From: a virus
DNA: 64,000 bases
IMG/VR virus record: IMGVR_UViG_3300028837_004134
Span: 1-64,000 of that record
Strand: one strand, 5' to 3'
Made by a program: the position numbers and the translations under genes. The notes below the pieces were generated by a model. It saw nothing but the letters and a program-made list of their open reading frames with translations, was not told where the DNA came from and did no database searches. Positions 1-64,000 of this stretch are shown piece by piece; the first letter of the stretch is position 1, and every line of letters starts with the position of its first letter.

Positions 1-1635
1 TCACCCGCCTATCCAGTAAGCCCTCACCTGCACCCTGGGCACCTCGACACGTTGAGCGGGCGCAGCCAGCAAGGCGTACGTGAAGGCTAGGCTGAAGTGG
101 TCTTCTCCGGTGCGGATGTATCGGTACCTCTTCTCTCCGGTCTCCTCGTTTTCCTCCAATATCTTCGCGTCTGCGGCCATGTGTTGCGCGAATTCCTCCA
201 CCAAAGCCTGACGGCGCGGCAGTATGAGTGTCCTCTCGCGGATGGCCGCCCTAGATGCGTCGAGAGCCTCTGTGCGATTCACCTGGACGGTGAGTGATTT
301 GCCGTCCCACTTGGGCCTCCCGCGCTGGTTCTCGTTGAAGAAGCAGAGGAAAACCCGTCTCGGATGCCGACGTGCGAAGTCGCGAGTGGCATGCGTCTCT
401 GGTAAGCCGTCGATCACGCACCGCTTAACCTGGAACCGGTCCATTAGACTATCGAGATCCGAGAAGTCCTCGCATTCGGCGAGGTGTATTAGGTGTTGCT
501 TCCTGCTATCTTCATCCTCCTCCCTCCGCAGAATGACTACATGCAGGCGCTTCCCCGTGTCGACTCCCATCACACAGGCTCCGCGGTCACTACGATGCAC
601 CATTGGTTTGTCGGTGCAGAGCGACAGGACAGACATGATATCCAAACGTCTCTCGAGATCAGACCAAGGAACACCGATTTTGAGGTTGTAGAATCGATCC
701 GGGAAACGTGTCGATTTATACTCGTCAAGGATTTCACTCGGATCGACCTTCGATGAAAAGAGCTGCGAGATACGGTAGCCATGGATTGATCGGTTAGGGT
801 AGTCTGCTACCCATCTTCCTTCTGCGACATCCAACTCACGGCCACATTTTGTGCATGCCAAGTAGTGTGTGCCATCCCTGTGCTGGCGGATGATCTTGAC
901 ATCCTCACCCAGCTTCATCGGGAACTCCTTCACAGGCGATGACCAGTGACCGCAATGCGGGCAACGAAGTGTCCAGTGCCGCTGGTCAGATTTCTGGTAC
1001 TGTTCATCAACACCGTAGTCAGGCAGGGAAGGATTTGACAGCTCCACCATCCGCTTATAGTCTGAATGGGCGAGACGCTCTTTCGCCATGGCCTTTGCTG
1101 CCGGCGAGGTTTCGTCCAACTCATCAAAGACGATCATGTCCGCAGGTACTGATTTCATGCCGACAGTCGATTGCATTCCCCTAAGATACAAGTACGATTC
1201 TCCGATCCTCTTCAGCCCTGCCGTGTCCGTGTCGGTCATCATCCGGGAGAGGAAGGGATTATCTGCAAGCAGCGGGCTGACACGCGACTTGGAAAACTCG
1301 ATCACATCGGTGCGCGTAGGGAAGAAGTAAACAACGTTGAGGCCGGTGAGACATGCGTGAAGGCTTCTGAGGATTGCCCAGGTTGTACCTCCGATCTGGG
1401 CAGCCTTGCTCAACACCACGTGAGGCGAGGTGTCGTCATAGATGGCCCGCAGATACTCGTGCCCCTCGAACCTGAACGGTCGGCCCTCAAGGCGGATGCG
1501 TGCGACTGCCCACTCGGCCATCGGATCACTGACGGCCCGCGTTACCGGTGTCGCCAATTCCGATGCCCTCCTCTTCAGGTAGCGCTGCGAGAATGTGGCG
1601 ACGGATGCAGTTGCGTGCTTCCTCATCTGTGACAT
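1..1635 (-). CDS. Terminase large subunit, lambda GpA-like (copy 1); true start may be downstream of the ORF start
   Basis: Walker A-like SKAAQIGGT, Walker B IVFDELDE, CPHC...CTKC zinc ribbon, C-terminal RNase H-like acidic motifs MGVDTG/VIDG/DHF; paralog of 50698..52362. Confidence 0.88.
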   Translation of the reverse strand: MSQMRKHATASVATFSQRYLKRRASELATPVTRAVSDPMAEWAVARIRLEGRPFRFEGHEYLRAIYDDTSPHVVLSKAAQIGGTTWAILRSLHACLTGLNVVYFFPTRTDVIEFSKSRVSPLLADNPFLSRMMTDTDTAGLKRIGESYLYLRGMQSTVGMKSVPADMIVFDELDETSPAAKAMAKERLAHSDYKRMVELSNPSLPDYGVDEQYQKSDQRHWTLRCPHCGHWSSPVKEFPMKLGEDVKIIRQHRDGTHYLACTKCGRELDVAEGRWVADYPNRSIHGYRISQLFSSKVDPSEILDEYKSTRFPDRFYNLKIGVPWSDLERRLDIMSVLSLCTDKPMVHRSDRGACVMGVDTGKRLHVVILRREEDEDSRKQHLIHLAECEDFSDLDSLMDRFQVKRCVIDGLPETHATRDFARRHPRRVFLCFFNENQRGRPKWDGKSLTVQVNRTEALDASRAAIRERTLILPRRQALVEEFAQHMAADAKILEENEETGEKRYRYIRTGEDHFSLAFTYALLAAPAQRVEVPRVQVRAYWIGG

Positions 1636-2089
1636 GCTCCTTCACCGCGTCTATGAACGTGTCAATCACTCGCCGAATCTCTGCCTGAGACTGGGCGCGA
1701 ATGGTCTCCTCTGTCTCGCCCCTCATCGACAGGCCCTTGGCGAGGCGTTGGCCCTTCTGTGAGCGCTCCAGGATGCCTGCGATCCGCTCAAGCTCCCGGA
1801 TATCACTCACCTTTCGACCCTTCAGAGTGTCGGCAAGCCGGGCCAGCATAAGCTCCCACAGCCGATAGTGGCGGACATTCAACGTGACTCGGTCGTTAGC
1901 GATCTTTTCCACGAACATCTCGGCGGCGCGACGATCAATCTTCAATCTCAGGTTATCCCAGTCTTCCTCCTTGCGCCACCTGCCGATGGTGTGCGGTTTG
2001 ATATGCAGCTGGCGGGCGATTTCGGCATTGGTGTCGAACTCCCCCGTGAGGAACATACCCCGCGCCCTCTCACGGAGTTTCTTTCTCAT
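1526..2089 (-). CDS. HTH protein, terminase small subunit-like (copy 1)
   Basis: N-terminal HTH NAEIARQLHIKPHTIGRWRKEEDW; immediately upstream of and overlapping terL; GGAGGAG RBS before ATG 2089. Confidence 0.65.
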   Translation of the reverse strand: MRKKLRERARGMFLTGEFDTNAEIARQLHIKPHTIGRWRKEEDWDNLRLKIDRRAAEMFVEKIANDRVTLNVRHYRLWELMLARLADTLKGRKVSDIRELERIAGILERSQKGQRLAKGLSMRGETEETIRAQSQAEIRRVIDTFIDAVKEHVTDEEARNCIRRHILAALPEEEGIGIGDTGNAGRQ

Positions 2090-2771
2090 GACGCTCCTCC
2101 ATGAAGTGCTTTGCGAGATTTGTAAGACCTCGGGCCTTGCGATCCCTGCCCGGAGTACCGTCGCTTGCAAGCTCCACTGCTTCCTCGATGATTCGTTCCT
2201 GGTCCGGCGTCACCACAAACGACAAGACACGCGGCAAGACCTTCTCCTCTTCTTCAGCTTGCTCGTCCAGCAGGGCCGCTACCTCATCGGCCGGAAACTC
2301 AAGGAGTGCGTGTAACTCCTCAAGTTGACCATCTGTCTCTGGCAGAAGGCCTGCCAAGTCGCTCAGACTCATCTCGCCAAGCAGGGCATGGATTAGCTGT
2401 GCTCGTCGGATCGGAACGTCCTGCCCTTCGAGGCGGTTCAGTGTGGCCAGTAGCAGGCTAGCTTCTCTGTCATCGACTTCCCAGATGTCGCAGAGAGCAT
2501 CTTTGTACCCTAAGTGCCGCAAAACCGCGATGCGATGATGACCGTCCAAAACCTGGTACTTGCCCGCCTGTTCAGGATGCGGGCGGACAATCAGGTACGG
2601 ATAGCGACCAGTTCGCTTGATATGCGCCGTCAGTTTCTCCCGCATTTCGTCGGACATCACATTGGCATTGAGAGGATGCGGTACAAGATCGCTCAGTGGG
2701 ATCGGCTTTGGACAGACTTGCGCCCGCTTGTGTCCAGGGGACGGTGCATGTGTTTTCGCATCCCTCATCAT
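2070..2771 (-). CDS. ParB/Srx N-terminal domain protein (copy 1)
   Basis: LVPHPLNAN...LIVRP...YQVLDGHHR motif. Confidence 0.85.
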   Translation of the reverse strand: MMRDAKTHAPSPGHKRAQVCPKPIPLSDLVPHPLNANVMSDEMREKLTAHIKRTGRYPYLIVRPHPEQAGKYQVLDGHHRIAVLRHLGYKDALCDIWEVDDREASLLLATLNRLEGQDVPIRRAQLIHALLGEMSLSDLAGLLPETDGQLEELHALLEFPADEVAALLDEQAEEEEKVLPRVLSFVVTPDQERIIEEAVELASDGTPGRDRKARGLTNLAKHFMEERHEKETP

Positions 2772-3853
2772 ATTGCATTTCTCCTTTGTCCTTGCACGAG
2801 CTTCGCATCGGGATTCCAGCCAACAAGGATGAACTCCCGATTCTGTTTTCTCTTCTCCTCAGTCGCCACCGAGGCCTTATGCATGTACTTCACCACCGTG
2901 GCGCGAACCTCCCTGCCATGCCTGCGCATCTGCCGCTCCAACTCCTCTAGCGTAACCTGAGCGTTGCCGAGACTCAGAATCCATACTGGTATGTGGCTGG
3001 CGCGTTCAAACATCCCGTTGAGTATCGATGCACCGCCCTTGGCGCTGAATGGACTTTTCGGAAGAGATGTGCCCTCCAGTATCTCATCGATTGTCCTGTA
3101 TTCCTTCTCGTAGGAAGCGACTCCAGGATACGGCGGGTCGAAGTACGCAACGTCGGCCTCAATCGACGGCAGTGATTCGACGACATCGCACTTCATGACT
3201 TTCGCTTCTCCCTGAAAGACGCCGCGATTGATCTGCTTGGCCAGCCGCCACAGCCGATCACTTCGCCCGAGTCGCAGCCCGTCGACATAATCATGCAGAC
3301 AACTCGGCGTGATAGACTCGAATTCGCCAGTTGTTAGTCGGTGGATCGTTCCTCGACGTACCGAAGACATTGCGTGAGCCAATAGCGCCACACGAATCGC
3401 GAGCAGGCGAAGAAGCGCGGCCTTGCTGGCGACCCGGGCTTCTTCGGCCGTTGTCAGGATGCGATCCAGAAGACGGGCTTGGGTAAGGGTAAACACATGC
3501 GGGACGTAACTCCTTTCAATGCGGCCCGGTTTACCACCGCCATCAATTGCGACACGCAGGATGTCTTCGCGCACCAGCCGCGTGCTGCTGTTTTCGATCA
3601 GGGCACGCCCTACGATGATCGAGCGTTCGGCAATATCTGTGGCCACAACCCTCAGACCTTGGGCTTTGGCATAAAAACTGACCGCCCCGCCGCCTAGGAA
3701 TCCGTCCAGTAGGGTCAAGTTCGGCCACGTTCGCCGCGACAATACACGGTCAAGTTCCCTGAAGATTAGAGGGCAGAGACGCCGCTTTCCACCCAGATAT
3801 GGCGGCAACGCGCTCCACATCGACAGCCTCTTCCGCCGTAAAGTCCTCTTCAT
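2768..3853 (-). CDS. DNA adenine methyltransferase (copy 1)
   Basis: PYLGGK, SAM-binding DGFLGGG, catalytic YFDPPY. Confidence 0.88.
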   Translation of the reverse strand: MKRTLRRKRLSMWSALPPYLGGKRRLCPLIFRELDRVLSRRTWPNLTLLDGFLGGGAVSFYAKAQGLRVVATDIAERSIIVGRALIENSSTRLVREDILRVAIDGGGKPGRIERSYVPHVFTLTQARLLDRILTTAEEARVASKAALLRLLAIRVALLAHAMSSVRRGTIHRLTTGEFESITPSCLHDYVDGLRLGRSDRLWRLAKQINRGVFQGEAKVMKCDVVESLPSIEADVAYFDPPYPGVASYEKEYRTIDEILEGTSLPKSPFSAKGGASILNGMFERASHIPVWILSLGNAQVTLEELERQMRRHGREVRATVVKYMHKASVATEEKRKQNREFILVGWNPDAKLVQGQRRNAI

Positions 3854-3981
3854 GATTCTCCCTCTTCTGGCCCGATACACGGTCGGAATGACTTGACTTC
3901 CAGCGAACCTGATGCCAATGTGTCAGCGCACGTAATGGTATGATATATAACAAGTTGCGCATCCAGAAAGGAGCGAATGCA

Positions 3982-4347
3982 ATGAGCGAAACACTGCACG
4001 ATGCCGCCCAGGCTTACCTGGAGCATCTGAAGACCCAGGGCAAGAAGGAGCGGACGATCTACACGTACAACAAGGATCTGGAACTCATCGAGTCCTTCTT
4101 CGGTGCTGATCGAAAACTCTCCTCGATCATGCCCGCGCATGTTGGGAGATTCTTCAAGTCTAATGCCCTTCTGAAGCTGTCCAGCGGCAAGAAGCGCGCG
4201 AAGCCGACAGTCGACAAAACCAGACGGGTATTGAGGATGCTCTTGGTCTGGGCCAAGGAGACAGGCCGAATCGATAAGCTGCCACTGCCCAAGGACACAC
4301 CGATGGGGCGGAGCGTCAAGGATATCGAGGACAATGACCAAGCCTAA
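3982..4347 (+). CDS. Stand-alone integrase N-terminal SAM-like (core-binding) domain protein (copy 1)
   Basis: YLEHLKTQGKKERTIYTY...RVLRMLLVWA pattern; no catalytic domain; AAGGAG RBS; overlaps the next gene. Confidence 0.7.
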   Translation: MSETLHDAAQAYLEHLKTQGKKERTIYTYNKDLELIESFFGADRKLSSIMPAHVGRFFKSNALLKLSSGKKRAKPTVDKTRRVLRMLLVWAKETGRIDKLPLPKDTPMGRSVKDIEDNDQA

Positions 4348-5275
4348 GACCGGTGCAGCCTGGCGAGGGCGAGATACTGACTCAATCGAGCAGGCTATCC
4401 GATCCTTCGGGCGCAGGCTCGAGGCGGATGGCCGCTCGCCGAAGACCGTAAGTGCATATTTGCGCGACCTCTCGTGCATGGCGCGGGCGTTTCGACTGCA
4501 GCATCCTGCCCTCGAGATGGACGGTATGACCAGCACCGTGATCGACGAGATACTGACTTCACCGGAGGTCACACAATCTGCCAGGGGCAGCAACAGGTCT
4601 GCTGCATCTATGCACAGATTCAAGGCGGCTATTAGGTCGTTCTTCACGTGGGCCGAACGGAGCGGCCTTGTGCGCGAGAACCCGGCTGCGTCGTTGGCCC
4701 TGCACAGACTTCCCCGCAATCCACCCCGGTTCCTCACCGAAACCGAGAAGCGAAGGCTGCTCAAGGAACTGCGAGGCAGATCAACTCTCGTCGCAGCCAG
4801 GGATCGTGTGATCATTGAACTCTTTCTCGGCACGGGCATCAGGCTGCAGGAACTCGTCAACCTGGACATTGAAAACATTGATCTTGACGCTAAACATCTC
4901 CGCGTGCGGGCCAAGGGCGGCGTACCGCAGGTGAAGTTCCTGAAGTCCAATCTACGCTCCCTCCTTCGATCCTACCTGACACAGCGCCGGCACTGGGGTG
5001 ACGAGGAATGCCCGGCATTGTTCCTGTCCAATCGCGGTGAGCGACTCTGCGAACGGCAGGTCGCCCGGAGGCTCCAGTATTGGCTCGAAGCTGCTGGCAT
5101 CCACAAGAAGCTCAGCCCGCACGGTCTCCGGCACACCTTCGCAACCCACCTCTACAGCCGAACCGGCAACATCCTCGTTGTACAGCGTGCCCTCGGCCAC
5201 CAGGACCTCTCCACAACCCAAATCTACACCCACGTCGTTGACGGCGAACTCGAGGACGCCCTCGAACGTCTCTGA
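4334..5275 (+). CDS. XerC/D-like tyrosine recombinase (copy 1)
   Basis: Complete catalytic set: GIRLQE (R), AKGG (K), HGLRH (HxxR), LGH, IYTH (Y). Confidence 0.92.
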   Translation: MTKPKTGAAWRGRDTDSIEQAIRSFGRRLEADGRSPKTVSAYLRDLSCMARAFRLQHPALEMDGMTSTVIDEILTSPEVTQSARGSNRSAASMHRFKAAIRSFFTWAERSGLVRENPAASLALHRLPRNPPRFLTETEKRRLLKELRGRSTLVAARDRVIIELFLGTGIRLQELVNLDIENIDLDAKHLRVRAKGGVPQVKFLKSNLRSLLRSYLTQRRHWGDEECPALFLSNRGERLCERQVARRLQYWLEAAGIHKKLSPHGLRHTFATHLYSRTGNILVVQRALGHQDLSTTQIYTHVVDGELEDALERL

Positions 5276-5524
5276 TCTCCGGCCTGAAAAGGGGGGCAAG
5301 CGGTCCGCCCAGACCGCTTGCGTGTTTAGATAAACAACCGAGCATTCGGCCTCATAGTCCAGACACCAATGGGACACAATACACTGGGTTTCCACGGCTA
5401 TCATGTCGCGACATATGATACCCACTGGTTTGCTGCGGAAGTCTTTTGATTCGTGAAAGCCTGTCATCGGTCGCTCCAGGTCAAGCCTCCTGCCATGTTG
5501 CCTGAATCATCTGGCAACTTCAGG

Positions 5525-5668
5525 TTTGGAGATGGGCATCGACGTTCGACTGAACCCTGATTCTGGGGCATCGCTGTTTTGGAAAGGGCCGATTTTGGGG
5601 CATACCCTTCTTGGAAACTGCCGTTTTCGGGGCATCGCCCTTCTGGAAAGGGCCAATTTTGGGGCATC
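5525..5668 (-). repeat. Degenerate tandem array, 32-bp period, 5 units
   Basis: GGGCAT[CA] starts at 5534, 5566, 5598, 5630, 5662; minus-strand unit approx. GATGCCCCAAAATYGGCCCTTTCCA. Confidence 0.85.
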
Positions 5669-5927
5669 GAAATCGTCAATGAACGGCGGATTGGTAGCTG
5701 CCGCGTGAGTTGACAGACCAGATAGTTCCCCACAGTGCAGCAGGTTATCTGCGAGTCCGCCCAGTCAGGATACTGCGAGACACGGAAAATAGCTGCAAAT
5801 CCTGCCCATGAAATGCCCCTCCACAGTGTCAAAGAACAGGGGTTATCCGAACTTCCGCCCGCCGCCGCCGCCGTAAGTCCCGGTGTTTCCGGGGTCGTTC
5901 CACAGGCCGTCCTGGTGTTATCCGCAA

Positions 5928-6434
5928 TCATTTTCGCGTTTTCGTTCCCTTCGCCGTCTTCCTGGCCGGTTTCTTCTTCGATTTGGCCAGCTTCTCCAGC
6001 AGCGCCGTGGCCCATTCAGCCGGGGTGGTCTCCGGTCCCTTGGCAGCTTCGCCTTCCCGGGCGATTTTCGTTGCCTTAAGGTCCTTCAGGTGGCAGCGGA
6101 TCATGCGGTCCAGTTTCTCGGCAGCATCCCAGTCGCCGGCTTCCTGGGCTCGCCCTAGCTTGAGAAAGTAGACCGCCACCAGTTCGACCTGCATGAAGTC
6201 AGAACTCTTGTTGAACACGAAGTCCTGGTAGAGCTGGGCGATGATAGTCTCGAAGAGGGGCTTCTCGTCCTCGGCAAGGAACCGGTTGGCATAGATGCCG
6301 TGGAGCATTGAGTTCAGGTTCCCCTCCGGTGGGCCGTGTTTCCGTTCGGCTCCCGAGTTCCGTTGCCAGCGGTCCAGATGCATCTCGTCCTTCTTGTTGA
6401 AATGGCCGTCGTCTTGTTTCGTCGTCTCTTGCAT
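5928..6434 (-). CDS. Protein with TerS-type GxPxGNxNxxxHG motif (copy 1)
   Basis: HGPPEGNLNSMLHGIYA; paralog at 56369..56845. Confidence 0.6.
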   Translation of the reverse strand: MQETTKQDDGHFNKKDEMHLDRWQRNSGAERKHGPPEGNLNSMLHGIYANRFLAEDEKPLFETIIAQLYQDFVFNKSSDFMQVELVAVYFLKLGRAQEAGDWDAAEKLDRMIRCHLKDLKATKIAREGEAAKGPETTPAEWATALLEKLAKSKKKPARKTAKGTKTRK

Positions 6435-6521
6435 GGTCCTCTCATTTGTGATCCCAAGCCGAGGTTCGGGGCGGGAGGCGAATTTCGCCCTCCTGTCGCA
6501 TCCTCACGGATGTCCCTATGG

Positions 6522-6821
6522 TTACTTACCGGAAGCTGTTTCAACCTGTCGGTTCTCGGTCTCCCTTCTGTGGGCAGCGAGTATTTGATTGACCCTTCGG
6601 GTGGTGACGCCGGAAAGTCTGGCGATCTCGCGTGTAGAAATTCCCTGGTTTTTCAGGCCAAGCACCAGTCTGCGGCGCTCGTGGTAGAAACAGGTATCGC
6701 TCGGCACCCACAGAAGGCCGGTGAAGTGCTCTTGAACAGCATGCAGGAGTTCGGACGGCAGAACGTCTTTGGCATTCGCATAGTCTCGTTTCACTTTTCT
6801 CTCCTCATTCTCCTCAGCCAT
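6522..6821 (-). CDS. Mor-like / CD3324-like HTH transcription regulator (copy 1)
   Basis: YANAKDVLPSELLHAVQEHF-GLLWVP plus C-terminal HTH STREIARLSGVTTRRVNQIL. Confidence 0.7.
   Translation of the reverse strand: MAEENEERKVKRDYANAKDVLPSELLHAVQEHFTGLLWVPSDTCFYHERRRLVLGLKNQGISTREIARLSGVTTRRVNQILAAHRRETENRQVETASGK
6523..6551 (-). promoter_or_regulatory. Element-specific bipartite promoter motif P1
   Basis: CGAC-N15-CCGGTAAGTA upstream of the 6434 gene. Confidence 0.75.
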
Positions 6822-7654
6822 GGTTGATCCACGTCTGGGTTGTAGAATCTCAGACGGTTCTCTTGCGATGTCGTTCCGACAATCTCGATTGATTGCCTGG
6901 TGACTTCGCCGACACGCACATTGTCATCCACAAAACACACCAGACCGTAGTCCTGGCCGTAAGGGAAACGAAGACATCCACGGTTCTGGTAGAGCCTAGC
7001 TTCGCTCCATCCGAGGGAAACGGCCTTGTCACGGATCGCGTTCACCTTGGCAACGGCCGATGGCGAAACCTCCTGTGTAAATGGCCAGTCGCCCTCTTTC
7101 GGGAAGAGATACTGCGGGACCGCACGAGTCGTCTTCTCCGGCGCAGCCTGTTTGGGAGGATACTGAACACCCTGTCCGAATGTCTCGAGCACCGGTGGAG
7201 AATAAGTCTTCGGGTCAAGCGACTGGATCGCAGAAAGGAGTGTACCCTCGCCGAAATGCTCCATGCCCCAGGCGCGGATATCATTAAACCGAGCGCGCAG
7301 CATCTCGAAAGCAGATGACGAAATACGTCCCGAATCTACAGCTCTCTTGGCCAATGCCATCTTGTACCTGAGCCAGGCGTAATAGTCTGGATCGAGCCGT
7401 CGGAAACAGATGTCGTCGATACCGACGTCCCGGGCGTAGTAGTGCGGCCTGTCGGTATCCCAGGATTCCAGGTTCGTCGCCGCGTAGAGGGCGGTTTCCT
7501 GCTTGGTTTCGTCCTCGTCGGGAACATCATCCTTGTCGGATTCTCGTTCTATCTTTTTCACGGAGACATTAGGGGTCGCTTCGCCTACCTCTATCGGCGT
7601 CGTGTCCCCGCCAGTCTGCTCCGTCATTATTCTCAAAAGGCTCACGTTCGGCAC
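6791..7654 (-). CDS. Conserved hypothetical protein downstream of ori (copy 1)
   Basis: Clear paralog at 58367..59200 with conserved blocks (FRRLDPDYYAWL, LRFPYGQDYGLVCFVD). Confidence 0.7.
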   Translation of the reverse strand: MPNVSLLRIMTEQTGGDTTPIEVGEATPNVSVKKIERESDKDDVPDEDETKQETALYAATNLESWDTDRPHYYARDVGIDDICFRRLDPDYYAWLRYKMALAKRAVDSGRISSSAFEMLRARFNDIRAWGMEHFGEGTLLSAIQSLDPKTYSPPVLETFGQGVQYPPKQAAPEKTTRAVPQYLFPKEGDWPFTQEVSPSAVAKVNAIRDKAVSLGWSEARLYQNRGCLRFPYGQDYGLVCFVDDNVRVGEVTRQSIEIVGTTSQENRLRFYNPDVDQPWLRRMRREK

Positions 7655-7681
7655 TCCAGTCAGTAGAATTTCCTCGTGAGA

Positions 7682-7710
7682 TACTTACCGGAACGAACCG
7701 GTTACTGCCG
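7682..7710 (-). promoter_or_regulatory. Bipartite promoter motif P2
   Basis: CGGC-N15-CCGGTAAGTA. Confidence 0.7.
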
Positions 7711-7716
7711 AAGCGA

Positions 7717-8036
7717 GAAGGTGCGAAGGGTCAAGGACAAGAAAAATACCTTCGTAGAAACCTTCGCATTGCTGTAACTGATTGATAAGACAGATAGATA
7801 AGATAAAGAGAAGGTGAAGGTGCGAAGGTAGTAGGTAGAGTTATTCACGTGTGAGCAGAGGAATACACAGGCGAACCAGTCAGGGACCGGTGACCATAAC
7901 ATGTGAGAATTTTCCTCGTGTAAGGGGGCTGACCCATGAAACCCTTCGCACCTTCGCACAATCGACGCAAGTCGTTGGGATGAACGGCATTGTAGGTGCG
8001 AAGGTCCTTCACTGTTCGCGAAGGCTACCCTTCGCA
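7717..8036. repeat. Putative replication origin: GCGAAGG/CCTTCGC iterons in both orientations (copy 1)
   Basis: Copies at about 7722, 7749, 7761, 7821, 7943, 7951, 7997, 8017, 8029 around a purine/AT-rich tract; directly downstream of the primase-helicase. Confidence 0.7.
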
Positions 8037-8062
8037 TCGTCGCTGCAGAGAGGGAGGATTCT

Positions 8063-11000
8063 TCAGACGAGGAAGGTGACGTCGTAGGTAGCAGTGCGGC
8101 GGACAGAGAGCGAAGACCGGTTGACCGTAATGTCGAACCCGACCTGTCGGATGGTGTCCAGGTCGTTCGAGAACCGCTGGGCGAACTGTTGGACGGAGTT
8201 CATGTGGAAGGAGAGGCCGAAATCCTTGGACAATCGTTTCAGGGCCACGAAGAGATCGCGTGCGAGAGCGCCCTCGATTGTCGTCTCATCCTGGAAGTCG
8301 ATCTGGTAACGTTCGAGAAAAGCCGCCTTGTTCGTCTTGGCGACATTGGCGGCGGTGCTCTCCTGGTCAGCCTCCAACGCATGGCGGTAGGCCTTGAACA
8401 GCGCGGCCAAGACCGTGGCGATGGGGTTCGATTCCCGGGCGGTTTCGAGGCTGACACTGTTGAGCGTGGCAATCCGGTCCAGGAACTGCGGGTGGAGTTC
8501 ATCAAGGGCCTGGTCGATCACTTCCGGCGGTTCGCCTGCCAGCATCATCAGGTACATCAGGCTGAGGTAGTCGTTGCAGCGGCGCTTGCCGTGGTTGCCC
8601 AGGGTCCTGTGGAGCAGGCGCATCACCTTCTCCTGCGCACCGTCCCGCAGCATGGCCAACACCTGACAGGTGCGTTTCATCATGGCGGAGACGATGAGGT
8701 CGCGGTGCTCCCGAATGGCGGCCAGGATTTTCGCCTCTAAGAAGCAGTCGCTGGCCTGCTCGTCCATTTCAAAGCGGATGATGAAGGAGCGGGACAATAT
8801 CTCGGCCAACTCTCCGCCAAGCGGCTCGATGCCGGTGGTGTTGAGCAGGCACTTGGTGCGCTCGATCACCGTCTCGGTATCGGTCCCGCTCTTGCGCTTC
8901 TCCTTGGCGATCCCCGTGATGCTAGTCAGGATGAAGGTTGTCAGGTCCTCGGTCATCTGTTTGACCTCGATGTTGTCGAGGACAATGAGCGGGTTCTGCG
9001 AACCGTCGGTGTAGTTGGCCGCGTCGGTGCTTTTCTTCTGCTGGGGCTCACCGTACAGCATAGCCGATATCAGTTTGCTGGCTGTGGTTTTACCCGAGCC
9101 GGCTGGACCTTCGAAACGTGTCATCGGCCGCGTGCCGGCGAAATCGATGAGCAAAAAGCAGGACAGCCACGAGAGGATCAGAGATCTTTCGCCCGGAGCG
9201 CAGGTCATGTTGTCCAGGATCAACTCCACCAGAAGGCGGTCGGCTTCGTCGGGGTCAGCGTCCGGCAGATAGCGGATCGGGGCCATCTTGCGTGAGCCGT
9301 CCAAAATGATGCCATCCGCATTGCCGCCGTTCTTGAGAACTTCGATTTCATCCGGCGTGATGCTGACGATCTCGTGATCGGTGTTGTTGAGGTTGAAGTA
9401 GATGGTGTTCTGCGCCACGTCCGTGTGGAGCCACGAGAAGTGGTCCCGCACCTGCCCGCGCTCAACGGCGAGGTTGGCCAGCACCTCGTAGAAGGTGCGT
9501 CCGCCTCCGGTCGTTTGTACAAGGCCCGTGTGCTTGTAAATGGTCGAGGAATAGAGCCTTTTGCGGCCGCGGTCCGGCGTGTCCATCCAGAATATGGCGT
9601 CCTCGAAGAACATGAACGGCTCGCCCTGCGGCGTGCGAAAGAAGCGTGCTCCGTTGGCAGCGAACCACTCGAAAGCGGCCTCGGCTTTACGGGGATAGTC
9701 CGGCGATCCAGATTCCTCCTCTGTTTCAAACATCACCTGCTCAATTCGGGCCCGGCAGGAGCTGGCCGGCGCGCCGGTGCGACGTTTCTCCTTTCTCCTG
9801 TCCTGCCTGGCATGCGACTGTCGATCCTTTTGCACCGCGCGGACCTGATTACGCAGAGTGCCCAAGGACAAGTCCGATTTCCCGAACTGGTTCTGGATGA
9901 GCTTCAGGTAGCGGTCCTGTTCCAGGGGCGACAGACGGGCGATCTCAGCGAGGACAGGCTCCAACAATCGATTTCGTTCTTCCTCGGACACTTCGCTTGG
10001 CAGTCGGGAGATGCCGAACTCCAACGGCATCTTCGCCTCGGCGATAAGTCCCTCGAAATCCGCCGCGGTGTGCCCGGCGGCGAAGAAATCGTTGACATCG
10101 ATCTTGGCTGCGGCCAGAAGTTCTTCAGCTTCCCTGACTTCTTTTTCCGGTTGTTCGGCAAGGCGCTGGGTGAGCTCTCGCGGCCCCACCGCCGCATCCA
10201 GGCCGAAGCGCTCTTTGAGCTCTTTGCGGGCGCTTTCCCGATGCTCGTCGAGGGGAAGGACCACCAGTCTGGTTTGAATCTTGTGCCCGGCGAGAACGGA
10301 CGCGGTTTTAAGCGCACCGTGCAATCCGGCTTGGGATAACTCGTTGTCCTGGCAGATGTAGACGGTCTTGACGCTGCGCAGGCGCGGCAGCAGCCTTTCC
10401 CAGTCGGCGGCCCGGATACGGACCGTGACCGGCGACACAGCTGCGAACCCATGCTCCATGAGCGAAATGCAATCGGTAACGCCCTCGGTGATGATCAACC
10501 GCTCCGGGCCGGTGAGCAGGCAGTCCTCGTTATAGAGGTAGCTGTTGTCGATGCATGGGGCAATGTGCTTGTTCGAACTGTCGTTATGGACCGGGAGCTT
10601 TTTATACTTGGCATGCTCCCAGTTCCGGTCAGGAGTCCACGGAGTTTTGCGGCCGATCATGAAGACCACACGCCCACGACTCCAGTATGGGAAGACGATG
10701 CGCCGGTTGAAGAAGGGATCAAGTCCGTCCTGGCTTGTCGGGCGGAACGCGCCGGATGCGGCCAAGTCTCGGAGAGAAAACCCAAATTCCTTTCCGGTCA
10801 GATTGCTGACGATGCCTTCCGCCGGTTTACCGGTCTGACCCGAGGGGTCGTCGTCCGCAAATCCAATGAGGAGGTTGTCAATAGTCTCCTCGGAAATGCC
10901 GTATTTGGAGCGGAGCCATTCGAGGACCTCGGGGTTATTCTTGAGGCGCCCGTGATAGTGTTCCGCCAACGCGGTCAGGACCGCATGAACACGTAGTTCG

Positions 11001-11404
11001 GTCAGGCGTTCGGCTTCGGCCGCCGCAAGTTCCTCTGGTGACAACCCGTGCTTGGCCAGGGGCGGAAGCCCCACCTTCGCGGCGAGGAAATCGCGGGCCC
11101 GCTGGTGGCTCTCCGGCATAGAGCCGGATTGACCCCGCGTCACGAAACCAGAATGGATGAACTCCACCAGCTGCAACACATCGCCGCCCACGCCGCAGCC
11201 GAAACAGTACCATCCCTGCTTGTCCAGCATGATATGGAGCGACCGGTGAGATTGGCTCTTGTGGTTAGGGCAATCGCACTGAAGAAGGCGAGCGGATTCT
11301 TGCAAGACCCTGCTACCAAGGAACTCCCGAGCGATCATGCCGATGTCCAACCCGGTAATCCGCCGGTAGTAGTCCTTCACGTTGTTCGGTTGTTTCGATA
11401 CCAT
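8063..11404 (-). CDS. Primase-helicase: CHC2 zinc finger, TOPRIM, C-terminal P-loop ATPase (copy 1)
   Basis: CPNH...CFGC, ITEGVTD/CQDNE/DVND, EGPAGSGKTT; likely start at ATG 11404. Confidence 0.9.
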   Translation of the reverse strand: MVSKQPNNVKDYYRRITGLDIGMIAREFLGSRVLQESARLLQCDCPNHKSQSHRSLHIMLDKQGWYCFGCGVGGDVLQLVEFIHSGFVTRGQSGSMPESHQRARDFLAAKVGLPPLAKHGLSPEELAAAEAERLTELRVHAVLTALAEHYHGRLKNNPEVLEWLRSKYGISEETIDNLLIGFADDDPSGQTGKPAEGIVSNLTGKEFGFSLRDLAASGAFRPTSQDGLDPFFNRRIVFPYWSRGRVVFMIGRKTPWTPDRNWEHAKYKKLPVHNDSSNKHIAPCIDNSYLYNEDCLLTGPERLIITEGVTDCISLMEHGFAAVSPVTVRIRAADWERLLPRLRSVKTVYICQDNELSQAGLHGALKTASVLAGHKIQTRLVVLPLDEHRESARKELKERFGLDAAVGPRELTQRLAEQPEKEVREAEELLAAAKIDVNDFFAAGHTAADFEGLIAEAKMPLEFGISRLPSEVSEEERNRLLEPVLAEIARLSPLEQDRYLKLIQNQFGKSDLSLGTLRNQVRAVQKDRQSHARQDRRKEKRRTGAPASSCRARIEQVMFETEEESGSPDYPRKAEAAFEWFAANGARFFRTPQGEPFMFFEDAIFWMDTPDRGRKRLYSSTIYKHTGLVQTTGGGRTFYEVLANLAVERGQVRDHFSWLHTDVAQNTIYFNLNNTDHEIVSITPDEIEVLKNGGNADGIILDGSRKMAPIRYLPDADPDEADRLLVELILDNMTCAPGERSLILSWLSCFLLIDFAGTRPMTRFEGPAGSGKTTASKLISAMLYGEPQQKKSTDAANYTDGSQNPLIVLDNIEVKQMTEDLTTFILTSITGIAKEKRKSGTDTETVIERTKCLLNTTGIEPLGGELAEILSRSFIIRFEMDEQASDCFLEAKILAAIREHRDLIVSAMMKRTCQVLAMLRDGAQEKVMRLLHRTLGNHGKRRCNDYLSLMYLMMLAGEPPEVIDQALDELHPQFLDRIATLNSVSLETARESNPIATVLAALFKAYRHALEADQESTAANVAKTNKAAFLERYQIDFQDETTIEGALARDLFVALKRLSKDFGLSFHMNSVQQFAQRFSNDLDTIRQVGFDITVNRSSLSVRRTATYDVTFLV

Positions 11405-11440
11405 TTCGGCTCCGCCTTCACTGATTTCCACGCTGATAGA

Positions 11441-11469
11441 TACATACCGATCAGAAACGCATTCTGACG
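11441..11469 (-). promoter_or_regulatory. Bipartite promoter motif P3
   Basis: CGTC-N15-TCGGTATGTA upstream of primase. Confidence 0.65.
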
Positions 11470-11556
11470 GCGACCGGAAGATGTGTTGCGTTTTGTGCTC
11501 AGAAATGTTATTATTTAGCCTTTAATGATCACGAGTGGAGATGGAGACGGTGATTC

Positions 11557-11745
11557 ATGACTACCTGGTTGACTCTGGAAGAAGCAGCGAAGCACTTGAA
11601 AATTGGCAAGTCCACGATCTACCGTCTGGCTCGTGAAGGTGACCTGCCGGCCCACCGGATGGGACGGGTCTGGCGTTTTGATGTAGAAGAACTGGATGCG
11701 TGGGTAAAGAACCACCGCACAATAGACAAAAGGCCCCGCCCATGA
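11557..11745 (+). CDS. Excisionase-family HTH protein
   Basis: WLTLEEAAKHLKIGKSTIYRLAREGDLPAHRMGRVWRF. Confidence 0.85.
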   Translation: MTTWLTLEEAAKHLKIGKSTIYRLAREGDLPAHRMGRVWRFDVEELDAWVKNHRTIDKRPRP

Positions 11746-11827
11746 GCGGGCTGGAGATGTTACGGCGGTTTCTTGATAGGGAGAAAAACATGGTCTTCTC
11801 AGCGTTCAGAATGACTTGGCGGTGTGG

Positions 11828-11907
11828 TACGTGAGAACCGCAATGATCTGTGCCCATTCCTCAACCGGGGACCCTCGGGTGTCCGCAGCCTCATGGACGG
11901 GCTATGA
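11828..11907 (+). pseudogene. intI: 3' remnant of an integron integrase
   Basis: Reads YVRTAMICAH / LNRGPSGVRSLMDGL-stop across a frameshift, resembling the IntI C-terminus DVxTTMIYTHVLNRG...VRSPxDxL. Confidence 0.65.
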
Positions 11908-12021
11908 CAAGGAGGTTCTTTTGCTGATCCGCACAACACGGCGAGCAAAACGGTTGAGGCGGCGACAACCCAAGGAAATAGGAAGGGTTGGTGCACTGAC
12001 TGGAGGATTTCTAGAGGTGTT

Positions 12022-12082
12022 TTATGCGGTTAGAAACAAGCAACTCCGCATTTTATGAGGATTCATCTAATCATTGTTGGGC
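12022..12082 (+). other. attI-like integron recombination site 1
   Basis: TAATCATT-GTTGGGC (GTTRRRY core 12076-12082) with upstream TTATG repeats; 11-mer TAATCATTGTT shared with the site at 57154-57164. Confidence 0.6.
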
Positions 12083-12137
12083 GGCCTAGTGTAGGGTCGT
12101 ACTCCGTTTGTACTAAGCATTCCCGGAGGGCAATGGG

Positions 12138-12926
12138 ATGACAGATAAAGATGCGGCTCAAGGACAAGGTCTCATTCAATTCTTGTTGGGTCGGGTCTTA
12201 CCCAGAATTGATGTCTTCTCAACATCGGAACAACCGCCAACCGATATGTCAAAAAGTCCTGCTATGGCATCAATGTTCGTAGAGGATCCGTCCTCGACAC
12301 TAGGCGATTTCTTGTCGACATTCCGCGGCAAACTTATGGAAGGAAGATATTGGACCGTGTTCTATGACCCCAGATTGCCTTTCGTCTTGAAGTTATCGAA
12401 AAGGCCACGTTCAAGAAAATCAATGGGTAGAAGGGCCACGAAGGATTTCACTCTCATATCCAGGTATCTAAGTAATCACGTCCCATGGCAATGTGTGTTC
12501 GAAGCAGATCTCTCCAAAACCGAAAAAGCCTACTTACTAGTTCAGGACTTGATAGTACAAGAGTACTCTCTTGGTGCTATTGGGACTCCTGCGCTGCATT
12601 GCAGCAATCCAATGATAGACCGAATACTGTCTAGCGCCAGATTGAAGGAGAACGTACTGGATTTCATTGATTGTGTGGTAAGAATGAACCGAGAGGTGCT
12701 GGCAGTTCCAGACCTTTGGGGTGCAACTAACCTGATAATCCACAGAAGTTCAATAACGTTAGTTGATACCAGTGTGTTATACTCGCCGGCAGAGGATGCA
12801 TCCGAAGGTCGTGAAGGGTATTTCATGATTTGTCGCTTTATCAATGAGTTACTGTGGCTCTTGGGGCAACCGGAATGCATCGCTTTCAGCAAGGCACCCA
12901 GAAACATCTTTTCGCTGGAGTATTAG
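12138..12926 (+). CDS. Divergent protein-kinase-like fold protein
   Basis: MEGRYWTV (Gly-loop-like), FVLK, YLLVQD, PDLWGATNLII (catalytic-loop-like D...N), ITLVDT (DFG-like). Confidence 0.5.
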   Translation: MTDKDAAQGQGLIQFLLGRVLPRIDVFSTSEQPPTDMSKSPAMASMFVEDPSSTLGDFLSTFRGKLMEGRYWTVFYDPRLPFVLKLSKRPRSRKSMGRRATKDFTLISRYLSNHVPWQCVFEADLSKTEKAYLLVQDLIVQEYSLGAIGTPALHCSNPMIDRILSSARLKENVLDFIDCVVRMNREVLAVPDLWGATNLIIHRSSITLVDTSVLYSPAEDASEGREGYFMICRFINELLWLLGQPECIAFSKAPRNIFSLEY

Positions 12927-12938
12927 ACGGTAACAGTC

Positions 12939-15900
12939 ATGGCTACGATAACTTGGCTCCACATATCAGACCTGCACATAGATTCGGAGAATTCAGCAGA
13001 TTGGCATCTAGAGAAGAAGGCCTTGTTGAGCGATATAAGAGACCATCAGACAAAAGAAGGGGCCTCTCTACCAAATAGGGCAGGCATTGTCTTAAGGCCT
13101 GACTTCGTTTGCATAACGGGAGACCTGGCTTGGTCTGGGAGAGAGCAGGAGTATGAACAAGCAGTCCAGTTTGTTGATGAACTACAGGAGATCATCCGTG
13201 TACCTAAAGACAGAGTCTTCATAGTACCAGGCAATCACGACGTCAATCGTGGAGTGGTTGAGGATGATTTCTTATATCAAGCTGCGTTTGACAAGCTGTC
13301 CAATCCCAATCAGTCTTCGGAGGACTTGTACTTAGAACTTAAAAGAGCTTGGCCTCTGCGAGCCTTTTTTGCTGCCAAGCTCCAGAACTTCGCTTCCTTT
13401 CTTCGATTGTTAGGGAAAAGCCCTGCGGCGAATCTAGCCTTCCTTGAGAGAGTCGAAGTAGGGGAAATTCCTATTGAGATCTTGGGAATAAACTCAAGCT
13501 GGATGAGCTGCAGAGATAACGAAGACTCAGAGCGGCGGCTGTTGATAGGATTGCCACAGGTTGACGAGTTGCTGGAAAAAATAGCGCCCGATGTCAAGGT
13601 TCGTATCGCGATGTTCCATCACCCGTCTACTGCGTTGCATCATAGGGACGTACAAACAGCCTATGACTTGCTCACAAAGAGATGCCCAATTGTCCTCCAT
13701 GGTCATCTTCATGAGCAACGCATTAGATACTCAAAGGAGCCCGAGAGGGAACATCTGCTGGTTTCCGCCGGTGCGACCTACTCGGATCGTAGTAGATGGG
13801 CAAAGAATGCCTACAATTATGGCGTCTTAGATAGTGATGAAGGAACCATTACAGTCTATCTTAGAAAGGCAACGCGAGGAGCAGAAATTCTCTATATCCG
13901 AGATGTAGAGACATATCCCCAAGCTTGTGATAGAGGCTCTTATACCTGGGAACTCGATCGATTGTCACCTTTTCTTGCAGAGAGGAAAGAGAGAACTGGA
14001 ACCACAAGGGTTGACGTTGATACCTACCTACAGCAGCTACTAGAGAAGACATCCTGCATAGACATTCGCGGCTTGGGAATAGGAGTTGGGAAAGCTCATT
14101 CATTTCCTATTCATGACCTGTATGTGGAACTAAAGGCAAGAACTTCCGACGTATTAGTGTCAGCTGAAAGGGAAGACAGCGATGCATTCTCTGAGACGAT
14201 CATCCCTCTAGATGATGTCCTCCAGCAAAGTCATAGGACTGTCATAATCGGGGATCCTGGTTTTGGAAAAAGCACTTTCCTCAATCGTGTTGCTAACGCT
14301 TTGTGTCTTTCCCAACTTGGAATAGACCCTGATGCTCACCACCGGTTACTTGGATTAGGTCAGGCATATTTCCCAATACTGATAAGAGTTTCTGAGTTTT
14401 CTGAATATCTTGAGGCGGTCAGCATCAATGAGGGAGCAGTAGGATCGAGTATGCCATCAACTGCTAGTTCTCCTTCTTGGTTATTTCAGTTCCTGGCTAC
14501 ATACGGCAGAGAAAGAAACTGGAGACTTGATGAGACATATTTCCAAGCCAAGCTAAGTGCTGGGGACTGCATCGTTCTGCTCGATGGTCTAGACGAGACT
14601 CCGGACCGCCGAATGCGACGGCGCGTCAGGCACATCATTGACGAGGCGGTGGCTGTCTACAAAGACTGCAAGTTCATTGTTACTACTAGGCCTGTGGCTT
14701 ACGAGAGCGATAGTCTGTTAAGCGGCTTTTCAATGGTAACCGTTGCTGGGCTAGGTGAACTGGCGATAAAAGACTTTGTGGTGAGGTGGACAAATGGACT
14801 CAAAGGTGCGGACACAGGAGAAACCAAGCAGCTGCGACAAGAGCTTCTGACAGCTATTAACAGTCGCGAGGAAATTGCAAGGATGGCTCGTAATCCTGTT
14901 ATGCTAACGGCGCTTTGCGTAGTTCATTGGAATGAAAAACGCATCCCGGAACAGCGAGTCGAACTGTATGCAACTGTGATCAATTGGTTACTTCGCTCTC
15001 GTGAACGGCGCAAGAACCGGGCCAGTGAAAGTGAAACAAAGCGCTGGCTAGCAGTGCTTGCGTTCGCTATGCAGTCTTCGTCTAGGGGGCGAGTGATTAC
15101 TATCCCTCTGAGAGAGGCTTCTGAGGCAATTGCCCATGCGTTTAGTGGTACCTCTGCACAGGAAACGATAACTAGCGCGGAGAACTTCCTTTTGCAGGAA
15201 CAGGTGGACAGTGGAATCATCTTGGCTAGAGGGAACAACGTAACTTTCTGGCACCCAACATTCATGGAGTATTTAGCAGCGGTCGCCATAGCCGGAAAAC
15301 CGGACAAGACTCAGAGTGAGATTCTATTCAAGGGTGAAAGAGCCTTTCATCCAGAGTGGCAAGAAGTGGTATTGCTCCATGCTGGGGTTCTTTCGACCCA
15401 AGGCTTCGATAAGGTCAGCCAATTCTTGAGTCGGCTGCTGAGAGTTGGTGACGAGAACGCAGATACTCGTTTTAGGGCACTGGGCCTTGTTGGAGCAATA
15501 CTGCAGGACTTGCGACCCGTTGGCTTTTCATTCGAACCACCCAAGTTACTGAACATGGTGAGAAAATGCACATATGCCCTGGATCGGCAAGATGTTCTGT
15601 TCAAGGACCGTATATCGGCAGGTCTGGCGATCGGATACATTGGAGATGAGAGATTGAAAAGAGACGCTATTGAGAGAAGCTTCATAAGAATACCGCCTTG
15701 CGGACTCAAGAGAGGCGATGACCACGGGGAACCGCGCGAACATCCTTCCAACTTCGTAAAGCTAAGTGAGTATTGGATCGCGCGTTATCCGGTTACAAAT
15801 CGCGAATTCAGGGAGTTTGTTGATGACGGAGGATATGAAGATCCTCAATGGTGGGGAGGAAGCAGATCTACGTATTGGAGATGGCGACTGAATGGGAAAG

Positions 15901-16496
15901 TGTCTTTGCCCAAACACTGGGGAGATCGACTTTGGAATGCTCCGAACCTGCCGGTAGTCGGTGTGTCTTGGTATGAAGCTGTCGCATACACTGTGTGGTA
16001 CACGGCTAGGTGCAGGTCGGTCACAATCTACAGACTACCTACAGAAGCAGAATGGGAGCGCGTTGCCAGAGGAGCTCATGAGGGGGGACGAGTTTTCCCC
16101 TGGGGAGATGTCCCCCCCGATCCACACACGAATCTTGTAGCCAACTATGGTGATATGGGCATTGCGAAAACAACGCCAGTTGGTGTTTTCCCAGCTACAT
16201 ATCCAAATGAAAGTAATGAGGAGAAGATCTATGATTTGGCAGGGAACGTATTCGATTGGTGCTTTGACTGGTTTCGCGAGGGATATGAACCAGGATTTCA
16301 TGTTAATCCGACAGGCCCCAAAAGGGGAAAGCAACGTGTAGTCAAAGGCGGCTCTTGGTATCGATCCGTAAGACACCTTAGGTGCGGCTACCGAGGACAT
16401 GCCTACCCTGGCGAACGAGCCGATACCATTGGGTTTCGCCTTGTCAAGGTATTTCTGGCTAATGGAGGAGCTGTCAGCGATGTTTCTGAAGAATGA
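12939..16496 (+). CDS. Metallophosphoesterase - NACHT NTPase - FGE/SUMF1 (C-lectin fold) protein, NLR-like
   Basis: HISDLH, ITGD, VPGNHD, HH, HGHLH; GDPGFGKST, LLDGLDE, NPVML, FWHPTFMEY; RLPTEAEWE, DLAGNV, KGGSW, GFR. Confidence 0.92.
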   Translation: MATITWLHISDLHIDSENSADWHLEKKALLSDIRDHQTKEGASLPNRAGIVLRPDFVCITGDLAWSGREQEYEQAVQFVDELQEIIRVPKDRVFIVPGNHDVNRGVVEDDFLYQAAFDKLSNPNQSSEDLYLELKRAWPLRAFFAAKLQNFASFLRLLGKSPAANLAFLERVEVGEIPIEILGINSSWMSCRDNEDSERRLLIGLPQVDELLEKIAPDVKVRIAMFHHPSTALHHRDVQTAYDLLTKRCPIVLHGHLHEQRIRYSKEPEREHLLVSAGATYSDRSRWAKNAYNYGVLDSDEGTITVYLRKATRGAEILYIRDVETYPQACDRGSYTWELDRLSPFLAERKERTGTTRVDVDTYLQQLLEKTSCIDIRGLGIGVGKAHSFPIHDLYVELKARTSDVLVSAEREDSDAFSETIIPLDDVLQQSHRTVIIGDPGFGKSTFLNRVANALCLSQLGIDPDAHHRLLGLGQAYFPILIRVSEFSEYLEAVSINEGAVGSSMPSTASSPSWLFQFLATYGRERNWRLDETYFQAKLSAGDCIVLLDGLDETPDRRMRRRVRHIIDEAVAVYKDCKFIVTTRPVAYESDSLLSGFSMVTVAGLGELAIKDFVVRWTNGLKGADTGETKQLRQELLTAINSREEIARMARNPVMLTALCVVHWNEKRIPEQRVELYATVINWLLRSRERRKNRASESETKRWLAVLAFAMQSSSRGRVITIPLREASEAIAHAFSGTSAQETITSAENFLLQEQVDSGIILARGNNVTFWHPTFMEYLAAVAIAGKPDKTQSEILFKGERAFHPEWQEVVLLHAGVLSTQGFDKVSQFLSRLLRVGDENADTRFRALGLVGAILQDLRPVGFSFEPPKLLNMVRKCTYALDRQDVLFKDRISAGLAIGYIGDERLKRDAIERSFIRIPPCGLKRGDDHGEPREHPSNFVKLSEYWIARYPVTNREFREFVDDGGYEDPQWWGGSRSTYWRWRLNGKVSLPKHWGDRLWNAPNLPVVGVSWYEAVAYTVWYTARCRSVTIYRLPTEAEWERVARGAHEGGRVFPWGDVPPDPHTNLVANYGDMGIAKTTPVGVFPATYPNESNEEKIYDLAGNVFDWCFDWFREGYEPGFHVNPTGPKRGKQRVVKGGSWYRSVRHLRCGYRGHAYPGERADTIGFRLVKVFLANGGAVSDVSEE

Positions 16497-17292
16497 GTGT
16501 TGCGTTGTGAAAGAAGAGGAAAGCCAAGATAGGATTGTAAGCAAAGTGGCTGTCGTCGTTGCAACTCACAACCGTCCTTGGATGCTCGAAGGGGCGCTTA
16601 TCAACATTCTGTCGCAATCTTTCTGCAATCTCTCGATACTAATCGTCGACAATGGTAATCTACCAGAGACAGAGACAATCGCTCGAACCTACATGCGTTT
16701 GGATCCGCGGATAACGTACATAAAGAATGTGATGCGAAAGGGAGCTGCGGCAACAAGAAATCACGGCTTATTCTCTCTGAGCAGAGAGATAAAGCATGTT
16801 CTGTTTCTTGATGATGATGACCGTTTTTCAGAGCAAGACAGCTTAAAAAGCCTTGTGGAATCGCATTTGGCAGATTCTAGGAGGTTGATGACCTATGGAA
16901 TACAGCGAGATGTGAACACCGATGGCTCTTTGTATCAGATATGGCCCTGTCGAAAAGAGTGTCTTACCGATATGATAATCGATGATAATAAGGTTCAATT
17001 TCCTGCGCACACAGTGCTGTGGAATGCAGTATTTGCAAGGTGTTTGGGTGGATATTCATTTCAGTTCGAGAATGACATGGAGGATATTGCCTTTATCGTA
17101 AGAGGATTTGCCAACCTAAGATCTGACCCTGATAGTATCGCGTATGTGGATTCCCCCATCGTGAATTGGAGGCGAGGAAACATCGAAGAGGACACCCTTC
17201 ACTCTAAGGTTCGCAGAAACGAGAAATCCAGAATTCTCGTCAGGCGGAGAATCAAGAGGATCATACTGCACTACAGTGGATACAGGTCTTAG
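16480..17292 (+). CDS. Glycosyltransferase family 2
   Basis: VVVATHNR, IVDNG, GAAATRNHG, FLDDDD (DxD), ED motif; GGAGGAG RBS before ATG 16480; overlaps NACHT stop. Confidence 0.88.
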   Translation: MFLKNECCVVKEEESQDRIVSKVAVVVATHNRPWMLEGALINILSQSFCNLSILIVDNGNLPETETIARTYMRLDPRITYIKNVMRKGAAATRNHGLFSLSREIKHVLFLDDDDRFSEQDSLKSLVESHLADSRRLMTYGIQRDVNTDGSLYQIWPCRKECLTDMIIDDNKVQFPAHTVLWNAVFARCLGGYSFQFENDMEDIAFIVRGFANLRSDPDSIAYVDSPIVNWRRGNIEEDTLHSKVRRNEKSRILVRRRIKRIILHYSGYRS

Positions 17293-17356
17293 CGGGTGTG
17301 AGTGAGCTATGCCGTTGGCCGGTCTGTCGTCAGCGGCCGTTGGAACCTACAACAGG

Positions 17357-18356
17357 TGTGATATGACGTACCTCGTGGGACAGTTCTCCAGTTATTATAA
17401 CATACTTCTGAGGGCTTCGTAAGGAGTTTTTCCGTCGAACGCACCGTGGGGACGACCAAAGTTGTAGAATCGTTCCCATTCCTCCAGTTTCTTGTTCAGA
17501 TCCACATCGTCAGTGTAGGTCAGCAGCTGATAAAACTCCTCTTTGTCGGAACGGTGAGATCGCTCGACTTTACCGTTTAGCTGCGGTGAACGGGGTTTGA
17601 TGTAAACATGGCGGATACCTCGATCCTCTACGTGCCAGTGGAACAGAGCTTGGAATTCGTGTCCTCGATCGGTTCGGACAGTATGGATGCGAAAGGGAAA
17701 CTTCTCGATCACGTAATCTATGAAATCTATGGCGTTCTTCTGAGTATGGCGCTTGTAGATCCTCAGGGCTCTCACCCGAGTAGCATCGTCGATGGCGGTG
17801 TACTGGAAACGACGGATCTTCTTGCCTTCGGTGTTCTTGAGAGTAAGAAACGTCACGTCAACCTGGATGTGATGGCCAGGAACCCGTTTTGCATAACGCC
17901 TGGTGTGGATAGCCCGACGGCCGACGTTTCTGGGCAAGCGTCTCAAGCCATGGCGGATAAGGGTTCGATATACGCTCGAACTGGAAGTCTTAACAGCGTG
18001 ATAACGCCCCAGATACCAAGTGATTCGCTCAGGCCCGAAGTGATACACCTGCCTCAGATGAAGGATCTTCTCGACCACCTCCGGGGACAGCTGTCGCGGA
18101 TGACTCTTTGCAATTGGCCTCTTCCGAGCCAATCCCGCATCACCATGTCTGGCGTAAGCTTCCTTCCACCTGTAGAACGTTGATCTGGGCACATCCCACT
18201 CCCGGCAAGCCTCAGTAACGCTGCAATGCGCCTCGGCCCACTCCAACACCAGCTTCTTCAGTCTAATTGATCGAATCGGACAGATCGACATACCAACCTC
18301 CACATTGTGGCTTACATGATAACACAATATGTCCCGCAAGGTCTGGTATATCTACA
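17357..18356 (-). mobile_element. IS481-family insertion sequence
   Basis: Imperfect TIRs TGTGATATGACGTACCTCGTGGGACA / TGTAGATATACCAGACCTTGCGGGACA; no target duplication visible. Confidence 0.85.
17395..18291 (-). CDS. IS481-family DDE transposase
   Basis: HTH N-terminus, IQVDV, RTDRGHEF, PQLNGKVERSHR, YNFGRPH. Confidence 0.92.
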   Translation of the reverse strand: MSICPIRSIRLKKLVLEWAEAHCSVTEACREWDVPRSTFYRWKEAYARHGDAGLARKRPIAKSHPRQLSPEVVEKILHLRQVYHFGPERITWYLGRYHAVKTSSSSVYRTLIRHGLRRLPRNVGRRAIHTRRYAKRVPGHHIQVDVTFLTLKNTEGKKIRRFQYTAIDDATRVRALRIYKRHTQKNAIDFIDYVIEKFPFRIHTVRTDRGHEFQALFHWHVEDRGIRHVYIKPRSPQLNGKVERSHRSDKEEFYQLLTYTDDVDLNKKLEEWERFYNFGRPHGAFDGKTPYEALRSML

Positions 18357-18550
18357 ATCTTGGGCTTCGTGGAGCCGTTTGACGCCGTAGAAGCGCCGAT
18401 AGAGCCGTTGCTCGTGCTGTCACGGCCAAGTTCCTCATAGGCCGTCATGCTGACGTTGGTGGCGAATCTGAACGCCCTGGCCACCGCTCTGGTCTCGGCC
18501 ATGCGGATCAAGTGCGGTGCGATCCACTCGTTCACATTGTCGGGGCTGGC
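18357..18550 (-). pseudogene. 194-bp fragment of the Rad52-like gene at 23669..24232
   Basis: Colinear near-identical copy of 23847..24040 (NEWIAPHLIRMAETRAVARAFRFATN); cut by IS481 on one side. Confidence 0.85.
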
Positions 18551-18578
18551 CCGTCTGAGCGACTTTCTCGGTGAAGGA

Positions 18579-18719
18579 GTATCAGAAGTACCACCCTGTG
18601 AAAGATCGTGGCTTACAGGGCGGTTTAGGCGTCAAACCGGCTTGGTTTGGCTTGGCAGCCAGAGGGGTGAGCCCCGGTGCAATGGGAGGGATATTGCACC
18701 TTAAAGGGGCTTCTGATAC
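18579..18719. mobile_element. Possible MITE
   Basis: 141 bp non-coding, bounded by perfect 10-bp inverted repeats GTATCAGAAG / CTTCTGATAC. Confidence 0.4.
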
Positions 18720-18753
18720 AGTCTACTGTCGTGGTCGCACACCACAGCCATTA

Positions 18754-21700
18754 CTATGGACAGGTCGGCTCAGGCCCCTCGTTGAACATATAGTCCACCA
18801 GGTATACCAGGTCAGCAATATCGATCAGCCCGCCACTGGCATCCACGTCGGCCGCTTCCATAACTGGCGGTTCCGGGCCGCTATTGAACATGAAGTCCAC
18901 CAGGTAGACAAGATCAGCGATATCGATTGGCAGTGTGCCGCTACCGTCGATGTCGCCGCAGGACGAGGTGGCTGCCATTAGAGCGACTGCAACCTGGCCG
19001 CCAATGCCATTCTCAGGGAAGGCCACGATGTTGAGTAGGGACGTCTGGTAAAAGGAGACCGGAGACGGTACCCAGTTCAGTGAAACGGTGTATGTAGCTG
19101 GTACTTCCTCCCCGGGCTGCAGGTCCGGAAGTGGAACCGAATCGCTGCTATGGATTGTGACAAAGCCGGCATCGTGTATCTGACAGTAAACGCCCGTAGC
19201 CACAGCATCACCGATGTTCCTGACCGTCAGGTCAATTGTGACAAGCGAATCACGAGTTACAAGAGACCATTCTGGGGTAGCCGTGATTGAGAGTGTGGGA
19301 ACTGCTGGAATATCAATTAGTAGTCCGATCACACTATCGACCAGCATCCAGCTATCAGCTAACTGCGTCACTACAGTGTCGAAGGTGGATGTCGAAAGCG
19401 TGTTGAATTCAGCATCAAAGGGGTTCAATTGAAGTCCCAAGGCAACGAACGAACCCTGTAATAGCCGCAAGTTCGCGTTTGTGATAGCTGTGTCGGCTTG
19501 TTCGAGAGCGGCGTCGAAATCAGGTATGGTTGCTCGCCCACTATCAGCTTTCGATGTAAGGACTCCCGATGACTGCGAGAAGACGGCCATGACTAAATCC
19601 GCACTTACAATTAGGCTCTCGGCGGCAGTCCATGTTTCAAGTGAATCTCCAGATAGAGCAGCAGCGGTTACGCTGTCACACCAGTCGGAGTAGGCTGAGA
19701 TTTCTTGGGGAAGTGGCGCCTTTGAAGCCGAGCTGCTTCTGGTATTGCCGGCTGCCAACACCATTCCTGGTGTGTGCATTGGATACATCGGGGGGGCCGT
19801 GCCATGATAGACAAAGAATGCGCCGAGAGTTATTTCAGTCTGAATGGAGATAGCTGTCTCAAGTGCCTCTCCGGCTGCCATTATTGAATGACCAGACTTG
19901 TTTACTCCGACCAGATCGCCAAAAAGCTCCACCGCCTTCTTAACCCACTTAAGCTTGAAAAAACCTTCGTCCATCGCATCAGACAACTCTTGAAGCCTTT
20001 CTGCCACACCCATTCCACCAGCATCTTCTTCGTGCTGGGCTATGACAGCTGCCGACTGATCGGTCATGTCTTTGATATTAGACCACCTATCCTGGAAGTT
20101 ATCGGTGGCTTCCTCAAGAGTATTGGAGTAGTTGTAGACTGTCGACCAGCTACCGGCGTCATCAAGAGCATCCTGTGTGGAGGGAACATGTATCAGGCTG
20201 AGTGCGGCTTCATCAAACACAATCCGAACGGCTGCATTGTTTATAAGGCAATCCGAGACGTGTTCGCTTGCGAGACAGTTTATTAACCCAGCCTTGACCT
20301 GATCGAACAGCATACCCCACGTTCGACGTACATCCTCATCAGGAATGAACCTCCTGATCTCTCCAAAAATGTCGAGAATATATCCAAGGACTGTCTTCAG
20401 CACTTTCTTCAGCAGCTTGGCAATCATCCCACCTTTCTCTCCAAGCGCCAAGAAAGCTAAAGCCGGCGTTATGGCCGATATGGTGTTCTTGACTGCTGAA
20501 TCCCACATCTCCTCCGCACCCCTTACTGTCTCTGTTTCCGGTGGTGGGTCTGCTGCATCAGGAATGTAACGGTAACCGGCGTTCACCAACTTAGCTACCA
20601 TCAAAAGCCTTTGGAAAGTCTCCAGTTGCACTTCCGTCGGATAGCCGGGTCGGATTACATTATCCACAAACGAATTGGCATCCTGCATTTCATAACTGTT
20701 CACGACCGGGATAGGGATAATTGTGCCCACAAATAGGTCGATTTCAAGATTCTCCAGGCGATCTTTAATAAAGTCATACTGCGCCAACTCCACCGGCGTT
20801 CCATCAGGATTGTGGACCTGGTAAGTCACAGAAACTACTTCTGGGCTGTTATCGGCGTTGCTGCTCGTGACGGTCATAACTTCGTTGTACGTACCAGGAT
20901 TCAGATCAGTGGTGTTGATGGTAACGGTGATCTCCTGGTAGTTACTCGTACCGTAGTACAGGTCGATATCCAACCAGGGAATCTGCTCATCTATGTACCA
21001 GTCCAGCGTACCGCCGCCCGTATTCGTTATAGTCAAAGTTTGATTATCAGGTAAGACATCATTCTGAGCTGCAGCAAAGTGAAGACTGGAGGGACTTAAT
21101 TGGATGTGCGGACCAGACGAGATCGCATACTCAATGGCCAAGTATTCTGGGCTGTTGTCGGCATTGGTGCTCGTAACCGTCATGACTTCGTTGTAAGTCG
21201 CCGGCGCTAAACCCGTGGTGTTTACGGTTACAGTGATCTCAGCGTAGTTGGATGTGCCGGAAAACGGGGTTATGTCCAGCCAGTCGATTTGTTCGTCTAT
21301 GTGCCAGTCCAGCGTTCCGCCACCGGTATTGGATATCTCAAACGTCTGCGGGGTGGGTGTAGGATCATCTTGGACCGCCAAGAAGCTGAGATTAGTTGGC
21401 GTCAGTGAAATGTGCGGACCGGCAGATACAGTATATTCGACCGTCACAAATTGCGGGCTGTTATCGGCGTTGGAGCTGGTCACGGTCATCACTTCATTGT
21501 AGGTGCCTGGTGCCAAACCGGTGGTATTTATCGTAACCGTTATTTCCTGGCTGTTGCCCGGTCCTTGCCGTATATCAAGATCCAGCCACTCAATCTGCTC
21601 ATCCACGTACCAGTCAAGCGTTCCGCCGCCGGTATTTGATATCTCAAACGTCTGCGGGGTGGGTGTAGGATCATCTTGGACCGCCAAGAAGCTGAGATTA

Positions 21701-22593
21701 GTTGGCGTCAGTGAAATGTGCGGACCGGCAGATACAGTATATTCGACCGTCACAAATTGCGGGCTGTTGTCGGCGTTGGAACTGGTAACGGTCATAACTT
21801 CATTATATGTCCCCGGAGCAAGCGATGTTGTGTTGATTGTAGCCGTAATCTCCTGGCTGTTGCTCGTGCCGAAGTAAGGGGTAATATCTAACCAGGAAAT
21901 CTGCTCGTCAATGTACCAGTCCAGTGTACCGCCGCCCGTATTTGATACGGAAAATGTCTGTTCGGTTGGAGCCACACTGTTTTCTGCGCCTTGAAAGATC
22001 AAATTCTCTGTCGACAGTGCGATATGGGGAAGGTCCTGTGATTGATATGCCCAGGGAATCCAATTGACAGGTCCACTGATTCCTGCAGCAATCGTAGCTG
22101 AGTCAGTTGTACCCCAGTAGTTATACTGGGCGTTGGTTGAAGTACCAGATGAATTGACAATATTAAAATCAGTGTTGTCATATATATCACAACTGTAGTC
22201 TAAAGAACCACCAATGATAAGCGGTCTTGAAGCATTAATATTATAGAGTCCATCTCCCACATTACCGATAATGTGACAGTTTTCAAAAATAATTTCAGAA
22301 GCAATTGAACAATACACACCACAGTTTAAGTTATTGGCGATTAGACAATGTCTAAAAATCTTGGGATAGTCAGCATCCTTTGACCGAGCATATACACCAG
22401 CCTGAGCGACACCGAATAAAGTATCCACTGCCCCGGCATACTTGATATCACAGTAAAGTAAACTATCGGAAAGCGTGTAACTGTGATATTTTATCCCAAC
22501 CCAGTCACCTGGCTGGGGGACAGGTGCATTGGAAGTGAAAACTATCCGGTTATCAGGAGTCCCGTTGGCCTCAGCGATAAACCACATCGTCAA
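18754..22593 (-). CDS. Large surface/secreted protein, main fragment: beta-helix, 4 BACON-like repeats, helical region, Ig-like domain, dockerin-like C-terminus
   Basis: Four ~100-aa ISNTGGGTLDW...WLDI repeats; CGDIDGSG...DIADLVYLVD x2. Confidence 0.85.
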   Translation of the reverse strand: MTMWFIAEANGTPDNRIVFTSNAPVPQPGDWVGIKYHSYTLSDSLLYCDIKYAGAVDTLFGVAQAGVYARSKDADYPKIFRHCLIANNLNCGVYCSIASEIIFENCHIIGNVGDGLYNINASRPLIIGGSLDYSCDIYDNTDFNIVNSSGTSTNAQYNYWGTTDSATIAAGISGPVNWIPWAYQSQDLPHIALSTENLIFQGAENSVAPTEQTFSVSNTGGGTLDWYIDEQISWLDITPYFGTSNSQEITATINTTSLAPGTYNEVMTVTSSNADNSPQFVTVEYTVSAGPHISLTPTNLSFLAVQDDPTPTPQTFEISNTGGGTLDWYVDEQIEWLDLDIRQGPGNSQEITVTINTTGLAPGTYNEVMTVTSSNADNSPQFVTVEYTVSAGPHISLTPTNLSFLAVQDDPTPTPQTFEISNTGGGTLDWHIDEQIDWLDITPFSGTSNYAEITVTVNTTGLAPATYNEVMTVTSTNADNSPEYLAIEYAISSGPHIQLSPSSLHFAAAQNDVLPDNQTLTITNTGGGTLDWYIDEQIPWLDIDLYYGTSNYQEITVTINTTDLNPGTYNEVMTVTSSNADNSPEVVSVTYQVHNPDGTPVELAQYDFIKDRLENLEIDLFVGTIIPIPVVNSYEMQDANSFVDNVIRPGYPTEVQLETFQRLLMVAKLVNAGYRYIPDAADPPPETETVRGAEEMWDSAVKNTISAITPALAFLALGEKGGMIAKLLKKVLKTVLGYILDIFGEIRRFIPDEDVRRTWGMLFDQVKAGLINCLASEHVSDCLINNAAVRIVFDEAALSLIHVPSTQDALDDAGSWSTVYNYSNTLEEATDNFQDRWSNIKDMTDQSAAVIAQHEEDAGGMGVAERLQELSDAMDEGFFKLKWVKKAVELFGDLVGVNKSGHSIMAAGEALETAISIQTEITLGAFFVYHGTAPPMYPMHTPGMVLAAGNTRSSSASKAPLPQEISAYSDWCDSVTAAALSGDSLETWTAAESLIVSADLVMAVFSQSSGVLTSKADSGRATIPDFDAALEQADTAITNANLRLLQGSFVALGLQLNPFDAEFNTLSTSTFDTVVTQLADSWMLVDSVIGLLIDIPAVPTLSITATPEWSLVTRDSLVTIDLTVRNIGDAVATGVYCQIHDAGFVTIHSSDSVPLPDLQPGEEVPATYTVSLNWVPSPVSFYQTSLLNIVAFPENGIGGQVAVALMAATSSCGDIDGSGTLPIDIADLVYLVDFMFNSGPEPPVMEAADVDASGGLIDIADLVYLVDYMFNEGPEPTCP

Positions 22594-23013
22594 AGTAGTT
22601 GCTAACTAAATGGATGCCCCCACTGTCATTGGAAGAAATTGTGCAATTTTCAATTGAACTGTAAGCAGATCGACCGTAATCATAAATACCATAACCGGTG
22701 CAATTAGTAATGGAACAATCGACTAATTCCAGAGTGTCAGTACTCGCACCCATAAACACGCCTGATCCAAGAATGGAATCAATCGTGCAGCTCTTAATCT
22801 GTTTTAGCTTGTCGGCCTGACCACGGAAATATACACCAGCCTGAGCGACACCGAACAAGGTATCCACCGCCCCGGCATACTTGATATCACAGTAAAGTAA
22901 ACTATCGGAAAGCGTGTAACTGTGATATTTTATCCCAACCCAGTCACCTGGCTGGGGGACAGGTGCATTGGAAGTGAAAACTATCCGGTTATCAGGAGTC
23001 CCGTTGGCCTCAG
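22390..23013. repeat. 185-bp near-identical direct repeat (22390-22574 and 22829-23013)
   Basis: Both encode EANGTPDNRIVFTSNAPVPQPGDW...AQAGVY. Confidence 0.92.
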
Positions 23014-23150
23014 ACAATGTAAGGACTGCCATCTATGCTTAGTGTAGTATTCGTAGTTATGGCTCCACCAATATAGGTTTGAGCCGTAGAAACATCACTC
23101 ACAAACAATATTATTGTTACAACGGATAAAATACAGATAAATACCTTCAT
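22571..23150 (-). pseudogene. Disrupted 5' part of the same surface-protein gene
   Basis: Signal peptide MKVFICILSVVTIILFVSDVSTA from ATG 23150, then ...GSPYIV-stop; a second fragment 22571..23032; both breaks at CTGAGGCC. Confidence 0.75.
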
Positions 23151-23668
23151 AGCTTCCCCCTGTATCCTAAATGTTTAGATTGATTTCTCAGAAACATCAA
23201 AAAAGCCCGTGTTTTGAAAACCAACGGGCTGCAGTGCTCTATTGATATATGATTTTGAATTTGACTAACTTCTGGATCGTCGAGTAAGCCCATATAAATA
23301 ACTCCAATTACGGTTTATTCTCAGGAGTGATGGACCAAGATGCATATCTTCCCAATAAAAGAAATATACTCAAACTTTCATGCTTGTCAATCCCGAAAGC
23401 CCTTATTGACGAGGGTTTCCGGACCTTAACTAACTCCTCGTCCTTGACTCCGTCATATGATAAATAGTCACATTCTATGTCTTTTGCAGAAAAAACATCC
23501 CTTTGAGTGCGAAATTTCAAATGTATAACAATATTGTAAACGCCGGAGTAAAAGTGTCCCAAGGGGCGGTCGAAAAGTGTGCCACCCAGGCTTCGCCCGA
23601 ACAGTAAGGACAAGAGGCCAGCACTACTCGGCACCGGCCCCTTGTTTCATGATGATCTGCGCAGCAAC

Positions 23669-24232
23669 CTACCCCACCTTGCCTTTCTTCGGACAAAGCT
23701 TCAACTGGTCGATGGCGTGTGACCCACCCGCAATGGGAATCTTGCCGGTCTTCGCCTTGTGATCGAACAGTTTCTGTATCTCCAGCTCCAGCTCGATCGG
23801 CACTTCCCGCTGGTCACACAGCGTGCGAATGTACTGCTCCTGAGTCATCTTGGGCTTCTTGGAGCCGTTTGACACCGCAGAAGCACCTACAGAGCCGTTG
23901 CCTGTGCTGTCACGACCAAGCTCTTCATAGGCCGTCATGCTGACGTTGGTGGCGAACCTGAACGCTCTGGCCACGGCCCTGGTCTCAGCCATGCGGATCA
24001 AGTGCGGCGCGATCCACTCGTTCACGTTGTCAGGGCTGGCGTCGCCCAGACCGTGGAAAGTGCCCTTGCTGGTTGTGACTTCGGCCGAGACAACTGCCAG
24101 CGGCTGGTCTTTTGTCGGCATGTGCAACAGGCAGGTTTTGACCGCGTTCAGCCCCTGTCGGTGGGCCTCGTCGAGCAGACCAGCGAACAGGATGTACTCC
24201 TTGCCGTTGGTAGGTGGTGATCGTCGCCGCAC
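23669..24232 (-). CDS. Rad52/Sak-like ssDNA annealing protein (probably 5'-truncated)
   Basis: GKEYILFAGLL...AVVSAEV...FHGLGDA...RMAETRAVARA pattern. Confidence 0.5.
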   Translation of the reverse strand: MRRRSPPTNGKEYILFAGLLDEAHRQGLNAVKTCLLHMPTKDQPLAVVSAEVTTSKGTFHGLGDASPDNVNEWIAPHLIRMAETRAVARAFRFATNVSMTAYEELGRDSTGNGSVGASAVSNGSKKPKMTQEQYIRTLCDQREVPIELELEIQKLFDHKAKTGKIPIAGGSHAIDQLKLCPKKGKVG

Positions 24233-24235
24233 CCA

Positions 24236-24550
24236 TCACGCGGCCCCCGTGGCTTTCAGCTCCGGAGAAACCGGATGCGCGTCTCCGACCCTTTCGACCT
24301 TGAACGCCTCTTCACCGAACTCACGGGAGAGGAACCCGGTGAAAATCCGGGCGATGGCGCGTCCGACATCAGTCGCCGCGTCCACCACGCAGGAACGCTT
24401 TTTCGAGTCCAGGCAGAAGGACGCATCAAGTCGTACCAAAGCTCGACCGTGCAGGCTCTCGGCGGCGAGCACGGCAAGGAGCAGAGACTCCTCGACGTCC
24501 CGGAATGGGACCTTGGTGTTGAAGTTGTATCTGTAGAGTTCGCGGTTCAT
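24236..24550 (-). CDS. Hypothetical protein of the element backbone
   Basis: Compact ORF with GGAGG RBS, directly downstream of promoter motif P4. Confidence 0.65.
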   Translation of the reverse strand: MNRELYRYNFNTKVPFRDVEESLLLAVLAAESLHGRALVRLDASFCLDSKKRSCVVDAATDVGRAIARIFTGFLSREFGEEAFKVERVGDAHPVSPELKATGAA

Positions 24551-24648
24551 TGTCTTTCCTCCGTTCATTGCGGTCCGTTTGGAGGGCGCGTCCGGGCCGG
24601 ATACCGTTGGAGTTTCTCGAACGCCTTGCCGGCATCCGACCCGGTCAA

Positions 24649-24677
24649 TACCTACCGGAAGCGACTCCGGACCGTCG
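24649..24677 (-). promoter_or_regulatory. Bipartite promoter motif P4
   Basis: CGAC-N15-CCGGTAGGTA starting 5 bp after the sigma gene stop. Confidence 0.78.
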
Positions 24678-24682
24678 GGCGG

Positions 24683-25267
24683 TCAGAGGTAGTCCCTCAG
24701 TCCGGCGTCCTCGAAGATTGCACACAGCTTTTTGCGGGACTCATAGATCGTTCCCCTCGGAATCCCTGTATCGCGGGAGATCTCGGTGATGCTTTCCGTT
24801 TTGAGGCGCTTGCACAGTTCGCGCAGTTCGGGCGGGAGCTTCTCGATTGTTCTCTGGACATCAAGGGAAAGATCGCGCAACTCCCACGCGGGTCGTGCAA
24901 GCTTGCTGGTGCGGCGCAGGTAGTCCTCCTGGTCGATGGTCTCCATGCGCTCCACAGAGCTGCCTTCTTCGTCCTCGAACCGGTCGTTCAGGGAGCAGCG
25001 GAGGCGATAATCCCGCATACCGGCTTTCTGCGATTCGATAATGGTGGCGGTTTTGTGCTCTACCACCCGGGTGATGAAGGTGTTGCGCTGAGCACGTCTG
25101 GGATCGTATTTCGGCAGTCGTCGGAGCAAGTCCAGCATCATATCCTGCTCCAGGTCCTCGCGGTCGGACTCGGTGAATCCGACCCTCCCGACCAATTGTC
25201 TGGCCTTGTACTTGATTAGTCGAACGGCATATTCGTCGACTGCTTCCGGGTGATTGTCGAAACCCAT
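24683..25267 (-). CDS. Sigma-70 family (ECF-like) RNA polymerase sigma factor
   Basis: Region 2 DREDLEQDMMLDLLRRLPKYDP...TFITRV; region 4 IEKLPPELRE...SITEISRDTGIPRGTIY. Confidence 0.85.
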   Translation of the reverse strand: MGFDNHPEAVDEYAVRLIKYKARQLVGRVGFTESDREDLEQDMMLDLLRRLPKYDPRRAQRNTFITRVVEHKTATIIESQKAGMRDYRLRCSLNDRFEDEEGSSVERMETIDQEDYLRRTSKLARPAWELRDLSLDVQRTIEKLPPELRELCKRLKTESITEISRDTGIPRGTIYESRKKLCAIFEDAGLRDYL

Positions 25268-25442
25268 TTGGACCTCCTCGTGGCCGAGGGGGCGTGGGTG
25301 CCGACGGAAGCAGTGACCACTATGAGAAGAGGCGTCGCAGGTTCACCGCGTCAGCGGCACCCACAACGCCTCCACTTCGTGGCCGGTTAGTTGTCAGGTA
25401 GCGAAAAGCTCATTTCACAATTGGGGAGCCAACCCCCCGTTC

Positions 25443-25781
25443 TCAGGCAGTGTTCTCCTCGACATTCATTTTGAATGGGAGGCCGTGTTTGATCTCGAGC
25501 GAGTGGATGACTCCGTTACCCAATGCTTCAACCTGTGTGAAAAAATCGCACACTTGAGCCTTGAGCACGAAATCCTGCTTGGTGGCCTCCGGTCGTGGGC
25601 CGTTTTCCGCGCAGAACTTTATCTCCCTGACCACACGCGGCGGCGGATCAAGGACTAACTCGCCCTCACGGATGACGATCCCCTCGATGCAACCAAAGTT
25701 GATGTGCTGCATCAACTCGATTAGCTGCGTCTTCGGTTGCGAGAGGGAAGACTTCGTAGCGTCACGTTCGGTCTCCTGCAT
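25443..25781 (-). CDS. Hypothetical protein
   Basis: AAGGAG RBS; co-oriented with backbone; LIELMQHINFG...IKHGLPF. Confidence 0.65.
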   Translation of the reverse strand: MQETERDATKSSLSQPKTQLIELMQHINFGCIEGIVIREGELVLDPPPRVVREIKFCAENGPRPEATKQDFVLKAQVCDFFTQVEALGNGVIHSLEIKHGLPFKMNVEENTA

Positions 25782-25852
25782 ATGACTCCTTCAATCCGAG
25801 GGTCTTCTGAATGAGCAGCGCACCGTGCGCTAGCCCGTCACCCTTCGGAGGA

Positions 25853-25965
25853 ATTGCAGGAAACGATTGCAGGAGGTGTGGAGGCGTCCGCAACCTCGTT
25901 AGCTAAAAGGACTACGGCGCGTGGATATGATAATTGCAGTTGCAGGAAGTCGTGCAAACTGCAAT
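25853..25965. promoter_or_regulatory. Cluster of TTGCAG/CTGCAA boxes
   Basis: ATTGCAGG x2, ATTGCAGTTGCAGG, TGCAAACTGCAAT in a short intergenic gap after the HTH gene. Confidence 0.45.
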
Positions 25966-25973
25966 GAGGAAGG

Positions 25974-26957
25974 TTACCCCTTGAACCTCATAACTTGTTG
26001 AAGATCGTTGGCGGTTTCCCAGAGAATGCCGATCTCCCTGTCTAAAGGATCGTTAATTGCTCTGGATATGGAAGATATGCTGACATTCAGTTGAGCGGCA
26101 AGTTGCTTCTGGGTAGGTCGAAGCAGCAGTAGAGGACTAATCCCGCGATCGCGTGATTTGTATGCGTGATCGCGTGCTGCCCGCAGGTGTTCTCTTAGTG
26201 CCTGCTTAAGACCATCGATGGTAGCAGTCCGTGTGGCACGCTTCTTGGGTTTCTTCTTGGCCGCTTTGCGTGTAGCCCGGTTCCCAGTTGCCTCGGCCTT
26301 GACGAGCCCCGTATTGCGCTTTCTGCGAAGTTCATCCAGACGTTTCACAACCTCTTGACCGGGAATGAGCTTCTTCTTGATCTCGTCATACTCATTGAGT
26401 GGTATGGCAGGCAAGTCCGAAACATCGAGAGTGAGAAGAGCTAACTCACGAAGCCTCGCTTCCGTCTCCTCCCCGAAGACTGTAGAATCGGGCCTGATGA
26501 TAACACACGGTACGGACATAATCTGATCACCGTCGAGATCCTTGCCGCCAGGGTAGGGAATCACATGTCTCACTACAGTAGTTGCAGGCAGTGCTGGCGA
26601 GTACTCGGCAATGAGAGGGAAAGACGAGAAAGCCTCCACGATGGCGCACGCTGGACAGGCGCCGATCAGAGTGTTCAACTCATGTAGATGCGCCAGTGCC
26701 TCGTGTATATCTCTTTGTACATCGTTCCATCGCTTCTCCCTCTTTCGCTTAGAGGCAGTCCTTAGTTGAAACAGGGATAACTCAACGCGGCCGCGGAACT
26801 CGCTGCACGAGAACCCTTTGCAGTGATACTCGCAGAAGACCCATGCCAGATTCTCAAGACATTTCCAAGCCCATCGCGCTGCGGCGCGTCGGTCTGAATG
26901 CTCTTGGAAGTTAACGTCGAAGTGGGATTTGGCGCAACGGTTCTTAGTCATGGCCAT
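25974..26957 (-). CDS. Hypothetical regulator with C-terminal HTH
   Basis: PTQKQLAAQLNVSISSISRAIND. Confidence 0.6.
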   Translation of the reverse strand: MAMTKNRCAKSHFDVNFQEHSDRRAAARWAWKCLENLAWVFCEYHCKGFSCSEFRGRVELSLFQLRTASKRKREKRWNDVQRDIHEALAHLHELNTLIGACPACAIVEAFSSFPLIAEYSPALPATTVVRHVIPYPGGKDLDGDQIMSVPCVIIRPDSTVFGEETEARLRELALLTLDVSDLPAIPLNEYDEIKKKLIPGQEVVKRLDELRRKRNTGLVKAEATGNRATRKAAKKKPKKRATRTATIDGLKQALREHLRAARDHAYKSRDRGISPLLLLRPTQKQLAAQLNVSISSISRAINDPLDREIGILWETANDLQQVMRFKG

Positions 26958-26964
26958 TTTGATT

Positions 26965-27624
26965 TCACTTTTTTCGGATTGGCCGCCTCACTCCGATGAC
27001 CTTTCCAAGGATGCAAAATCCGTCGTCAGGCCCAATCGGAATGGGTTGGTGTTTCAGATTCTCCGGCCTAAGTTCGATCTTCTCGTCACGAATGTAAAGC
27101 CGCTTCACAGTCGCCTCGTCGCCAAGCAAGGCCACCACGATATCTCCGCTCTCAGCCACTGGCTGCTGGCGGACCACTACGAAGTCCTGGTCGTTGATAC
27201 CAGCGTCGACCATACTGTCACCGGCGATTTCCAACGCGAAACAACGCCCCGACTGTGCGATTCTATCTTCGACCAAGATCTCGCCGATGATGTTCTCCTC
27301 AGCGAGAATCGGTTGTCCTGCAGCTACCTGGCCGACAATAGGCACGGGCAATAAATTCGAGGTTTCATCCTCCGGTTCGCAAATGACAGCAAGCCCCCGC
27401 GCCTTGCGTGGTTCTCTCCGCAGAAAGCCCTTCCGCACGAGTTGGTTCACTTGGTCATGGGCGCTGGCGTGCGATATCCCGAGGATGTCTGCGAGTTCCT
27501 TGATCGTTGGAGGAAATCCTCGCTGGTGTAAGAATCGACGGATATCCTTCAATGTCCTACGCTGTGGGTCGGTTATTTCCTGAACGGGGCGTCTGCCTCT
27601 TGGTTTGCTATTCATGAGAGTCAC
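26965..27624 (-). CDS. lexA: LexA-like repressor (element-borne)
   Basis: wHTH GFPPTIKELA, cleavage site VAAG, catalytic GDSM and TVKR. Confidence 0.9.
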   Translation of the reverse strand: MTLMNSKPRGRRPVQEITDPQRRTLKDIRRFLHQRGFPPTIKELADILGISHASAHDQVNQLVRKGFLRREPRKARGLAVICEPEDETSNLLPVPIVGQVAAGQPILAEENIIGEILVEDRIAQSGRCFALEIAGDSMVDAGINDQDFVVVRQQPVAESGDIVVALLGDEATVKRLYIRDEKIELRPENLKHQPIPIGPDDGFCILGKVIGVRRPIRKK

Positions 27625-28088
27625 CCTTCGTAGTCTCTCAGAAGATTGAAATTGTCTTGGTACTTCTCAAAGCGGGGGCGAGGCGTAACCTGGCCGGTCT
27701 TCCGGCTGACATTCGTGAACATTATCCGATACTTCCCTGCGTTCTTCCCTGTCTTGTTCTGATTTGCCTCCTTCACAAGGTCGAGGGAGGGGACGACCCA
27801 ATAGTGATCGGCTTGTTCAGAGTAGAAGATGAAGAAGAAGTTCGACCTCGGGTTTCGAACTTCCATAGCAGCGAACGTTCCGGCACTTCTTGGATTGCAG
27901 TCTTTCGAACGCGCCTTGATCTGGATATCCAGGTATGTCGGATCGCCATCCACTTCCTTGCGAACCACGCAATCAATCTGTTGGTCATCCACCAGCGTGA
28001 GGTAAACGTCAAAACCACGACGCAGCAGTTCTGCGATTGCAACGAACTCCTGGCGTTTGCCGAACGATGCTGAACTCCTAAACGACAC
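27621..28088 (-). CDS. PD-(D/E)xK nuclease-fold protein
   Basis: GKRQE...IDCVV...DIQIK; likely GTG start at 28088; coupled to lexA. Confidence 0.65.
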   Translation of the reverse strand: MSFRSSASFGKRQEFVAIAELLRRGFDVYLTLVDDQQIDCVVRKEVDGDPTYLDIQIKARSKDCNPRSAGTFAAMEVRNPRSNFFFIFYSEQADHYWVVPSLDLVKEANQNKTGKNAGKYRIMFTNVSRKTGQVTPRPRFEKYQDNFNLLRDYEG

Positions 28089-28159
28089 TTCCGTTCTCCA
28101 CCAACAATTCGAGCCGAGGTGTGCCGTCGGCGCATACCACGGCGAATTCATAAGGTAGT

Positions 28160-28188
28160 ATTATAAGACCTGATAAACGTCAGGGCAA
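28160..28188 (-). promoter_or_regulatory. Sigma70 promoter with embedded palindromic operator
   Basis: TTGCCC-N17-TATAAT; CCTGA-N6-TCAGG at 28169-28184. Confidence 0.75.
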
Positions 28189-28304
28189 TAGGAAAATGTA
28201 CATAAAACCACAAATAACGATTTTAGGGCATGGTGGAGAGATAAAGACCGCTGGCGGATAGGGGGAAGTTGGAGAAAAGAGACTCGCGGATGTGATGGTC
28301 GTGA

Positions 28305-28754
28305 TCAGTCCGTTTGATCTTGGACCAGCTTCTCCCACATCCTGCGCTGGCGGTGCCAGTGAGGAACGGCGGCTACGGGGCGGACGTCTTTCTCCATGAT
28401 CGGATCACGACCCGTAGTAGTGCGGGGAAGGAACAGGATTTCTTCTTGGATGTCCGGAGCAAGATTCAAGAGACTCATGATTTGCGTGATGCGGGCGCGC
28501 GTCACGTAACCCAGGCGGGCAAGGTCGGCATAGTCACTCACTTCGCTGTTTTGGATCAAGCCGGCGAACCGAATGGCGAGCGCCATCAACCGGGAGATAC
28601 GAGGCATGTTGCCAGCTTCGACGTTTCGCTTTTCAGGGTTTGGCTCTAATGCCCGTTTCACTCTGCCTCGGTGCCTGCTCTTGGGTCGAAAGGTCCAGGT
28701 AACCTCCAGGGCGCTTGAACCAGGATCGACCTTTGTCGGATCATCTTGTTTCAT
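28305..28754 (-). CDS. Recombinase-associated hypothetical protein
   Basis: ADLARLGYVTRARITQIMSLLNLAPDIQE HTH-like; overlaps the recombinase stop. Confidence 0.7.
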   Translation of the reverse strand: MKQDDPTKVDPGSSALEVTWTFRPKSRHRGRVKRALEPNPEKRNVEAGNMPRISRLMALAIRFAGLIQNSEVSDYADLARLGYVTRARITQIMSLLNLAPDIQEEILFLPRTTTGRDPIMEKDVRPVAAVPHWHRQRRMWEKLVQDQTD

Positions 28755-30358
28755 TGCGATTCCTTTTCATTGGACGGGCTCTTTTCCGCGCAAAGCGCCT
28801 TGATGCCAAGCGACCGGAATGTCACCTTTATGCTTTCGTCTCTGCCGTCGTAGCCGATGCGCTCGATTAAGAGCTTGATGATCCGGGATTGCTCCCGAGA
28901 GTTAAGTGACTTCCAAACCGGCGTGAAGGCCGACAAGGACCGCGCTATTTCCTCTTCGTCTACCGCTTCCCTCTGCAGGGTGATGATCTCATCTTCGATC
29001 TCCGTCATACGCTGCTCGGCGTTACGAATCTGATCCTGGAGATCGGCCAGTTGGTCAATAGTGGAACTGTCGATTGAAATGCCCGATGGTTCCCCGATGA
29101 GCTTCCGCAGTCTTATGTGCAAACGCCTGAGTTGCTTTTTCTGGACTCGTTGTTCACGGTTCAGTTCCGCAAGGCGGGTTTCACTCTTTGCCTGAACCCG
29201 CCTCACCGTCTCTGCGATGATCTCCTGGTTGGAGCCGATCCCATGGATATGTTCCACTATAAAGGACTCGATATCATGGGCGTTGATAGATTTCGTTGGG
29301 CACGCCGACCACCCTCGTTGCTGAGCATTCAAGCAGACATAATAGCGGTAGCGTCTGTTCTTCTTAACGGTATAAGTGTGCATCATGGCAGTGCCGCAGG
29401 GGACGCAATAGAGTAGCCCTCTTAGAAGCGCTCCGTACTTGCTGCGCACGTCTATTCCGCCACTGCGTGCGTTCTGCCTTAGCAGATCCCGGCCCTGCTG
29501 CCACAGGTCCTCGCTAATAATCTGTTCGTGTTCCCCAGGATAAATCGAATCCTTGTATCTTACTTTTCCAGTGTAGATTACATTGGTAAGCAAACGGAAA
29601 AGGCTATTCTTGGTGAACTGCTTACCTCCGCGCTCCCGTCCCTTTTTGGTGACCCAGTGTTTCGTATGCCAGTTTCGTCGATTGAGTTCCTGCACGACGG
29701 TGAGCAGCCTCTGGCGGTCGAGATACAGGTCGAAAATCGCACGAACCTGTTCAGCTTCCTCCTGGTTGACGACGAGTCGGCCAGCCTGTGAATCAATGTC
29801 ATAACCCAACACCGGCATCCCACCGGTCCATTTGCCCTTTTTTCTCGCTGCCGATATCTTGTCCCGCGTGCGCTCGGAGATGATCTCCCGCTCGAACTGG
29901 GCGAAGGAGAGCAGGATGTTCAGGGTAAGGCGGCCCATTGAACTGGTCGTGTTGAACTGCTGGGTAACCGAAACGAAACTCACACCGTGCTTGTCAAAAA
30001 GCCCGATGATGCGAGAAAAGTCGAGCAGCGAGCGACTCAAGCGATCTACCTTGTAGACCACCACACAATCGATCTCACCATTCTCGATGTCCGAGATAAG
30101 GCGTCTGAGTGCGGGGCGTTCCATGTTACCACCAGTGAAGCCGCCGTCGTTATAAGCATCGGGTTGGCAGACCCAACCCTCATGCTGCTGACTTCTGATG
30201 AATGACTCGGCCGACTCCCGCTGGGCGTCCAGACTGTTGAACTCCTGGTCGAGCCCTTCGTCTGTGGATTTGCGGGTGTATATTGCACAGCGGATGGTTC
30301 CATTGTGATTCGGGCATATATCTCCTGGCGTAGTGTAAGCCCGACTTCCGGAATTCAT
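28751..30358 (-). CDS. Large serine recombinase
   Basis: CAIYTRKST (catalytic Ser), VDRLSR, recombinase domain, CVPC...C...C zinc ribbon, coiled coil. Confidence 0.93.
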   Translation of the reverse strand: MNSGSRAYTTPGDICPNHNGTIRCAIYTRKSTDEGLDQEFNSLDAQRESAESFIRSQQHEGWVCQPDAYNDGGFTGGNMERPALRRLISDIENGEIDCVVVYKVDRLSRSLLDFSRIIGLFDKHGVSFVSVTQQFNTTSSMGRLTLNILLSFAQFEREIISERTRDKISAARKKGKWTGGMPVLGYDIDSQAGRLVVNQEEAEQVRAIFDLYLDRQRLLTVVQELNRRNWHTKHWVTKKGRERGGKQFTKNSLFRLLTNVIYTGKVRYKDSIYPGEHEQIISEDLWQQGRDLLRQNARSGGIDVRSKYGALLRGLLYCVPCGTAMMHTYTVKKNRRYRYYVCLNAQQRGWSACPTKSINAHDIESFIVEHIHGIGSNQEIIAETVRRVQAKSETRLAELNREQRVQKKQLRRLHIRLRKLIGEPSGISIDSSTIDQLADLQDQIRNAEQRMTEIEDEIITLQREAVDEEEIARSLSAFTPVWKSLNSREQSRIIKLLIERIGYDGRDESIKVTFRSLGIKALCAEKSPSNEKESQ

Positions 30359-30906
30359 TCTCGTTCATCCCTCCTCTCGGTTTCATGGTTTCCATTGCTA
30401 CGTACTTTGCTTCCGGTGAGACCGAAGAAAAGAAAGCCGTTCCATTTATTCCCAGTCACTTCACGTGCGATGGCGCTGAGTGATTTGTAGCGGCGATCTT
30501 CGTACTCGAACCCCTCGTCAAGAACCTTGACCACGACGGTCTTGTCACGGAACTCCCGCACAAGAAGCGTGCCCGGCAGAGGAAGACGGGAATCACGGGA
30601 GGTACTGACTCTTCCGCTTATCGTCCTACTGCGCATCTCGGCCGATCCGTACTTGTATGGATCGCGGGGAGTACGGATTCTCAGGTCAGCGTCGTTGGCT
30701 AATTCTTCAGCCCGGCGGCGGGCCCGTTGGGAAAGATCACCTTCAGCCAGAGACTGCAGTCGCCAGGCGATACGTTTGCGTAGGAACTCCTTGTGGTGGG
30801 AGCGAGTCTCCTCACCGAAGACGTCGAGGTATTTCTCCCGCAGCTCCCCGACAGTTATCCTGCCTAATTCCTGGACTTCCTTGTACGTCTCTGCGTTCAT
30901 CTCCAA
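30355..30906 (-). CDS. DUF2924-family protein
   Basis: RIAWRLQ...PGTLLVREF...YKSLSAIAREVTGNKWNGFLFFGL. Confidence 0.85.
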   Translation of the reverse strand: MEMNAETYKEVQELGRITVGELREKYLDVFGEETRSHHKEFLRKRIAWRLQSLAEGDLSQRARRRAEELANDADLRIRTPRDPYKYGSAEMRSRTISGRVSTSRDSRLPLPGTLLVREFRDKTVVVKVLDEGFEYEDRRYKSLSAIAREVTGNKWNGFLFFGLTGSKVRSNGNHETERRDERE

Positions 30907-30954
30907 ACCTCCATTCTTCTCTTCGCAGCGTTAAGTTACCTATGAATGAAGGCC

Positions 30955-31158
30955 TTAGCGGCTCGAACTATCAAGGTGATTCTCCGTAAACGGCTCAGAT
31001 TCTACGACTTGCGCCACATCGGTAGGGATTGATGGGTACTCGGGCGATGGTGAAAGACGTCTTGACTTGAGATGTCTGAAGCAGCCTCCAGCCAGGATTG
31101 AAGCAATCTCTGTTGCGACCTCGTCCGGTTCCGTTGGGAGGTGATCATCGTTATCCAT
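30955..31158 (-). CDS. Small hypothetical protein
   Basis: AAGGAG RBS; downstream of motif P5; EIASILAGG. Confidence 0.45.
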   Translation of the reverse strand: MDNDDHLPTEPDEVATEIASILAGGCFRHLKSRRLSPSPEYPSIPTDVAQVVESEPFTENHLDSSSR

Positions 31159-31198
31159 GTGTTTCTCCTTCGCAGTAAAAGCGCCAGCATACGATAGA

Positions 31199-31227
31199 TA
31201 CCTACCGGAGGTGTTCTTGAATCGTCG
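31199..31227 (-). promoter_or_regulatory. Bipartite promoter motif P5
   Basis: CGAC-N15-CCGGTAGGTA upstream of the DUF2924-recombinase operon. Confidence 0.78.
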
Positions 31228-31428
31228 AACCGGGTTCGTCAGAAACCACCGGGCTGTTAACCAGCGGGAATCTGGAAATGGAGAAACGGAGAATCAGGAG
31301 GAGATATTCGCGGGCATCGGGTGCATATCGTCCGGTTTGTTTTTCACCCCGGAGGGAACGTCTCGGAACGGAGAATCAGGGATGATGTACGGATGCGCTT
31401 AACCCCGCGCAACTCAAACAGAAACGAC

Positions 31429-31490
31429 AAAACCCCGACCGGTTGTCCCGTCGGGGTTTCGCGTTAAACAAAAACCGCCAGAGTTGGCGG
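31429..31490 (-). terminator. Two tandem intrinsic terminators
   Basis: CCGCCA-ACTC-TGGCGG-TTTTT and AAACCCCGAC...GTCGGGGTTTT on the minus strand just after the tRNA-like CCA end. Confidence 0.7.
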
Positions 31491-31499
31491 CTATAATTT

Positions 31500-31510
31500 T
31501 GGCTCCCCGA
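31500..31510 (-). other. Putative att core = tRNA 3' end (TCGGGGAGCCA, tRNA-Asn-like)
   Basis: CCA-ending 11-mer followed by terminators, next to the serine recombinase module; no full tRNA present. Confidence 0.5.
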
Positions 31511-31945
31511 ACGCAACGACCAACATAACCGCTTCCGATCATTCTCACTCTCCCGCCGCTAACCGTAAGTCTTCTAATATCAATAGGATGTCAGCAGGAT
31601 GTGGGGAGAGCGCCGCTCGAAGAGGGCAAGAAACGACATCAATTCCAGTTCCCTCAACATCCTTTATCCCGCCAAGACGTGCAATCTCAGTGGTCTTCAT
31701 TCGTCCGGCCCCCTGTGCGATGTGGTATCCTCGTCAACCCAGTCTTCCTCTTCCCAGGTCATGCCACGGCGGCCGGGTACTTTGCGTGTGGCACCAGCTC
31801 GGTAGAACGGGCAGCTTTTCGGGCCGCGTAGCTTAGGCCCAGAGCGTTGCCACTCTGGGCCCAATCCCCCTCGCTGTGGGCTGGCGCGTCTTGTTCGACC
31901 AGCGTCCTGCAACGGGCTAAAATGAACGCGCGCCAGCCAGAGCAC

Positions 31946-34615
31946 TCATTTGAGCAGCACCATCTTCCGGCTTTCGACGAATTCACCGGCTTCAAGACGG
32001 TAGAAGTAAACACCGCTGGCGACGTCGCTGCCATCCCAGGTACATGAGTATTCTCCCGGGCTGAGGTATTTATCTGCCAGAGTTGTTATCCTCTGCCCCA
32101 TGACGTTGTAGATTTCGAGCTTTGCGTGGGATCCCCGAGGCAAGGAGAACCTGATCTCAGTAATCGGGTTGAACGGGTTCGGGCGGTTTTGCGACAAGAA
32201 GAACGATCCTGGTAACTCTCTCTCGCTTGGATTCTCTGCATCATTGTAATCCCCTGGTGCAGGCCGAGGCTGATCATCCATGCAACCTTGCACAATATTG
32301 AAGCCCTTCTCGTTCTCCTTCACGTCTAAATTCTCATAGAGCGGAACACTTGGCCAATTACGGACAAAGATTCTGTAGCTACCTGCAAGAACGTCCTCAA
32401 ACGAGTATACACCAGCAGCATTAGTCGTGACAGTATCTATGCTATCCGTCAGCGTGTTCACGAGGCACACATACAGACCGTTAATAGGGGTAGCATCGTC
32501 AAGGGTAGGGTCACAGTAATGTTTTGCCCAGCCCTTGATCTCAAACCCAGGCGTGCAGAAGTTCCTGTAGGGCGAACTCCAATCACCCCAGCCGCAATCA
32601 TTATGAGCACGAACACGCCAGTAGTACCTGGTGCCTTGAGCGAGACCGGAGGCGTTGTAGTAAGACGGTTGGGCATCTATCACCGGCAAACTGAAATCGG
32701 GGTTGGTGTCCACCTGGATCTGGTACTTGTCCGCACCACTGACATCACTCCAATCAAGATGGACCGGCTGAGACTGCTTCCTTGCCTCACTATCCGGACT
32801 CACATACAACGGTGCAGGCGGCGCCGATATGACCGTCACTGTCCTGTCCGGACTATCACCGCTGCAACCACAATCGTTACATGCCCGGACATCGTAGGTG
32901 TAATCACCTATGACATTCTTGGTATAGCACTTCTGACTCACGTTGCCCACGTTGTCCCAGGAACCACCATTCTCCCGAATCTCATAGAATGTGGCGCCAG
33001 ACACAGGTGACCAACTCACACAAAACTCGTTATCCACGCACACCGGGTTCGGCGACGCTGTGGGCTGAGGAGGTGGAGGGGGGGGACCATTCACCGTCAC
33101 ACATCGCTGAGGACTATTACCGCTGGTCCCACACTGGTTCTTTGCCTTTACTGTGTAGCAGTATTCGCCCGGGGACGGCTTCGACGTGCACCAGCTTGTT
33201 GTATTGCCGACATTCTGACAACTGCTTCCCACACAGACCTCATACGAAGTCGCACCCGACACCGAACCCCATGTCAGGCAGTATTGTGAATTCACGCATA
33301 CCGGATTGGGCGAAGCCGACGGTGTGCCCGGTGTACCGGGAACATCGACTGCGTAAAAGTTACGAGTTGAACACCAGTAGCCACAACCGCAATCATCATT
33401 GCATCCCGCCACCCGCCAATAATACGTCTTCCAGGGATCAAGGCCGCTTGCATAATAATGTGATGTGGATGTATAGACGTCTATCACCGGGCTGGAAAAA
33501 TCTGAATTGTCATCTACCTGCAAATGATATTCTGTCGCATCCCCGACGTCCGACCAGTCGATAGGTACCGACGGATTAACACAAACCGTTGTGTTATGTG
33601 GTACCAATGGCACCGGTGCGCCGGGAACATCGACTGCGTAAAAGTTACGAGTTGAACACCAGTAGCCACAACCGCAATCATCATTGCATCCCGCCACCCG
33701 CCAATAATACGTCTTCCAGGGATCAAGGCCGCTTGCATAATAATGTGATGCGGATGTATAGACATCTATCACCGGGCTGGAAAAATCTGAATTGTCATCT
33801 ACCTGCAAATGATATTCTGTCGCATCCCCGACATCCGTCCAGTCGATAGGTACCGACGGATTAACACAAGCCGTTGTGTTATGTGGTACCAATGGCACCG
33901 GTGCGCCGGGGGTTTCGCAGTTTATATCCAAAAAGTATTCACCGCTTGCCGTATTATTGCACCATACTACCAAACCATACCAGTCAGTCGACTGCACTGT
34001 ATAAGTAAAGGTCTCATCCCCCGATATGCCATTAACATCTGACTTCCTGATTTGTGCAGAGCGGGTGGCGTAGTATGCGCTGTTCTCTGATTTAAATAAT
34101 GCCACCCCTAAATCAATTGTTCCATTTGTTATATCCAATGTAAAGGTAAATGTCTCCCCTGCTTCTAAATAAACATCCCAGATTTTGACCACATGATATG
34201 AGTCCCAATTATAGGCTCCAAATCTTCCGGGTGGGTCTAGATATTCGCTTCCGTTTTCGTATTCAACGTAACACCCGACTGATCCACTGTATTTCTTAAT
34301 CTTTATCCCCTCCCATCCGGTTGGTGAATGATTGTAATCAGTCACAACATAATCCACTGCATCGCCTGACCATTCAGACGATGCCACCAAGTTGCTAAAT
34401 GAAGTTTCAGTATATAATTGAATATCCCAATCATCGCCACTCATTGGCCTAACCCCTACAACAGCCCAGAAATAATCACCTTGATTGTATTTGAAATACC
34501 ACGGCGTAGTGTATCCCAAGATGTTAATAACCTCTCCATCGGAAAGTACCTGCGCTGGAAATACAGGGGAAGCCATTATCACATAAAACAGGGAAATCAA
34601 TATCAACGTTCTCAT
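31946..34615 (-). CDS. Secreted Cys-rich FN3-repeat protein with FlgD/T9SS-like C-terminal domain
   Basis: Signal peptide MRTLILISLF..., FN3-type YYWRV repeats, SQNRPNPFNP...ASGVYFYRL...KMVLLK. Confidence 0.85.
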   Translation of the reverse strand: MRTLILISLFYVIMASPVFPAQVLSDGEVINILGYTTPWYFKYNQGDYFWAVVGVRPMSGDDWDIQLYTETSFSNLVASSEWSGDAVDYVVTDYNHSPTGWEGIKIKKYSGSVGCYVEYENGSEYLDPPGRFGAYNWDSYHVVKIWDVYLEAGETFTFTLDITNGTIDLGVALFKSENSAYYATRSAQIRKSDVNGISGDETFTYTVQSTDWYGLVVWCNNTASGEYFLDINCETPGAPVPLVPHNTTACVNPSVPIDWTDVGDATEYHLQVDDNSDFSSPVIDVYTSASHYYASGLDPWKTYYWRVAGCNDDCGCGYWCSTRNFYAVDVPGAPVPLVPHNTTVCVNPSVPIDWSDVGDATEYHLQVDDNSDFSSPVIDVYTSTSHYYASGLDPWKTYYWRVAGCNDDCGCGYWCSTRNFYAVDVPGTPGTPSASPNPVCVNSQYCLTWGSVSGATSYEVCVGSSCQNVGNTTSWCTSKPSPGEYCYTVKAKNQCGTSGNSPQRCVTVNGPPPPPPQPTASPNPVCVDNEFCVSWSPVSGATFYEIRENGGSWDNVGNVSQKCYTKNVIGDYTYDVRACNDCGCSGDSPDRTVTVISAPPAPLYVSPDSEARKQSQPVHLDWSDVSGADKYQIQVDTNPDFSLPVIDAQPSYYNASGLAQGTRYYWRVRAHNDCGWGDWSSPYRNFCTPGFEIKGWAKHYCDPTLDDATPINGLYVCLVNTLTDSIDTVTTNAAGVYSFEDVLAGSYRIFVRNWPSVPLYENLDVKENEKGFNIVQGCMDDQPRPAPGDYNDAENPSERELPGSFFLSQNRPNPFNPITEIRFSLPRGSHAKLEIYNVMGQRITTLADKYLSPGEYSCTWDGSDVASGVYFYRLEAGEFVESRKMVLLK
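33336..33910. repeat. 285-bp in-frame tandem duplication (95-aa FN3 unit)
   Basis: Units start at 33336 and 33621, nearly identical. Confidence 0.92.
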
Positions 34616-34748
34616 TGTACCCTCCAAGACTTGTGTTTCACTTCTTACTCGGATTCCTTCGTTGTCCATTCAACCCTCTATAGCTGCATCGTGGTGCAGT
34701 TGCAGAGAATCAGACAGGAGAAATCGGCAGTTTTGTTGAGAAATGCGG

Positions 34749-36911
34749 CTATTCTCGGCCTTCGACCATGCGAAGCTGGCCTTCGGTGACCCAACCGGAG
34801 TCGGTCCAGTAGGTTACGGCGTCGCGGAGAGAGCCGTAATACGCCCGTGCGTCCTCAATCGGTGGCAGTTTGCCTTCTGCGACCAGGTGCCGGCGGTGGG
34901 TTATCAGGAAATCGTTCATGGCAACTTTGATGACTCGCAGGCGGTGATCAATGGTATAGATCAGCGAAGGCGTGTACTCGAATTTGACGGATTCGGAGAT
35001 ATGGACCTGAATTTGGCCGTCGTCAGCCAATCGTATGCCGTTGGGGCCGGGGGAGTTGTACCCCATAGGTAGCTCGCCGGGAAGGCAACCAATGTCTGAT
35101 TTGGGAAAGAGAATGTAGCCCACTTGATTTCCTGGAATCCACCAGGGGTATTCGTTTTCTATACCAGGTTCGATGGGCGAGAAACCCTGAATGGAATCAG
35201 GTCTCAGTACTAGCAAGGCAACGCATTTCTTCCTGTTATAGAATCCTGTAAATAGAATCTCCTGCTGGCCGTCGCGGTCTATGTCTATCATCTTCTGGAC
35301 GACCCCGTGCCCCCAGTGAATATACCATCCCAGCGAGTCGCCGTTCGGATTCCACAGTCGAAGATGTGCGCGAGCCGGTAGCTCCTGGTAAACCGTGGAG
35401 ATGATTATTGGTCCGTTCCTCGTCTCCGCAATCCCTAGATAGCCCGCATCATATTGCACTCCTGTGGTGTCTTTCGGATATCTTCCCAGAATGGCTGCGT
35501 TTCGCATCCACCGAAGCTGCCCGTCATGCGAATAGAACCGGAGGAGCGCCCTGTCGTTACATACTTCATCGATTCTCGGCAGGAAGACGACCTCGTTCTT
35601 GCCATCGCTGTCGAAATCATACAACCGGCCAAAACATGTGGCCCAGAGATTATCGCTGGTGATCTTGGAAATAGGACACGACAGCACGTCAGCCCATAAC
35701 AAAGTACTGTCCCGGTTGTAGACTTCAAGTCCGTTAGTTGCTGGGTTGGCGATGGCATAGACAGGATTATCGTCAAACCAGGGCATGTAACTGGCCGGAG
35801 CCACCAGGTAGTACAACACAGCCAGCATGACCAGCAGTGCCGGAACCTCTACCCAAACCGACCGCTTTGCTTTCCATGCCCTGCGTGCGACATAAGCGGC
35901 TGCTGAAGACCGCTCAGCCAATATCAAACGGGGATCGTTGACCACGGCCCCGATGGTCTCCACTCCGGCCAGATCGAGCCTTCGGCCAGGATCCTTCTTT
36001 TCCAGCTCCAATACCTGTGTCTGTGCGTCGGCCAGGTGCTTGCGGGGAATCACCAGGAGACTCAGATACGAATGGAAGGCCCGATAGATCTTGAGTTTGA
36101 GAGCATCGCTATCTACCGGACTGAGTCTGCCATCGGCTGACAGGGCTCCGCTGAACGCCACCGAAGGCGAAACCGAAAGTTTGTCGCGGAATACCTCTGT
36201 TCTAGTCATGGCAGCGATGGCACCAACCGCAAAAGCCACGCCCAGGGAATCACCTGTAAATCTAGCACCGGAAGAGTCAACGGCATAATCAAATCGGTAG
36301 CGCTTCTTGTGTGGCAACCCGTATCGAGTTTCGAGGAATGCCCGTGCGGCCTTGATGGAATCGCGAGCCTGGGCAAGGAATCGATCATCGGGTTCACTCA
36401 CCGGATTGCGAACAACGACGTCATCGTCTTCTGCTTGTGAGGATATCCTGGAGGCGGTGACGATCAGATTCAATATGCGGCCTCTTGGGAGCAGATCCAA
36501 ATCCGGATAATGTTCCACGAAAAGGCAGGTGATGCGCACAGAACTTCCCGGCGACGAATGTAAAAGCGGAGATTTTTCCGCACCCATATCGATCTTGCCA
36601 GCCAGGCACGAAAAGGCATCGATATCATCCGGAGACACGACGACAGTTGGCTGTGTCTTCAGAAGATCAACCAGTCTCTCAACAGATTCAGTTTCCTCAG
36701 GTAGGAATTCCTGGGGATCACTCTTGCCGGCTGCGATGGCGAGAGTCGGGATAAACTCACGGAAGTAGGACTCAATCCCTGCACCTTGATGGGACGCAAC
36801 GGGATCAAAGAACCGCAGCCCGCACAGTAACCTCAGTTCAGGCATCTGTGCCAGCTTCAGGTCGTGGCGAAGTCGTGATGCCGCCCTTTCGATTTCTAAT
36901 ATGGAATTCAA
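34749..36911 (-). CDS. Membrane protein: Lon/S16 protease domain, TM helix, FG-GAP-like C-terminal domain
   Basis: TGDSLG (Ser), AFSGAL...LKLK (Lys)...LVIP; TM VPALLVMLAVLYYLV; DFDSDGKNEV and DIDRDGQQEI. Confidence 0.72.
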   Translation of the reverse strand: MNSILEIERAASRLRHDLKLAQMPELRLLCGLRFFDPVASHQGAGIESYFREFIPTLAIAAGKSDPQEFLPEETESVERLVDLLKTQPTVVVSPDDIDAFSCLAGKIDMGAEKSPLLHSSPGSSVRITCLFVEHYPDLDLLPRGRILNLIVTASRISSQAEDDDVVVRNPVSEPDDRFLAQARDSIKAARAFLETRYGLPHKKRYRFDYAVDSSGARFTGDSLGVAFAVGAIAAMTRTEVFRDKLSVSPSVAFSGALSADGRLSPVDSDALKLKIYRAFHSYLSLLVIPRKHLADAQTQVLELEKKDPGRRLDLAGVETIGAVVNDPRLILAERSSAAAYVARRAWKAKRSVWVEVPALLVMLAVLYYLVAPASYMPWFDDNPVYAIANPATNGLEVYNRDSTLLWADVLSCPISKITSDNLWATCFGRLYDFDSDGKNEVVFLPRIDEVCNDRALLRFYSHDGQLRWMRNAAILGRYPKDTTGVQYDAGYLGIAETRNGPIIISTVYQELPARAHLRLWNPNGDSLGWYIHWGHGVVQKMIDIDRDGQQEILFTGFYNRKKCVALLVLRPDSIQGFSPIEPGIENEYPWWIPGNQVGYILFPKSDIGCLPGELPMGYNSPGPNGIRLADDGQIQVHISESVKFEYTPSLIYTIDHRLRVIKVAMNDFLITHRRHLVAEGKLPPIEDARAYYGSLRDAVTYWTDSGWVTEGQLRMVEGRE

Positions 36912-36929
36912 CTCCCCATGCCCCCCATC

Positions 36930-37742
36930 TTATTGATAGAAATACATTTCCAGCTTCTCGACGGCATCAATATCGCCAAAAGATGCCTGGTCGGAGACCA
37001 CTGGCTGTATCTGAACTAATTGCTCTGTTCCAGCCACACGAACTGCTACCTTCAGAGTCGCCTTCATGTGCACTTTCGACAACTCAAGAATCTGGATGTC
37101 AAGACGGTAGTTATGACCTTCACCGGTCAACGCTACTTTGACGCGGTCACCACTGGTCGACTTGAGTTCGGCAGTGTCCCCCGTCTCGTCGGCTCCGAAT
37201 GGGCTCAAGATAAAAGTGGCCTTTGGCGGTCTCACTTCGGCGGCAGACAGCTCCTTCTCAGGCCAATCAACGACACCCAGATTCACGCGGCCTTGAGTGT
37301 CAGTTACGAATTCCTGATTCCCCAAGGGCAATTTCACCAGGACGTTCTCATACAGAGTAGGATCATCAGCCACGACATACAGCCATGTTTCCTTGGTATG
37401 AGCGTCTCGAACGGCTCGAAGCAGGACCTGTTGATCTTCCGAGGCAAGCGTGATTGCATCTTTCTCGGTGTCTCGTTGCGCACCCTGTGCGGCCAGTTTC
37501 AGCGGTGTCGGTCCGCCCGGGGTAGCGTCCAGTGGCAAGGGCATCAGGCGTATAATATCTGGCGTCGCCGAAGCATCCCAAACGGCCTGAAGGCGCTCCA
37601 GCTCCTTGTTCAGCTGAGTCAACGTGAACCGGCACTGGGGACAGTCCTCCAGATGGCGCTCCAGACTTACCTGGTTTGGGGCGTCTTCCTCCAGCAGATA
37701 CCTCTCCCACTGCTCGCTGGTTGGGCATTCCCATTTCTGCAT
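36930..37742 (-). CDS. Zinc-finger (zf-HC2/ZAS-like) anti-sigma-like protein
   Basis: CPTSEQWERYL...ERHLEDCPQC (HxxxCxxC); no TM segment seen. Confidence 0.7.
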   Translation of the reverse strand: MQKWECPTSEQWERYLLEEDAPNQVSLERHLEDCPQCRFTLTQLNKELERLQAVWDASATPDIIRLMPLPLDATPGGPTPLKLAAQGAQRDTEKDAITLASEDQQVLLRAVRDAHTKETWLYVVADDPTLYENVLVKLPLGNQEFVTDTQGRVNLGVVDWPEKELSAAEVRPPKATFILSPFGADETGDTAELKSTSGDRVKVALTGEGHNYRLDIQILELSKVHMKATLKVAVRVAGTEQLVQIQPVVSDQASFGDIDAVEKLEMYFYQ

Positions 37743-37840
37743 ACTACTATCTTTCCCGCTTCCTCAACAAAACACGGAATTACTTCCTCCAACCTGTCAC
37801 AATGTAATAGGTGCAGGGCACCACGCCTGCAGATTTCTAT

Positions 37841-38869
37841 TCATAAGTATTGTTTCCTCATGGCTTCAATGAAGCCCTTTTGGACTGACTCAGCCAGGTA
37901 TTCGAATCTGGTTCGCAGGGTCTGCCTGTAGTCTTCAAGGGTCAGGCTTGGTTTGTGCACGTGAAGATACTCATAGTAACTCTGTGCCGGGCCACCATCA
38001 GCACAATCGGCTACCAGATCGGAAAGAGCTAGCCTAAACACTTCGACGACATCTGGATGTAGCTTTCCTGTATCCTGATATCGAGCGAGCTTGATCTCCA
38101 CATTCTGAAAAGCCTGATCGGTCGCACGGTCAATGGCCACCGACAGAAGAGGGTCATCGCGATTGCGGGGAACCTCATTCGCCAATTGTTGGGCCTTGAT
38201 CTCAGAAGTGGTTTCACGCAGGGCAGAGAACAGTATCTCGACCTGAACAGGTTTTTGGAGGCCAGCAGTACGAGCGACCTGCAAGAGAATTGCATGGACC
38301 AAATCCGTGAGATTCCCGTAATGCGCACCTTGCTCGTTGATGATCCTGACCAACTCGTCATGGCTTAGAGGAGTCTCATTCGCTCTGAAGTCGGCTATAT
38401 TTGTCAGGGTGACCCATTCGGGTTTATCAACGGGAAAAACCACCACGCGCTCATCCTGGCGAATTACTCGATGAAGATTCCTCCAGAGGCGAGCGCTCAG
38501 AGCATCGTTCTCCCCCCACCGGTGGAACAACTCCTGTGATGCGGCTCTGACCACCACGGACTTGAATTTCAGGAACAGGGGGGTATCATCGTACTGAAGC
38601 ATGTTCGCCAGTGCCTTTACCAAAGGCGAATCTGGCGCGTCCTTACTGAACAAACCTGAAAGGACGGATGTCGCCATTTGCTCAACCGATGTCTCCTGAG
38701 CTTGAGACGCTGCATGTAGCCGCCCCCAGAGCTTTTCCCGGACAATAGACGCTGCCAGTCTAACTAATCGGCCAACCGGCATGGCGTTGGAGGTCCCTCC
38801 GCAGTACTGACGGAGACATCCAGCGACCTCAGCAATGAGATTATTGTCGGAGGCCGCTTGGTATCTCAT
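37841..38869 (-). CDS. Helical protein, possibly a highly divergent sigma-like factor
   Basis: Position upstream of the ZAS gene; weak region-2-like SVEQMATSVLSGLF; ATGA overlap with hsdR stop. Confidence 0.4.
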   Translation of the reverse strand: MRYQAASDNNLIAEVAGCLRQYCGGTSNAMPVGRLVRLAASIVREKLWGRLHAASQAQETSVEQMATSVLSGLFSKDAPDSPLVKALANMLQYDDTPLFLKFKSVVVRAASQELFHRWGENDALSARLWRNLHRVIRQDERVVVFPVDKPEWVTLTNIADFRANETPLSHDELVRIINEQGAHYGNLTDLVHAILLQVARTAGLQKPVQVEILFSALRETTSEIKAQQLANEVPRNRDDPLLSVAIDRATDQAFQNVEIKLARYQDTGKLHPDVVEVFRLALSDLVADCADGGPAQSYYEYLHVHKPSLTLEDYRQTLRTRFEYLAESVQKGFIEAMRKQYL

Positions 38870-41868
38870 TCTTGTTGACTCTCCTCATCCCGAATCTGTT
38901 CGTAGACCTGTTTGAGCAGGTGCTGGCCGACGATGTCCTGAAATTTCTTTTCGTTCATGAACTTTGCGGTTATCTCCTCGTTCTGTTCCATCCGGTCGAT
39001 AAAGAGGCCCTCCAGCGCCTTCAGGAACACGTAACCGAAGTTCTCCATCGTGTTGGCGAGCGCCGCTTGGCGCAGGTCGGTGTCGGCCACAGCATCTCCC
39101 AGGATGGAATCAAGGAAGAGCTGGTCAGCAGGTTTGAACTCGGTGCCGAATCTCTCATTGAGGATATCAATCAGTTTGGACAGTTCGATCTCATCTCCCC
39201 GGGCGATGCCTGTACCTACGGAAGTTGGCCCGGATACTGGTTCCTGCTTGCCGGTTTCCAACTTGATTAATCCCTCGCCAATCTTCTGGAGGCGGTAGTA
39301 CTTAAGCGCCACCTCGTCGTCGAAATTGTAGACCGGCCCTCGGTCACCTCTCGGTAATTTAGTGAGCAAGAATCGAATGTAGGAGTATAGTTTTTCCAAG
39401 TCCGAGTCCTGGAAGGGGATTACCTGCGCCATAAACGAGTACAGATTCCGGAAGGCGACAAGCGTCTTGCGGAATTCCTCCCGGACCTCCTCTTCAAGCT
39501 CGTTGTATCGACCCACAGCCGGATCGATGCAGGCATTCATCCGGGCGTGATCTGCGGTTGTTTGGCTGCGTTTCGGCTTATAGAAGACCTTGCAGAATTC
39601 CTCGACCTCGGCCTTGTAGTAGACCTGGTGTGCGTCTAACTTAGCCTGGAGTTCGTAGAGTTGTCTTGCGTCGGCCCGCTCGCCGATGAGTGTCTGCTCG
39701 TAGTAGGGCTGGAACGCCGCCAGGATTTCATCCGGTTCGTTGACGAAATCTAGGACGAACGTGTTTTCTTTGCCGGGATGGGTGCGGTTCAGGCGCGAGA
39801 GTGTCTGCACGGCCTGAATGCCTGCCAGCCGCTTGTCTACATACATAGTATGAAGAAGCGGCTGGTCAAAGCCTGTCTGATACTTCTCGGCCACGAGAAG
39901 CACCTGATATTCGTCCGTGCCGAACCGCTCCGGCAGCTCCTTCTCTCGAATGCCCTTGTTCATTCCGACTTCGGTGTATTCGACATTCGGCGCGTCCGGG
40001 TCAATAACCCTACCGGAGAAAGCAACCAGCGTCTTAATTCCTGTGTAACCTTTTTCGGCGATGTACTTGTCAAATGCCTGCTTATACCGGACAGCATGGA
40101 GGCGACTGGAGGTGACCACCATCGCCTTGGCTTTTCCGCCAATCTTGTGCATGGTGAAGTGGCGGAAATGTTCGACCATTACCTCGGTCTTTTGCGCGAT
40201 GTTGTGAGGGTGCAAGCTCATGAACCGTGCAAGCGCCCGGGCAGCCTTACGCTTGTCCACCCTGGGATCATTCTCAATAGATTTGATCAGCCGGTAGTAG
40301 GTTTTGTACGTAGTGTAGTTATTGAGCACGTCGAGGATGAAGCCTTCTTCGATGGCTTGCCGCATGCTATAAAGGTGAAAGGGAAGAGGCTTGCCGTCCG
40401 CGCCAGGAGTGCCGAACACCTCCAACGTCTTGTACTTGGGTGTCGCGGTGAAGGCGAAGAAGCTGATATTGGACTGGTGGCCGCGCTTGGCCATGGTCTT
40501 GAGGATTTCCTCTTCGTAGTCGGGCAGCCCTTCCTCCTCGGCCTTCGCCCTGGCCTCTTCTTTGATTGCCGCTCCTGCGAGCACACCCTTGAGTTCGGTC
40601 GCCGTCTCGCCGCCCTGGGAGCTGTGCGCCTCATCAACCAGCACCGCATATCGGCGCGTGGGTAAATCGCCCATTTTCTCGGTGACGAAGGGAAACTTCT
40701 GTAACGTCGTGATCACGATCGGCACCCCGGACCCAAGGGCCTCGGCCAATTGGGTCGAGTTTATGTCAATCTTCTGAACAACACCCTGTTTGTGTTCAAA
40801 CTGATAGATTGTGTTTTGAAGCTGTTGGTCAAGTACGACCCTATCGGTCACCACGATGATCGAGTCGTAGATCTTCTCATCCTGGTCATCATAGAGACTC
40901 GCCAACCTGTGAGCCAACCACGCGATTGAGTTCGACTTCCCGCTGCCAGCTGAGTGCTGGACAAGGTAATTGGTTCCGGTGCCGCGTTCGCGCGCATCAG
41001 CCACGAGTTCCCTTACGCAATCAAGCTGGTGATAGCGCGGAAAGATCATCGTCTCACGCTTAACATTCTTGCTTCCGAGTCTCTTCTCGTCGGTCTGGAG
41101 ATGAATGAACCGCGCAAGAATATCGAGGAAACTGTGCCGTTCTAACACATCTTCCCACAGATAAGCTGTCTTGCAACCATGCGGATTCTCGGGATTGCCG
41201 GCTCCGCCACCGTAGCCCCTGTTGAAGGGCAGGAATCTCGTGTTCCGGCCAGAAAGACGCGTGGTCATGTAGACCTCGTCAGTGTCCACGGCGAAATGAA
41301 CGAGGGAACGTTTCTTGAACTGGAAGATCAGATCAGACGGATCACGGTCGTTCTTGTACTGCGTCACCGCATGCCGCCAGGTCTGGGCGGTCATGGGATT
41401 CTTGAGTTCCAGCGTGGCGACAGGAATGCCGTTCAGGGCGAGGGTCACATCGAGAGTGTTGCCATGCTTGGCCGAGTAGCGCAGCTGGCGTGTGATCGTG
41501 AGCCGGTTGGCCACATAGAGTTTCTGGGTGTCTGGGTTCATCCCGCTTGCAGGTGCGAAGTAGGCCACGCGGAACAGCTTGCCAAAGCACTTGAATCCGT
41601 GTCGCAGGACGGAGAGACAGCCTTCGTGCTCGGAGTTGAGTGCCCGGCATAGGTCGTCAAGCAGAGTCTCTTCAGCATTCTCCTTTTGAAGGTCGGCGAG
41701 GTACTCCCACTCCTTGGGTTGAGTCTCCCGGATAAAAGCCAGCACCTCCTGCGGGAACAGGCAACGCTCCGGGTCGAAAGTGTCGTGATCGCATCTCACG
41801 TAACCACCTGTTGTCGTCAGGTGGTGTTCAATGGCAGTCTCGAATGCCCTCTCGTTTGTCTGCGTCAT
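38866..41868 (-). CDS. hsdR: Type I restriction enzyme R subunit
   Basis: LELKNP, HSAGSGKSNS, DEAH, FTATP, TGFDQP, QTLSRLNR. Confidence 0.95.
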   Translation of the reverse strand: MTQTNERAFETAIEHHLTTTGGYVRCDHDTFDPERCLFPQEVLAFIRETQPKEWEYLADLQKENAEETLLDDLCRALNSEHEGCLSVLRHGFKCFGKLFRVAYFAPASGMNPDTQKLYVANRLTITRQLRYSAKHGNTLDVTLALNGIPVATLELKNPMTAQTWRHAVTQYKNDRDPSDLIFQFKKRSLVHFAVDTDEVYMTTRLSGRNTRFLPFNRGYGGGAGNPENPHGCKTAYLWEDVLERHSFLDILARFIHLQTDEKRLGSKNVKRETMIFPRYHQLDCVRELVADARERGTGTNYLVQHSAGSGKSNSIAWLAHRLASLYDDQDEKIYDSIIVVTDRVVLDQQLQNTIYQFEHKQGVVQKIDINSTQLAEALGSGVPIVITTLQKFPFVTEKMGDLPTRRYAVLVDEAHSSQGGETATELKGVLAGAAIKEEARAKAEEEGLPDYEEEILKTMAKRGHQSNISFFAFTATPKYKTLEVFGTPGADGKPLPFHLYSMRQAIEEGFILDVLNNYTTYKTYYRLIKSIENDPRVDKRKAARALARFMSLHPHNIAQKTEVMVEHFRHFTMHKIGGKAKAMVVTSSRLHAVRYKQAFDKYIAEKGYTGIKTLVAFSGRVIDPDAPNVEYTEVGMNKGIREKELPERFGTDEYQVLLVAEKYQTGFDQPLLHTMYVDKRLAGIQAVQTLSRLNRTHPGKENTFVLDFVNEPDEILAAFQPYYEQTLIGERADARQLYELQAKLDAHQVYYKAEVEEFCKVFYKPKRSQTTADHARMNACIDPAVGRYNELEEEVREEFRKTLVAFRNLYSFMAQVIPFQDSDLEKLYSYIRFLLTKLPRGDRGPVYNFDDEVALKYYRLQKIGEGLIKLETGKQEPVSGPTSVGTGIARGDEIELSKLIDILNERFGTEFKPADQLFLDSILGDAVADTDLRQAALANTMENFGYVFLKALEGLFIDRMEQNEEITAKFMNEKKFQDIVGQHLLKQVYEQIRDEESQQE

Positions 41869-42359
41869 TTGCTTGGTCCCAAGACGAAGCGGGCTCGCTC
41901 GTGTCGGAGCATCTCATAGGGTGTCATGACCTTTATTCCAAGGCCAATGCAAACATTCGGGATTTTGATCTTCTTTGTTGAAGGCGATGCAATCTCGTGG
42001 GTCACGACAGTGTCTCCGTGAGCCAGGGCGTGGGCCACCAGGTAGTAGTCGGCAACCTGAAGGAATGTACTCACAGCAACAGGTTCGTAGTTTTGGCTCG
42101 TCGCCCATTCACTGGCTGAACCAAGGGCAGGCAAAATTGCAGAATCGGGTTTCAGGAAGAAACTCGAACCGCGTTGCACAGCCCAAATTGCAAGATCATC
42201 CTCGCCCGCCTCTATCTCATCACCAACCTTTTCGATACTAAAAACCCGTTTCGCTGTGTTGTTCACGGCAAGCCATTCCCAAAAAGCCGGACAGAAATCG
42301 AGGCCATAATGGAGGTTCTTTGCCTGAATAAACACATTGGCATCAAGTAGGTAAGCCAT
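41865..42359 (-). CDS. DUF4411-family PIN-like protein
   Basis: YLLDANVFI...FWEWL...ADYYLVAHA...VVTHE...KIPNVC. Confidence 0.85.
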   Translation of the reverse strand: MAYLLDANVFIQAKNLHYGLDFCPAFWEWLAVNNTAKRVFSIEKVGDEIEAGEDDLAIWAVQRGSSFFLKPDSAILPALGSASEWATSQNYEPVAVSTFLQVADYYLVAHALAHGDTVVTHEIASPSTKKIKIPNVCIGLGIKVMTPYEMLRHERARFVLGPSK

Positions 42360-43501
42360 CAGAGCACCCCCAGGCTATGGCCAAGTTCGTGGAACGTCGC
42401 AAGTTTTGAGAAGCCGAGCAAACGGAAGGCGTCGCGATGTAATGTCTGACCCTCCAGTGTGCTGATGACAAGTGCGCGGGCAAATCGCTTGCTCACTCGA
42501 GCAGCTTGTGTCCAATAGAAGTTGCCGCCGCTACCTTTTGGAATCGCCCGCAGCCGTTCCACTTCCGCGAAGAAGGCATCCCAGAGTACCTCGCGGGTGA
42601 TGCCGCCTACGTCATGGATACGCCGTAGAATGACGAGCGTGCTCACCTTGAAAAGCCGCGCCAGACGGCTGACCTCGTCATCTAACTCATCACTCTGTCG
42701 ATACTCCTGCCTAATCACCGAAAGGGGCACCAAGAGCTCTGCGGCAACCTGGTCGCACCACTTCTCGACATGATGTGACGGTGAAGTAACAGGCCCCACG
42801 TCGGAGAGCGCGGATTCACCGACCCAAAGATGAGCCAGTTCATGCGCGAGTGTGAACATTTGAGCGGATTTCGTGTCAGAACCATTTATGAACACGAGCG
42901 GTGCAAACTCATCCACAAGCGCAAAACCTCTGAATTCTTCCGGGTCCAGTTTGCGCCGATTGTTGCTTCCTACAACTCCGCTTACCATCACCATCACGCC
43001 AAAGTTGTCCGTCTGCTCAACGAAGCGGCGCAGAGCTTCGGTCCACGTGGGTAGTCGTCGTCTCTCTTCAATATCAAACCTCAATGAATGCCGAATGGCT
43101 GCGGCAACTGTGACAATGTCACTTGACGGATCAGCGGACCCGACGAATGAAAGCGGCTCTTCTCCTACGGATCGAGCGAAATCGTGATACCACTCCTGAC
43201 GCTGTTGGCAGATGTAAATAGTGTCAAGCAGATCCGGGCTGGGGTGGCCAATATACTCGTTACCGATGGTACGGAAGTCGGGAATAGGGACGGTCTCGAC
43301 TGGCGGTTCCGGGAGAAACAGGTAACCGACAGGCAAACGAGTGGCCTTGGCAAAGCTTTCGAGTTGTTTGAGAGTCGGATTAACCTCACCTCGCTCCCAG
43401 AGTTCAAGTTTAGGAAACTTCTTGGCAAGGCCACCTATGGTTTGTCTGGAACGTTCGCATGCCCAGCGCAGCAATTCAGGTTTGACATCGACACGTATCA
43501 C
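42359..43501 (-). CDS. HTH + ImmA/IrrE metallopeptidase
   Basis: WERGEVNPTLKQL HTH; FTLAHELAH (HExxH). Confidence 0.88.
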   Translation of the reverse strand: MIRVDVKPELLRWACERSRQTIGGLAKKFPKLELWERGEVNPTLKQLESFAKATRLPVGYLFLPEPPVETVPIPDFRTIGNEYIGHPSPDLLDTIYICQQRQEWYHDFARSVGEEPLSFVGSADPSSDIVTVAAAIRHSLRFDIEERRRLPTWTEALRRFVEQTDNFGVMVMVSGVVGSNNRRKLDPEEFRGFALVDEFAPLVFINGSDTKSAQMFTLAHELAHLWVGESALSDVGPVTSPSHHVEKWCDQVAAELLVPLSVIRQEYRQSDELDDEVSRLARLFKVSTLVILRRIHDVGGITREVLWDAFFAEVERLRAIPKGSGGNFYWTQAARVSKRFARALVISTLEGQTLHRDAFRLLGFSKLATFHELGHSLGVL

Positions 43502-43597
43502 GTGGTCTCCTTTTTCACGCCGATCTCGCCTGCCACAGCCGCCGTATTGGGGTGGTGCGCAATCACCGTCGCGATCCCCGTTCTACAATAGCCTCCG

Positions 43598-44650
43598 TCA
43601 TCGACCCTTTTCCGATTCTGATACCCAGCCTTTGTCGGCCAGACGCCTCCATGCGACGTGGATATGTTCTTGACGAAACATCCGCTTTCGGTCATTCCAA
43701 CTGTGAACCTGTCGCACCGCCTCATCAGACGTCCGCGCAGGGTTGTCCGTGTGCTTTGCGACCCAATGAACTGACGATAGAAGCTCCATGCCATAAGGCG
43801 TTTCAAAGCCTTCAATCAATTCTGCCACTTGTCCCAGACGTGTTCGACTCTCTTGTTGTGTTTCCAGAAATTCGCCGGCTTTTTGGGAAGCACCGGGAAG
43901 CAGCTCGATCTCCACGTCCGGTTTCTGTGTGTCGCCGTAACCTTGGGTGAAATGCCCTTCCATTATTTCCAGAACCTTGTTCAAGTTGTGCGCATAGGGT
44001 CCATAAAGGCCCGGCTCGTACTTCAGCCGCAGATTTTCACCCGCCTCCTGAAGGAAGTACCCGAGCTTCTGAATCTCGAGCAGTGTCAGACGATAGGCCA
44101 TTTCCTTGTACTGCGCTATGAGTGTGATGAACAGCGCTCGGGCCACGGTCATCTTAGGGCGTTGCGTCCGTATCGGCATGGCTTTGGCTTCCGGCGCTCC
44201 GTGAGGCTCAAATAGCAGCACCCTAACTTCGGGAAGCGATGAAAAGGCCTTCTCGATCATTGGACGGACAACGCTCCAACTCAGACCACCAAGACCGCAG
44301 CCCAGCGGTGGGATAGCGACGGACGACACCTTCAACTTCCCAACCTCTTCAATTAGTGCTCTTAACCCTGATTCAATATCCTCCAACCGCGATTTGCCGC
44401 GCCAATGCCGTTTGGTGGGGAAGTTGATAATGTATTTGGGGTTTAGCATGGCGCCGGTTTCGAATACGAACATCTTTCCGGGGTGCACTTCTTCCGCTCG
44501 GCACGCGCGTTCATACACCTTGAAGTTGTCGGGGAAGGCCTTCTTGAACTGAAGGGCGATGCCCTTGCCCATATAACCGAGACAATTCACCGTGTTGACC
44601 AATGCCTCTGCTTCGGCTCTGAGAATGTTGCCTTTGGCAATCTCTATCAT
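43598..44650 (-). CDS. darG: DarG macrodomain antitoxin (DNA ADP-ribosyl glycohydrolase)
   Basis: GNIL..ALVNTVNC.G.MGKGIALQFK, INFPTKRHW, PPLGCGLGGL; C-terminal ETPYGMELLSSVHW. Confidence 0.92.
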   Translation of the reverse strand: MIEIAKGNILRAEAEALVNTVNCLGYMGKGIALQFKKAFPDNFKVYERACRAEEVHPGKMFVFETGAMLNPKYIINFPTKRHWRGKSRLEDIESGLRALIEEVGKLKVSSVAIPPLGCGLGGLSWSVVRPMIEKAFSSLPEVRVLLFEPHGAPEAKAMPIRTQRPKMTVARALFITLIAQYKEMAYRLTLLEIQKLGYFLQEAGENLRLKYEPGLYGPYAHNLNKVLEIMEGHFTQGYGDTQKPDVEIELLPGASQKAGEFLETQQESRTRLGQVAELIEGFETPYGMELLSSVHWVAKHTDNPARTSDEAVRQVHSWNDRKRMFRQEHIHVAWRRLADKGWVSESEKGR

Positions 44651-44663
44651 GGTGACGCCTCCT

Positions 44664-45317
44664 CTATGAATAATAATACCATTCCGGCCTTACCCGCACA
44701 GGGCGGTGCAAGCTAGGCGGGAACTGGCTCATAATAGCTTCAACGTTTATTTTCATCCGGTCGGAGACAGTAGCGATCTCCTCAATCAGTTCCCAATCAC
44801 AAGACCGGTGCACAAGGAATTCGGCCTGTTTGCGACGCTGGCGGTCCATGTCATTCACGTTGTCAGCCCAGTACCGCTCGTAGACCATATCCCAATCGAC
44901 CTTGTCCAGGTCAGCTAGGTCATCATACCAATCCGTATATGCTGCAATGCCGTGCCCATCCGAGAATACAAAGCCGGCTCCGCTGTTCGCTACGGCCTGG
45001 GCCGTGGACACTACGTAGATCAATGGCTCCTGGCCCTCATTGTAGCCAGCAACCTGTCCGGTCTTGAGTTGAAGGAGCATCGGCGAAAGATACCCAAAGT
45101 AGAACGCTACGTAATCGTGAACAACCCCACACGGCCCGCACCCGATTTCTCTGATGTGGCGTTCTGATTGTATGTCCACGTTGTGAATCCTCTTGTACTG
45201 CAGCCCGTCATCGGGTGTGTGGATCGGTGCGTGCAAGCCGCCGCGCTGGAGGCACACGGGGAGGCTGTCCACGTGCATAAAGCGGAATATCGGCGTTGGA
45301 TTCGGCACCGCCATCAC
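44664..45317 (-). CDS. darT: DarT (DUF4433) DNA ADP-ribosyltransferase toxin
   Basis: FMHVDSL, HDYVAFYF...SPML, FSDGH, RRKQAEFLV; directly upstream of darG. Confidence 0.9.
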   Translation of the reverse strand: MMAVPNPTPIFRFMHVDSLPVCLQRGGLHAPIHTPDDGLQYKRIHNVDIQSERHIREIGCGPCGVVHDYVAFYFGYLSPMLLQLKTGQVAGYNEGQEPLIYVVSTAQAVANSGAGFVFSDGHGIAAYTDWYDDLADLDKVDWDMVYERYWADNVNDMDRQRRKQAEFLVHRSCDWELIEEIATVSDRMKINVEAIMSQFPPSLHRPVRVRPEWYYYS

Positions 45318-46606
45318 GCGACCTCCTTGCGAACGTCGATCTTGCCTGTCACCGCCGCCGAGATCAGCGCCGTGCGGTATTCACGCAGCTTCTCGATGCT
45401 GACACCGACCATCGCAATCAGCGCGTCAATCTGGCGAGTCTCGCAGTCGAGATGTTCGACTATTCTGTCTTGCTCGTCGCGTGGTGGGAATCCGAAGCGG
45501 TAGACGCGCAGCTTCTCAGCTGTCAAGTGCGGAATCGTGTTGGGGTTACCATAGGCCAGGAACACACCACTGTGGGCAGCTGCTCGCATGACGTAGTAGA
45601 AGAAACGCGGCAGGTCTCGCCCGCTCCGAGGCCGAACGCGGTGAATCGCCTTCTGAAAGGCACACACCGGCAGTTCGCCACGCCAGATTGCTGCTCGGCC
45701 GACTTCGCCGCCCTCGCAAACAAGCAGGTCTCCCGCCGCCAACGTGAAGCGGCTGTACTCGCCTGGGGCAATATCCATCTCCGGCAAGTTCTCTATATTC
45801 ACGCGGTTCCACTGGACATCGACATTCCGCAGGTACGGTAAGAGGTGCTCGCCCGTGATACGCTTCGCATCGAGCATCTTTCCCAACTCGACGCTGTATC
45901 TCGCGTAAAGCGGAGGAGTATCCCAATGCTTCGGTATCTGGCCCAGCCATTCGATGCCGGAGTCCTTCATCGGGGCGTTGGGATTGAGGCCCTTGGTGAC
46001 GGCGTGGTTGATGAGGGCGGATCGCTTCTCCTGGAGTAACTCGATCTGCCGCTGTTTCTTCTCGATCAGCGTATCGATTCGCCCCGTCTCGCGGTCGAGG
46101 AATGCAGCAATGGCGTGTTGTTCAGCCTTAGGGGGAAGGAGCACTGCCAGATTACCAATGAAATCCCAGTTGGCGCGAGGCATCTTTGCCCCATAGGTGG
46201 ACGAATCAACGACAGTGATAACGTCTGGATTGAGGAGGTAATTGAGGAGAAACCGCTGCTGAACGGCTTTCGGGCGAAGGACGAGTAGTTCTCCCGTGCA
46301 GATGCCGTCTGCGTTTGCGGCATGGACTTTCGCCAAGTACGGCCGGAGTTTGCCGAAGAGCACATCACCACGTCTGTGGAGGTTCGCCTGCCCCTCGCTT
46401 GACATCTCACCGTTTGGGGCGGTTCGCTTCCCCGTCCAGGACTCAATGTGTTCCAGGCCGGTGTACGGCAGATCGGACTCGCAACCGTCGACTTTTTGAT
46501 TGATAAGCACGGAACTGTACTTCAAGCGATGTACGTCCCAATCCTCTGGCACATCGCCCAACCATTCCACGCCGGAAGGCTTGTATTTCGGATACGGTCG
46601 CCTCAT
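45314..46606 (-). CDS. hsdS: Type I R-M specificity subunit
   Basis: Two TRDs with conserved repeats SGVEWLGDVPEDW / SGIEWLGQIPKHW, PP..EQ, ALISAAVTG. Confidence 0.95.
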   Translation of the reverse strand: MRRPYPKYKPSGVEWLGDVPEDWDVHRLKYSSVLINQKVDGCESDLPYTGLEHIESWTGKRTAPNGEMSSEGQANLHRRGDVLFGKLRPYLAKVHAANADGICTGELLVLRPKAVQQRFLLNYLLNPDVITVVDSSTYGAKMPRANWDFIGNLAVLLPPKAEQHAIAAFLDRETGRIDTLIEKKQRQIELLQEKRSALINHAVTKGLNPNAPMKDSGIEWLGQIPKHWDTPPLYARYSVELGKMLDAKRITGEHLLPYLRNVDVQWNRVNIENLPEMDIAPGEYSRFTLAAGDLLVCEGGEVGRAAIWRGELPVCAFQKAIHRVRPRSGRDLPRFFYYVMRAAAHSGVFLAYGNPNTIPHLTAEKLRVYRFGFPPRDEQDRIVEHLDCETRQIDALIAMVGVSIEKLREYRTALISAAVTGKIDVRKEVA

Positions 46607-47457
46607 TTGTCGCTTCTCCTGCGTGGCTTAGCCTTGGCCTTGTCCTTCTTTACGGCCTTCACTTTCCGAGTGCCCTTTTTCGAGTGTTGTTTCTTTGTGC
46701 CTTCTTTGATTGACTTGTTGATGATCAGATCAGCAGCAGAAACCACATTAGAAACCAGTTCAATTGCTTCATTCACATCTTTATGACTGATACTTCTTGA
46801 CTTGTTGCGAGCTTTCTTGCTTTGGGATAAATCACCTTCGTGGGCTATTTGATTGCGTCGCTTGGCTATTATTGTTACCTGACTCTTGAGCTTCTTAGGA
46901 TCAGTCTTCATCTGTTTAGCAATAGAATCCCAGAACGAATTGACTCCAATAAGCTGAAGTGAATCAGCTATCTTATCTGGGGTTTGAAGGGACTGATAAG
47001 AAAGCTTGCGATCTATGGCAATTCTCAACGCCTGATTTGTGCGTTTATACTTTTGTCCTGCCATGAAATCGGATACAAGAATTTTTTCGTTGAGTAAGCG
47101 ATTGGAGGGATCGCAGGCTTTTGAGTGTTGAACAACATGACGAATGATCTTAGCGTGAAAATATGCATCCATTGCTGATAGCGTCATAACGAATGAAGCT
47201 CGCAATAGGTCATCAAGAGCCTCAGATGAGAAATATTCACTATCGAGTTTACTGTCATCTCGAAGAACGAGGATCATGTCTTTACTATCAATTCGTTCGA
47301 TTTTGTGTCTTATAGGCCAGTGCATGAGCTTCTTGAAACTGTTACCCCAGTCTTGTCGAGTTCTTCGTTTCCTATGGTCAGTGAGCCCCCTGGCAAGTAT
47401 CTGGATGTACTTAGCCCGTTCGATAGCTCTGTGAAAAGTTTCCTTAGCGCCGTTCAT
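46603..47457 (-). CDS. HEPN-domain protein (RiboL-PSP-HEPN-like putative RNase)
   Basis: DLLRASFVMTLSAMDAYFH and RRNQIAH (RxxxxH); AT-rich relative to neighbours. Confidence 0.75.
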   Translation of the reverse strand: MNGAKETFHRAIERAKYIQILARGLTDHRKRRTRQDWGNSFKKLMHWPIRHKIERIDSKDMILVLRDDSKLDSEYFSSEALDDLLRASFVMTLSAMDAYFHAKIIRHVVQHSKACDPSNRLLNEKILVSDFMAGQKYKRTNQALRIAIDRKLSYQSLQTPDKIADSLQLIGVNSFWDSIAKQMKTDPKKLKSQVTIIAKRRNQIAHEGDLSQSKKARNKSRSISHKDVNEAIELVSNVVSAADLIINKSIKEGTKKQHSKKGTRKVKAVKKDKAKAKPRRRSDK

Positions 47458-49475
47458 TCCGTCACCTCCGCGAGCATGTCCGCGATTTCGTTTTCGATCT
47501 TCTTGAGATCGGCCTCGATCTCCTCCAGCGGTCTGGGCGGCGTGTACTTATAGAAATAGTGATTGAAATTGATCTCGTATCCGATCCTGGTCTTTGACTC
47601 GTCAATCCATGCATCCGGAACGTGCGGCAGCACCTCGCGTTTCATGTACTCTTCGACGTCTTCTTTGAGAGGTACGTTTTCGTAGTCACGCAGCTCTGGA
47701 TCAGGCTCCGGATTGCCCTTGGCGTCGGTGCAGACATCCGCCGTCTCGTCCCGCTCAGCCAGGGATATGAGCATTACTTTGAAAAGAGCCGCCGGAACAT
47801 TGATCTCCGTATCCTTGAACAACGCCTTCATCATGGCCGCGAACTCGCTGCGGTTTTTCACCACGCCCTTAGGAGTGAGACCTTGGAGCACCGAGAGGAT
47901 GGACTTCTGGAGTTTCAAGCCCTCCTCAATCTCGGCCTGTGCTGCCTTCGTATCCTTGCGCTTCTTGCTGGTAGCGAGGTTGGCGAAGGGCGCGGTCTCC
48001 TTGAGGCGTGTGATTCGAGCCTCGTCCACCGCGAAGTTGAGTCGCAAAGGTCGTTCGACGGTGATGCGCCGGTAGCCGAAGTCCTCGTTGTCGAAGACAC
48101 GGATATGCTCTCCTTCCTTGAGAGTCCCGTAGCGCCGTGTGATGTCGTCGCGTTGGTCTTCGCAAACTTCGTGGCGTTTGTTACCGAGGGACTTGCGCAT
48201 TTTCTTGAAGAAGCCGGTTCCGTCCACCAGTTGAATCTTACCCCGCCGCTGCTTGACTTTGCGGTTCGTAACGATCCAGAGATACGTATAGATGCCGGTG
48301 TTGTAGAAAAGCTGATCGGGCAGGGCGACGATGGCCTCAAGCCAATCATTCTCGATGATCCAACGACGGATTTCGCTCTCTCCCGATCCTGCCGAGCCAG
48401 TGAAAAGTGGCGAACCATTGAAGACGATGGCCAGGCGCGTTCCGCCCTCCTTCGGGTCCTTCATTTTGCTGATCATGTGTTGCAGGAACAGGAGAGACCC
48501 GTCGTTTATGCGCGGTAGCCCAGCACCAAACCGACCTCCGAAGCCCTGCTCTTCGTGTTCTCGCTTGATGAAATCGGCTTCAGGCTTCCATTCCACGCCA
48601 AAAGGTGGATTGGCCAGCATGTAATCGAACTTCTTACCGGCCATGTAGTCATTTGTGAAACTGTCGCCGAACCGGATGTGGTCTATGTTCTGGCCCTTGA
48701 TCATCATGTCCGACCCGCAGATAGCATATGCTTGGGCGTTATAGTCCTGACCGAAGACTTCCAGACGGGCATCTGGGTTAAGCTCGCGGACGTAATCCTC
48801 GGCAACGGATAACATACCTCCGGTTCCGCAGGCCGGATCGTAGAGTGTCTTGACTATGCCCTTGGTAGTGAGAATATCGTTGTCCGGCAGGAAGAGAAGA
48901 TCGACCATCAAACGAATGACCTCACGAGGCGTGAAGTGATCGCCGGCTTCCTCGTTCGACGCTTCGTTGAATCTCCTGATGAGTTCCTCGAAGATGTAAC
49001 CCATTTCCAAATTGGACACCTTGTCGGGGTGTAGGTCGATCTTGTCGATATCGCAGAATTTCGAGACCACAAGATATAGGCGGTCAGCCTTGTCGAGCTT
49101 GGCGATGTGTTCCTCGAAACCGAAGTGCTCGATGATCTCTCGGGCACGGGTGGAGAAACTCTTTATGTAATGCGTTAGATTCCTGACTATATTGTCGGGA
49201 TCGCCTTTGAGCTTCTCGAAGGTGTAGCGGCTGGTGTTGTAAAATGGCACTCCCGTGACCCGGCAGAGAATAGGGTCAACCCTCTTGACCTTGCCGCCTG
49301 AGAGTTTTTTCTGTCTTTCGAGTACCTTCTCCTTGGTAGGTTCCAACACGCAGTCGAGCCGACGCAGGACGGTCAGGGGAAGCATGACGTCCTTGTACTG
49401 GTTGGGCCGGTATGGCCCGCGCAGGAGGTCAGCCACAGACCAAATGAAGCTAACCTTATCGCCGAAGTTATTCAC
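47454..49475 (-). CDS. hsdM: Type I R-M methyltransferase subunit
   Basis: FIWSVADLLRG, GDHFTPREV, DPACGTGG, NPPF. Confidence 0.95.
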   Translation of the reverse strand: MNNFGDKVSFIWSVADLLRGPYRPNQYKDVMLPLTVLRRLDCVLEPTKEKVLERQKKLSGGKVKRVDPILCRVTGVPFYNTSRYTFEKLKGDPDNIVRNLTHYIKSFSTRAREIIEHFGFEEHIAKLDKADRLYLVVSKFCDIDKIDLHPDKVSNLEMGYIFEELIRRFNEASNEEAGDHFTPREVIRLMVDLLFLPDNDILTTKGIVKTLYDPACGTGGMLSVAEDYVRELNPDARLEVFGQDYNAQAYAICGSDMMIKGQNIDHIRFGDSFTNDYMAGKKFDYMLANPPFGVEWKPEADFIKREHEEQGFGGRFGAGLPRINDGSLLFLQHMISKMKDPKEGGTRLAIVFNGSPLFTGSAGSGESEIRRWIIENDWLEAIVALPDQLFYNTGIYTYLWIVTNRKVKQRRGKIQLVDGTGFFKKMRKSLGNKRHEVCEDQRDDITRRYGTLKEGEHIRVFDNEDFGYRRITVERPLRLNFAVDEARITRLKETAPFANLATSKKRKDTKAAQAEIEEGLKLQKSILSVLQGLTPKGVVKNRSEFAAMMKALFKDTEINVPAALFKVMLISLAERDETADVCTDAKGNPEPDPELRDYENVPLKEDVEEYMKREVLPHVPDAWIDESKTRIGYEINFNHYFYKYTPPRPLEEIEADLKKIENEIADMLAEVTE

Positions 49476-49536
49476 GACCGCTCCTCATTCTCTCTCCGCA
49501 TCTTCCGCCGATACCTCTTCCTTCCCACCTGATCCC

Positions 49537-49752
49537 TTAGGGCAGCTTCAGGCTGCCTTGCTTGGTCCTCTTGGCGCAAAAGGCGTCAAGTTGGGCCTTC
49601 GCCAGTTTCGATGGTTTAGCCTGGCCGTTTTCCCATCGATTTACAGTGGCGAAGCTTACGCCCAATTCACGTGCAAGGTCTTCCTGGCTGAGGCCGAGTT
49701 GATTGCGAACCTCTTTTACCAGCGTGGGATAATCTCTCTCTTTAGGAGCCAT
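49537..49752 (-). CDS. XRE-family HTH regulator upstream of hsdM
   Basis: LSQEDLARELGVSFATVNRWENG. Confidence 0.85.
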   Translation of the reverse strand: MAPKERDYPTLVKEVRNQLGLSQEDLARELGVSFATVNRWENGQAKPSKLAKAQLDAFCAKRTKQGSLKLP

Positions 49753-49958
49753 CGACTCTTCCTCTGCATAGTGGGCATAGAGCACCGAGGTTACCAGTCA
49801 ACATTGCATACGTTATAACACTTGAAAACGAAAATCAAGGGAAATCTCAGGGTCGTGTGAGAACCCGCCCTTGCGGTCACTTCAGCTATATCTCTTCTGA
49901 AAGTGACACTGCTTTGTGAGAAGCGTGTCTTGAGATTGTCAACAGCGAGGTTTCGCGG

Positions 49959-50180
49959 TCAACTCTTTTTCCACTCAGTTCCGGCATATTTCTCCCACTT
50001 GCCGCCGCCGGAGAGCTCGGTGTTGAACCACTCGTCGCCGAGGGCCGGGTTGGGGATAGCCGCGTCCCGTTCGGCCTCGGTGCCGATGCCCCGCCGGATG
50101 CCCGTTAGCGGTATCAATCCCTGGCCGAGGCGGTCCGCCGCCTGAAGAAAAAGACGGTTGGTTCCGCCGCGCCGCTGCCT
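49959..50180 (-). pseudogene. Start-less remnant resembling a phage tail-fibre-type motif
   Basis: GTEAERDAAIPNPALGDEWFNTE...WEKYAGTEWKKS-stop; in-frame stop upstream. Confidence 0.35.
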
Positions 50181-50583
50181 CCGTCGCCGCTACCTCGGCC
50201 TGAGCATGAACAACAATAAAAAACCAGGGATCAGAGGAAAGTACCAGGAGAGCAACCAATGGAAGAACGAGGTCAAGAAGTGAGGAGCGAGGAATCGTAG
50301 AATGCGATTGACAGTCTCTGATTAGACCGTTAACTTAGAGCCAGGGTGCTACACCTTTCGACCGCCCTTTAGGATGCTTTTGCTCCGCCGATTGTAGCGG
50401 AATGAAATCACGGAGAGAAATAGAAGCCACAGGGGCATTCCGGAGGTAGGAAAACCGGCTGATCTTACCCGTTCTGTAGGTTTCCAATCTGTGCGGATTC
50501 GCGTAAACACTACTACGGCGTACGGTATAATCAGATCTAACTACTTCCAACCCAGTGCCGACTTGCTGTCTCCTGACAATGTC

Positions 50584-50700
50584 GATGCCGCGTTTTCGGC
50601 ACTTCCGGAAAGGCCGATGCCGCAAGACAAGCACTTCCGAAACAGGGGGTGCCGCGAAATCGCGCGTTTCCAAAATGGAGATGCCGCAAAATCGCACTTA
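50584..50700 (+). repeat. Degenerate tandem array, 32-bp period, 4 units
   Basis: G[AG]TGCCGC starts at 50584, 50616, 50648, 50680; related to the reverse complement of the 5525-5668 array. Confidence 0.8.
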
Positions 50701-52362
50701 GCCAAGCGTCGATCGCCTATCGCCTCCAATGACCGTCACCCTCACCGAGCTCATGGCCAACCTGACACGATGTACTGACGCTACCAACCAGGCGTACGTG
50801 AACGCCATGCTGAAATGATCGACTCCCGTGCGGATATACCTGTACCTCTTCTCTCCGGTCTCCTCGTTCTCGTTCAGCATCCGGGCGTCCGCCGCCATGT
50901 GCTGCGCGAACTCCTCGACGATCGGCTGGCGGCGCGGCAGAATCACCTGTTTGTCACGAATTGCCGCCCTGGATGCGTCCAGCGCCTCCGTGCGATTCAC
51001 CTGGACTGTATAGGATTTGCTGTCCCACATGGGCCTCCCGCGTTGGTTCTCGTTGAAGAAGCAGAGGAAGACCTGCCTCGGATGCCGACGCGCGAAGTCG
51101 CGAGTGGCATGAGTCTCTGGTAGGCCGTCGATCACACACCGCCGAACGTCAAACCGCTTCATCAAGATATCGAGTTCCGAGAAATCGCGACATGTAGCCA
51201 GGTGTATCAGATGCTGCTTTTTGCTATCATTGCGCTCCTCGTTCTCTTCCCTCCGCAGGATCACCGCGTGTAGGTACTTGCCGGTATCGACCCCCATAAA
51301 GCACGTGCCATCGTCGTTGCTTTCTTGCATCGGAGTGTCGGTGCACAGGGACAGCACGGACATGACGTCCAGCTGCCTCTCAATATCAGCCCAGGGAACA
51401 CCTATCTTGAGATTGTAGAACCGATCGGGAAACCGTGTTGTCCGATACTCCTCGAGGATTTCACCGGGATCGATCTTGGACGAGAACAGTTGCGAGATGC
51501 GATATCCGTGAATCGTTCGACCTGGCAGATCAGCAACCCATTCACCGACTGCGATATCAAGTTCGCGGTTGCATTTCAGACATGCAAGGTAATGCGTGCC
51601 ATCCCGCCGAGGACGGATGATCCTGACCTCCTCGCCCAACTTAGTCGGGAACTCCTTAGCGGGAGCCGTCCATTGCCGACAGCGCGGGCAGCGCAGTGTC
51701 CAGTGCCGCTGATCCGATTTCTGATACTGTTCATCGATGCCATAATCGGGAAGTGAGGGATTCGAGAGTTCGACAATACGCTTGTAATCCGAGTGAGCAA
51801 GGCGTTCCTTGGCCATCGCCTTGGCTGCCGGAGATGTCTCATCCAGCTCGTCGAAGACGATCATGTCCGCAGGTACTGACTTCATTCCGACAGTTGACTG
51901 CATGCCGCGGAGGTACAGGTAGGATTCTCCAATTCTCTTCAAGCCGGCCGTATCGGTGTCAGTCATCATCCGAGAGAGGAAGGGATTGTCTTCGAGAAGC
52001 GGGCTCACGCGCGATTTCGAAAACTCAATCACATCGGTCCTGGTGGGAAAGAAGTAGACAACATTGAGTCCGGTAAGACAAGCGTGCAGACTTCTGAGAA
52101 TCGCCCAGGTTGTGCCACCGATCTGTGCCGCCTTGCTCAGGATCACGTGAGGAGATGTGTCGTCATAGATTGCCCGCAGGTATTCGTGCCCCTCGAACCG
52201 CAACGGTCGGCCTTCCAAACGGATACGTGCCACAGCCCACTCGGCAAGCGGATCACTGATTGCCCGCATCGCTGGACTTGCCAGTTCCGGTACCCTCCTC
52301 CTCAGGTAGAGCTGCGAGAATCTGGCGACGGATGCGGTCGCGTGTCTTCTCATCTGGTACAT
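50698..52362 (-). CDS. Terminase large subunit, GpA-like (copy 2)
   Basis: Same motifs as 1..1635; start uncertain. Confidence 0.88.
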   Translation of the reverse strand: MYQMRRHATASVARFSQLYLRRRVPELASPAMRAISDPLAEWAVARIRLEGRPLRFEGHEYLRAIYDDTSPHVILSKAAQIGGTTWAILRSLHACLTGLNVVYFFPTRTDVIEFSKSRVSPLLEDNPFLSRMMTDTDTAGLKRIGESYLYLRGMQSTVGMKSVPADMIVFDELDETSPAAKAMAKERLAHSDYKRIVELSNPSLPDYGIDEQYQKSDQRHWTLRCPRCRQWTAPAKEFPTKLGEEVRIIRPRRDGTHYLACLKCNRELDIAVGEWVADLPGRTIHGYRISQLFSSKIDPGEILEEYRTTRFPDRFYNLKIGVPWADIERQLDVMSVLSLCTDTPMQESNDDGTCFMGVDTGKYLHAVILRREENEERNDSKKQHLIHLATCRDFSELDILMKRFDVRRCVIDGLPETHATRDFARRHPRQVFLCFFNENQRGRPMWDSKSYTVQVNRTEALDASRAAIRDKQVILPRRQPIVEEFAQHMAADARMLNENEETGEKRYRYIRTGVDHFSMAFTYAWLVASVHRVRLAMSSVRVTVIGGDRRSTLG

Positions 52363-52825
52363 TCTCCTTGACTGCGTCGATAAACGTATCGATCACGCGC
52401 CTGATCTCAGCCTGAGACTGGGCGCGGATCGTCTCCTCGGTTTCGCCTGTCGTTGAAAGGCCCTTCGCAAGACGTTGTCCCTTCTGCGATCGCTCCAGGA
52501 TGCCTGCGATGCGTTCCAACTCTCGGATGTCGCTTATCTGCCGACCTTTGAGGTCTTCGGCGAGCTTGGCCAGCAGCAGTTCCCACAGTCGGTAGTGACG
52601 AACGTTGAGCGTAACTCGATCGTCGGCAATCTTCTCGACGAACATCTCGGCTGCTCGTCGGTCGACCTTGAATCTCAGGTTATCCCAGTCTTCGTCCTTG
52701 CGCCATTTACCTATTGTGTGGGGCTTAACGTGCAGCTGTCGGGCTATATCCGCATTGGTATCCCACTCTCCAGTGAGGAACATCTGGCGGGCCCGCTCGC
52801 ACAGCTTCCTATGGTTCTTTTTCAT
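52253..52825 (-). CDS. HTH terminase small subunit-like (copy 2)
   Basis: Paralog of 1526..2089. Confidence 0.65.
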   Translation of the reverse strand: MKKNHRKLCERARQMFLTGEWDTNADIARQLHVKPHTIGKWRKDEDWDNLRFKVDRRAAEMFVEKIADDRVTLNVRHYRLWELLLAKLAEDLKGRQISDIRELERIAGILERSQKGQRLAKGLSTTGETEETIRAQSQAEIRRVIDTFIDAVKENVPDEKTRDRIRRQILAALPEEEGTGTGKSSDAGNQ

Positions 52826-53507
52826 GATGCCCCTTCATGAAATACGCCGCCAGGTTGGTCAGACCTCTGGCCTTACGATCCCTGCCGGGCGTGCCGTCGC
52901 TCGCGAGATCCACAGCTTCTTCGATGAGTTGTTCCTGATCCGGAGTTACTACGAACGACAGGACACGCGGCAGTACCTTTTCCTCCTCCTCGGCTTGCTC
53001 ATCCAGCAGGGCCGCTACTTCCTCGGCCGGGAACTCCAGCAAGGTGTGCAGGTCCTGCAGTTGTCCATCCGTCTCAGGTAGCAGGCCAGCCAGGTCACTC
53101 ATGCTCATATCACCCAGCAGCTCATGGATAAGCTGAGCGCGGCGGATCGGGACGTCCTGTCCCTCGAGTCGGTTCAGGGTGGCCAAGAGCACATTTGCCT
53201 CTCTGTCGTCAACCTCCCAGATATCGCATAGAGCCTCGGTATGACCCAACTCCTTGAGGACCGCAATGCGATGATGGCCGTCCAATACCTGATACTTGTC
53301 CGACTGCTCAGGTTGCGGCCGGACGATAAGATACGGGTAACGCCCGGTGCGCTTGATGTGGACTTTCAGTTTCTCCCGCATCTCGTCGGACATGACATTA
53401 GCGTTGAAAGGGTGCGGCACGAGGTCGCATAATCGAATCTGCCTTGGGCCGACCCGCGTTGCCATGTGTTGCGCTGGTGTCGAAGCGATATCTCTGTTTT
53501 CAGGCAA
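52809..53507 (-). CDS. ParB N-terminal domain protein (copy 2)
   Basis: YQVLDGHHR; paralog of 2070..2771. Confidence 0.85.
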   Translation of the reverse strand: MPENRDIASTPAQHMATRVGPRQIRLCDLVPHPFNANVMSDEMREKLKVHIKRTGRYPYLIVRPQPEQSDKYQVLDGHHRIAVLKELGHTEALCDIWEVDDREANVLLATLNRLEGQDVPIRRAQLIHELLGDMSMSDLAGLLPETDGQLQDLHTLLEFPAEEVAALLDEQAEEEEKVLPRVLSFVVTPDQEQLIEEAVDLASDGTPGRDRKARGLTNLAAYFMKGHHEKEP

Positions 53508-54600
53508 TTCTCATTCCTCCTTCTGCCTTCACAGATTCCAGCAGGAGCTTGGCAGCCGGGTTCCATGCAACCAGGATGAACTCCCGGTTCTGCCGCCTCT
53601 TCTCTTCGCTCGCCACGGAGGCTTTGTGCATATACTTGACTGCGGTGGAACGAACCTCTCGCCCATGCCTTCGCATTCGCTGCTCTAACTCCTCGAGCGT
53701 CACCTCGGCATTGCCAAGACTCAGAATCCAAACCGGGATGTGCTTCGCATGGTCGAAGAGTGAATCGAGCATGGCGGCGCCGCCTTTGGCACTGAACGGA
53801 CTTTTCTCAAGAGATGAACCTTCCAGGATTTCGTCGATGATCTTGTATTCTTTCTCGTATGAAGCAACTCCAGGATACGGCGGATCGAAGTAGGCGATGT
53901 CAGCGTAAATCGTCGGCAGGGTCTGGACGATGTCAGCCTTCACAACCTTCGCTTCTCCCTGAAAGACTCCACCGTTAATCTGCTCAGCCAGCCTCCACAA
54001 CCGCTCGGGACGGCCAAGGCGAAGTCCGTTCACATAGTCACCAACGCAGCTCGGAGTGATTGATTCGAACTCGCCTGTTGTCAAACGGTGGATCGTGCCG
54101 CGACGTACCGAGGACATTGAGTGTGCCAGCAAAGCCACGCGGATCGCAAGGAGTTGCAGGAGTGCGCCTTTGACCGCGTCCCGGGCCTCTGCTGCAGTTG
54201 CCAGAATGCGGTCGAGCAGTCGCGCCTGTGATTGTGTGAATACGGCCGGGACGTATCTCTGTTGAATCGGCCCTGGTGGATTGCCGTTCCCGGCTGCGAC
54301 CCGTAGAATGTCCTCGCGGGCGAACCGAACGCTGCTGTTCTCTATCAGTGCCCGGCCAACAACGATCGAACGTTCGGCGATGTCTGTTGCCACCACCCTC
54401 AGGCCCTGGGCTTTGGCATACAGACTGATCGACCCGCCGCCAAGGAAGCCATCCAGAAAGGTCAGGTTCGGCCATGTCCGCCTCGGCAGGATACGATCCA
54501 GCTCCCTGAAGATCAGCGGACAAAGACGCCGCTTCCCTCCTAGATAGGGCGGCAATGCGCTCCAAATTGATAGCCTTCTGCGGCCCGAAGTCCTTTTCAC
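53500..54600 (-). CDS. DNA adenine methyltransferase (copy 2)
   Basis: PYLGGK, DGFLGGG, DPPY; GTG start at 54600 after GGAGG. Confidence 0.88.
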   Translation of the reverse strand: MKRTSGRRRLSIWSALPPYLGGKRRLCPLIFRELDRILPRRTWPNLTFLDGFLGGGSISLYAKAQGLRVVATDIAERSIVVGRALIENSSVRFAREDILRVAAGNGNPPGPIQQRYVPAVFTQSQARLLDRILATAAEARDAVKGALLQLLAIRVALLAHSMSSVRRGTIHRLTTGEFESITPSCVGDYVNGLRLGRPERLWRLAEQINGGVFQGEAKVVKADIVQTLPTIYADIAYFDPPYPGVASYEKEYKIIDEILEGSSLEKSPFSAKGGAAMLDSLFDHAKHIPVWILSLGNAEVTLEELEQRMRRHGREVRSTAVKYMHKASVASEEKRRQNREFILVAWNPAAKLLLESVKAEGGMRIA

Positions 54601-54772
54601 TTCACTACCTCCAGCCCTGCAACGCGTCCGCCTCAGGACGACCATGAAAGCCCTTCTTTCTCGCGAAACATGTATCGAATGACTTGACTTCCAGCGCATT
54701 AAAGGCCTGTGTGTAGATGTGCGTAACGCTATGATATACAATAAGTTGAATCTCCTGAAAGGAGGAAACTCT

Positions 54773-55132
54773 ATGAGTGAAACACTGCATGATGCCGCTC
54801 AGGCCTACCTGGAACACCTTCGGGGTCAGGGCAAAAAGGAGCGGACGCTCTACACCTACGGGAAGGACTTCGAGCAGATCGAGTCCTTCTTCGGGGCGGA
54901 GCGGAAGCTCGCTGCCATTCTCACACAGCATGTCGGGAAATTCTTCAAATCGGATGCGCTCCTGAAACTGCCCAGCGGCAAGAAGCGGGCGAAGCCCACC
55001 GTGGAGAAGACCAGGCGGGTGTTCAGGATGTTCCTGATCTGGGCCAAAGAAACTGGCCGTATCGACAAGCTGCCGCTGCCCAAGGACACGCCCATGGGCC
55101 GAAGTCAGAAGGAAGGCGAGGACAATGAATAG
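54773..55132 (+). CDS. Stand-alone integrase SAM-like domain protein (copy 2)
   Basis: Paralog of 3982..4347; AGGAGG RBS. Confidence 0.7.
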   Translation: MSETLHDAAQAYLEHLRGQGKKERTLYTYGKDFEQIESFFGAERKLAAILTQHVGKFFKSDALLKLPSGKKRAKPTVEKTRRVFRMFLIWAKETGRIDKLPLPKDTPMGRSQKEGEDNE

Positions 55133-56063
55133 TATCGCTGCTCGTGCGGTACGGTTGATGCCTGCGCCCGATCTTGTCGAAGAGGCCATCCAGACCTTCG
55201 GCCGCAGACTCGAAGCGCACGGGCGCTCACCGAACACAGTGAGCGCGTATCTGCAAGACCTGCGCACGCTCGCCAAAGTTCTGACCTCGATTTGTCCTGA
55301 CCTCTCCATGGACCAGGTGACCCCTGGAATACTCGACAAGGTCCTTACCGATCCGACCGTGACCGAGACAGCGGGCGGTGCGCCGCGTTCAGCCGCGTCA
55401 CGGCACCGATTCAAGGCCGCTGTGCGGTCCTTCTTTGCCTGGGCCGAGGAGACAGGGCTTGTTCCGGAAAACCCGGCCCGGTCGGTCACTATGCGCAGAC
55501 TGCCGCGTACGCTCCCGGTGTTTCTCACTGAGGCTGAGAAGCGCCGGTTGCTCAAGGAACTCCGCGGACGGTCATCGATACTGGCACGACGGGATCGGGT
55601 CATCGTCGAGCTATTCCTGGGAACCGGCATCCGGCTCCAGGAGCTTGTCTCTCTGGACATCGACGACGTTGACCTCGACGCCAAGCATATGCGCATCCGC
55701 GCCAAGGGTAACGTGCCGCAGGTGAAGTTCCTCAAGTCCAACCTTCGTTCCCTCCTACGCCGATACCTCGCGGAGCGCCGAAAGCAGGGCACCGCCAGCG
55801 TTGCGCTCTTCCTCTCCAACCGTACATCGCGTCTCTCGTCGAGGCAGGTGGCCAACCGCGTCAAGTTCTGGCTGGCCGAGGCGGGTATTGAAAAGAGTCT
55901 CGGGCCTCACGGGCTGCGACACAGCTTCGCCACTCACCTGTATGCCGCCACGTGCGACCTGCTCGTGGTCAAACGAGCGCTTGGCCACCGGGACATCTCG
56001 ACCACGGAGATCTATACCCACCTGGTGGACGGAGCCCTTGAAGAGGCCCTCGAACGGCTCTGA
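55125..56063 (+). CDS. XerC/D-like tyrosine recombinase (copy 2)
   Basis: GIRLQE, AKG, HGLRH, LGH, IYTH. Confidence 0.92.
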   Translation: MNSIAARAVRLMPAPDLVEEAIQTFGRRLEAHGRSPNTVSAYLQDLRTLAKVLTSICPDLSMDQVTPGILDKVLTDPTVTETAGGAPRSAASRHRFKAAVRSFFAWAEETGLVPENPARSVTMRRLPRTLPVFLTEAEKRRLLKELRGRSSILARRDRVIVELFLGTGIRLQELVSLDIDDVDLDAKHMRIRAKGNVPQVKFLKSNLRSLLRRYLAERRKQGTASVALFLSNRTSRLSSRQVANRVKFWLAEAGIEKSLGPHGLRHSFATHLYAATCDLLVVKRALGHRDISTTEIYTHLVDGALEEALERL

Positions 56064-56368
56064 CCCGCAGACGGGCACGAGAGCCTTGCGGTCCCTTGGG
56101 ACCGCGTTCTCGTTCGGGGCGGTGGATACTCTTCCGATAGTGATCCCACAGTCCCCGTGTCCGAACACATTCCCGAAGCCTTCCGGTGCTTCCTCTTTGG
56201 GGCGGGCCTGCTGTACGGAAGAAACGGTTGATTGAAACTTCCTGGAACAGGGGTTATAGGAACTTCCTACGGCTGGCAGCGCCGTAAGTCCCGGTGGTTC
56301 CGAGGTCGTTCCGCAGGCCGTCCTGGTGTTATCGGCAATCATTTTCGCGTTTTCGTTCCCTTGGCCGT

Positions 56369-56845
56369 CTACTTGGCCGGTTTCTTCTTTGATTCGGTCA
56401 GCTTTTCCAGCAGCGCCGTGGCCCATTCCGCCGGGGTAGTCTCCGGTCCCTTGGCCGCCTCGCCCTCCCGGGCGATCTTCGTTGCCTTCAAGTCCTTAAG
56501 GTGACAGCGGATCATGCGATCCAGTTTCTCGGCGGCGTCCCAGTCGCCGGCCTCCTGGGCTCGGCCCAGCTTGAGAAAATAGACCGCCACCAATTCGACC
56601 TGCATGAAGTCCGAACTCTTGTTGAACACGAAGTCCTGATAGAGCTGGCCGATGGTGGTCTCGAAAAGGGGCTTCTCGTCGTCGGCGAGGAACCGGTTGG
56701 CATAAATGCCGTGGCGCATTGAGTTCAGGTTCCCTTCCGGAGCGCCGTGTTTCCGTTCGGCTCCCGAGTTCCGTTGCCAGCGATCCAGGTGCATCTCGTC
56801 CTTCTTGTTGAGATGTCCGTCGTTCTGTTTCGCTGTATCTACCAT
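56369..56845 (-). CDS. TerS-type GAPEGNLNSMRHG motif protein (copy 2)
   Basis: Paralog of 5928..6434; basic tail shortened by an in-frame TAG. Confidence 0.6.
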   Translation of the reverse strand: MVDTAKQNDGHLNKKDEMHLDRWQRNSGAERKHGAPEGNLNSMRHGIYANRFLADDEKPLFETTIGQLYQDFVFNKSSDFMQVELVAVYFLKLGRAQEAGDWDAAEKLDRMIRCHLKDLKATKIAREGEAAKGPETTPAEWATALLEKLTESKKKPAK

Positions 56846-56923
56846 GGTCCTCTCGCTCGTGGTCCCAAACCGGGGTTCGGGGCGGAAGGCGAATTTCGCC
56901 ACCCGTGGGGAGAACCCCACCAT

Positions 56924-56952
56924 TACCTACCGGCGGGAGTCGTGATATGTCG
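56924..56952 (-). promoter_or_regulatory. Bipartite promoter motif P6
   Basis: CGAC-N15-CCGGTAGGTA. Confidence 0.75.
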
Positions 56953-57106
56953 AAAAAGCGGTGTGACATTTGCCGTAGGGATAATATATTACTCGAGTGT
57001 AGTTTGTACGACCAGTGTGGAACAAATCGCCTTCGCGGGATGGAGGGAGATAAGCCGTTGAAGGCGAAAAGCGTTACATCGACAGTCAAGAACGCGCGAT
57101 GGCGGT

Positions 57107-57168
57107 TTATGTGGAAAAGAACAGTCTATGGTTGCCGTATTATACAGACTGTATAATCATTGTTAGCT
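57107..57168 (+). other. attI-like site 2
   Basis: TAATCATT-GTTAGCT; core 57162-57168 is the exact reverse complement of the downstream attC inverse core AGCTAAC. Confidence 0.65.
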
Positions 57169-57197
57169 TCATAGATGAATATTCAGGGAGAACAATC

Positions 57198-57806
57198 GTG
57201 ACAAGCCAAATTGGACAGAAAGCACACCGACTGGGAATTCTGTTTCAGATGTTCGCGGGACGCTTGGTCAATTTCGCCATAGAAAAGGATACATCCGCCG
57301 TCAGCAAACTTGACGAAACGAAGTCAATCCTTCAAGACGCAATTCGATCATTGGATATTTCTGTTTCCTTACCAGATCTACATTCCGAGGAGGAAATTGT
57401 GGAGTTCTTCCAGCAGGGCTTCCCGAAACTAATTATGGAGATTGGCAAAAGGCTTGCAGTATTACACGGTACTGACGCAAGCAATATCTTTCACTTCAGC
57501 ACTGATGCTGCAGGATATCTTCAAACACATAGGCAGGCAAACATGGCGGCCGACCAGTTCGAAGTGTTACGCGGGTCCTTGGAACAGCAAGCACAGGACT
57601 TAAGGGTTGATTCAAAGCGAATGCAGAGATTCTTCCTGAATCCAGAGGACGAGTGGGATGGGCTTTTCCAGGATTTACTTGTAGACAAGAAAGAAGGTTG
57701 GACTGACCTTGTCGAGGTCAAGCCAGGAATTGCTGGGTTAAGTTTCGATCTAAAGAAAGCGGTTTCTCTAATATCAGCCTGGATAAGCAAAAAAGACAGA
57801 AGCTAA
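57198..57806 (+). CDS. Integron cassette gene, hypothetical protein
   Basis: AGGGAG RBS + GTG; stop TAA lies inside attC R''; AT-rich; opposite strand to backbone. Confidence 0.75.
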   Translation: MTSQIGQKAHRLGILFQMFAGRLVNFAIEKDTSAVSKLDETKSILQDAIRSLDISVSLPDLHSEEEIVEFFQQGFPKLIMEIGKRLAVLHGTDASNIFHFSTDAAGYLQTHRQANMAADQFEVLRGSLEQQAQDLRVDSKRMQRFFLNPEDEWDGLFQDLLVDKKEGWTDLVEVKPGIAGLSFDLKKAVSLISAWISKKDRS

Positions 57807-57859
57807 CAAGGAGCTGAAGACGACACAGTAAACCGCGCCCCTCAGCTCCCGCGTTAGGC
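57801..57859 (+). other. attC site (59 bp)
   Basis: AGCTAAC-AAG-GAGCTGAAG...CCTCAGCTC-CCGC-GTTAGGC. Confidence 0.85.
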
Positions 57860-58020
57860 GAAAGGGGATATCATGTCTTGGTTTTCACGATTGTTTGGGG
57901 AAAAGCAAGAAGTAATGCTCTTCCTTGCAGGTAGTGAGAAGATATTGGAAAAACGGACCTAGGAGAAAAAGTAAGAGGCTCATCGAAGTGCTGAGTATGG
58001 AGGGAATGTGCAATGGAGAC

Positions 58021-58089
58021 GGCTAACAAAGCGCTGTACCTGACCGCTATTTCGCTACGCTCCATAGCGGCAGGTGAGCTTTTATGGGC
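58021..58089 (+). other. Second, 3'-degenerate attC site
   Basis: GGCTAAC-AAAGCG-CTGTACCTGACCGCTAT...ATAGCGGCAGGTGAGCT hairpin; terminal GTT lost. Confidence 0.7.
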
Positions 58090-58130
58090 TAATCCCATCT
58101 GATGACCAATTAATATTCCATCCTCTTCCT

Positions 58131-58397
58131 TCAATTAGAAGTAGAAGCTCCCGCCACGATCTGACGCACGCGACGCGGAGTCACGCCGGAAAGTCTGGCG
58201 ATCTCACGTGTGGAGATTCCTTGGTCTTTCAGGGCAAGCACCAGTTTGCGACGCTCGTGGTAGAAGCAGGTATCGCTCGGCACCCACAGAAGGCCGGTGA
58301 AGTGCTCTTGGATAGCACGCAGCAGTTCGGGCGGCAGAACGTCTTTGGCATTCGCATAGTCTCGTTTCACTTTTCGTTCCTCATTCTTCTCAGCCAT
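58131..58397 (-). CDS. Mor-like HTH regulator (copy 2), altered C-terminus
   Basis: Paralog of 6522..6821; tail replaced at the cassette-insertion junction. Confidence 0.7.
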   Translation of the reverse strand: MAEKNEERKVKRDYANAKDVLPPELLRAIQEHFTGLLWVPSDTCFYHERRKLVLALKDQGISTREIARLSGVTPRRVRQIVAGASTSN

Positions 58398-59200
58398 GGT
58401 TGATCCACATCTGGGTTATAGAACCTCAGACGGTTTTCCTTCGATGTCGTTCCGTCAATCTCGATTGACTGCCTGGTGACTTCGCCGATACGTACATTGC
58501 CATCCACAAAACACACCAGACCGTAGTCCTGACCATAAGGGAAACGAAGACATCCTCGGTTCTGGTAGAGACTGGCTTCGCTCCATCCGAGGGAAAGAGC
58601 TTTATCACGTATGGCGTCCACCTTGGCAATGGCCCGTGTAGAAACCTCCTGCGTGAATTGCCACTCGCCGTTCTTCGGATAGAGAAATCGTGAGCCCGGC
58701 AGGGGCCTCTCCTCCGGTGCAACTTGTTTGAGTGCATATTGAATACCCTGTCCAAATGTCTCGAGCACCGGCGGAGAATATGTCTTCGGGTCCAGCGACT
58801 GGATCGCAGAACGAAGTGTGTCCTCACCAAAACGATTCACTGCCCAGGTGTGGATATCATCAAACCGGGTACGCAGCTTGTCGAAAGCAGGTGATGAGAT
58901 TCGTCCCAAGTCCGCTGCCTTCCTGGCCAATGCCATCTTATGCTTGAGCCAAGCGTAGTAGTCCGGATCGAGCCGACGGAAACAGGTGTCATCAATGCTG
59001 ACGTCCCGGGCGTAGTACTTCGGCGTCAACGTCTCCCATGATTCAAGGTTCGTGGCCACATAGAGTGCCGCCTCCTGCGTGGTTTCATCACCAGCCGTGA
59101 CGTCCTCCGCGCAGGACTGGTTCTCTGACTCGGTTTCAGAGACATCAATCGGTATCGTGGCCCCCGCCGTCTGTTCCATCATGAGTTTGAGAAGGCTCAC
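58367..59200 (-). CDS. Conserved hypothetical protein (copy 2)
   Basis: Paralog of 6791..7654. Confidence 0.7.
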   Translation of the reverse strand: MSLLKLMMEQTAGATIPIDVSETESENQSCAEDVTAGDETTQEAALYVATNLESWETLTPKYYARDVSIDDTCFRRLDPDYYAWLKHKMALARKAADLGRISSPAFDKLRTRFDDIHTWAVNRFGEDTLRSAIQSLDPKTYSPPVLETFGQGIQYALKQVAPEERPLPGSRFLYPKNGEWQFTQEVSTRAIAKVDAIRDKALSLGWSEASLYQNRGCLRFPYGQDYGLVCFVDGNVRIGEVTRQSIEIDGTTSKENRLRFYNPDVDQPWLRRMRNEK

Positions 59201-59236
59201 TTTCGGTACTCCACTTAGTAGAATTTCCTCCCGAGA

Positions 59237-59265
59237 TACTTACCGGAACGAACCGGATAGTGCCG
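59237..59265 (-). promoter_or_regulatory. Bipartite promoter motif P7
   Basis: CGGC-N15-CCGGTAAGTA. Confidence 0.7.
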
Positions 59266-59268
59266 AAT

Positions 59269-59588
59269 TGCGAAGGTGCGAAGGGTCAAGAACATGAAAA
59301 GAACCTTCGCAGGAGCCTTCGCATTGCTGTAACTGATTGATAAGAAAGATAGATATGATAAAGAGAAGGTGAAGGTGCGAAGGTAGTAGGTAGAGTTACT
59401 CACGTGTGAGCAGAGAAACACAAGGGGATTAGTCAGGCGGCGGCCATGACATGTGAGTTTTTTTTCTCAGGTAAGGGGGGTGGACCCCCGAAACCCTTCG
59501 CGCCTTCGCGCGATCAGCATAATGGCTTGCTATGGAGGGGCTTACGGGCGTGAAGGTCCTTCGCCGTTTGCGAAGGGTACCCTTCGCA
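59269..59588. repeat. Putative origin with GCGAAGG/CCTTCGC iterons (copy 2)
   Basis: Same iteron layout as 7717-8036 with diverged spacers. Confidence 0.7.
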
Positions 59589-59614
59589 TCGTCCCGGTAG
59601 AGACATGGGTTTCT

Positions 59615-62600
59615 TCAGATGAGGAAGGTAATGTCGTAGGTGGCAGTGCGACGGACCGAGTGCGAAGAACGGTTGACCGTAATCTCGAACCCCACTTCCC
59701 TGATCGTCTCCAGGTCATTCGAGAACCGTTGGGCAAACTGCTGGACGGAGTTCATGTGGAATGAAAGGCCGAAGTCCTTGGATAGACGCTTGATGGCCAC
59801 GAAGAGGTCACGGGCAAGAGCGCCCTTGATGGTAGTCTCGTCCTGGAAGTCAATCTGGTAACGTTCGAGAAACGCCGCCTTGTTCGTCTTGGCGACATTG
59901 ACGGTGGTGCACTCTAAATCAGCTTCAAGCGCATGGCGGTAGGCCTTGAAGAGCGCCGCCAGGCAGGTGGCAATGGGGTTGGATTCCCGCGCGGTCTCCA
60001 TACTGACGCTGTTGAGCGAGGCGATCCGGTCCAGGAACTGCGGGTGGAGTTCATCAAGGGCCTGGTCGATCACTTCCGGCAGTTCGCCGGCCAGCATCAT
60101 CAGGTACATCAGGCTGAGGTAGTCGTTGCAACGGCGCTTGCCGTGGTTGCCCAGGGTCCTATGGAGCAGGCGCATCACCTTCTCCTGCGCGCCGTCCCGC
60201 AGCATGGCCAACACCTGACAGGTGCGTTTCATCATGGCGGAGACGATGAGGTCGCGGTGCTCCCGAATGGCGGCCAGTATTTTCGCTTCGAGGAAGCAAT
60301 CGCTGGCCTGCTCGTCCATTTCAAAGCGGATGATGAACGAGCGCGACAGGATTTCCGCGAGTTCCCCACCCAGCGGCTCAATGCCGGTGGTGTTCAGCAG
60401 ACACTTGGTGCGCTCGATGACAGTCTCGGTATCGGTGCCGCTCTTGCGCTTCTCCTTGGCGATGCCGGTGATGCTGGTCAGGATGAAAGTAGTTAGGTCC
60501 TCGGTCATCTGCTTGACCTCGATGTTGTCGAGGACGATGAGCGGGTTCTGGGAGCCGTCGGTGTAGTTGGCCGCGTCAGTGCTCTTCTTCTGCTGGGGCT
60601 CGCCGTAGAGCAGGGCAGAGATCAGTTTGCTGGCCGTGGTTTTACCCGAGCCGGCTGGACCTTCGAAACGTGTCATCGGTCGCGTCCCGGCGAAATCGAT
60701 CAGCAAAAAACAGGACAGCCACGAGAGGATCAGAGACCTTTCGCCCGGAGCGCAGGTCATGTTGTCCAGGATCAACCCCACCAGGAGGCGGTCGGCTTCG
60801 TCTGGATCGGCGTCCGGCAGAAAGCGGATCGGAGCCATCTTGCGTGAGCCGTCCAAAATAATGCCATCCGCATTACCGCCGTTCTTGAGAACTTCGATTT
60901 CATCCGCCGTGATTCTGACGATCTCGTGATCGGTGTTGTTTAGGTTGAAGTAGATGGTGTTCCGCGCCACGTCCGTGTGAAGCCATGAAAAGTGATCCCG
61001 CACCTGCCCGCGTTCAACGGCAAGGTTCGCCAGCACCTCGTAGAAGGTCCGACCGCCCCCGGTGGTCTGAACGAGCCCTGTATGTTTGTAGATGACCGAG
61101 GAGTAGAGCCTCTTGCGTCCGCGGTCCGAGGTGTCCATCCAAAATATGGCGTCCTCAAAAAACATGAACGGCTCGCCCTGTGGCGTGCGAAAGAAACGAG
61201 CTCCATTGGCGGCAAACCAATCGTAAGCGGCCTCGGCCACACGGGGATAGTCCGGTGATCCGGATTCCTCCTCCGTTTCAAACATGATCTGTTCTATTCG
61301 GGCCCGGCAGGAGCCGGCTGGGGCGCTTGGCGTTCGTTTCTCCCGTTTCTTCTCCTGCTTGGTCTGAGCGCGTCTTTCCTTTTGCAATACGCGAATCTGG
61401 TCGCGCAGGATGGCGAGGGAAAGATTGGATTTCCCGAAGTGCTCCTGGATGAGTTTCAGATGCCGGTTCTGTTCAAGAGGAACAAGCTGGGCCACCTCGC
61501 GCAACACCGGCCCAAGTGACCGGTTCCTTTCCTCCTCGGACACGTCGGCGGGCAGGCGTGAAATCCCGAACTCCAGTGGCATCTTCGCCTCGGCGATCAG
61601 TCCCTCGAAATCCGCCGCGGTGTGCCCGGCGGCGAAAAAATCGTTGACATCGATCTTGGCCGCGGCCAGAAGTTCTTCGGCTTCCTTGATCTCTTTTTCC
61701 GAACGTCCGTCAAGGCGCTGGGTGAGATCCCGCGGACCTAGCGCGGTATCCAGGCCAAAACGCTCTTTGAGCTCTTGACGGGCGTTTTCCCGATGCTCGT
61801 CGAGGGGAAGGACCACCAGTCTGGTTTGAATCTTGTGCCCGGCGAGAACGGACGCGGTTTTAAGCGCACCGTGCAATCCGGCCTGGGAAATCTCGTTGTC
61901 CTGGCAGATGTAGACGGTCTTGACGCTGCGCAGACGCGGCAGCAGCCGTTCCCAGTCAGCGCCGCGGATACGGACCGTGACCGGCGACACCGCTACGAAC
62001 CCGTGCTCCATGAGTGAAATGCAATCGGTGACGCCCTCGGTGATGATCAACCGCTCAGGATTTGCCAGCAGACAATCCTCGTTGAATAGATAGCCGTTGT
62101 TGATACAGGGGGCGATGTGCTTGTTCGAACTGTCGTTGTGGACCGGGAGCTTCTTGTATTTGCCATGCTCCCAGTTCCGGTCCGGAGTCCACGGCGTTTT
62201 GCGGCCGATCATGAAGACCACGCGACCGCGGCTCCAATAAGGGAAAACGATCCGTTTTTCAAAGAATGGGAAAAGGCCGTCCTGGCCGGTCGGGCGGAAC
62301 GCTCCAGTCGCGGATAGCTCCCGCAAGCTGAAGCCGTGTTTCTTATTGGTCAGTGTGGCGATGACACCTACACGGCTTTCCGTATCCCCATTGTTATCCG
62401 CATAGCCGATAAGCATGTTTTCAATGGTCTCATCCGTGATCCCGTACTGAGAATGAAGCCATTGGAACACTTCGGGTGCTTCCTTGAGCCGTTGGTGATA
62501 GAACGAAGCAAGTTCAGTCAGTGCAGCTTGGACACGCAGCTCCAGACTCCGAGCAGCTTCAGCTTCCGCCATTTGCTCCGGAGACAACCCATAGCTGGAT

Positions 62601-62947
62601 AACGAGGGAAGACCCGCCTTGGCGGCCAGGAAATCGCGGGCACCTTGGTGACTCTCCGGCATGGGACCGGATTGACCCCGCGTTACGACACCAGAATGGA
62701 TGAACTCCACCAAATGCAGCACATCGCCGCCCACGCCGCAGCCGAAACAGTACCATCCCTGCTTGTCCAGCATGACATGAAGCGACCGGTGAGACTGGCT
62801 CTTGTGGTTCGGGCAATCGCATTGGAGCAGACGGTCGGATTCATGCAGGACGCGAGCGCCGAGCAGTTCCCTGGCGATTCCGCCGATATCCACCTCGGTA
62901 ATCCGCCGGTAATAGTCCTTCACGTTGTTGGGCTGCTCCGATGCCAT
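59615..62947 (-). CDS. Primase-helicase CHC2-TOPRIM-P-loop (copy 2)
   Basis: Paralog of 8063..11404. Confidence 0.9.
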   Translation of the reverse strand: MASEQPNNVKDYYRRITEVDIGGIARELLGARVLHESDRLLQCDCPNHKSQSHRSLHVMLDKQGWYCFGCGVGGDVLHLVEFIHSGVVTRGQSGPMPESHQGARDFLAAKAGLPSLSSYGLSPEQMAEAEAARSLELRVQAALTELASFYHQRLKEAPEVFQWLHSQYGITDETIENMLIGYADNNGDTESRVGVIATLTNKKHGFSLRELSATGAFRPTGQDGLFPFFEKRIVFPYWSRGRVVFMIGRKTPWTPDRNWEHGKYKKLPVHNDSSNKHIAPCINNGYLFNEDCLLANPERLIITEGVTDCISLMEHGFVAVSPVTVRIRGADWERLLPRLRSVKTVYICQDNEISQAGLHGALKTASVLAGHKIQTRLVVLPLDEHRENARQELKERFGLDTALGPRDLTQRLDGRSEKEIKEAEELLAAAKIDVNDFFAAGHTAADFEGLIAEAKMPLEFGISRLPADVSEEERNRSLGPVLREVAQLVPLEQNRHLKLIQEHFGKSNLSLAILRDQIRVLQKERRAQTKQEKKREKRTPSAPAGSCRARIEQIMFETEEESGSPDYPRVAEAAYDWFAANGARFFRTPQGEPFMFFEDAIFWMDTSDRGRKRLYSSVIYKHTGLVQTTGGGRTFYEVLANLAVERGQVRDHFSWLHTDVARNTIYFNLNNTDHEIVRITADEIEVLKNGGNADGIILDGSRKMAPIRFLPDADPDEADRLLVGLILDNMTCAPGERSLILSWLSCFLLIDFAGTRPMTRFEGPAGSGKTTASKLISALLYGEPQQKKSTDAANYTDGSQNPLIVLDNIEVKQMTEDLTTFILTSITGIAKEKRKSGTDTETVIERTKCLLNTTGIEPLGGELAEILSRSFIIRFEMDEQASDCFLEAKILAAIREHRDLIVSAMMKRTCQVLAMLRDGAQEKVMRLLHRTLGNHGKRRCNDYLSLMYLMMLAGELPEVIDQALDELHPQFLDRIASLNSVSMETARESNPIATCLAALFKAYRHALEADLECTTVNVAKTNKAAFLERYQIDFQDETTIKGALARDLFVAIKRLSKDFGLSFHMNSVQQFAQRFSNDLETIREVGFEITVNRSSHSVRRTATYDITFLI

Positions 62948-62983
62948 TTCGGCTCCGCCTTCACTGATTTCCACGCTGATTCA

Positions 62984-63012
62984 TACTTACCGAACCGAAA
63001 CGAGTTTTGACG
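62984..63012 (-). promoter_or_regulatory. Bipartite promoter motif P8
   Basis: CGTC-N15-TCGGTAAGTA. Confidence 0.68.
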
Positions 63013-63089
63013 GGGATCGGATATTGTGTTTGATCTCGTGCTCTGAAGTGTTATCATATATTTTGGTATGGAGATTAAGGGAAGAGACT

Positions 63090-63314
63090 ATGAGTTTCTA
63101 TATCTATGAAAACTGGACTGCAGAAAACAAAGCAGTTATTCATCAGGGAAGTTGTGGTAACTGCAACCACGGACAAGGCTGTCACCCAAATCCCCTGGGT
63201 AAGAAAAATGGTCAATGGCTCGGTCCATGTAATTCCCTGGCTGATGCACGAAGAGAAGCAAGAGCCACTGGAAGGCCGGTTCGAGAACATCGTTGCGTAC
63301 GGAAAAGAGTATAG
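63090..63314 (+). CDS. Small Cys/His-rich hypothetical protein
   Basis: AAGGGAAG RBS; FYIYENW...IHQGSCGNCNHGQG...GQWLGP. Confidence 0.55.
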   Translation: MSFYIYENWTAENKAVIHQGSCGNCNHGQGCHPNPLGKKNGQWLGPCNSLADARREARATGRPVREHRCVRKRV

Positions 63315-63339
63315 TGGCTCAATACCAAGACAAAGCCAC

Positions 63340-63519
63340 GGACATTCTTTCCAGTGCCGCGAACGCCCCTGGCGTGACGCCGGCATGGCCATCGAAAGCG
63401 AAACCACCCTCTCCGATCAGGAACGCGGCAAGGAATGGGAATACCGCGTCATCGCTGTCAATCCGCCACGGCGGACCGGCGAAGGCGAACCCAACAACAC
63501 CGTCATGGCGGTGCTGTAA
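63340..63519 (+). pseudogene. C-terminal remnant of an FN3-like protein
   Basis: ETTLSDQERGKEWEYRVIAVN...GEGEPNNTVMAVL without a credible start. Confidence 0.45.
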
Positions 63520-63621
63520 TGAAACAGAAGTTGGCCGGATGGACGATCTGGGAAGACTCCGAGACTTCCTGAATCGAATAACGGGCGTCTCCATACCTAA
63601 AGGTTAGCGGAGTAACTCCAC

Positions 63622-64000
63622 ATGAGGCTGACTCGTTCTCAGTTTTACGTGTTGCTGCTTGCGATTCTGACTGTGGCTGTTGGGGCCATGACCAACGTCG
63701 CCACAGGTCAGATGCCAACTTGGCTTCAGCCTTACCTGTGGCTATCGTGGCCCATTTTGGGCGTGCTTGTTGTCCTCTTCATTATTCTTAGTGTACACCA
63801 GATCCATCAAAAGGAACCCGAGCCCCCGCACCCCTCCGAGCCAGAACCGCTAATCCGAGAGCGCAGAAACGAAAGGAGGGCGCTGCGCAACTACCTTGAG
63901 CAACTCATTGAAGAGCACAAGTATTTTACTTTTCTTAGACGAGCGAAACCCCTTGATCTTGAGAGAATCTACATCGCCTTGAGGGTTGGAGAATACGTGC
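63622..64000 (+). CDS. Partial CDS (runs off window): two TM helices then a NACHT-associated N-terminal signature
   Basis: MRLTRSQFYVLLLAILTVAVG...WPILGVLVVLFIIL...YLEQLIEEH...PLDLERIYIALRV, comparable to YLQQLLEK...PIHDLYVELKA in 12939..16496. Confidence 0.6.
   Translation, partial: MRLTRSQFYVLLLAILTVAVGAMTNVATGQMPTWLQPYLWLSWPILGVLVVLFIILSVHQIHQKEPEPPHPSEPEPLIRERRNERRALRNYLEQLIEEHKYFTFLRRAKPLDLERIYIALRVGEYV

Follow-up and report, generated by a model that had tools for sequence, protein, structure and literature searches.

We describe a three-gene operon, lying in a hotspot of variable content within an integrated phage-like element, in which a large STAND NTPase is encoded between an orphan protein with a predicted kinase fold and a soluble family-2 glycosyltransferase (GT2). 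On balance, we favour the view that the central gene is an NLR defence gene resembling DS-8, to which two trans-encoded enzymes were added on one occasion, the whole acting as an anti-phage or inter-element conflict module. ORF analysis of the window, by which we mean the entire 64,000-nt stretch of viral DNA analysed, shows that the three genes, termed A, B and C, span positions 12138–17292, all on the plus strand:

Gene A, 12138..12926, plus strand: 262 aa, orphan protein with a predicted minimal protein-kinase-like fold
Gene B, 12939..16496, plus strand: 1185 aa, STAND NTPase made up of a metallophosphatase, a NACHT module, a helical region and an FGE-sulfatase-like domain
Gene C, 16480..17292, plus strand: 270 aa, soluble family-2 glycosyltransferase (Pfam GT2)

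The genes are tightly coupled and AT-richer than the backbone, as a sequence-only reading of this DNA had described: 12 nt separate A from B, B and C overlap by 17 nt, and the GC content is 0.46–0.50 over 12–17 kb compared to 0.56–0.60 at 8–12 kb. The start of A at 12138 is backed by a GGAGG upstream and by the N-terminal extension of the protein, which is kept in homologue P0006. The longest possible C ORF is open from 16399 (297 aa, overlapping B by 98 nt); most likely, however, gene C begins at ATG 16480, which has a GGAGGA 10 nt to its 5' side and agrees with the start of the C homologue P0136, and this start yields the 17-nt overlap of C with the B stop. A promoter and terminator scan of the operon gave no delimiting signal above shuffled expectation, and among the sequencing runs examined for the locus, no RNA run is listed as carrying it. 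One run labelled metatranscriptomic, flagged as probably DNA, contains identical short contigs, one of which crosses the A–B junction; these were not taken as expression.

The proposal that the operon occupies the cargo slot of a mobile element is borne out by comparison of two diverged element copies, both present in the 83-kb provirus record. In blastn, 41–11517 matches 50760–63060 at 73–89% identity, and homology between the copies picks up again at 24282 and 74275, leaving two different variable regions in between. The slot is a variable hotspot, with the operon residing in copy 1:

Variable slot of element copy 1, 11518..24281, no strand assigned: delimited by blastn of the two copies
Counterpart slot of element copy 2, record positions 63061–74274: delimited by blastn of the two copies
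HTH_17 gene (excisionase/AlpA-like), 11557..11745, plus strand: 62 aa, between primase and operon (Pfam E 2.4e-19)
IS transposase, 17395..18339, minus strand: HTH and rve domains (Pfam), directly downstream of gene C

The cargo of this slot differs between the two copies and begins in each with a NACHT-FGE gene. The slot of copy 2 opens with a different NACHT-FGE gene, standing as a single gene, followed by a RecD-like helicase, which matches PADLOC models, and a methyltransferase. A Pfam scan of the small ORFs at 11.8–12.06 kb in copy 1 returned no integrase or other match. Samples containing this locus derive from marine sediment and the subsurface.

The protein encoded by gene B is tripartite, combining an effector (Metallophos), a NACHT module and a C-terminal sensor (FGE). 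Pfam recovers every domain previously called in B and C, namely Metallophos, NACHT, FGE-sulfatase and GT2, and the features of B are as follows:

B residues 7–310, 12957..13868, plus strand: calcineurin-like metallophosphatase, predicted effector (Pfam E 1.2e-14)
B residues 41–51, 13059..13091, plus strand: 11-residue loop insertion xAxxPNRAGxx (alignment analysis)
B residues 433–618, 14235..14792, plus strand: NACHT NTPase core (Pfam 33.8 bits, cutoff 26.7)
B residues 914–1170, 15678..16448, plus strand: FGE-sulfatase (C-type-lectin-like) domain, predicted sensor (Pfam 162.3 bits, E 2.3e-47)

The phosphatase contains DxH (D11/H13), GD (D62), GNH (N99/H100), HH (227/228) and GHxH (256/258) motifs, and the NACHT core contains a Walker A motif GDPGFGKS (K444; GKS 443–445) and a Walker B motif LLDGLDE (D549/D552) with invariant residues. 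The residues D62, N99, H100, H227, H228, H256, H258 and K444 do not vary across 19 homologues; D11 and H13 were read directly from the sequence, outside this invariance analysis. Among NCBIfam models, the phosphatase matches DS8_antiphage at HMM positions 1–276 (E 1.9e-31) and DS9_1 (E 4.9e-21), and among PADLOC models PDC-S60 and 'Effector', while a search of PDB sequences gave one marginal match only, so that the phosphatase may be a nuclease or a nucleotide phosphodiesterase. Among B proteins, the loop insertion is confined to the three with an accompanying gene A. The FGE domain matches PDB FGE at E 1e-23 and, in the alignment, has no Cys at the positions of human FGE Cys336 or Cys341, leaving it without the catalytic pair; judged from these residues, the domain is catalytically dead, with the FGE fold but not a catalytic FGE. 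The 83-kb record contains no repeat of either FGE C-terminus of the kind expected from a DGR template. The metallophosphatase-NACHT-FGE architecture is common in metagenomes, and homologues of B swap the N-terminal domain (Metallophos, DUF4062, TIR, Pkinase, cyclase or HTH) on a constant NACHT-FGE body, which is typical of conflict systems. Relatives of B carry the NCBI name 'SUMF1/EgtB/PvdO family nonheme iron enzyme'.

The closest characterised counterpart by domain type is DS-8 (DefensePredictor system 8; NF053861 DS8_antiphage; PADLOC PDC-S60), a metallophosphatase plus NACHT protein that protects E. coli and in which both domains are essential (PMC13092281). Both proteins have an N-terminal metallophosphatase fused to NACHT, and homology between the two phosphatases is clear (E 1.9e-31). 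However, B scores 108.7 bits against a 790-bit equivalog cutoff and matches HMM positions 1–276 of 994 only, so that the DS-8 analogy rests on domain type; furthermore, the C-terminal sensor of B is an FGE-sulfatase domain, and B has A and C on either side where DS-8 consists of one gene. FGE/FGS domains have been described as antigen-receptor-type sensors of STAND/NACHT proteins, and NACHT/STAND conflict proteins have also been described with calcineurin-like phosphoesterases, kinases or glycosyltransferases among their components (PMC7159879; bioRxiv 10.1101/2022.07.19.500537; PMC13581612). The described FGS-sensor NACHT proteins (Kibby et al. 2022; Kaur et al. 2020; PMC13581612) have the effector-NACHT-FGS layout of B and, like the B lineage, interchangeable N-terminal effectors including phosphoesterase, TIR, kinase and DUF4062. 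Those proteins carry kinases and glycosyltransferases as fused effector domains; at this locus each is encoded by its own gene, with translational coupling, and the kinase comes from an orphan family. No catalogued multi-gene system was matched in PADLOC 2.0 or NCBIfam, where B's phosphatase matches and nothing does for A or C, and no kinase, glycosyltransferase and NACHT system was found in the literature. The earlier statement that no named system fits the locus therefore holds; its claim of novelty stands for the pairing with A and C, which is unnamed, but not for B, since a metallophosphatase joined to NACHT is of the DS-8 type and FGE sensors have already been described.

Gene A has no match in Pfam or NCBIfam (at E ≤ 0.1), PADLOC or PHROG, and lies outside curated kinase families, the sole sub-threshold Pkinase match being that of a distant relative, P0010. 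Its family comprises 9 relatives among 1.84 billion (1.84 G) representatives; the A alignment profile found no relative in viral, genome and metagenome contig collections, and tblastn of A found nothing in phage and plasmid collections. The best PDB sequence matches of the profile are mostly kinases. Foldseek with the AF2 model of A (pLDDT 81, pTM 0.81) placed RIO2, NleH and RIO1 on top, and every listed match is of protein-kinase-like fold, in most cases with probability 1.00; against RIO1 (1zp9_B), the VIA comparison gave Z 10.3 over 179 residues. The model allows us to predict confidently that A folds as a minimal RIO/NleH-like protein kinase, in line with the original description of A as kinase-like. 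The predicted catalytic set is K85, D192, N198 and D210 (P0001 numbering), and K43, D150, N156 and D168 (P0004 numbering) are invariant across 9 A family members. By order, spacing and profile matches, the Lys, Asp, Asn and Asp of A would be equivalent to the kinase motifs; the set appears intact and the kinase looks competent. With RIO kinases and with NleH, OspG and HopBF1, A shares a compact size, the Lys, Asp...Asn, Asp positions and a structural alignment over ~150–185 of 220 residues (Z 8.3–10.3). It differs from them in its identity of 11–17% and lack of a Pfam kinase match, in its catalytic loop VPDLWGxxN, which lacks a His-Arg ahead of the Asp and has an additional residue preceding the Asn, and in its context, which is neither ribosome biogenesis nor secretion.

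Gene C matches Pfam GT2 at 62.8 bits (cutoff 23.3, E 4.9e-17), with PADLOC and NCBIfam models giving no match. Its DxD motif, LDDDD (P0134 110–114), is invariant in 3 homologues, an ED motif follows at 201–202, and no membrane anchor is visible by eye in the sequence. Most language-model look-alikes of C are soluble tailed-phage GT2s annotated as morons, which we treat as a lead only. An AF2 model of C built from 3 sequences reached pLDDT 39.

A has only two close homologues, P0005 (43% identity) and P0006 (48%), and the closest homologues of B are P0015 (46%) and P0014 (59%). P0005 and P0015 each come from a contig of 29,379 nt (Logan), and P0006 and P0014 each come from a contig of 16,723 nt (JGI), the length also given for the JGI contig of P0136 (61%), the only full-length C homologue. 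A further related JGI contig measures 16,347 nt. Co-occurrence outside this locus was judged from identical contig sizes, gene order having been seen at this locus alone. A and B, and in one case C, appear to travel together on other contigs. The expectation that all three genes recur together is supported at 16,723 nt, where A, B and C coincide by size match, but not on the Logan contig, which has A and B and for which no C homologue was found. More distant B relatives have unrelated neighbour genes, and across ~160 of their loci, 0 encode a member of the A family or a GT2 resembling C. The three A-associated B proteins form one long-branched group (SH-aLRT 100), and the best reading of these relationships is that the association of A and C with the B lineage would have had a single origin. 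The set is known from three loci, all from uncultured organisms; since these loci represent one evolutionary event, retention of the set could reflect descent of a cassette and not function.

B might then be a self-sufficient, single-gene NLR-like defence, with A and C unrelated morons (host-takeover or surface/DNA-modification enzymes) co-inherited by descent only, an account that we consider unlikely but worth taking seriously. It fits the unrelated neighbours of the distant B relatives, the single origin of the linkage and the moron annotation of most C look-alikes. However, the linkage has outlasted divergence to 43–61% identity, the gene junctions are very tight, the B phosphatase has its private insertion, and the sole close members of the rare A family all seem to lie on contigs that also carry this B lineage.

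If gene B is instead a DS-8-like NLR gene that gained two enzymes, its NLR-like STAND NTPase core could work by analogy with DS-8 and bacterial NACHT/Avs proteins. In the order of events that we infer, the dead FGE/C-type-lectin-like C-terminal domain would bind an invader-derived ligand, the NACHT module would oligomerise in an NTP-dependent manner, and the N-terminal metallophosphatase would be switched on to attack a putative nucleotide or nucleic-acid substrate, halting infection and so accounting for the presumed defence function. The minimal kinase A and the soluble phage-type GT2 C would be lineage-specific trans partners that joined once and have been kept since. They would most likely be co-effectors or regulators modifying proteins or other macromolecules as their presumptive substrates, doing in trans the job of the fused kinase and glycosyltransferase domains of other NACHT proteins. 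Since DS-8 and other tested bNACHT genes work alone, and copy 2 has its NACHT-FGE gene standing alone, B may be able to do without A and C, and any dependence on them is conjectural. A complex prediction of A with B residues 1–345 plus 820–1185 gave a score of 0.00, which weighs neither way.

Plant NLRs pair with kinases, as in ZAR1-RKS1/PBL2 and Prf-Pto, where RKS1 is a pseudokinase. In an analogy of our own, the locus likewise ties an NLR-type STAND protein genetically to a trans-encoded small kinase-fold protein, with homology only at the level of fold class; moreover, gene A looks catalytically competent, unlike RKS1. It is conceivable, though we think it improbable, that the orphan kinase and the NLR function as partners and that this association is what the system is for, the kinase being either a guarded decoy or adaptor monitored by the FGE/NACHT protein in the style of these plant pairs, or with the GT2 the maker of a phospho-glycosyl mark read by the lectin-like FGE domain. 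If true, this would be a bacterial NLR sensing through a trans-encoded kinase.

The sequence-only reading had proposed a different mechanism, in which A as writer and the B phosphoesterase as eraser form a phospho-switch, and C adds a sugar or nucleotide mark read by the lectin-fold FGE domain, which would thereby sense modified self or target. This is compatible with the catalytic motifs kept in all three enzymes, with the non-catalytic, C-type-lectin-like fold of the FGE domain and with co-occurrence of the three genes, yet nothing ties the activities together and the scheme is speculative. Nucleotides or nucleic acids have been put forward as the targets of defence metallophosphatases of B's class (PMC13092281), rather than phosphoproteins, FGE sensors of other STAND proteins function without a partner glycosyltransferase, and C went undetected on the Logan contig with A and B; we regard the scheme as improbable.

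In the synthesis of the LPS core, GT2s work together with small kinase-fold proteins, which, along with the NCBI naming of B relatives, could suggest a housekeeping or envelope module (for instance an LPS-core-type kinase and glycosyltransferase with an FGE-family enzyme) and no role in immunity, but this is very improbable given the NACHT STAND core of B with its swappable effectors, the missing FGE catalytic cysteines, the low-GC variable slot of a mobile element, the lack of a visible membrane anchor in C and the position of A outside the Kdo/WaaP Pfam family.

With three loci, the set is very rare, and its general importance is limited unless a mechanism emerges. The orphan A family, which has almost no relatives, gains a fold and a likely context. 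Bacterial NACHT/NLR-like defence proteins have so far been treated as single-gene systems, with the enzymatic effector and the sensor fused in one protein. If one lineage has kept a catalytically intact kinase and a glycosyltransferase as separate genes of its operon, it would follow that NACHT sensors can recruit trans-acting modifying enzymes, and the locus would offer a tractable three-gene construct for testing such recruitment.

The IMG/VR provirus record (83,416 nt), of which the window covers the first 64 kb, carries three tightly spaced genes:

12138-12926, + strand, gene A, ORF of 262 aa, kinase-fold protein
12939-16496, + strand, gene B, ORF of 1185 aa, metallophosphatase-NACHT-FGE protein
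16399-17292, + strand, gene C, open reading frame with probable start ATG 16480, GT2 glycosyltransferase

The start of A at 12138, as placed by the sequence-only reading, is borne out by an upstream GGAGG and by retention of its first 40 residues in the homologue P0006. For C, ATG 16480 is the most likely start: GGAGGA lies 10 nt 5' of it, it is the start chosen by gene callers (P0134, 270 aa), and the homologue P0136 has it too. The tight coupling claimed in that reading is thus seen as a 12-nt gap between the A stop and the B ATG, followed by a 17-nt overlap of C with the end of B, suggesting co-translation. The operon is also AT-richer than its surroundings, as had been noted, with a GC content of 0.46-0.50 against 0.56-0.60 across the adjoining primase gene.

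Gene A has no match in Pfam, NCBIfam, PADLOC or PHROGs. A word-index search of 5.8 G proteins returned one non-self homologue, and a full HMMER profile search of 1.84 G representatives yielded nine proteins in all, only two of them close relatives (P0005, 43% identity; P0006, 48%). By order and spacing, the columns invariant over the nine family members (G, W, V, V, K, Q, Q, D, G, N, D) fit a kinase Gly-rich turn, beta-3 Lys (VLK), hinge (LQD/LQE), catalytic loop (D-L-x-G-x-x-N) and metal-binding Asp (VDT), and the catalytic set is apparently complete. Protein kinases (MSK1, CDPK, TP53RK) head the matches of the family profile to PDB sequences (E 1.5e-3 to 3e-2). The AF2 model is confident (pLDDT 81, pTM 0.81); the Foldseek matches listed for it from PDB and BFVD are of protein-kinase-like fold, with RIO2, NleH and RIO1 at the top, and VIA-align gives Z 10.3 to RIO1 (179 residues) and Z 8.3-8.7 to OspG, NleH and HopBF1. 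Together, these data indicate that A is a minimal protein-kinase-like protein, as its sequence had first suggested. Its catalytic loop is unusual, with VPD in place of HRD/HGD and one extra residue before the Asn; the distant relatives P0010-P0012 (326-348 aa) keep the standard D-x4-N spacing and carry an N-terminal extension of ~130-150 residues.

Gene C encodes a GT2 (62.8 bits). It carries an ED motif and an LDDDD motif, the latter invariant, and reading its sequence reveals no membrane segment. The search for homologues gave just two, at 83% and 61% identity. As leads only, proteins that resemble it by language model are mostly soluble GT2s from tailed phages, and its PHROG matches are 'moron' glycosyltransferases.

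The following elements were located in B:

Residues 7-310, Metallophos domain (Pfam)
Residues 41-51 (window 13059-13091), 11-residue PNRAG insertion between metallophosphatase motifs I and II
Residues 433-618, NACHT domain (Pfam, above threshold)
Residues 914-1170, FGE-sulfatase domain (Pfam)

B carries metallophosphatase motifs and Walker A/B residues, which, apart from the first motif (D11/H13), are invariant across 19 full-length homologues. Matches to NCBIfam DS8_antiphage (E 1.9e-31) and DS9_1 (E 4.9e-21) and to PADLOC PDC-S60 and 'Effector' are all limited to the phosphatase domain and far under the family cutoffs. Neither of the two catalytic cysteines of human FGE is found in the FGE domain, which can therefore be taken as a binding module rather than an enzyme. 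The record contains no DGR template repeat. This architecture is not rare, as PF00149 Metallophos, NACHT and FGE occur together in ~24 of the best 120 of 745 matches to B. Among the same best 120, the NACHT-FGE body also appears with DUF4062, TIR, Pkinase (fused in the relative P0033), cyclase or HTH, an exchange of N-terminal domains that is effector shuffling typical of conflict systems.

Co-occurrence of the trio elsewhere was judged from matching contig sizes of the homologues:

JGI contig, longest 16,723 nt: A, P0006 (48%, two contigs); B, P0014 (59%; its 90% cluster mate is on a 16,347-nt contig); C, P0136 (61%, two contigs)
Logan contig, 29,379 nt: A, P0005 (43%, single contig); B, P0015 (46%, single contig); C, none detected

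By this indirect but specific measure, all three genes appear to share a contig in the JGI case, and A and B in the Logan case. At ~160 loci encoding more distantly related NACHT-FGE or FGE proteins, we found neither an A-family ORF (hmmsearch E < 1) nor a C-like GT2; three full-length distant homologues have as neighbours unrelated genes or more NACHT-FGE or KAP-FGE paralogues. Such relatives also cluster, as two paralogous NACHT-FGE genes (L009:2247-10047) or as NACHT-FGE with KAP-FGE (L088:3099-9476). The three B proteins with an A homologue form one group on a long, fully supported branch, and they alone carry the PNRAG insertion, absent from the other 16 homologues and a candidate docking or regulatory loop. 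The single group, the insertion and the ~160 loci without A or C point to one acquisition of the association, apparently retained as the proteins drifted apart to 43-61% identity. This retention, with the tight junctions, favours a functional unit; less probably, the trio was co-inherited as one cassette with no functional tie.

The operon lies between the following features:

8063-11431, - strand, primase-helicase, upstream of the operon
11557-11745, HTH_17 excisionase-like gene, 62 aa
17395-18339, IS transposase (HTH + rve), directly 3' of gene C

A Dam-type methylase and a gpA-type large terminase also lie upstream on the minus strand, and large beta-helix/BACON proteins downstream. Block 41-11517 is repeated at 50760-63060 with 73-89% identity, and the match picks up again at 24282 / 74275, showing two diverged copies of one element, each with a variable slot of ~11-13 kb at the same position, in agreement with the proposed cargo slot of a mobile element. 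The slot of the second copy holds these genes, around and beyond the end of the window:

L004:3622-6603 (record 63622-66603), first gene, NACHT-FGE protein of 993 aa
L004:6653-9136, - strand, RecD2-like helicase matching PADLOC RecD/PDC-S68 models

In parts, this second NACHT-FGE protein shares 30-42% identity with B; its N-terminal ~150 residues match no known family. A double methyltransferase (1103 aa) follows the helicase. Both slots are laid out as expected of a defence hotspot in a mobile element. The IS transposase belongs to a widespread IS family, has copies of ~85% identity that reach higher depth in one cold-seep run, and may have reshaped the slot. On the minus strand at 18754-23032 lie a 1279-aa beta-helix/BACON protein and an adjoining 153-aa beta-helix ORF. 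Joints of the 'goes back' and 'skips' kinds, seen at 18766-18927 in contigs of several runs, hint at a segment that is repeated or variable, possibly a tail-spike-like or receptor-binding gene.

DS-8, a single-gene metallophosphatase-NACHT system, protects E. coli, and both its domains are essential (PMC13092281). FGE/FGS domains have been described as sensors of the antigen-receptor type in NACHT and other STAND proteins, and fused kinase and glycosyltransferase domains are known effectors of NACHT and related conflict proteins (PMC7159879; bioRxiv 10.1101/2022.07.19.500537; PMC13581612). By analogy, we slightly favour B as a DS-8-like NLR-type sensor, in which the FGE domain would bind a ligand, the NACHT module would then assemble and the metallophosphatase effector would act, with A and C as trans-encoded modifying enzymes in the role of co-effectors or regulators. 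Less probably, B is self-sufficient, as single-gene DS-8 is, with A and C as hitchhiking morons, a label that the PHROG matches of C share; retention of the trio through divergence argues for a functional tie. The write/erase switch of kinase and phosphatase with a lectin-type reader, proposed from the sequence, appears unlikely. A non-immune envelope or enzyme module is very improbable in a slot with the layout of a defence hotspot.

Full-length copies come from marine sediment and subsurface runs, and sponge and cold-seep metagenome runs of other studies contain short contigs of low coverage that match parts of A, B and C identically (window 12295-16683), showing that the same element is geographically widespread. 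PADLOC and NCBIfam match only the B phosphatase domain and nothing in A or C, in keeping with the sequence-only reading, to which no named system with this pairing was known; neither database contains an operon that combines such a sensor with an orphan kinase and a GT2, and no description was found in the literature searched. Like DS-8, B joins a metallophosphatase and a NACHT in one protein, whereas DS-8 is a single gene and B is flanked by A and C. B itself is a further member of an already known protein type, and the conserved orphan kinase and GT2 operon around it appears to be the new part. The locus is very rare and comes from uncultured organisms, here from marine sediment and subsurface samples.
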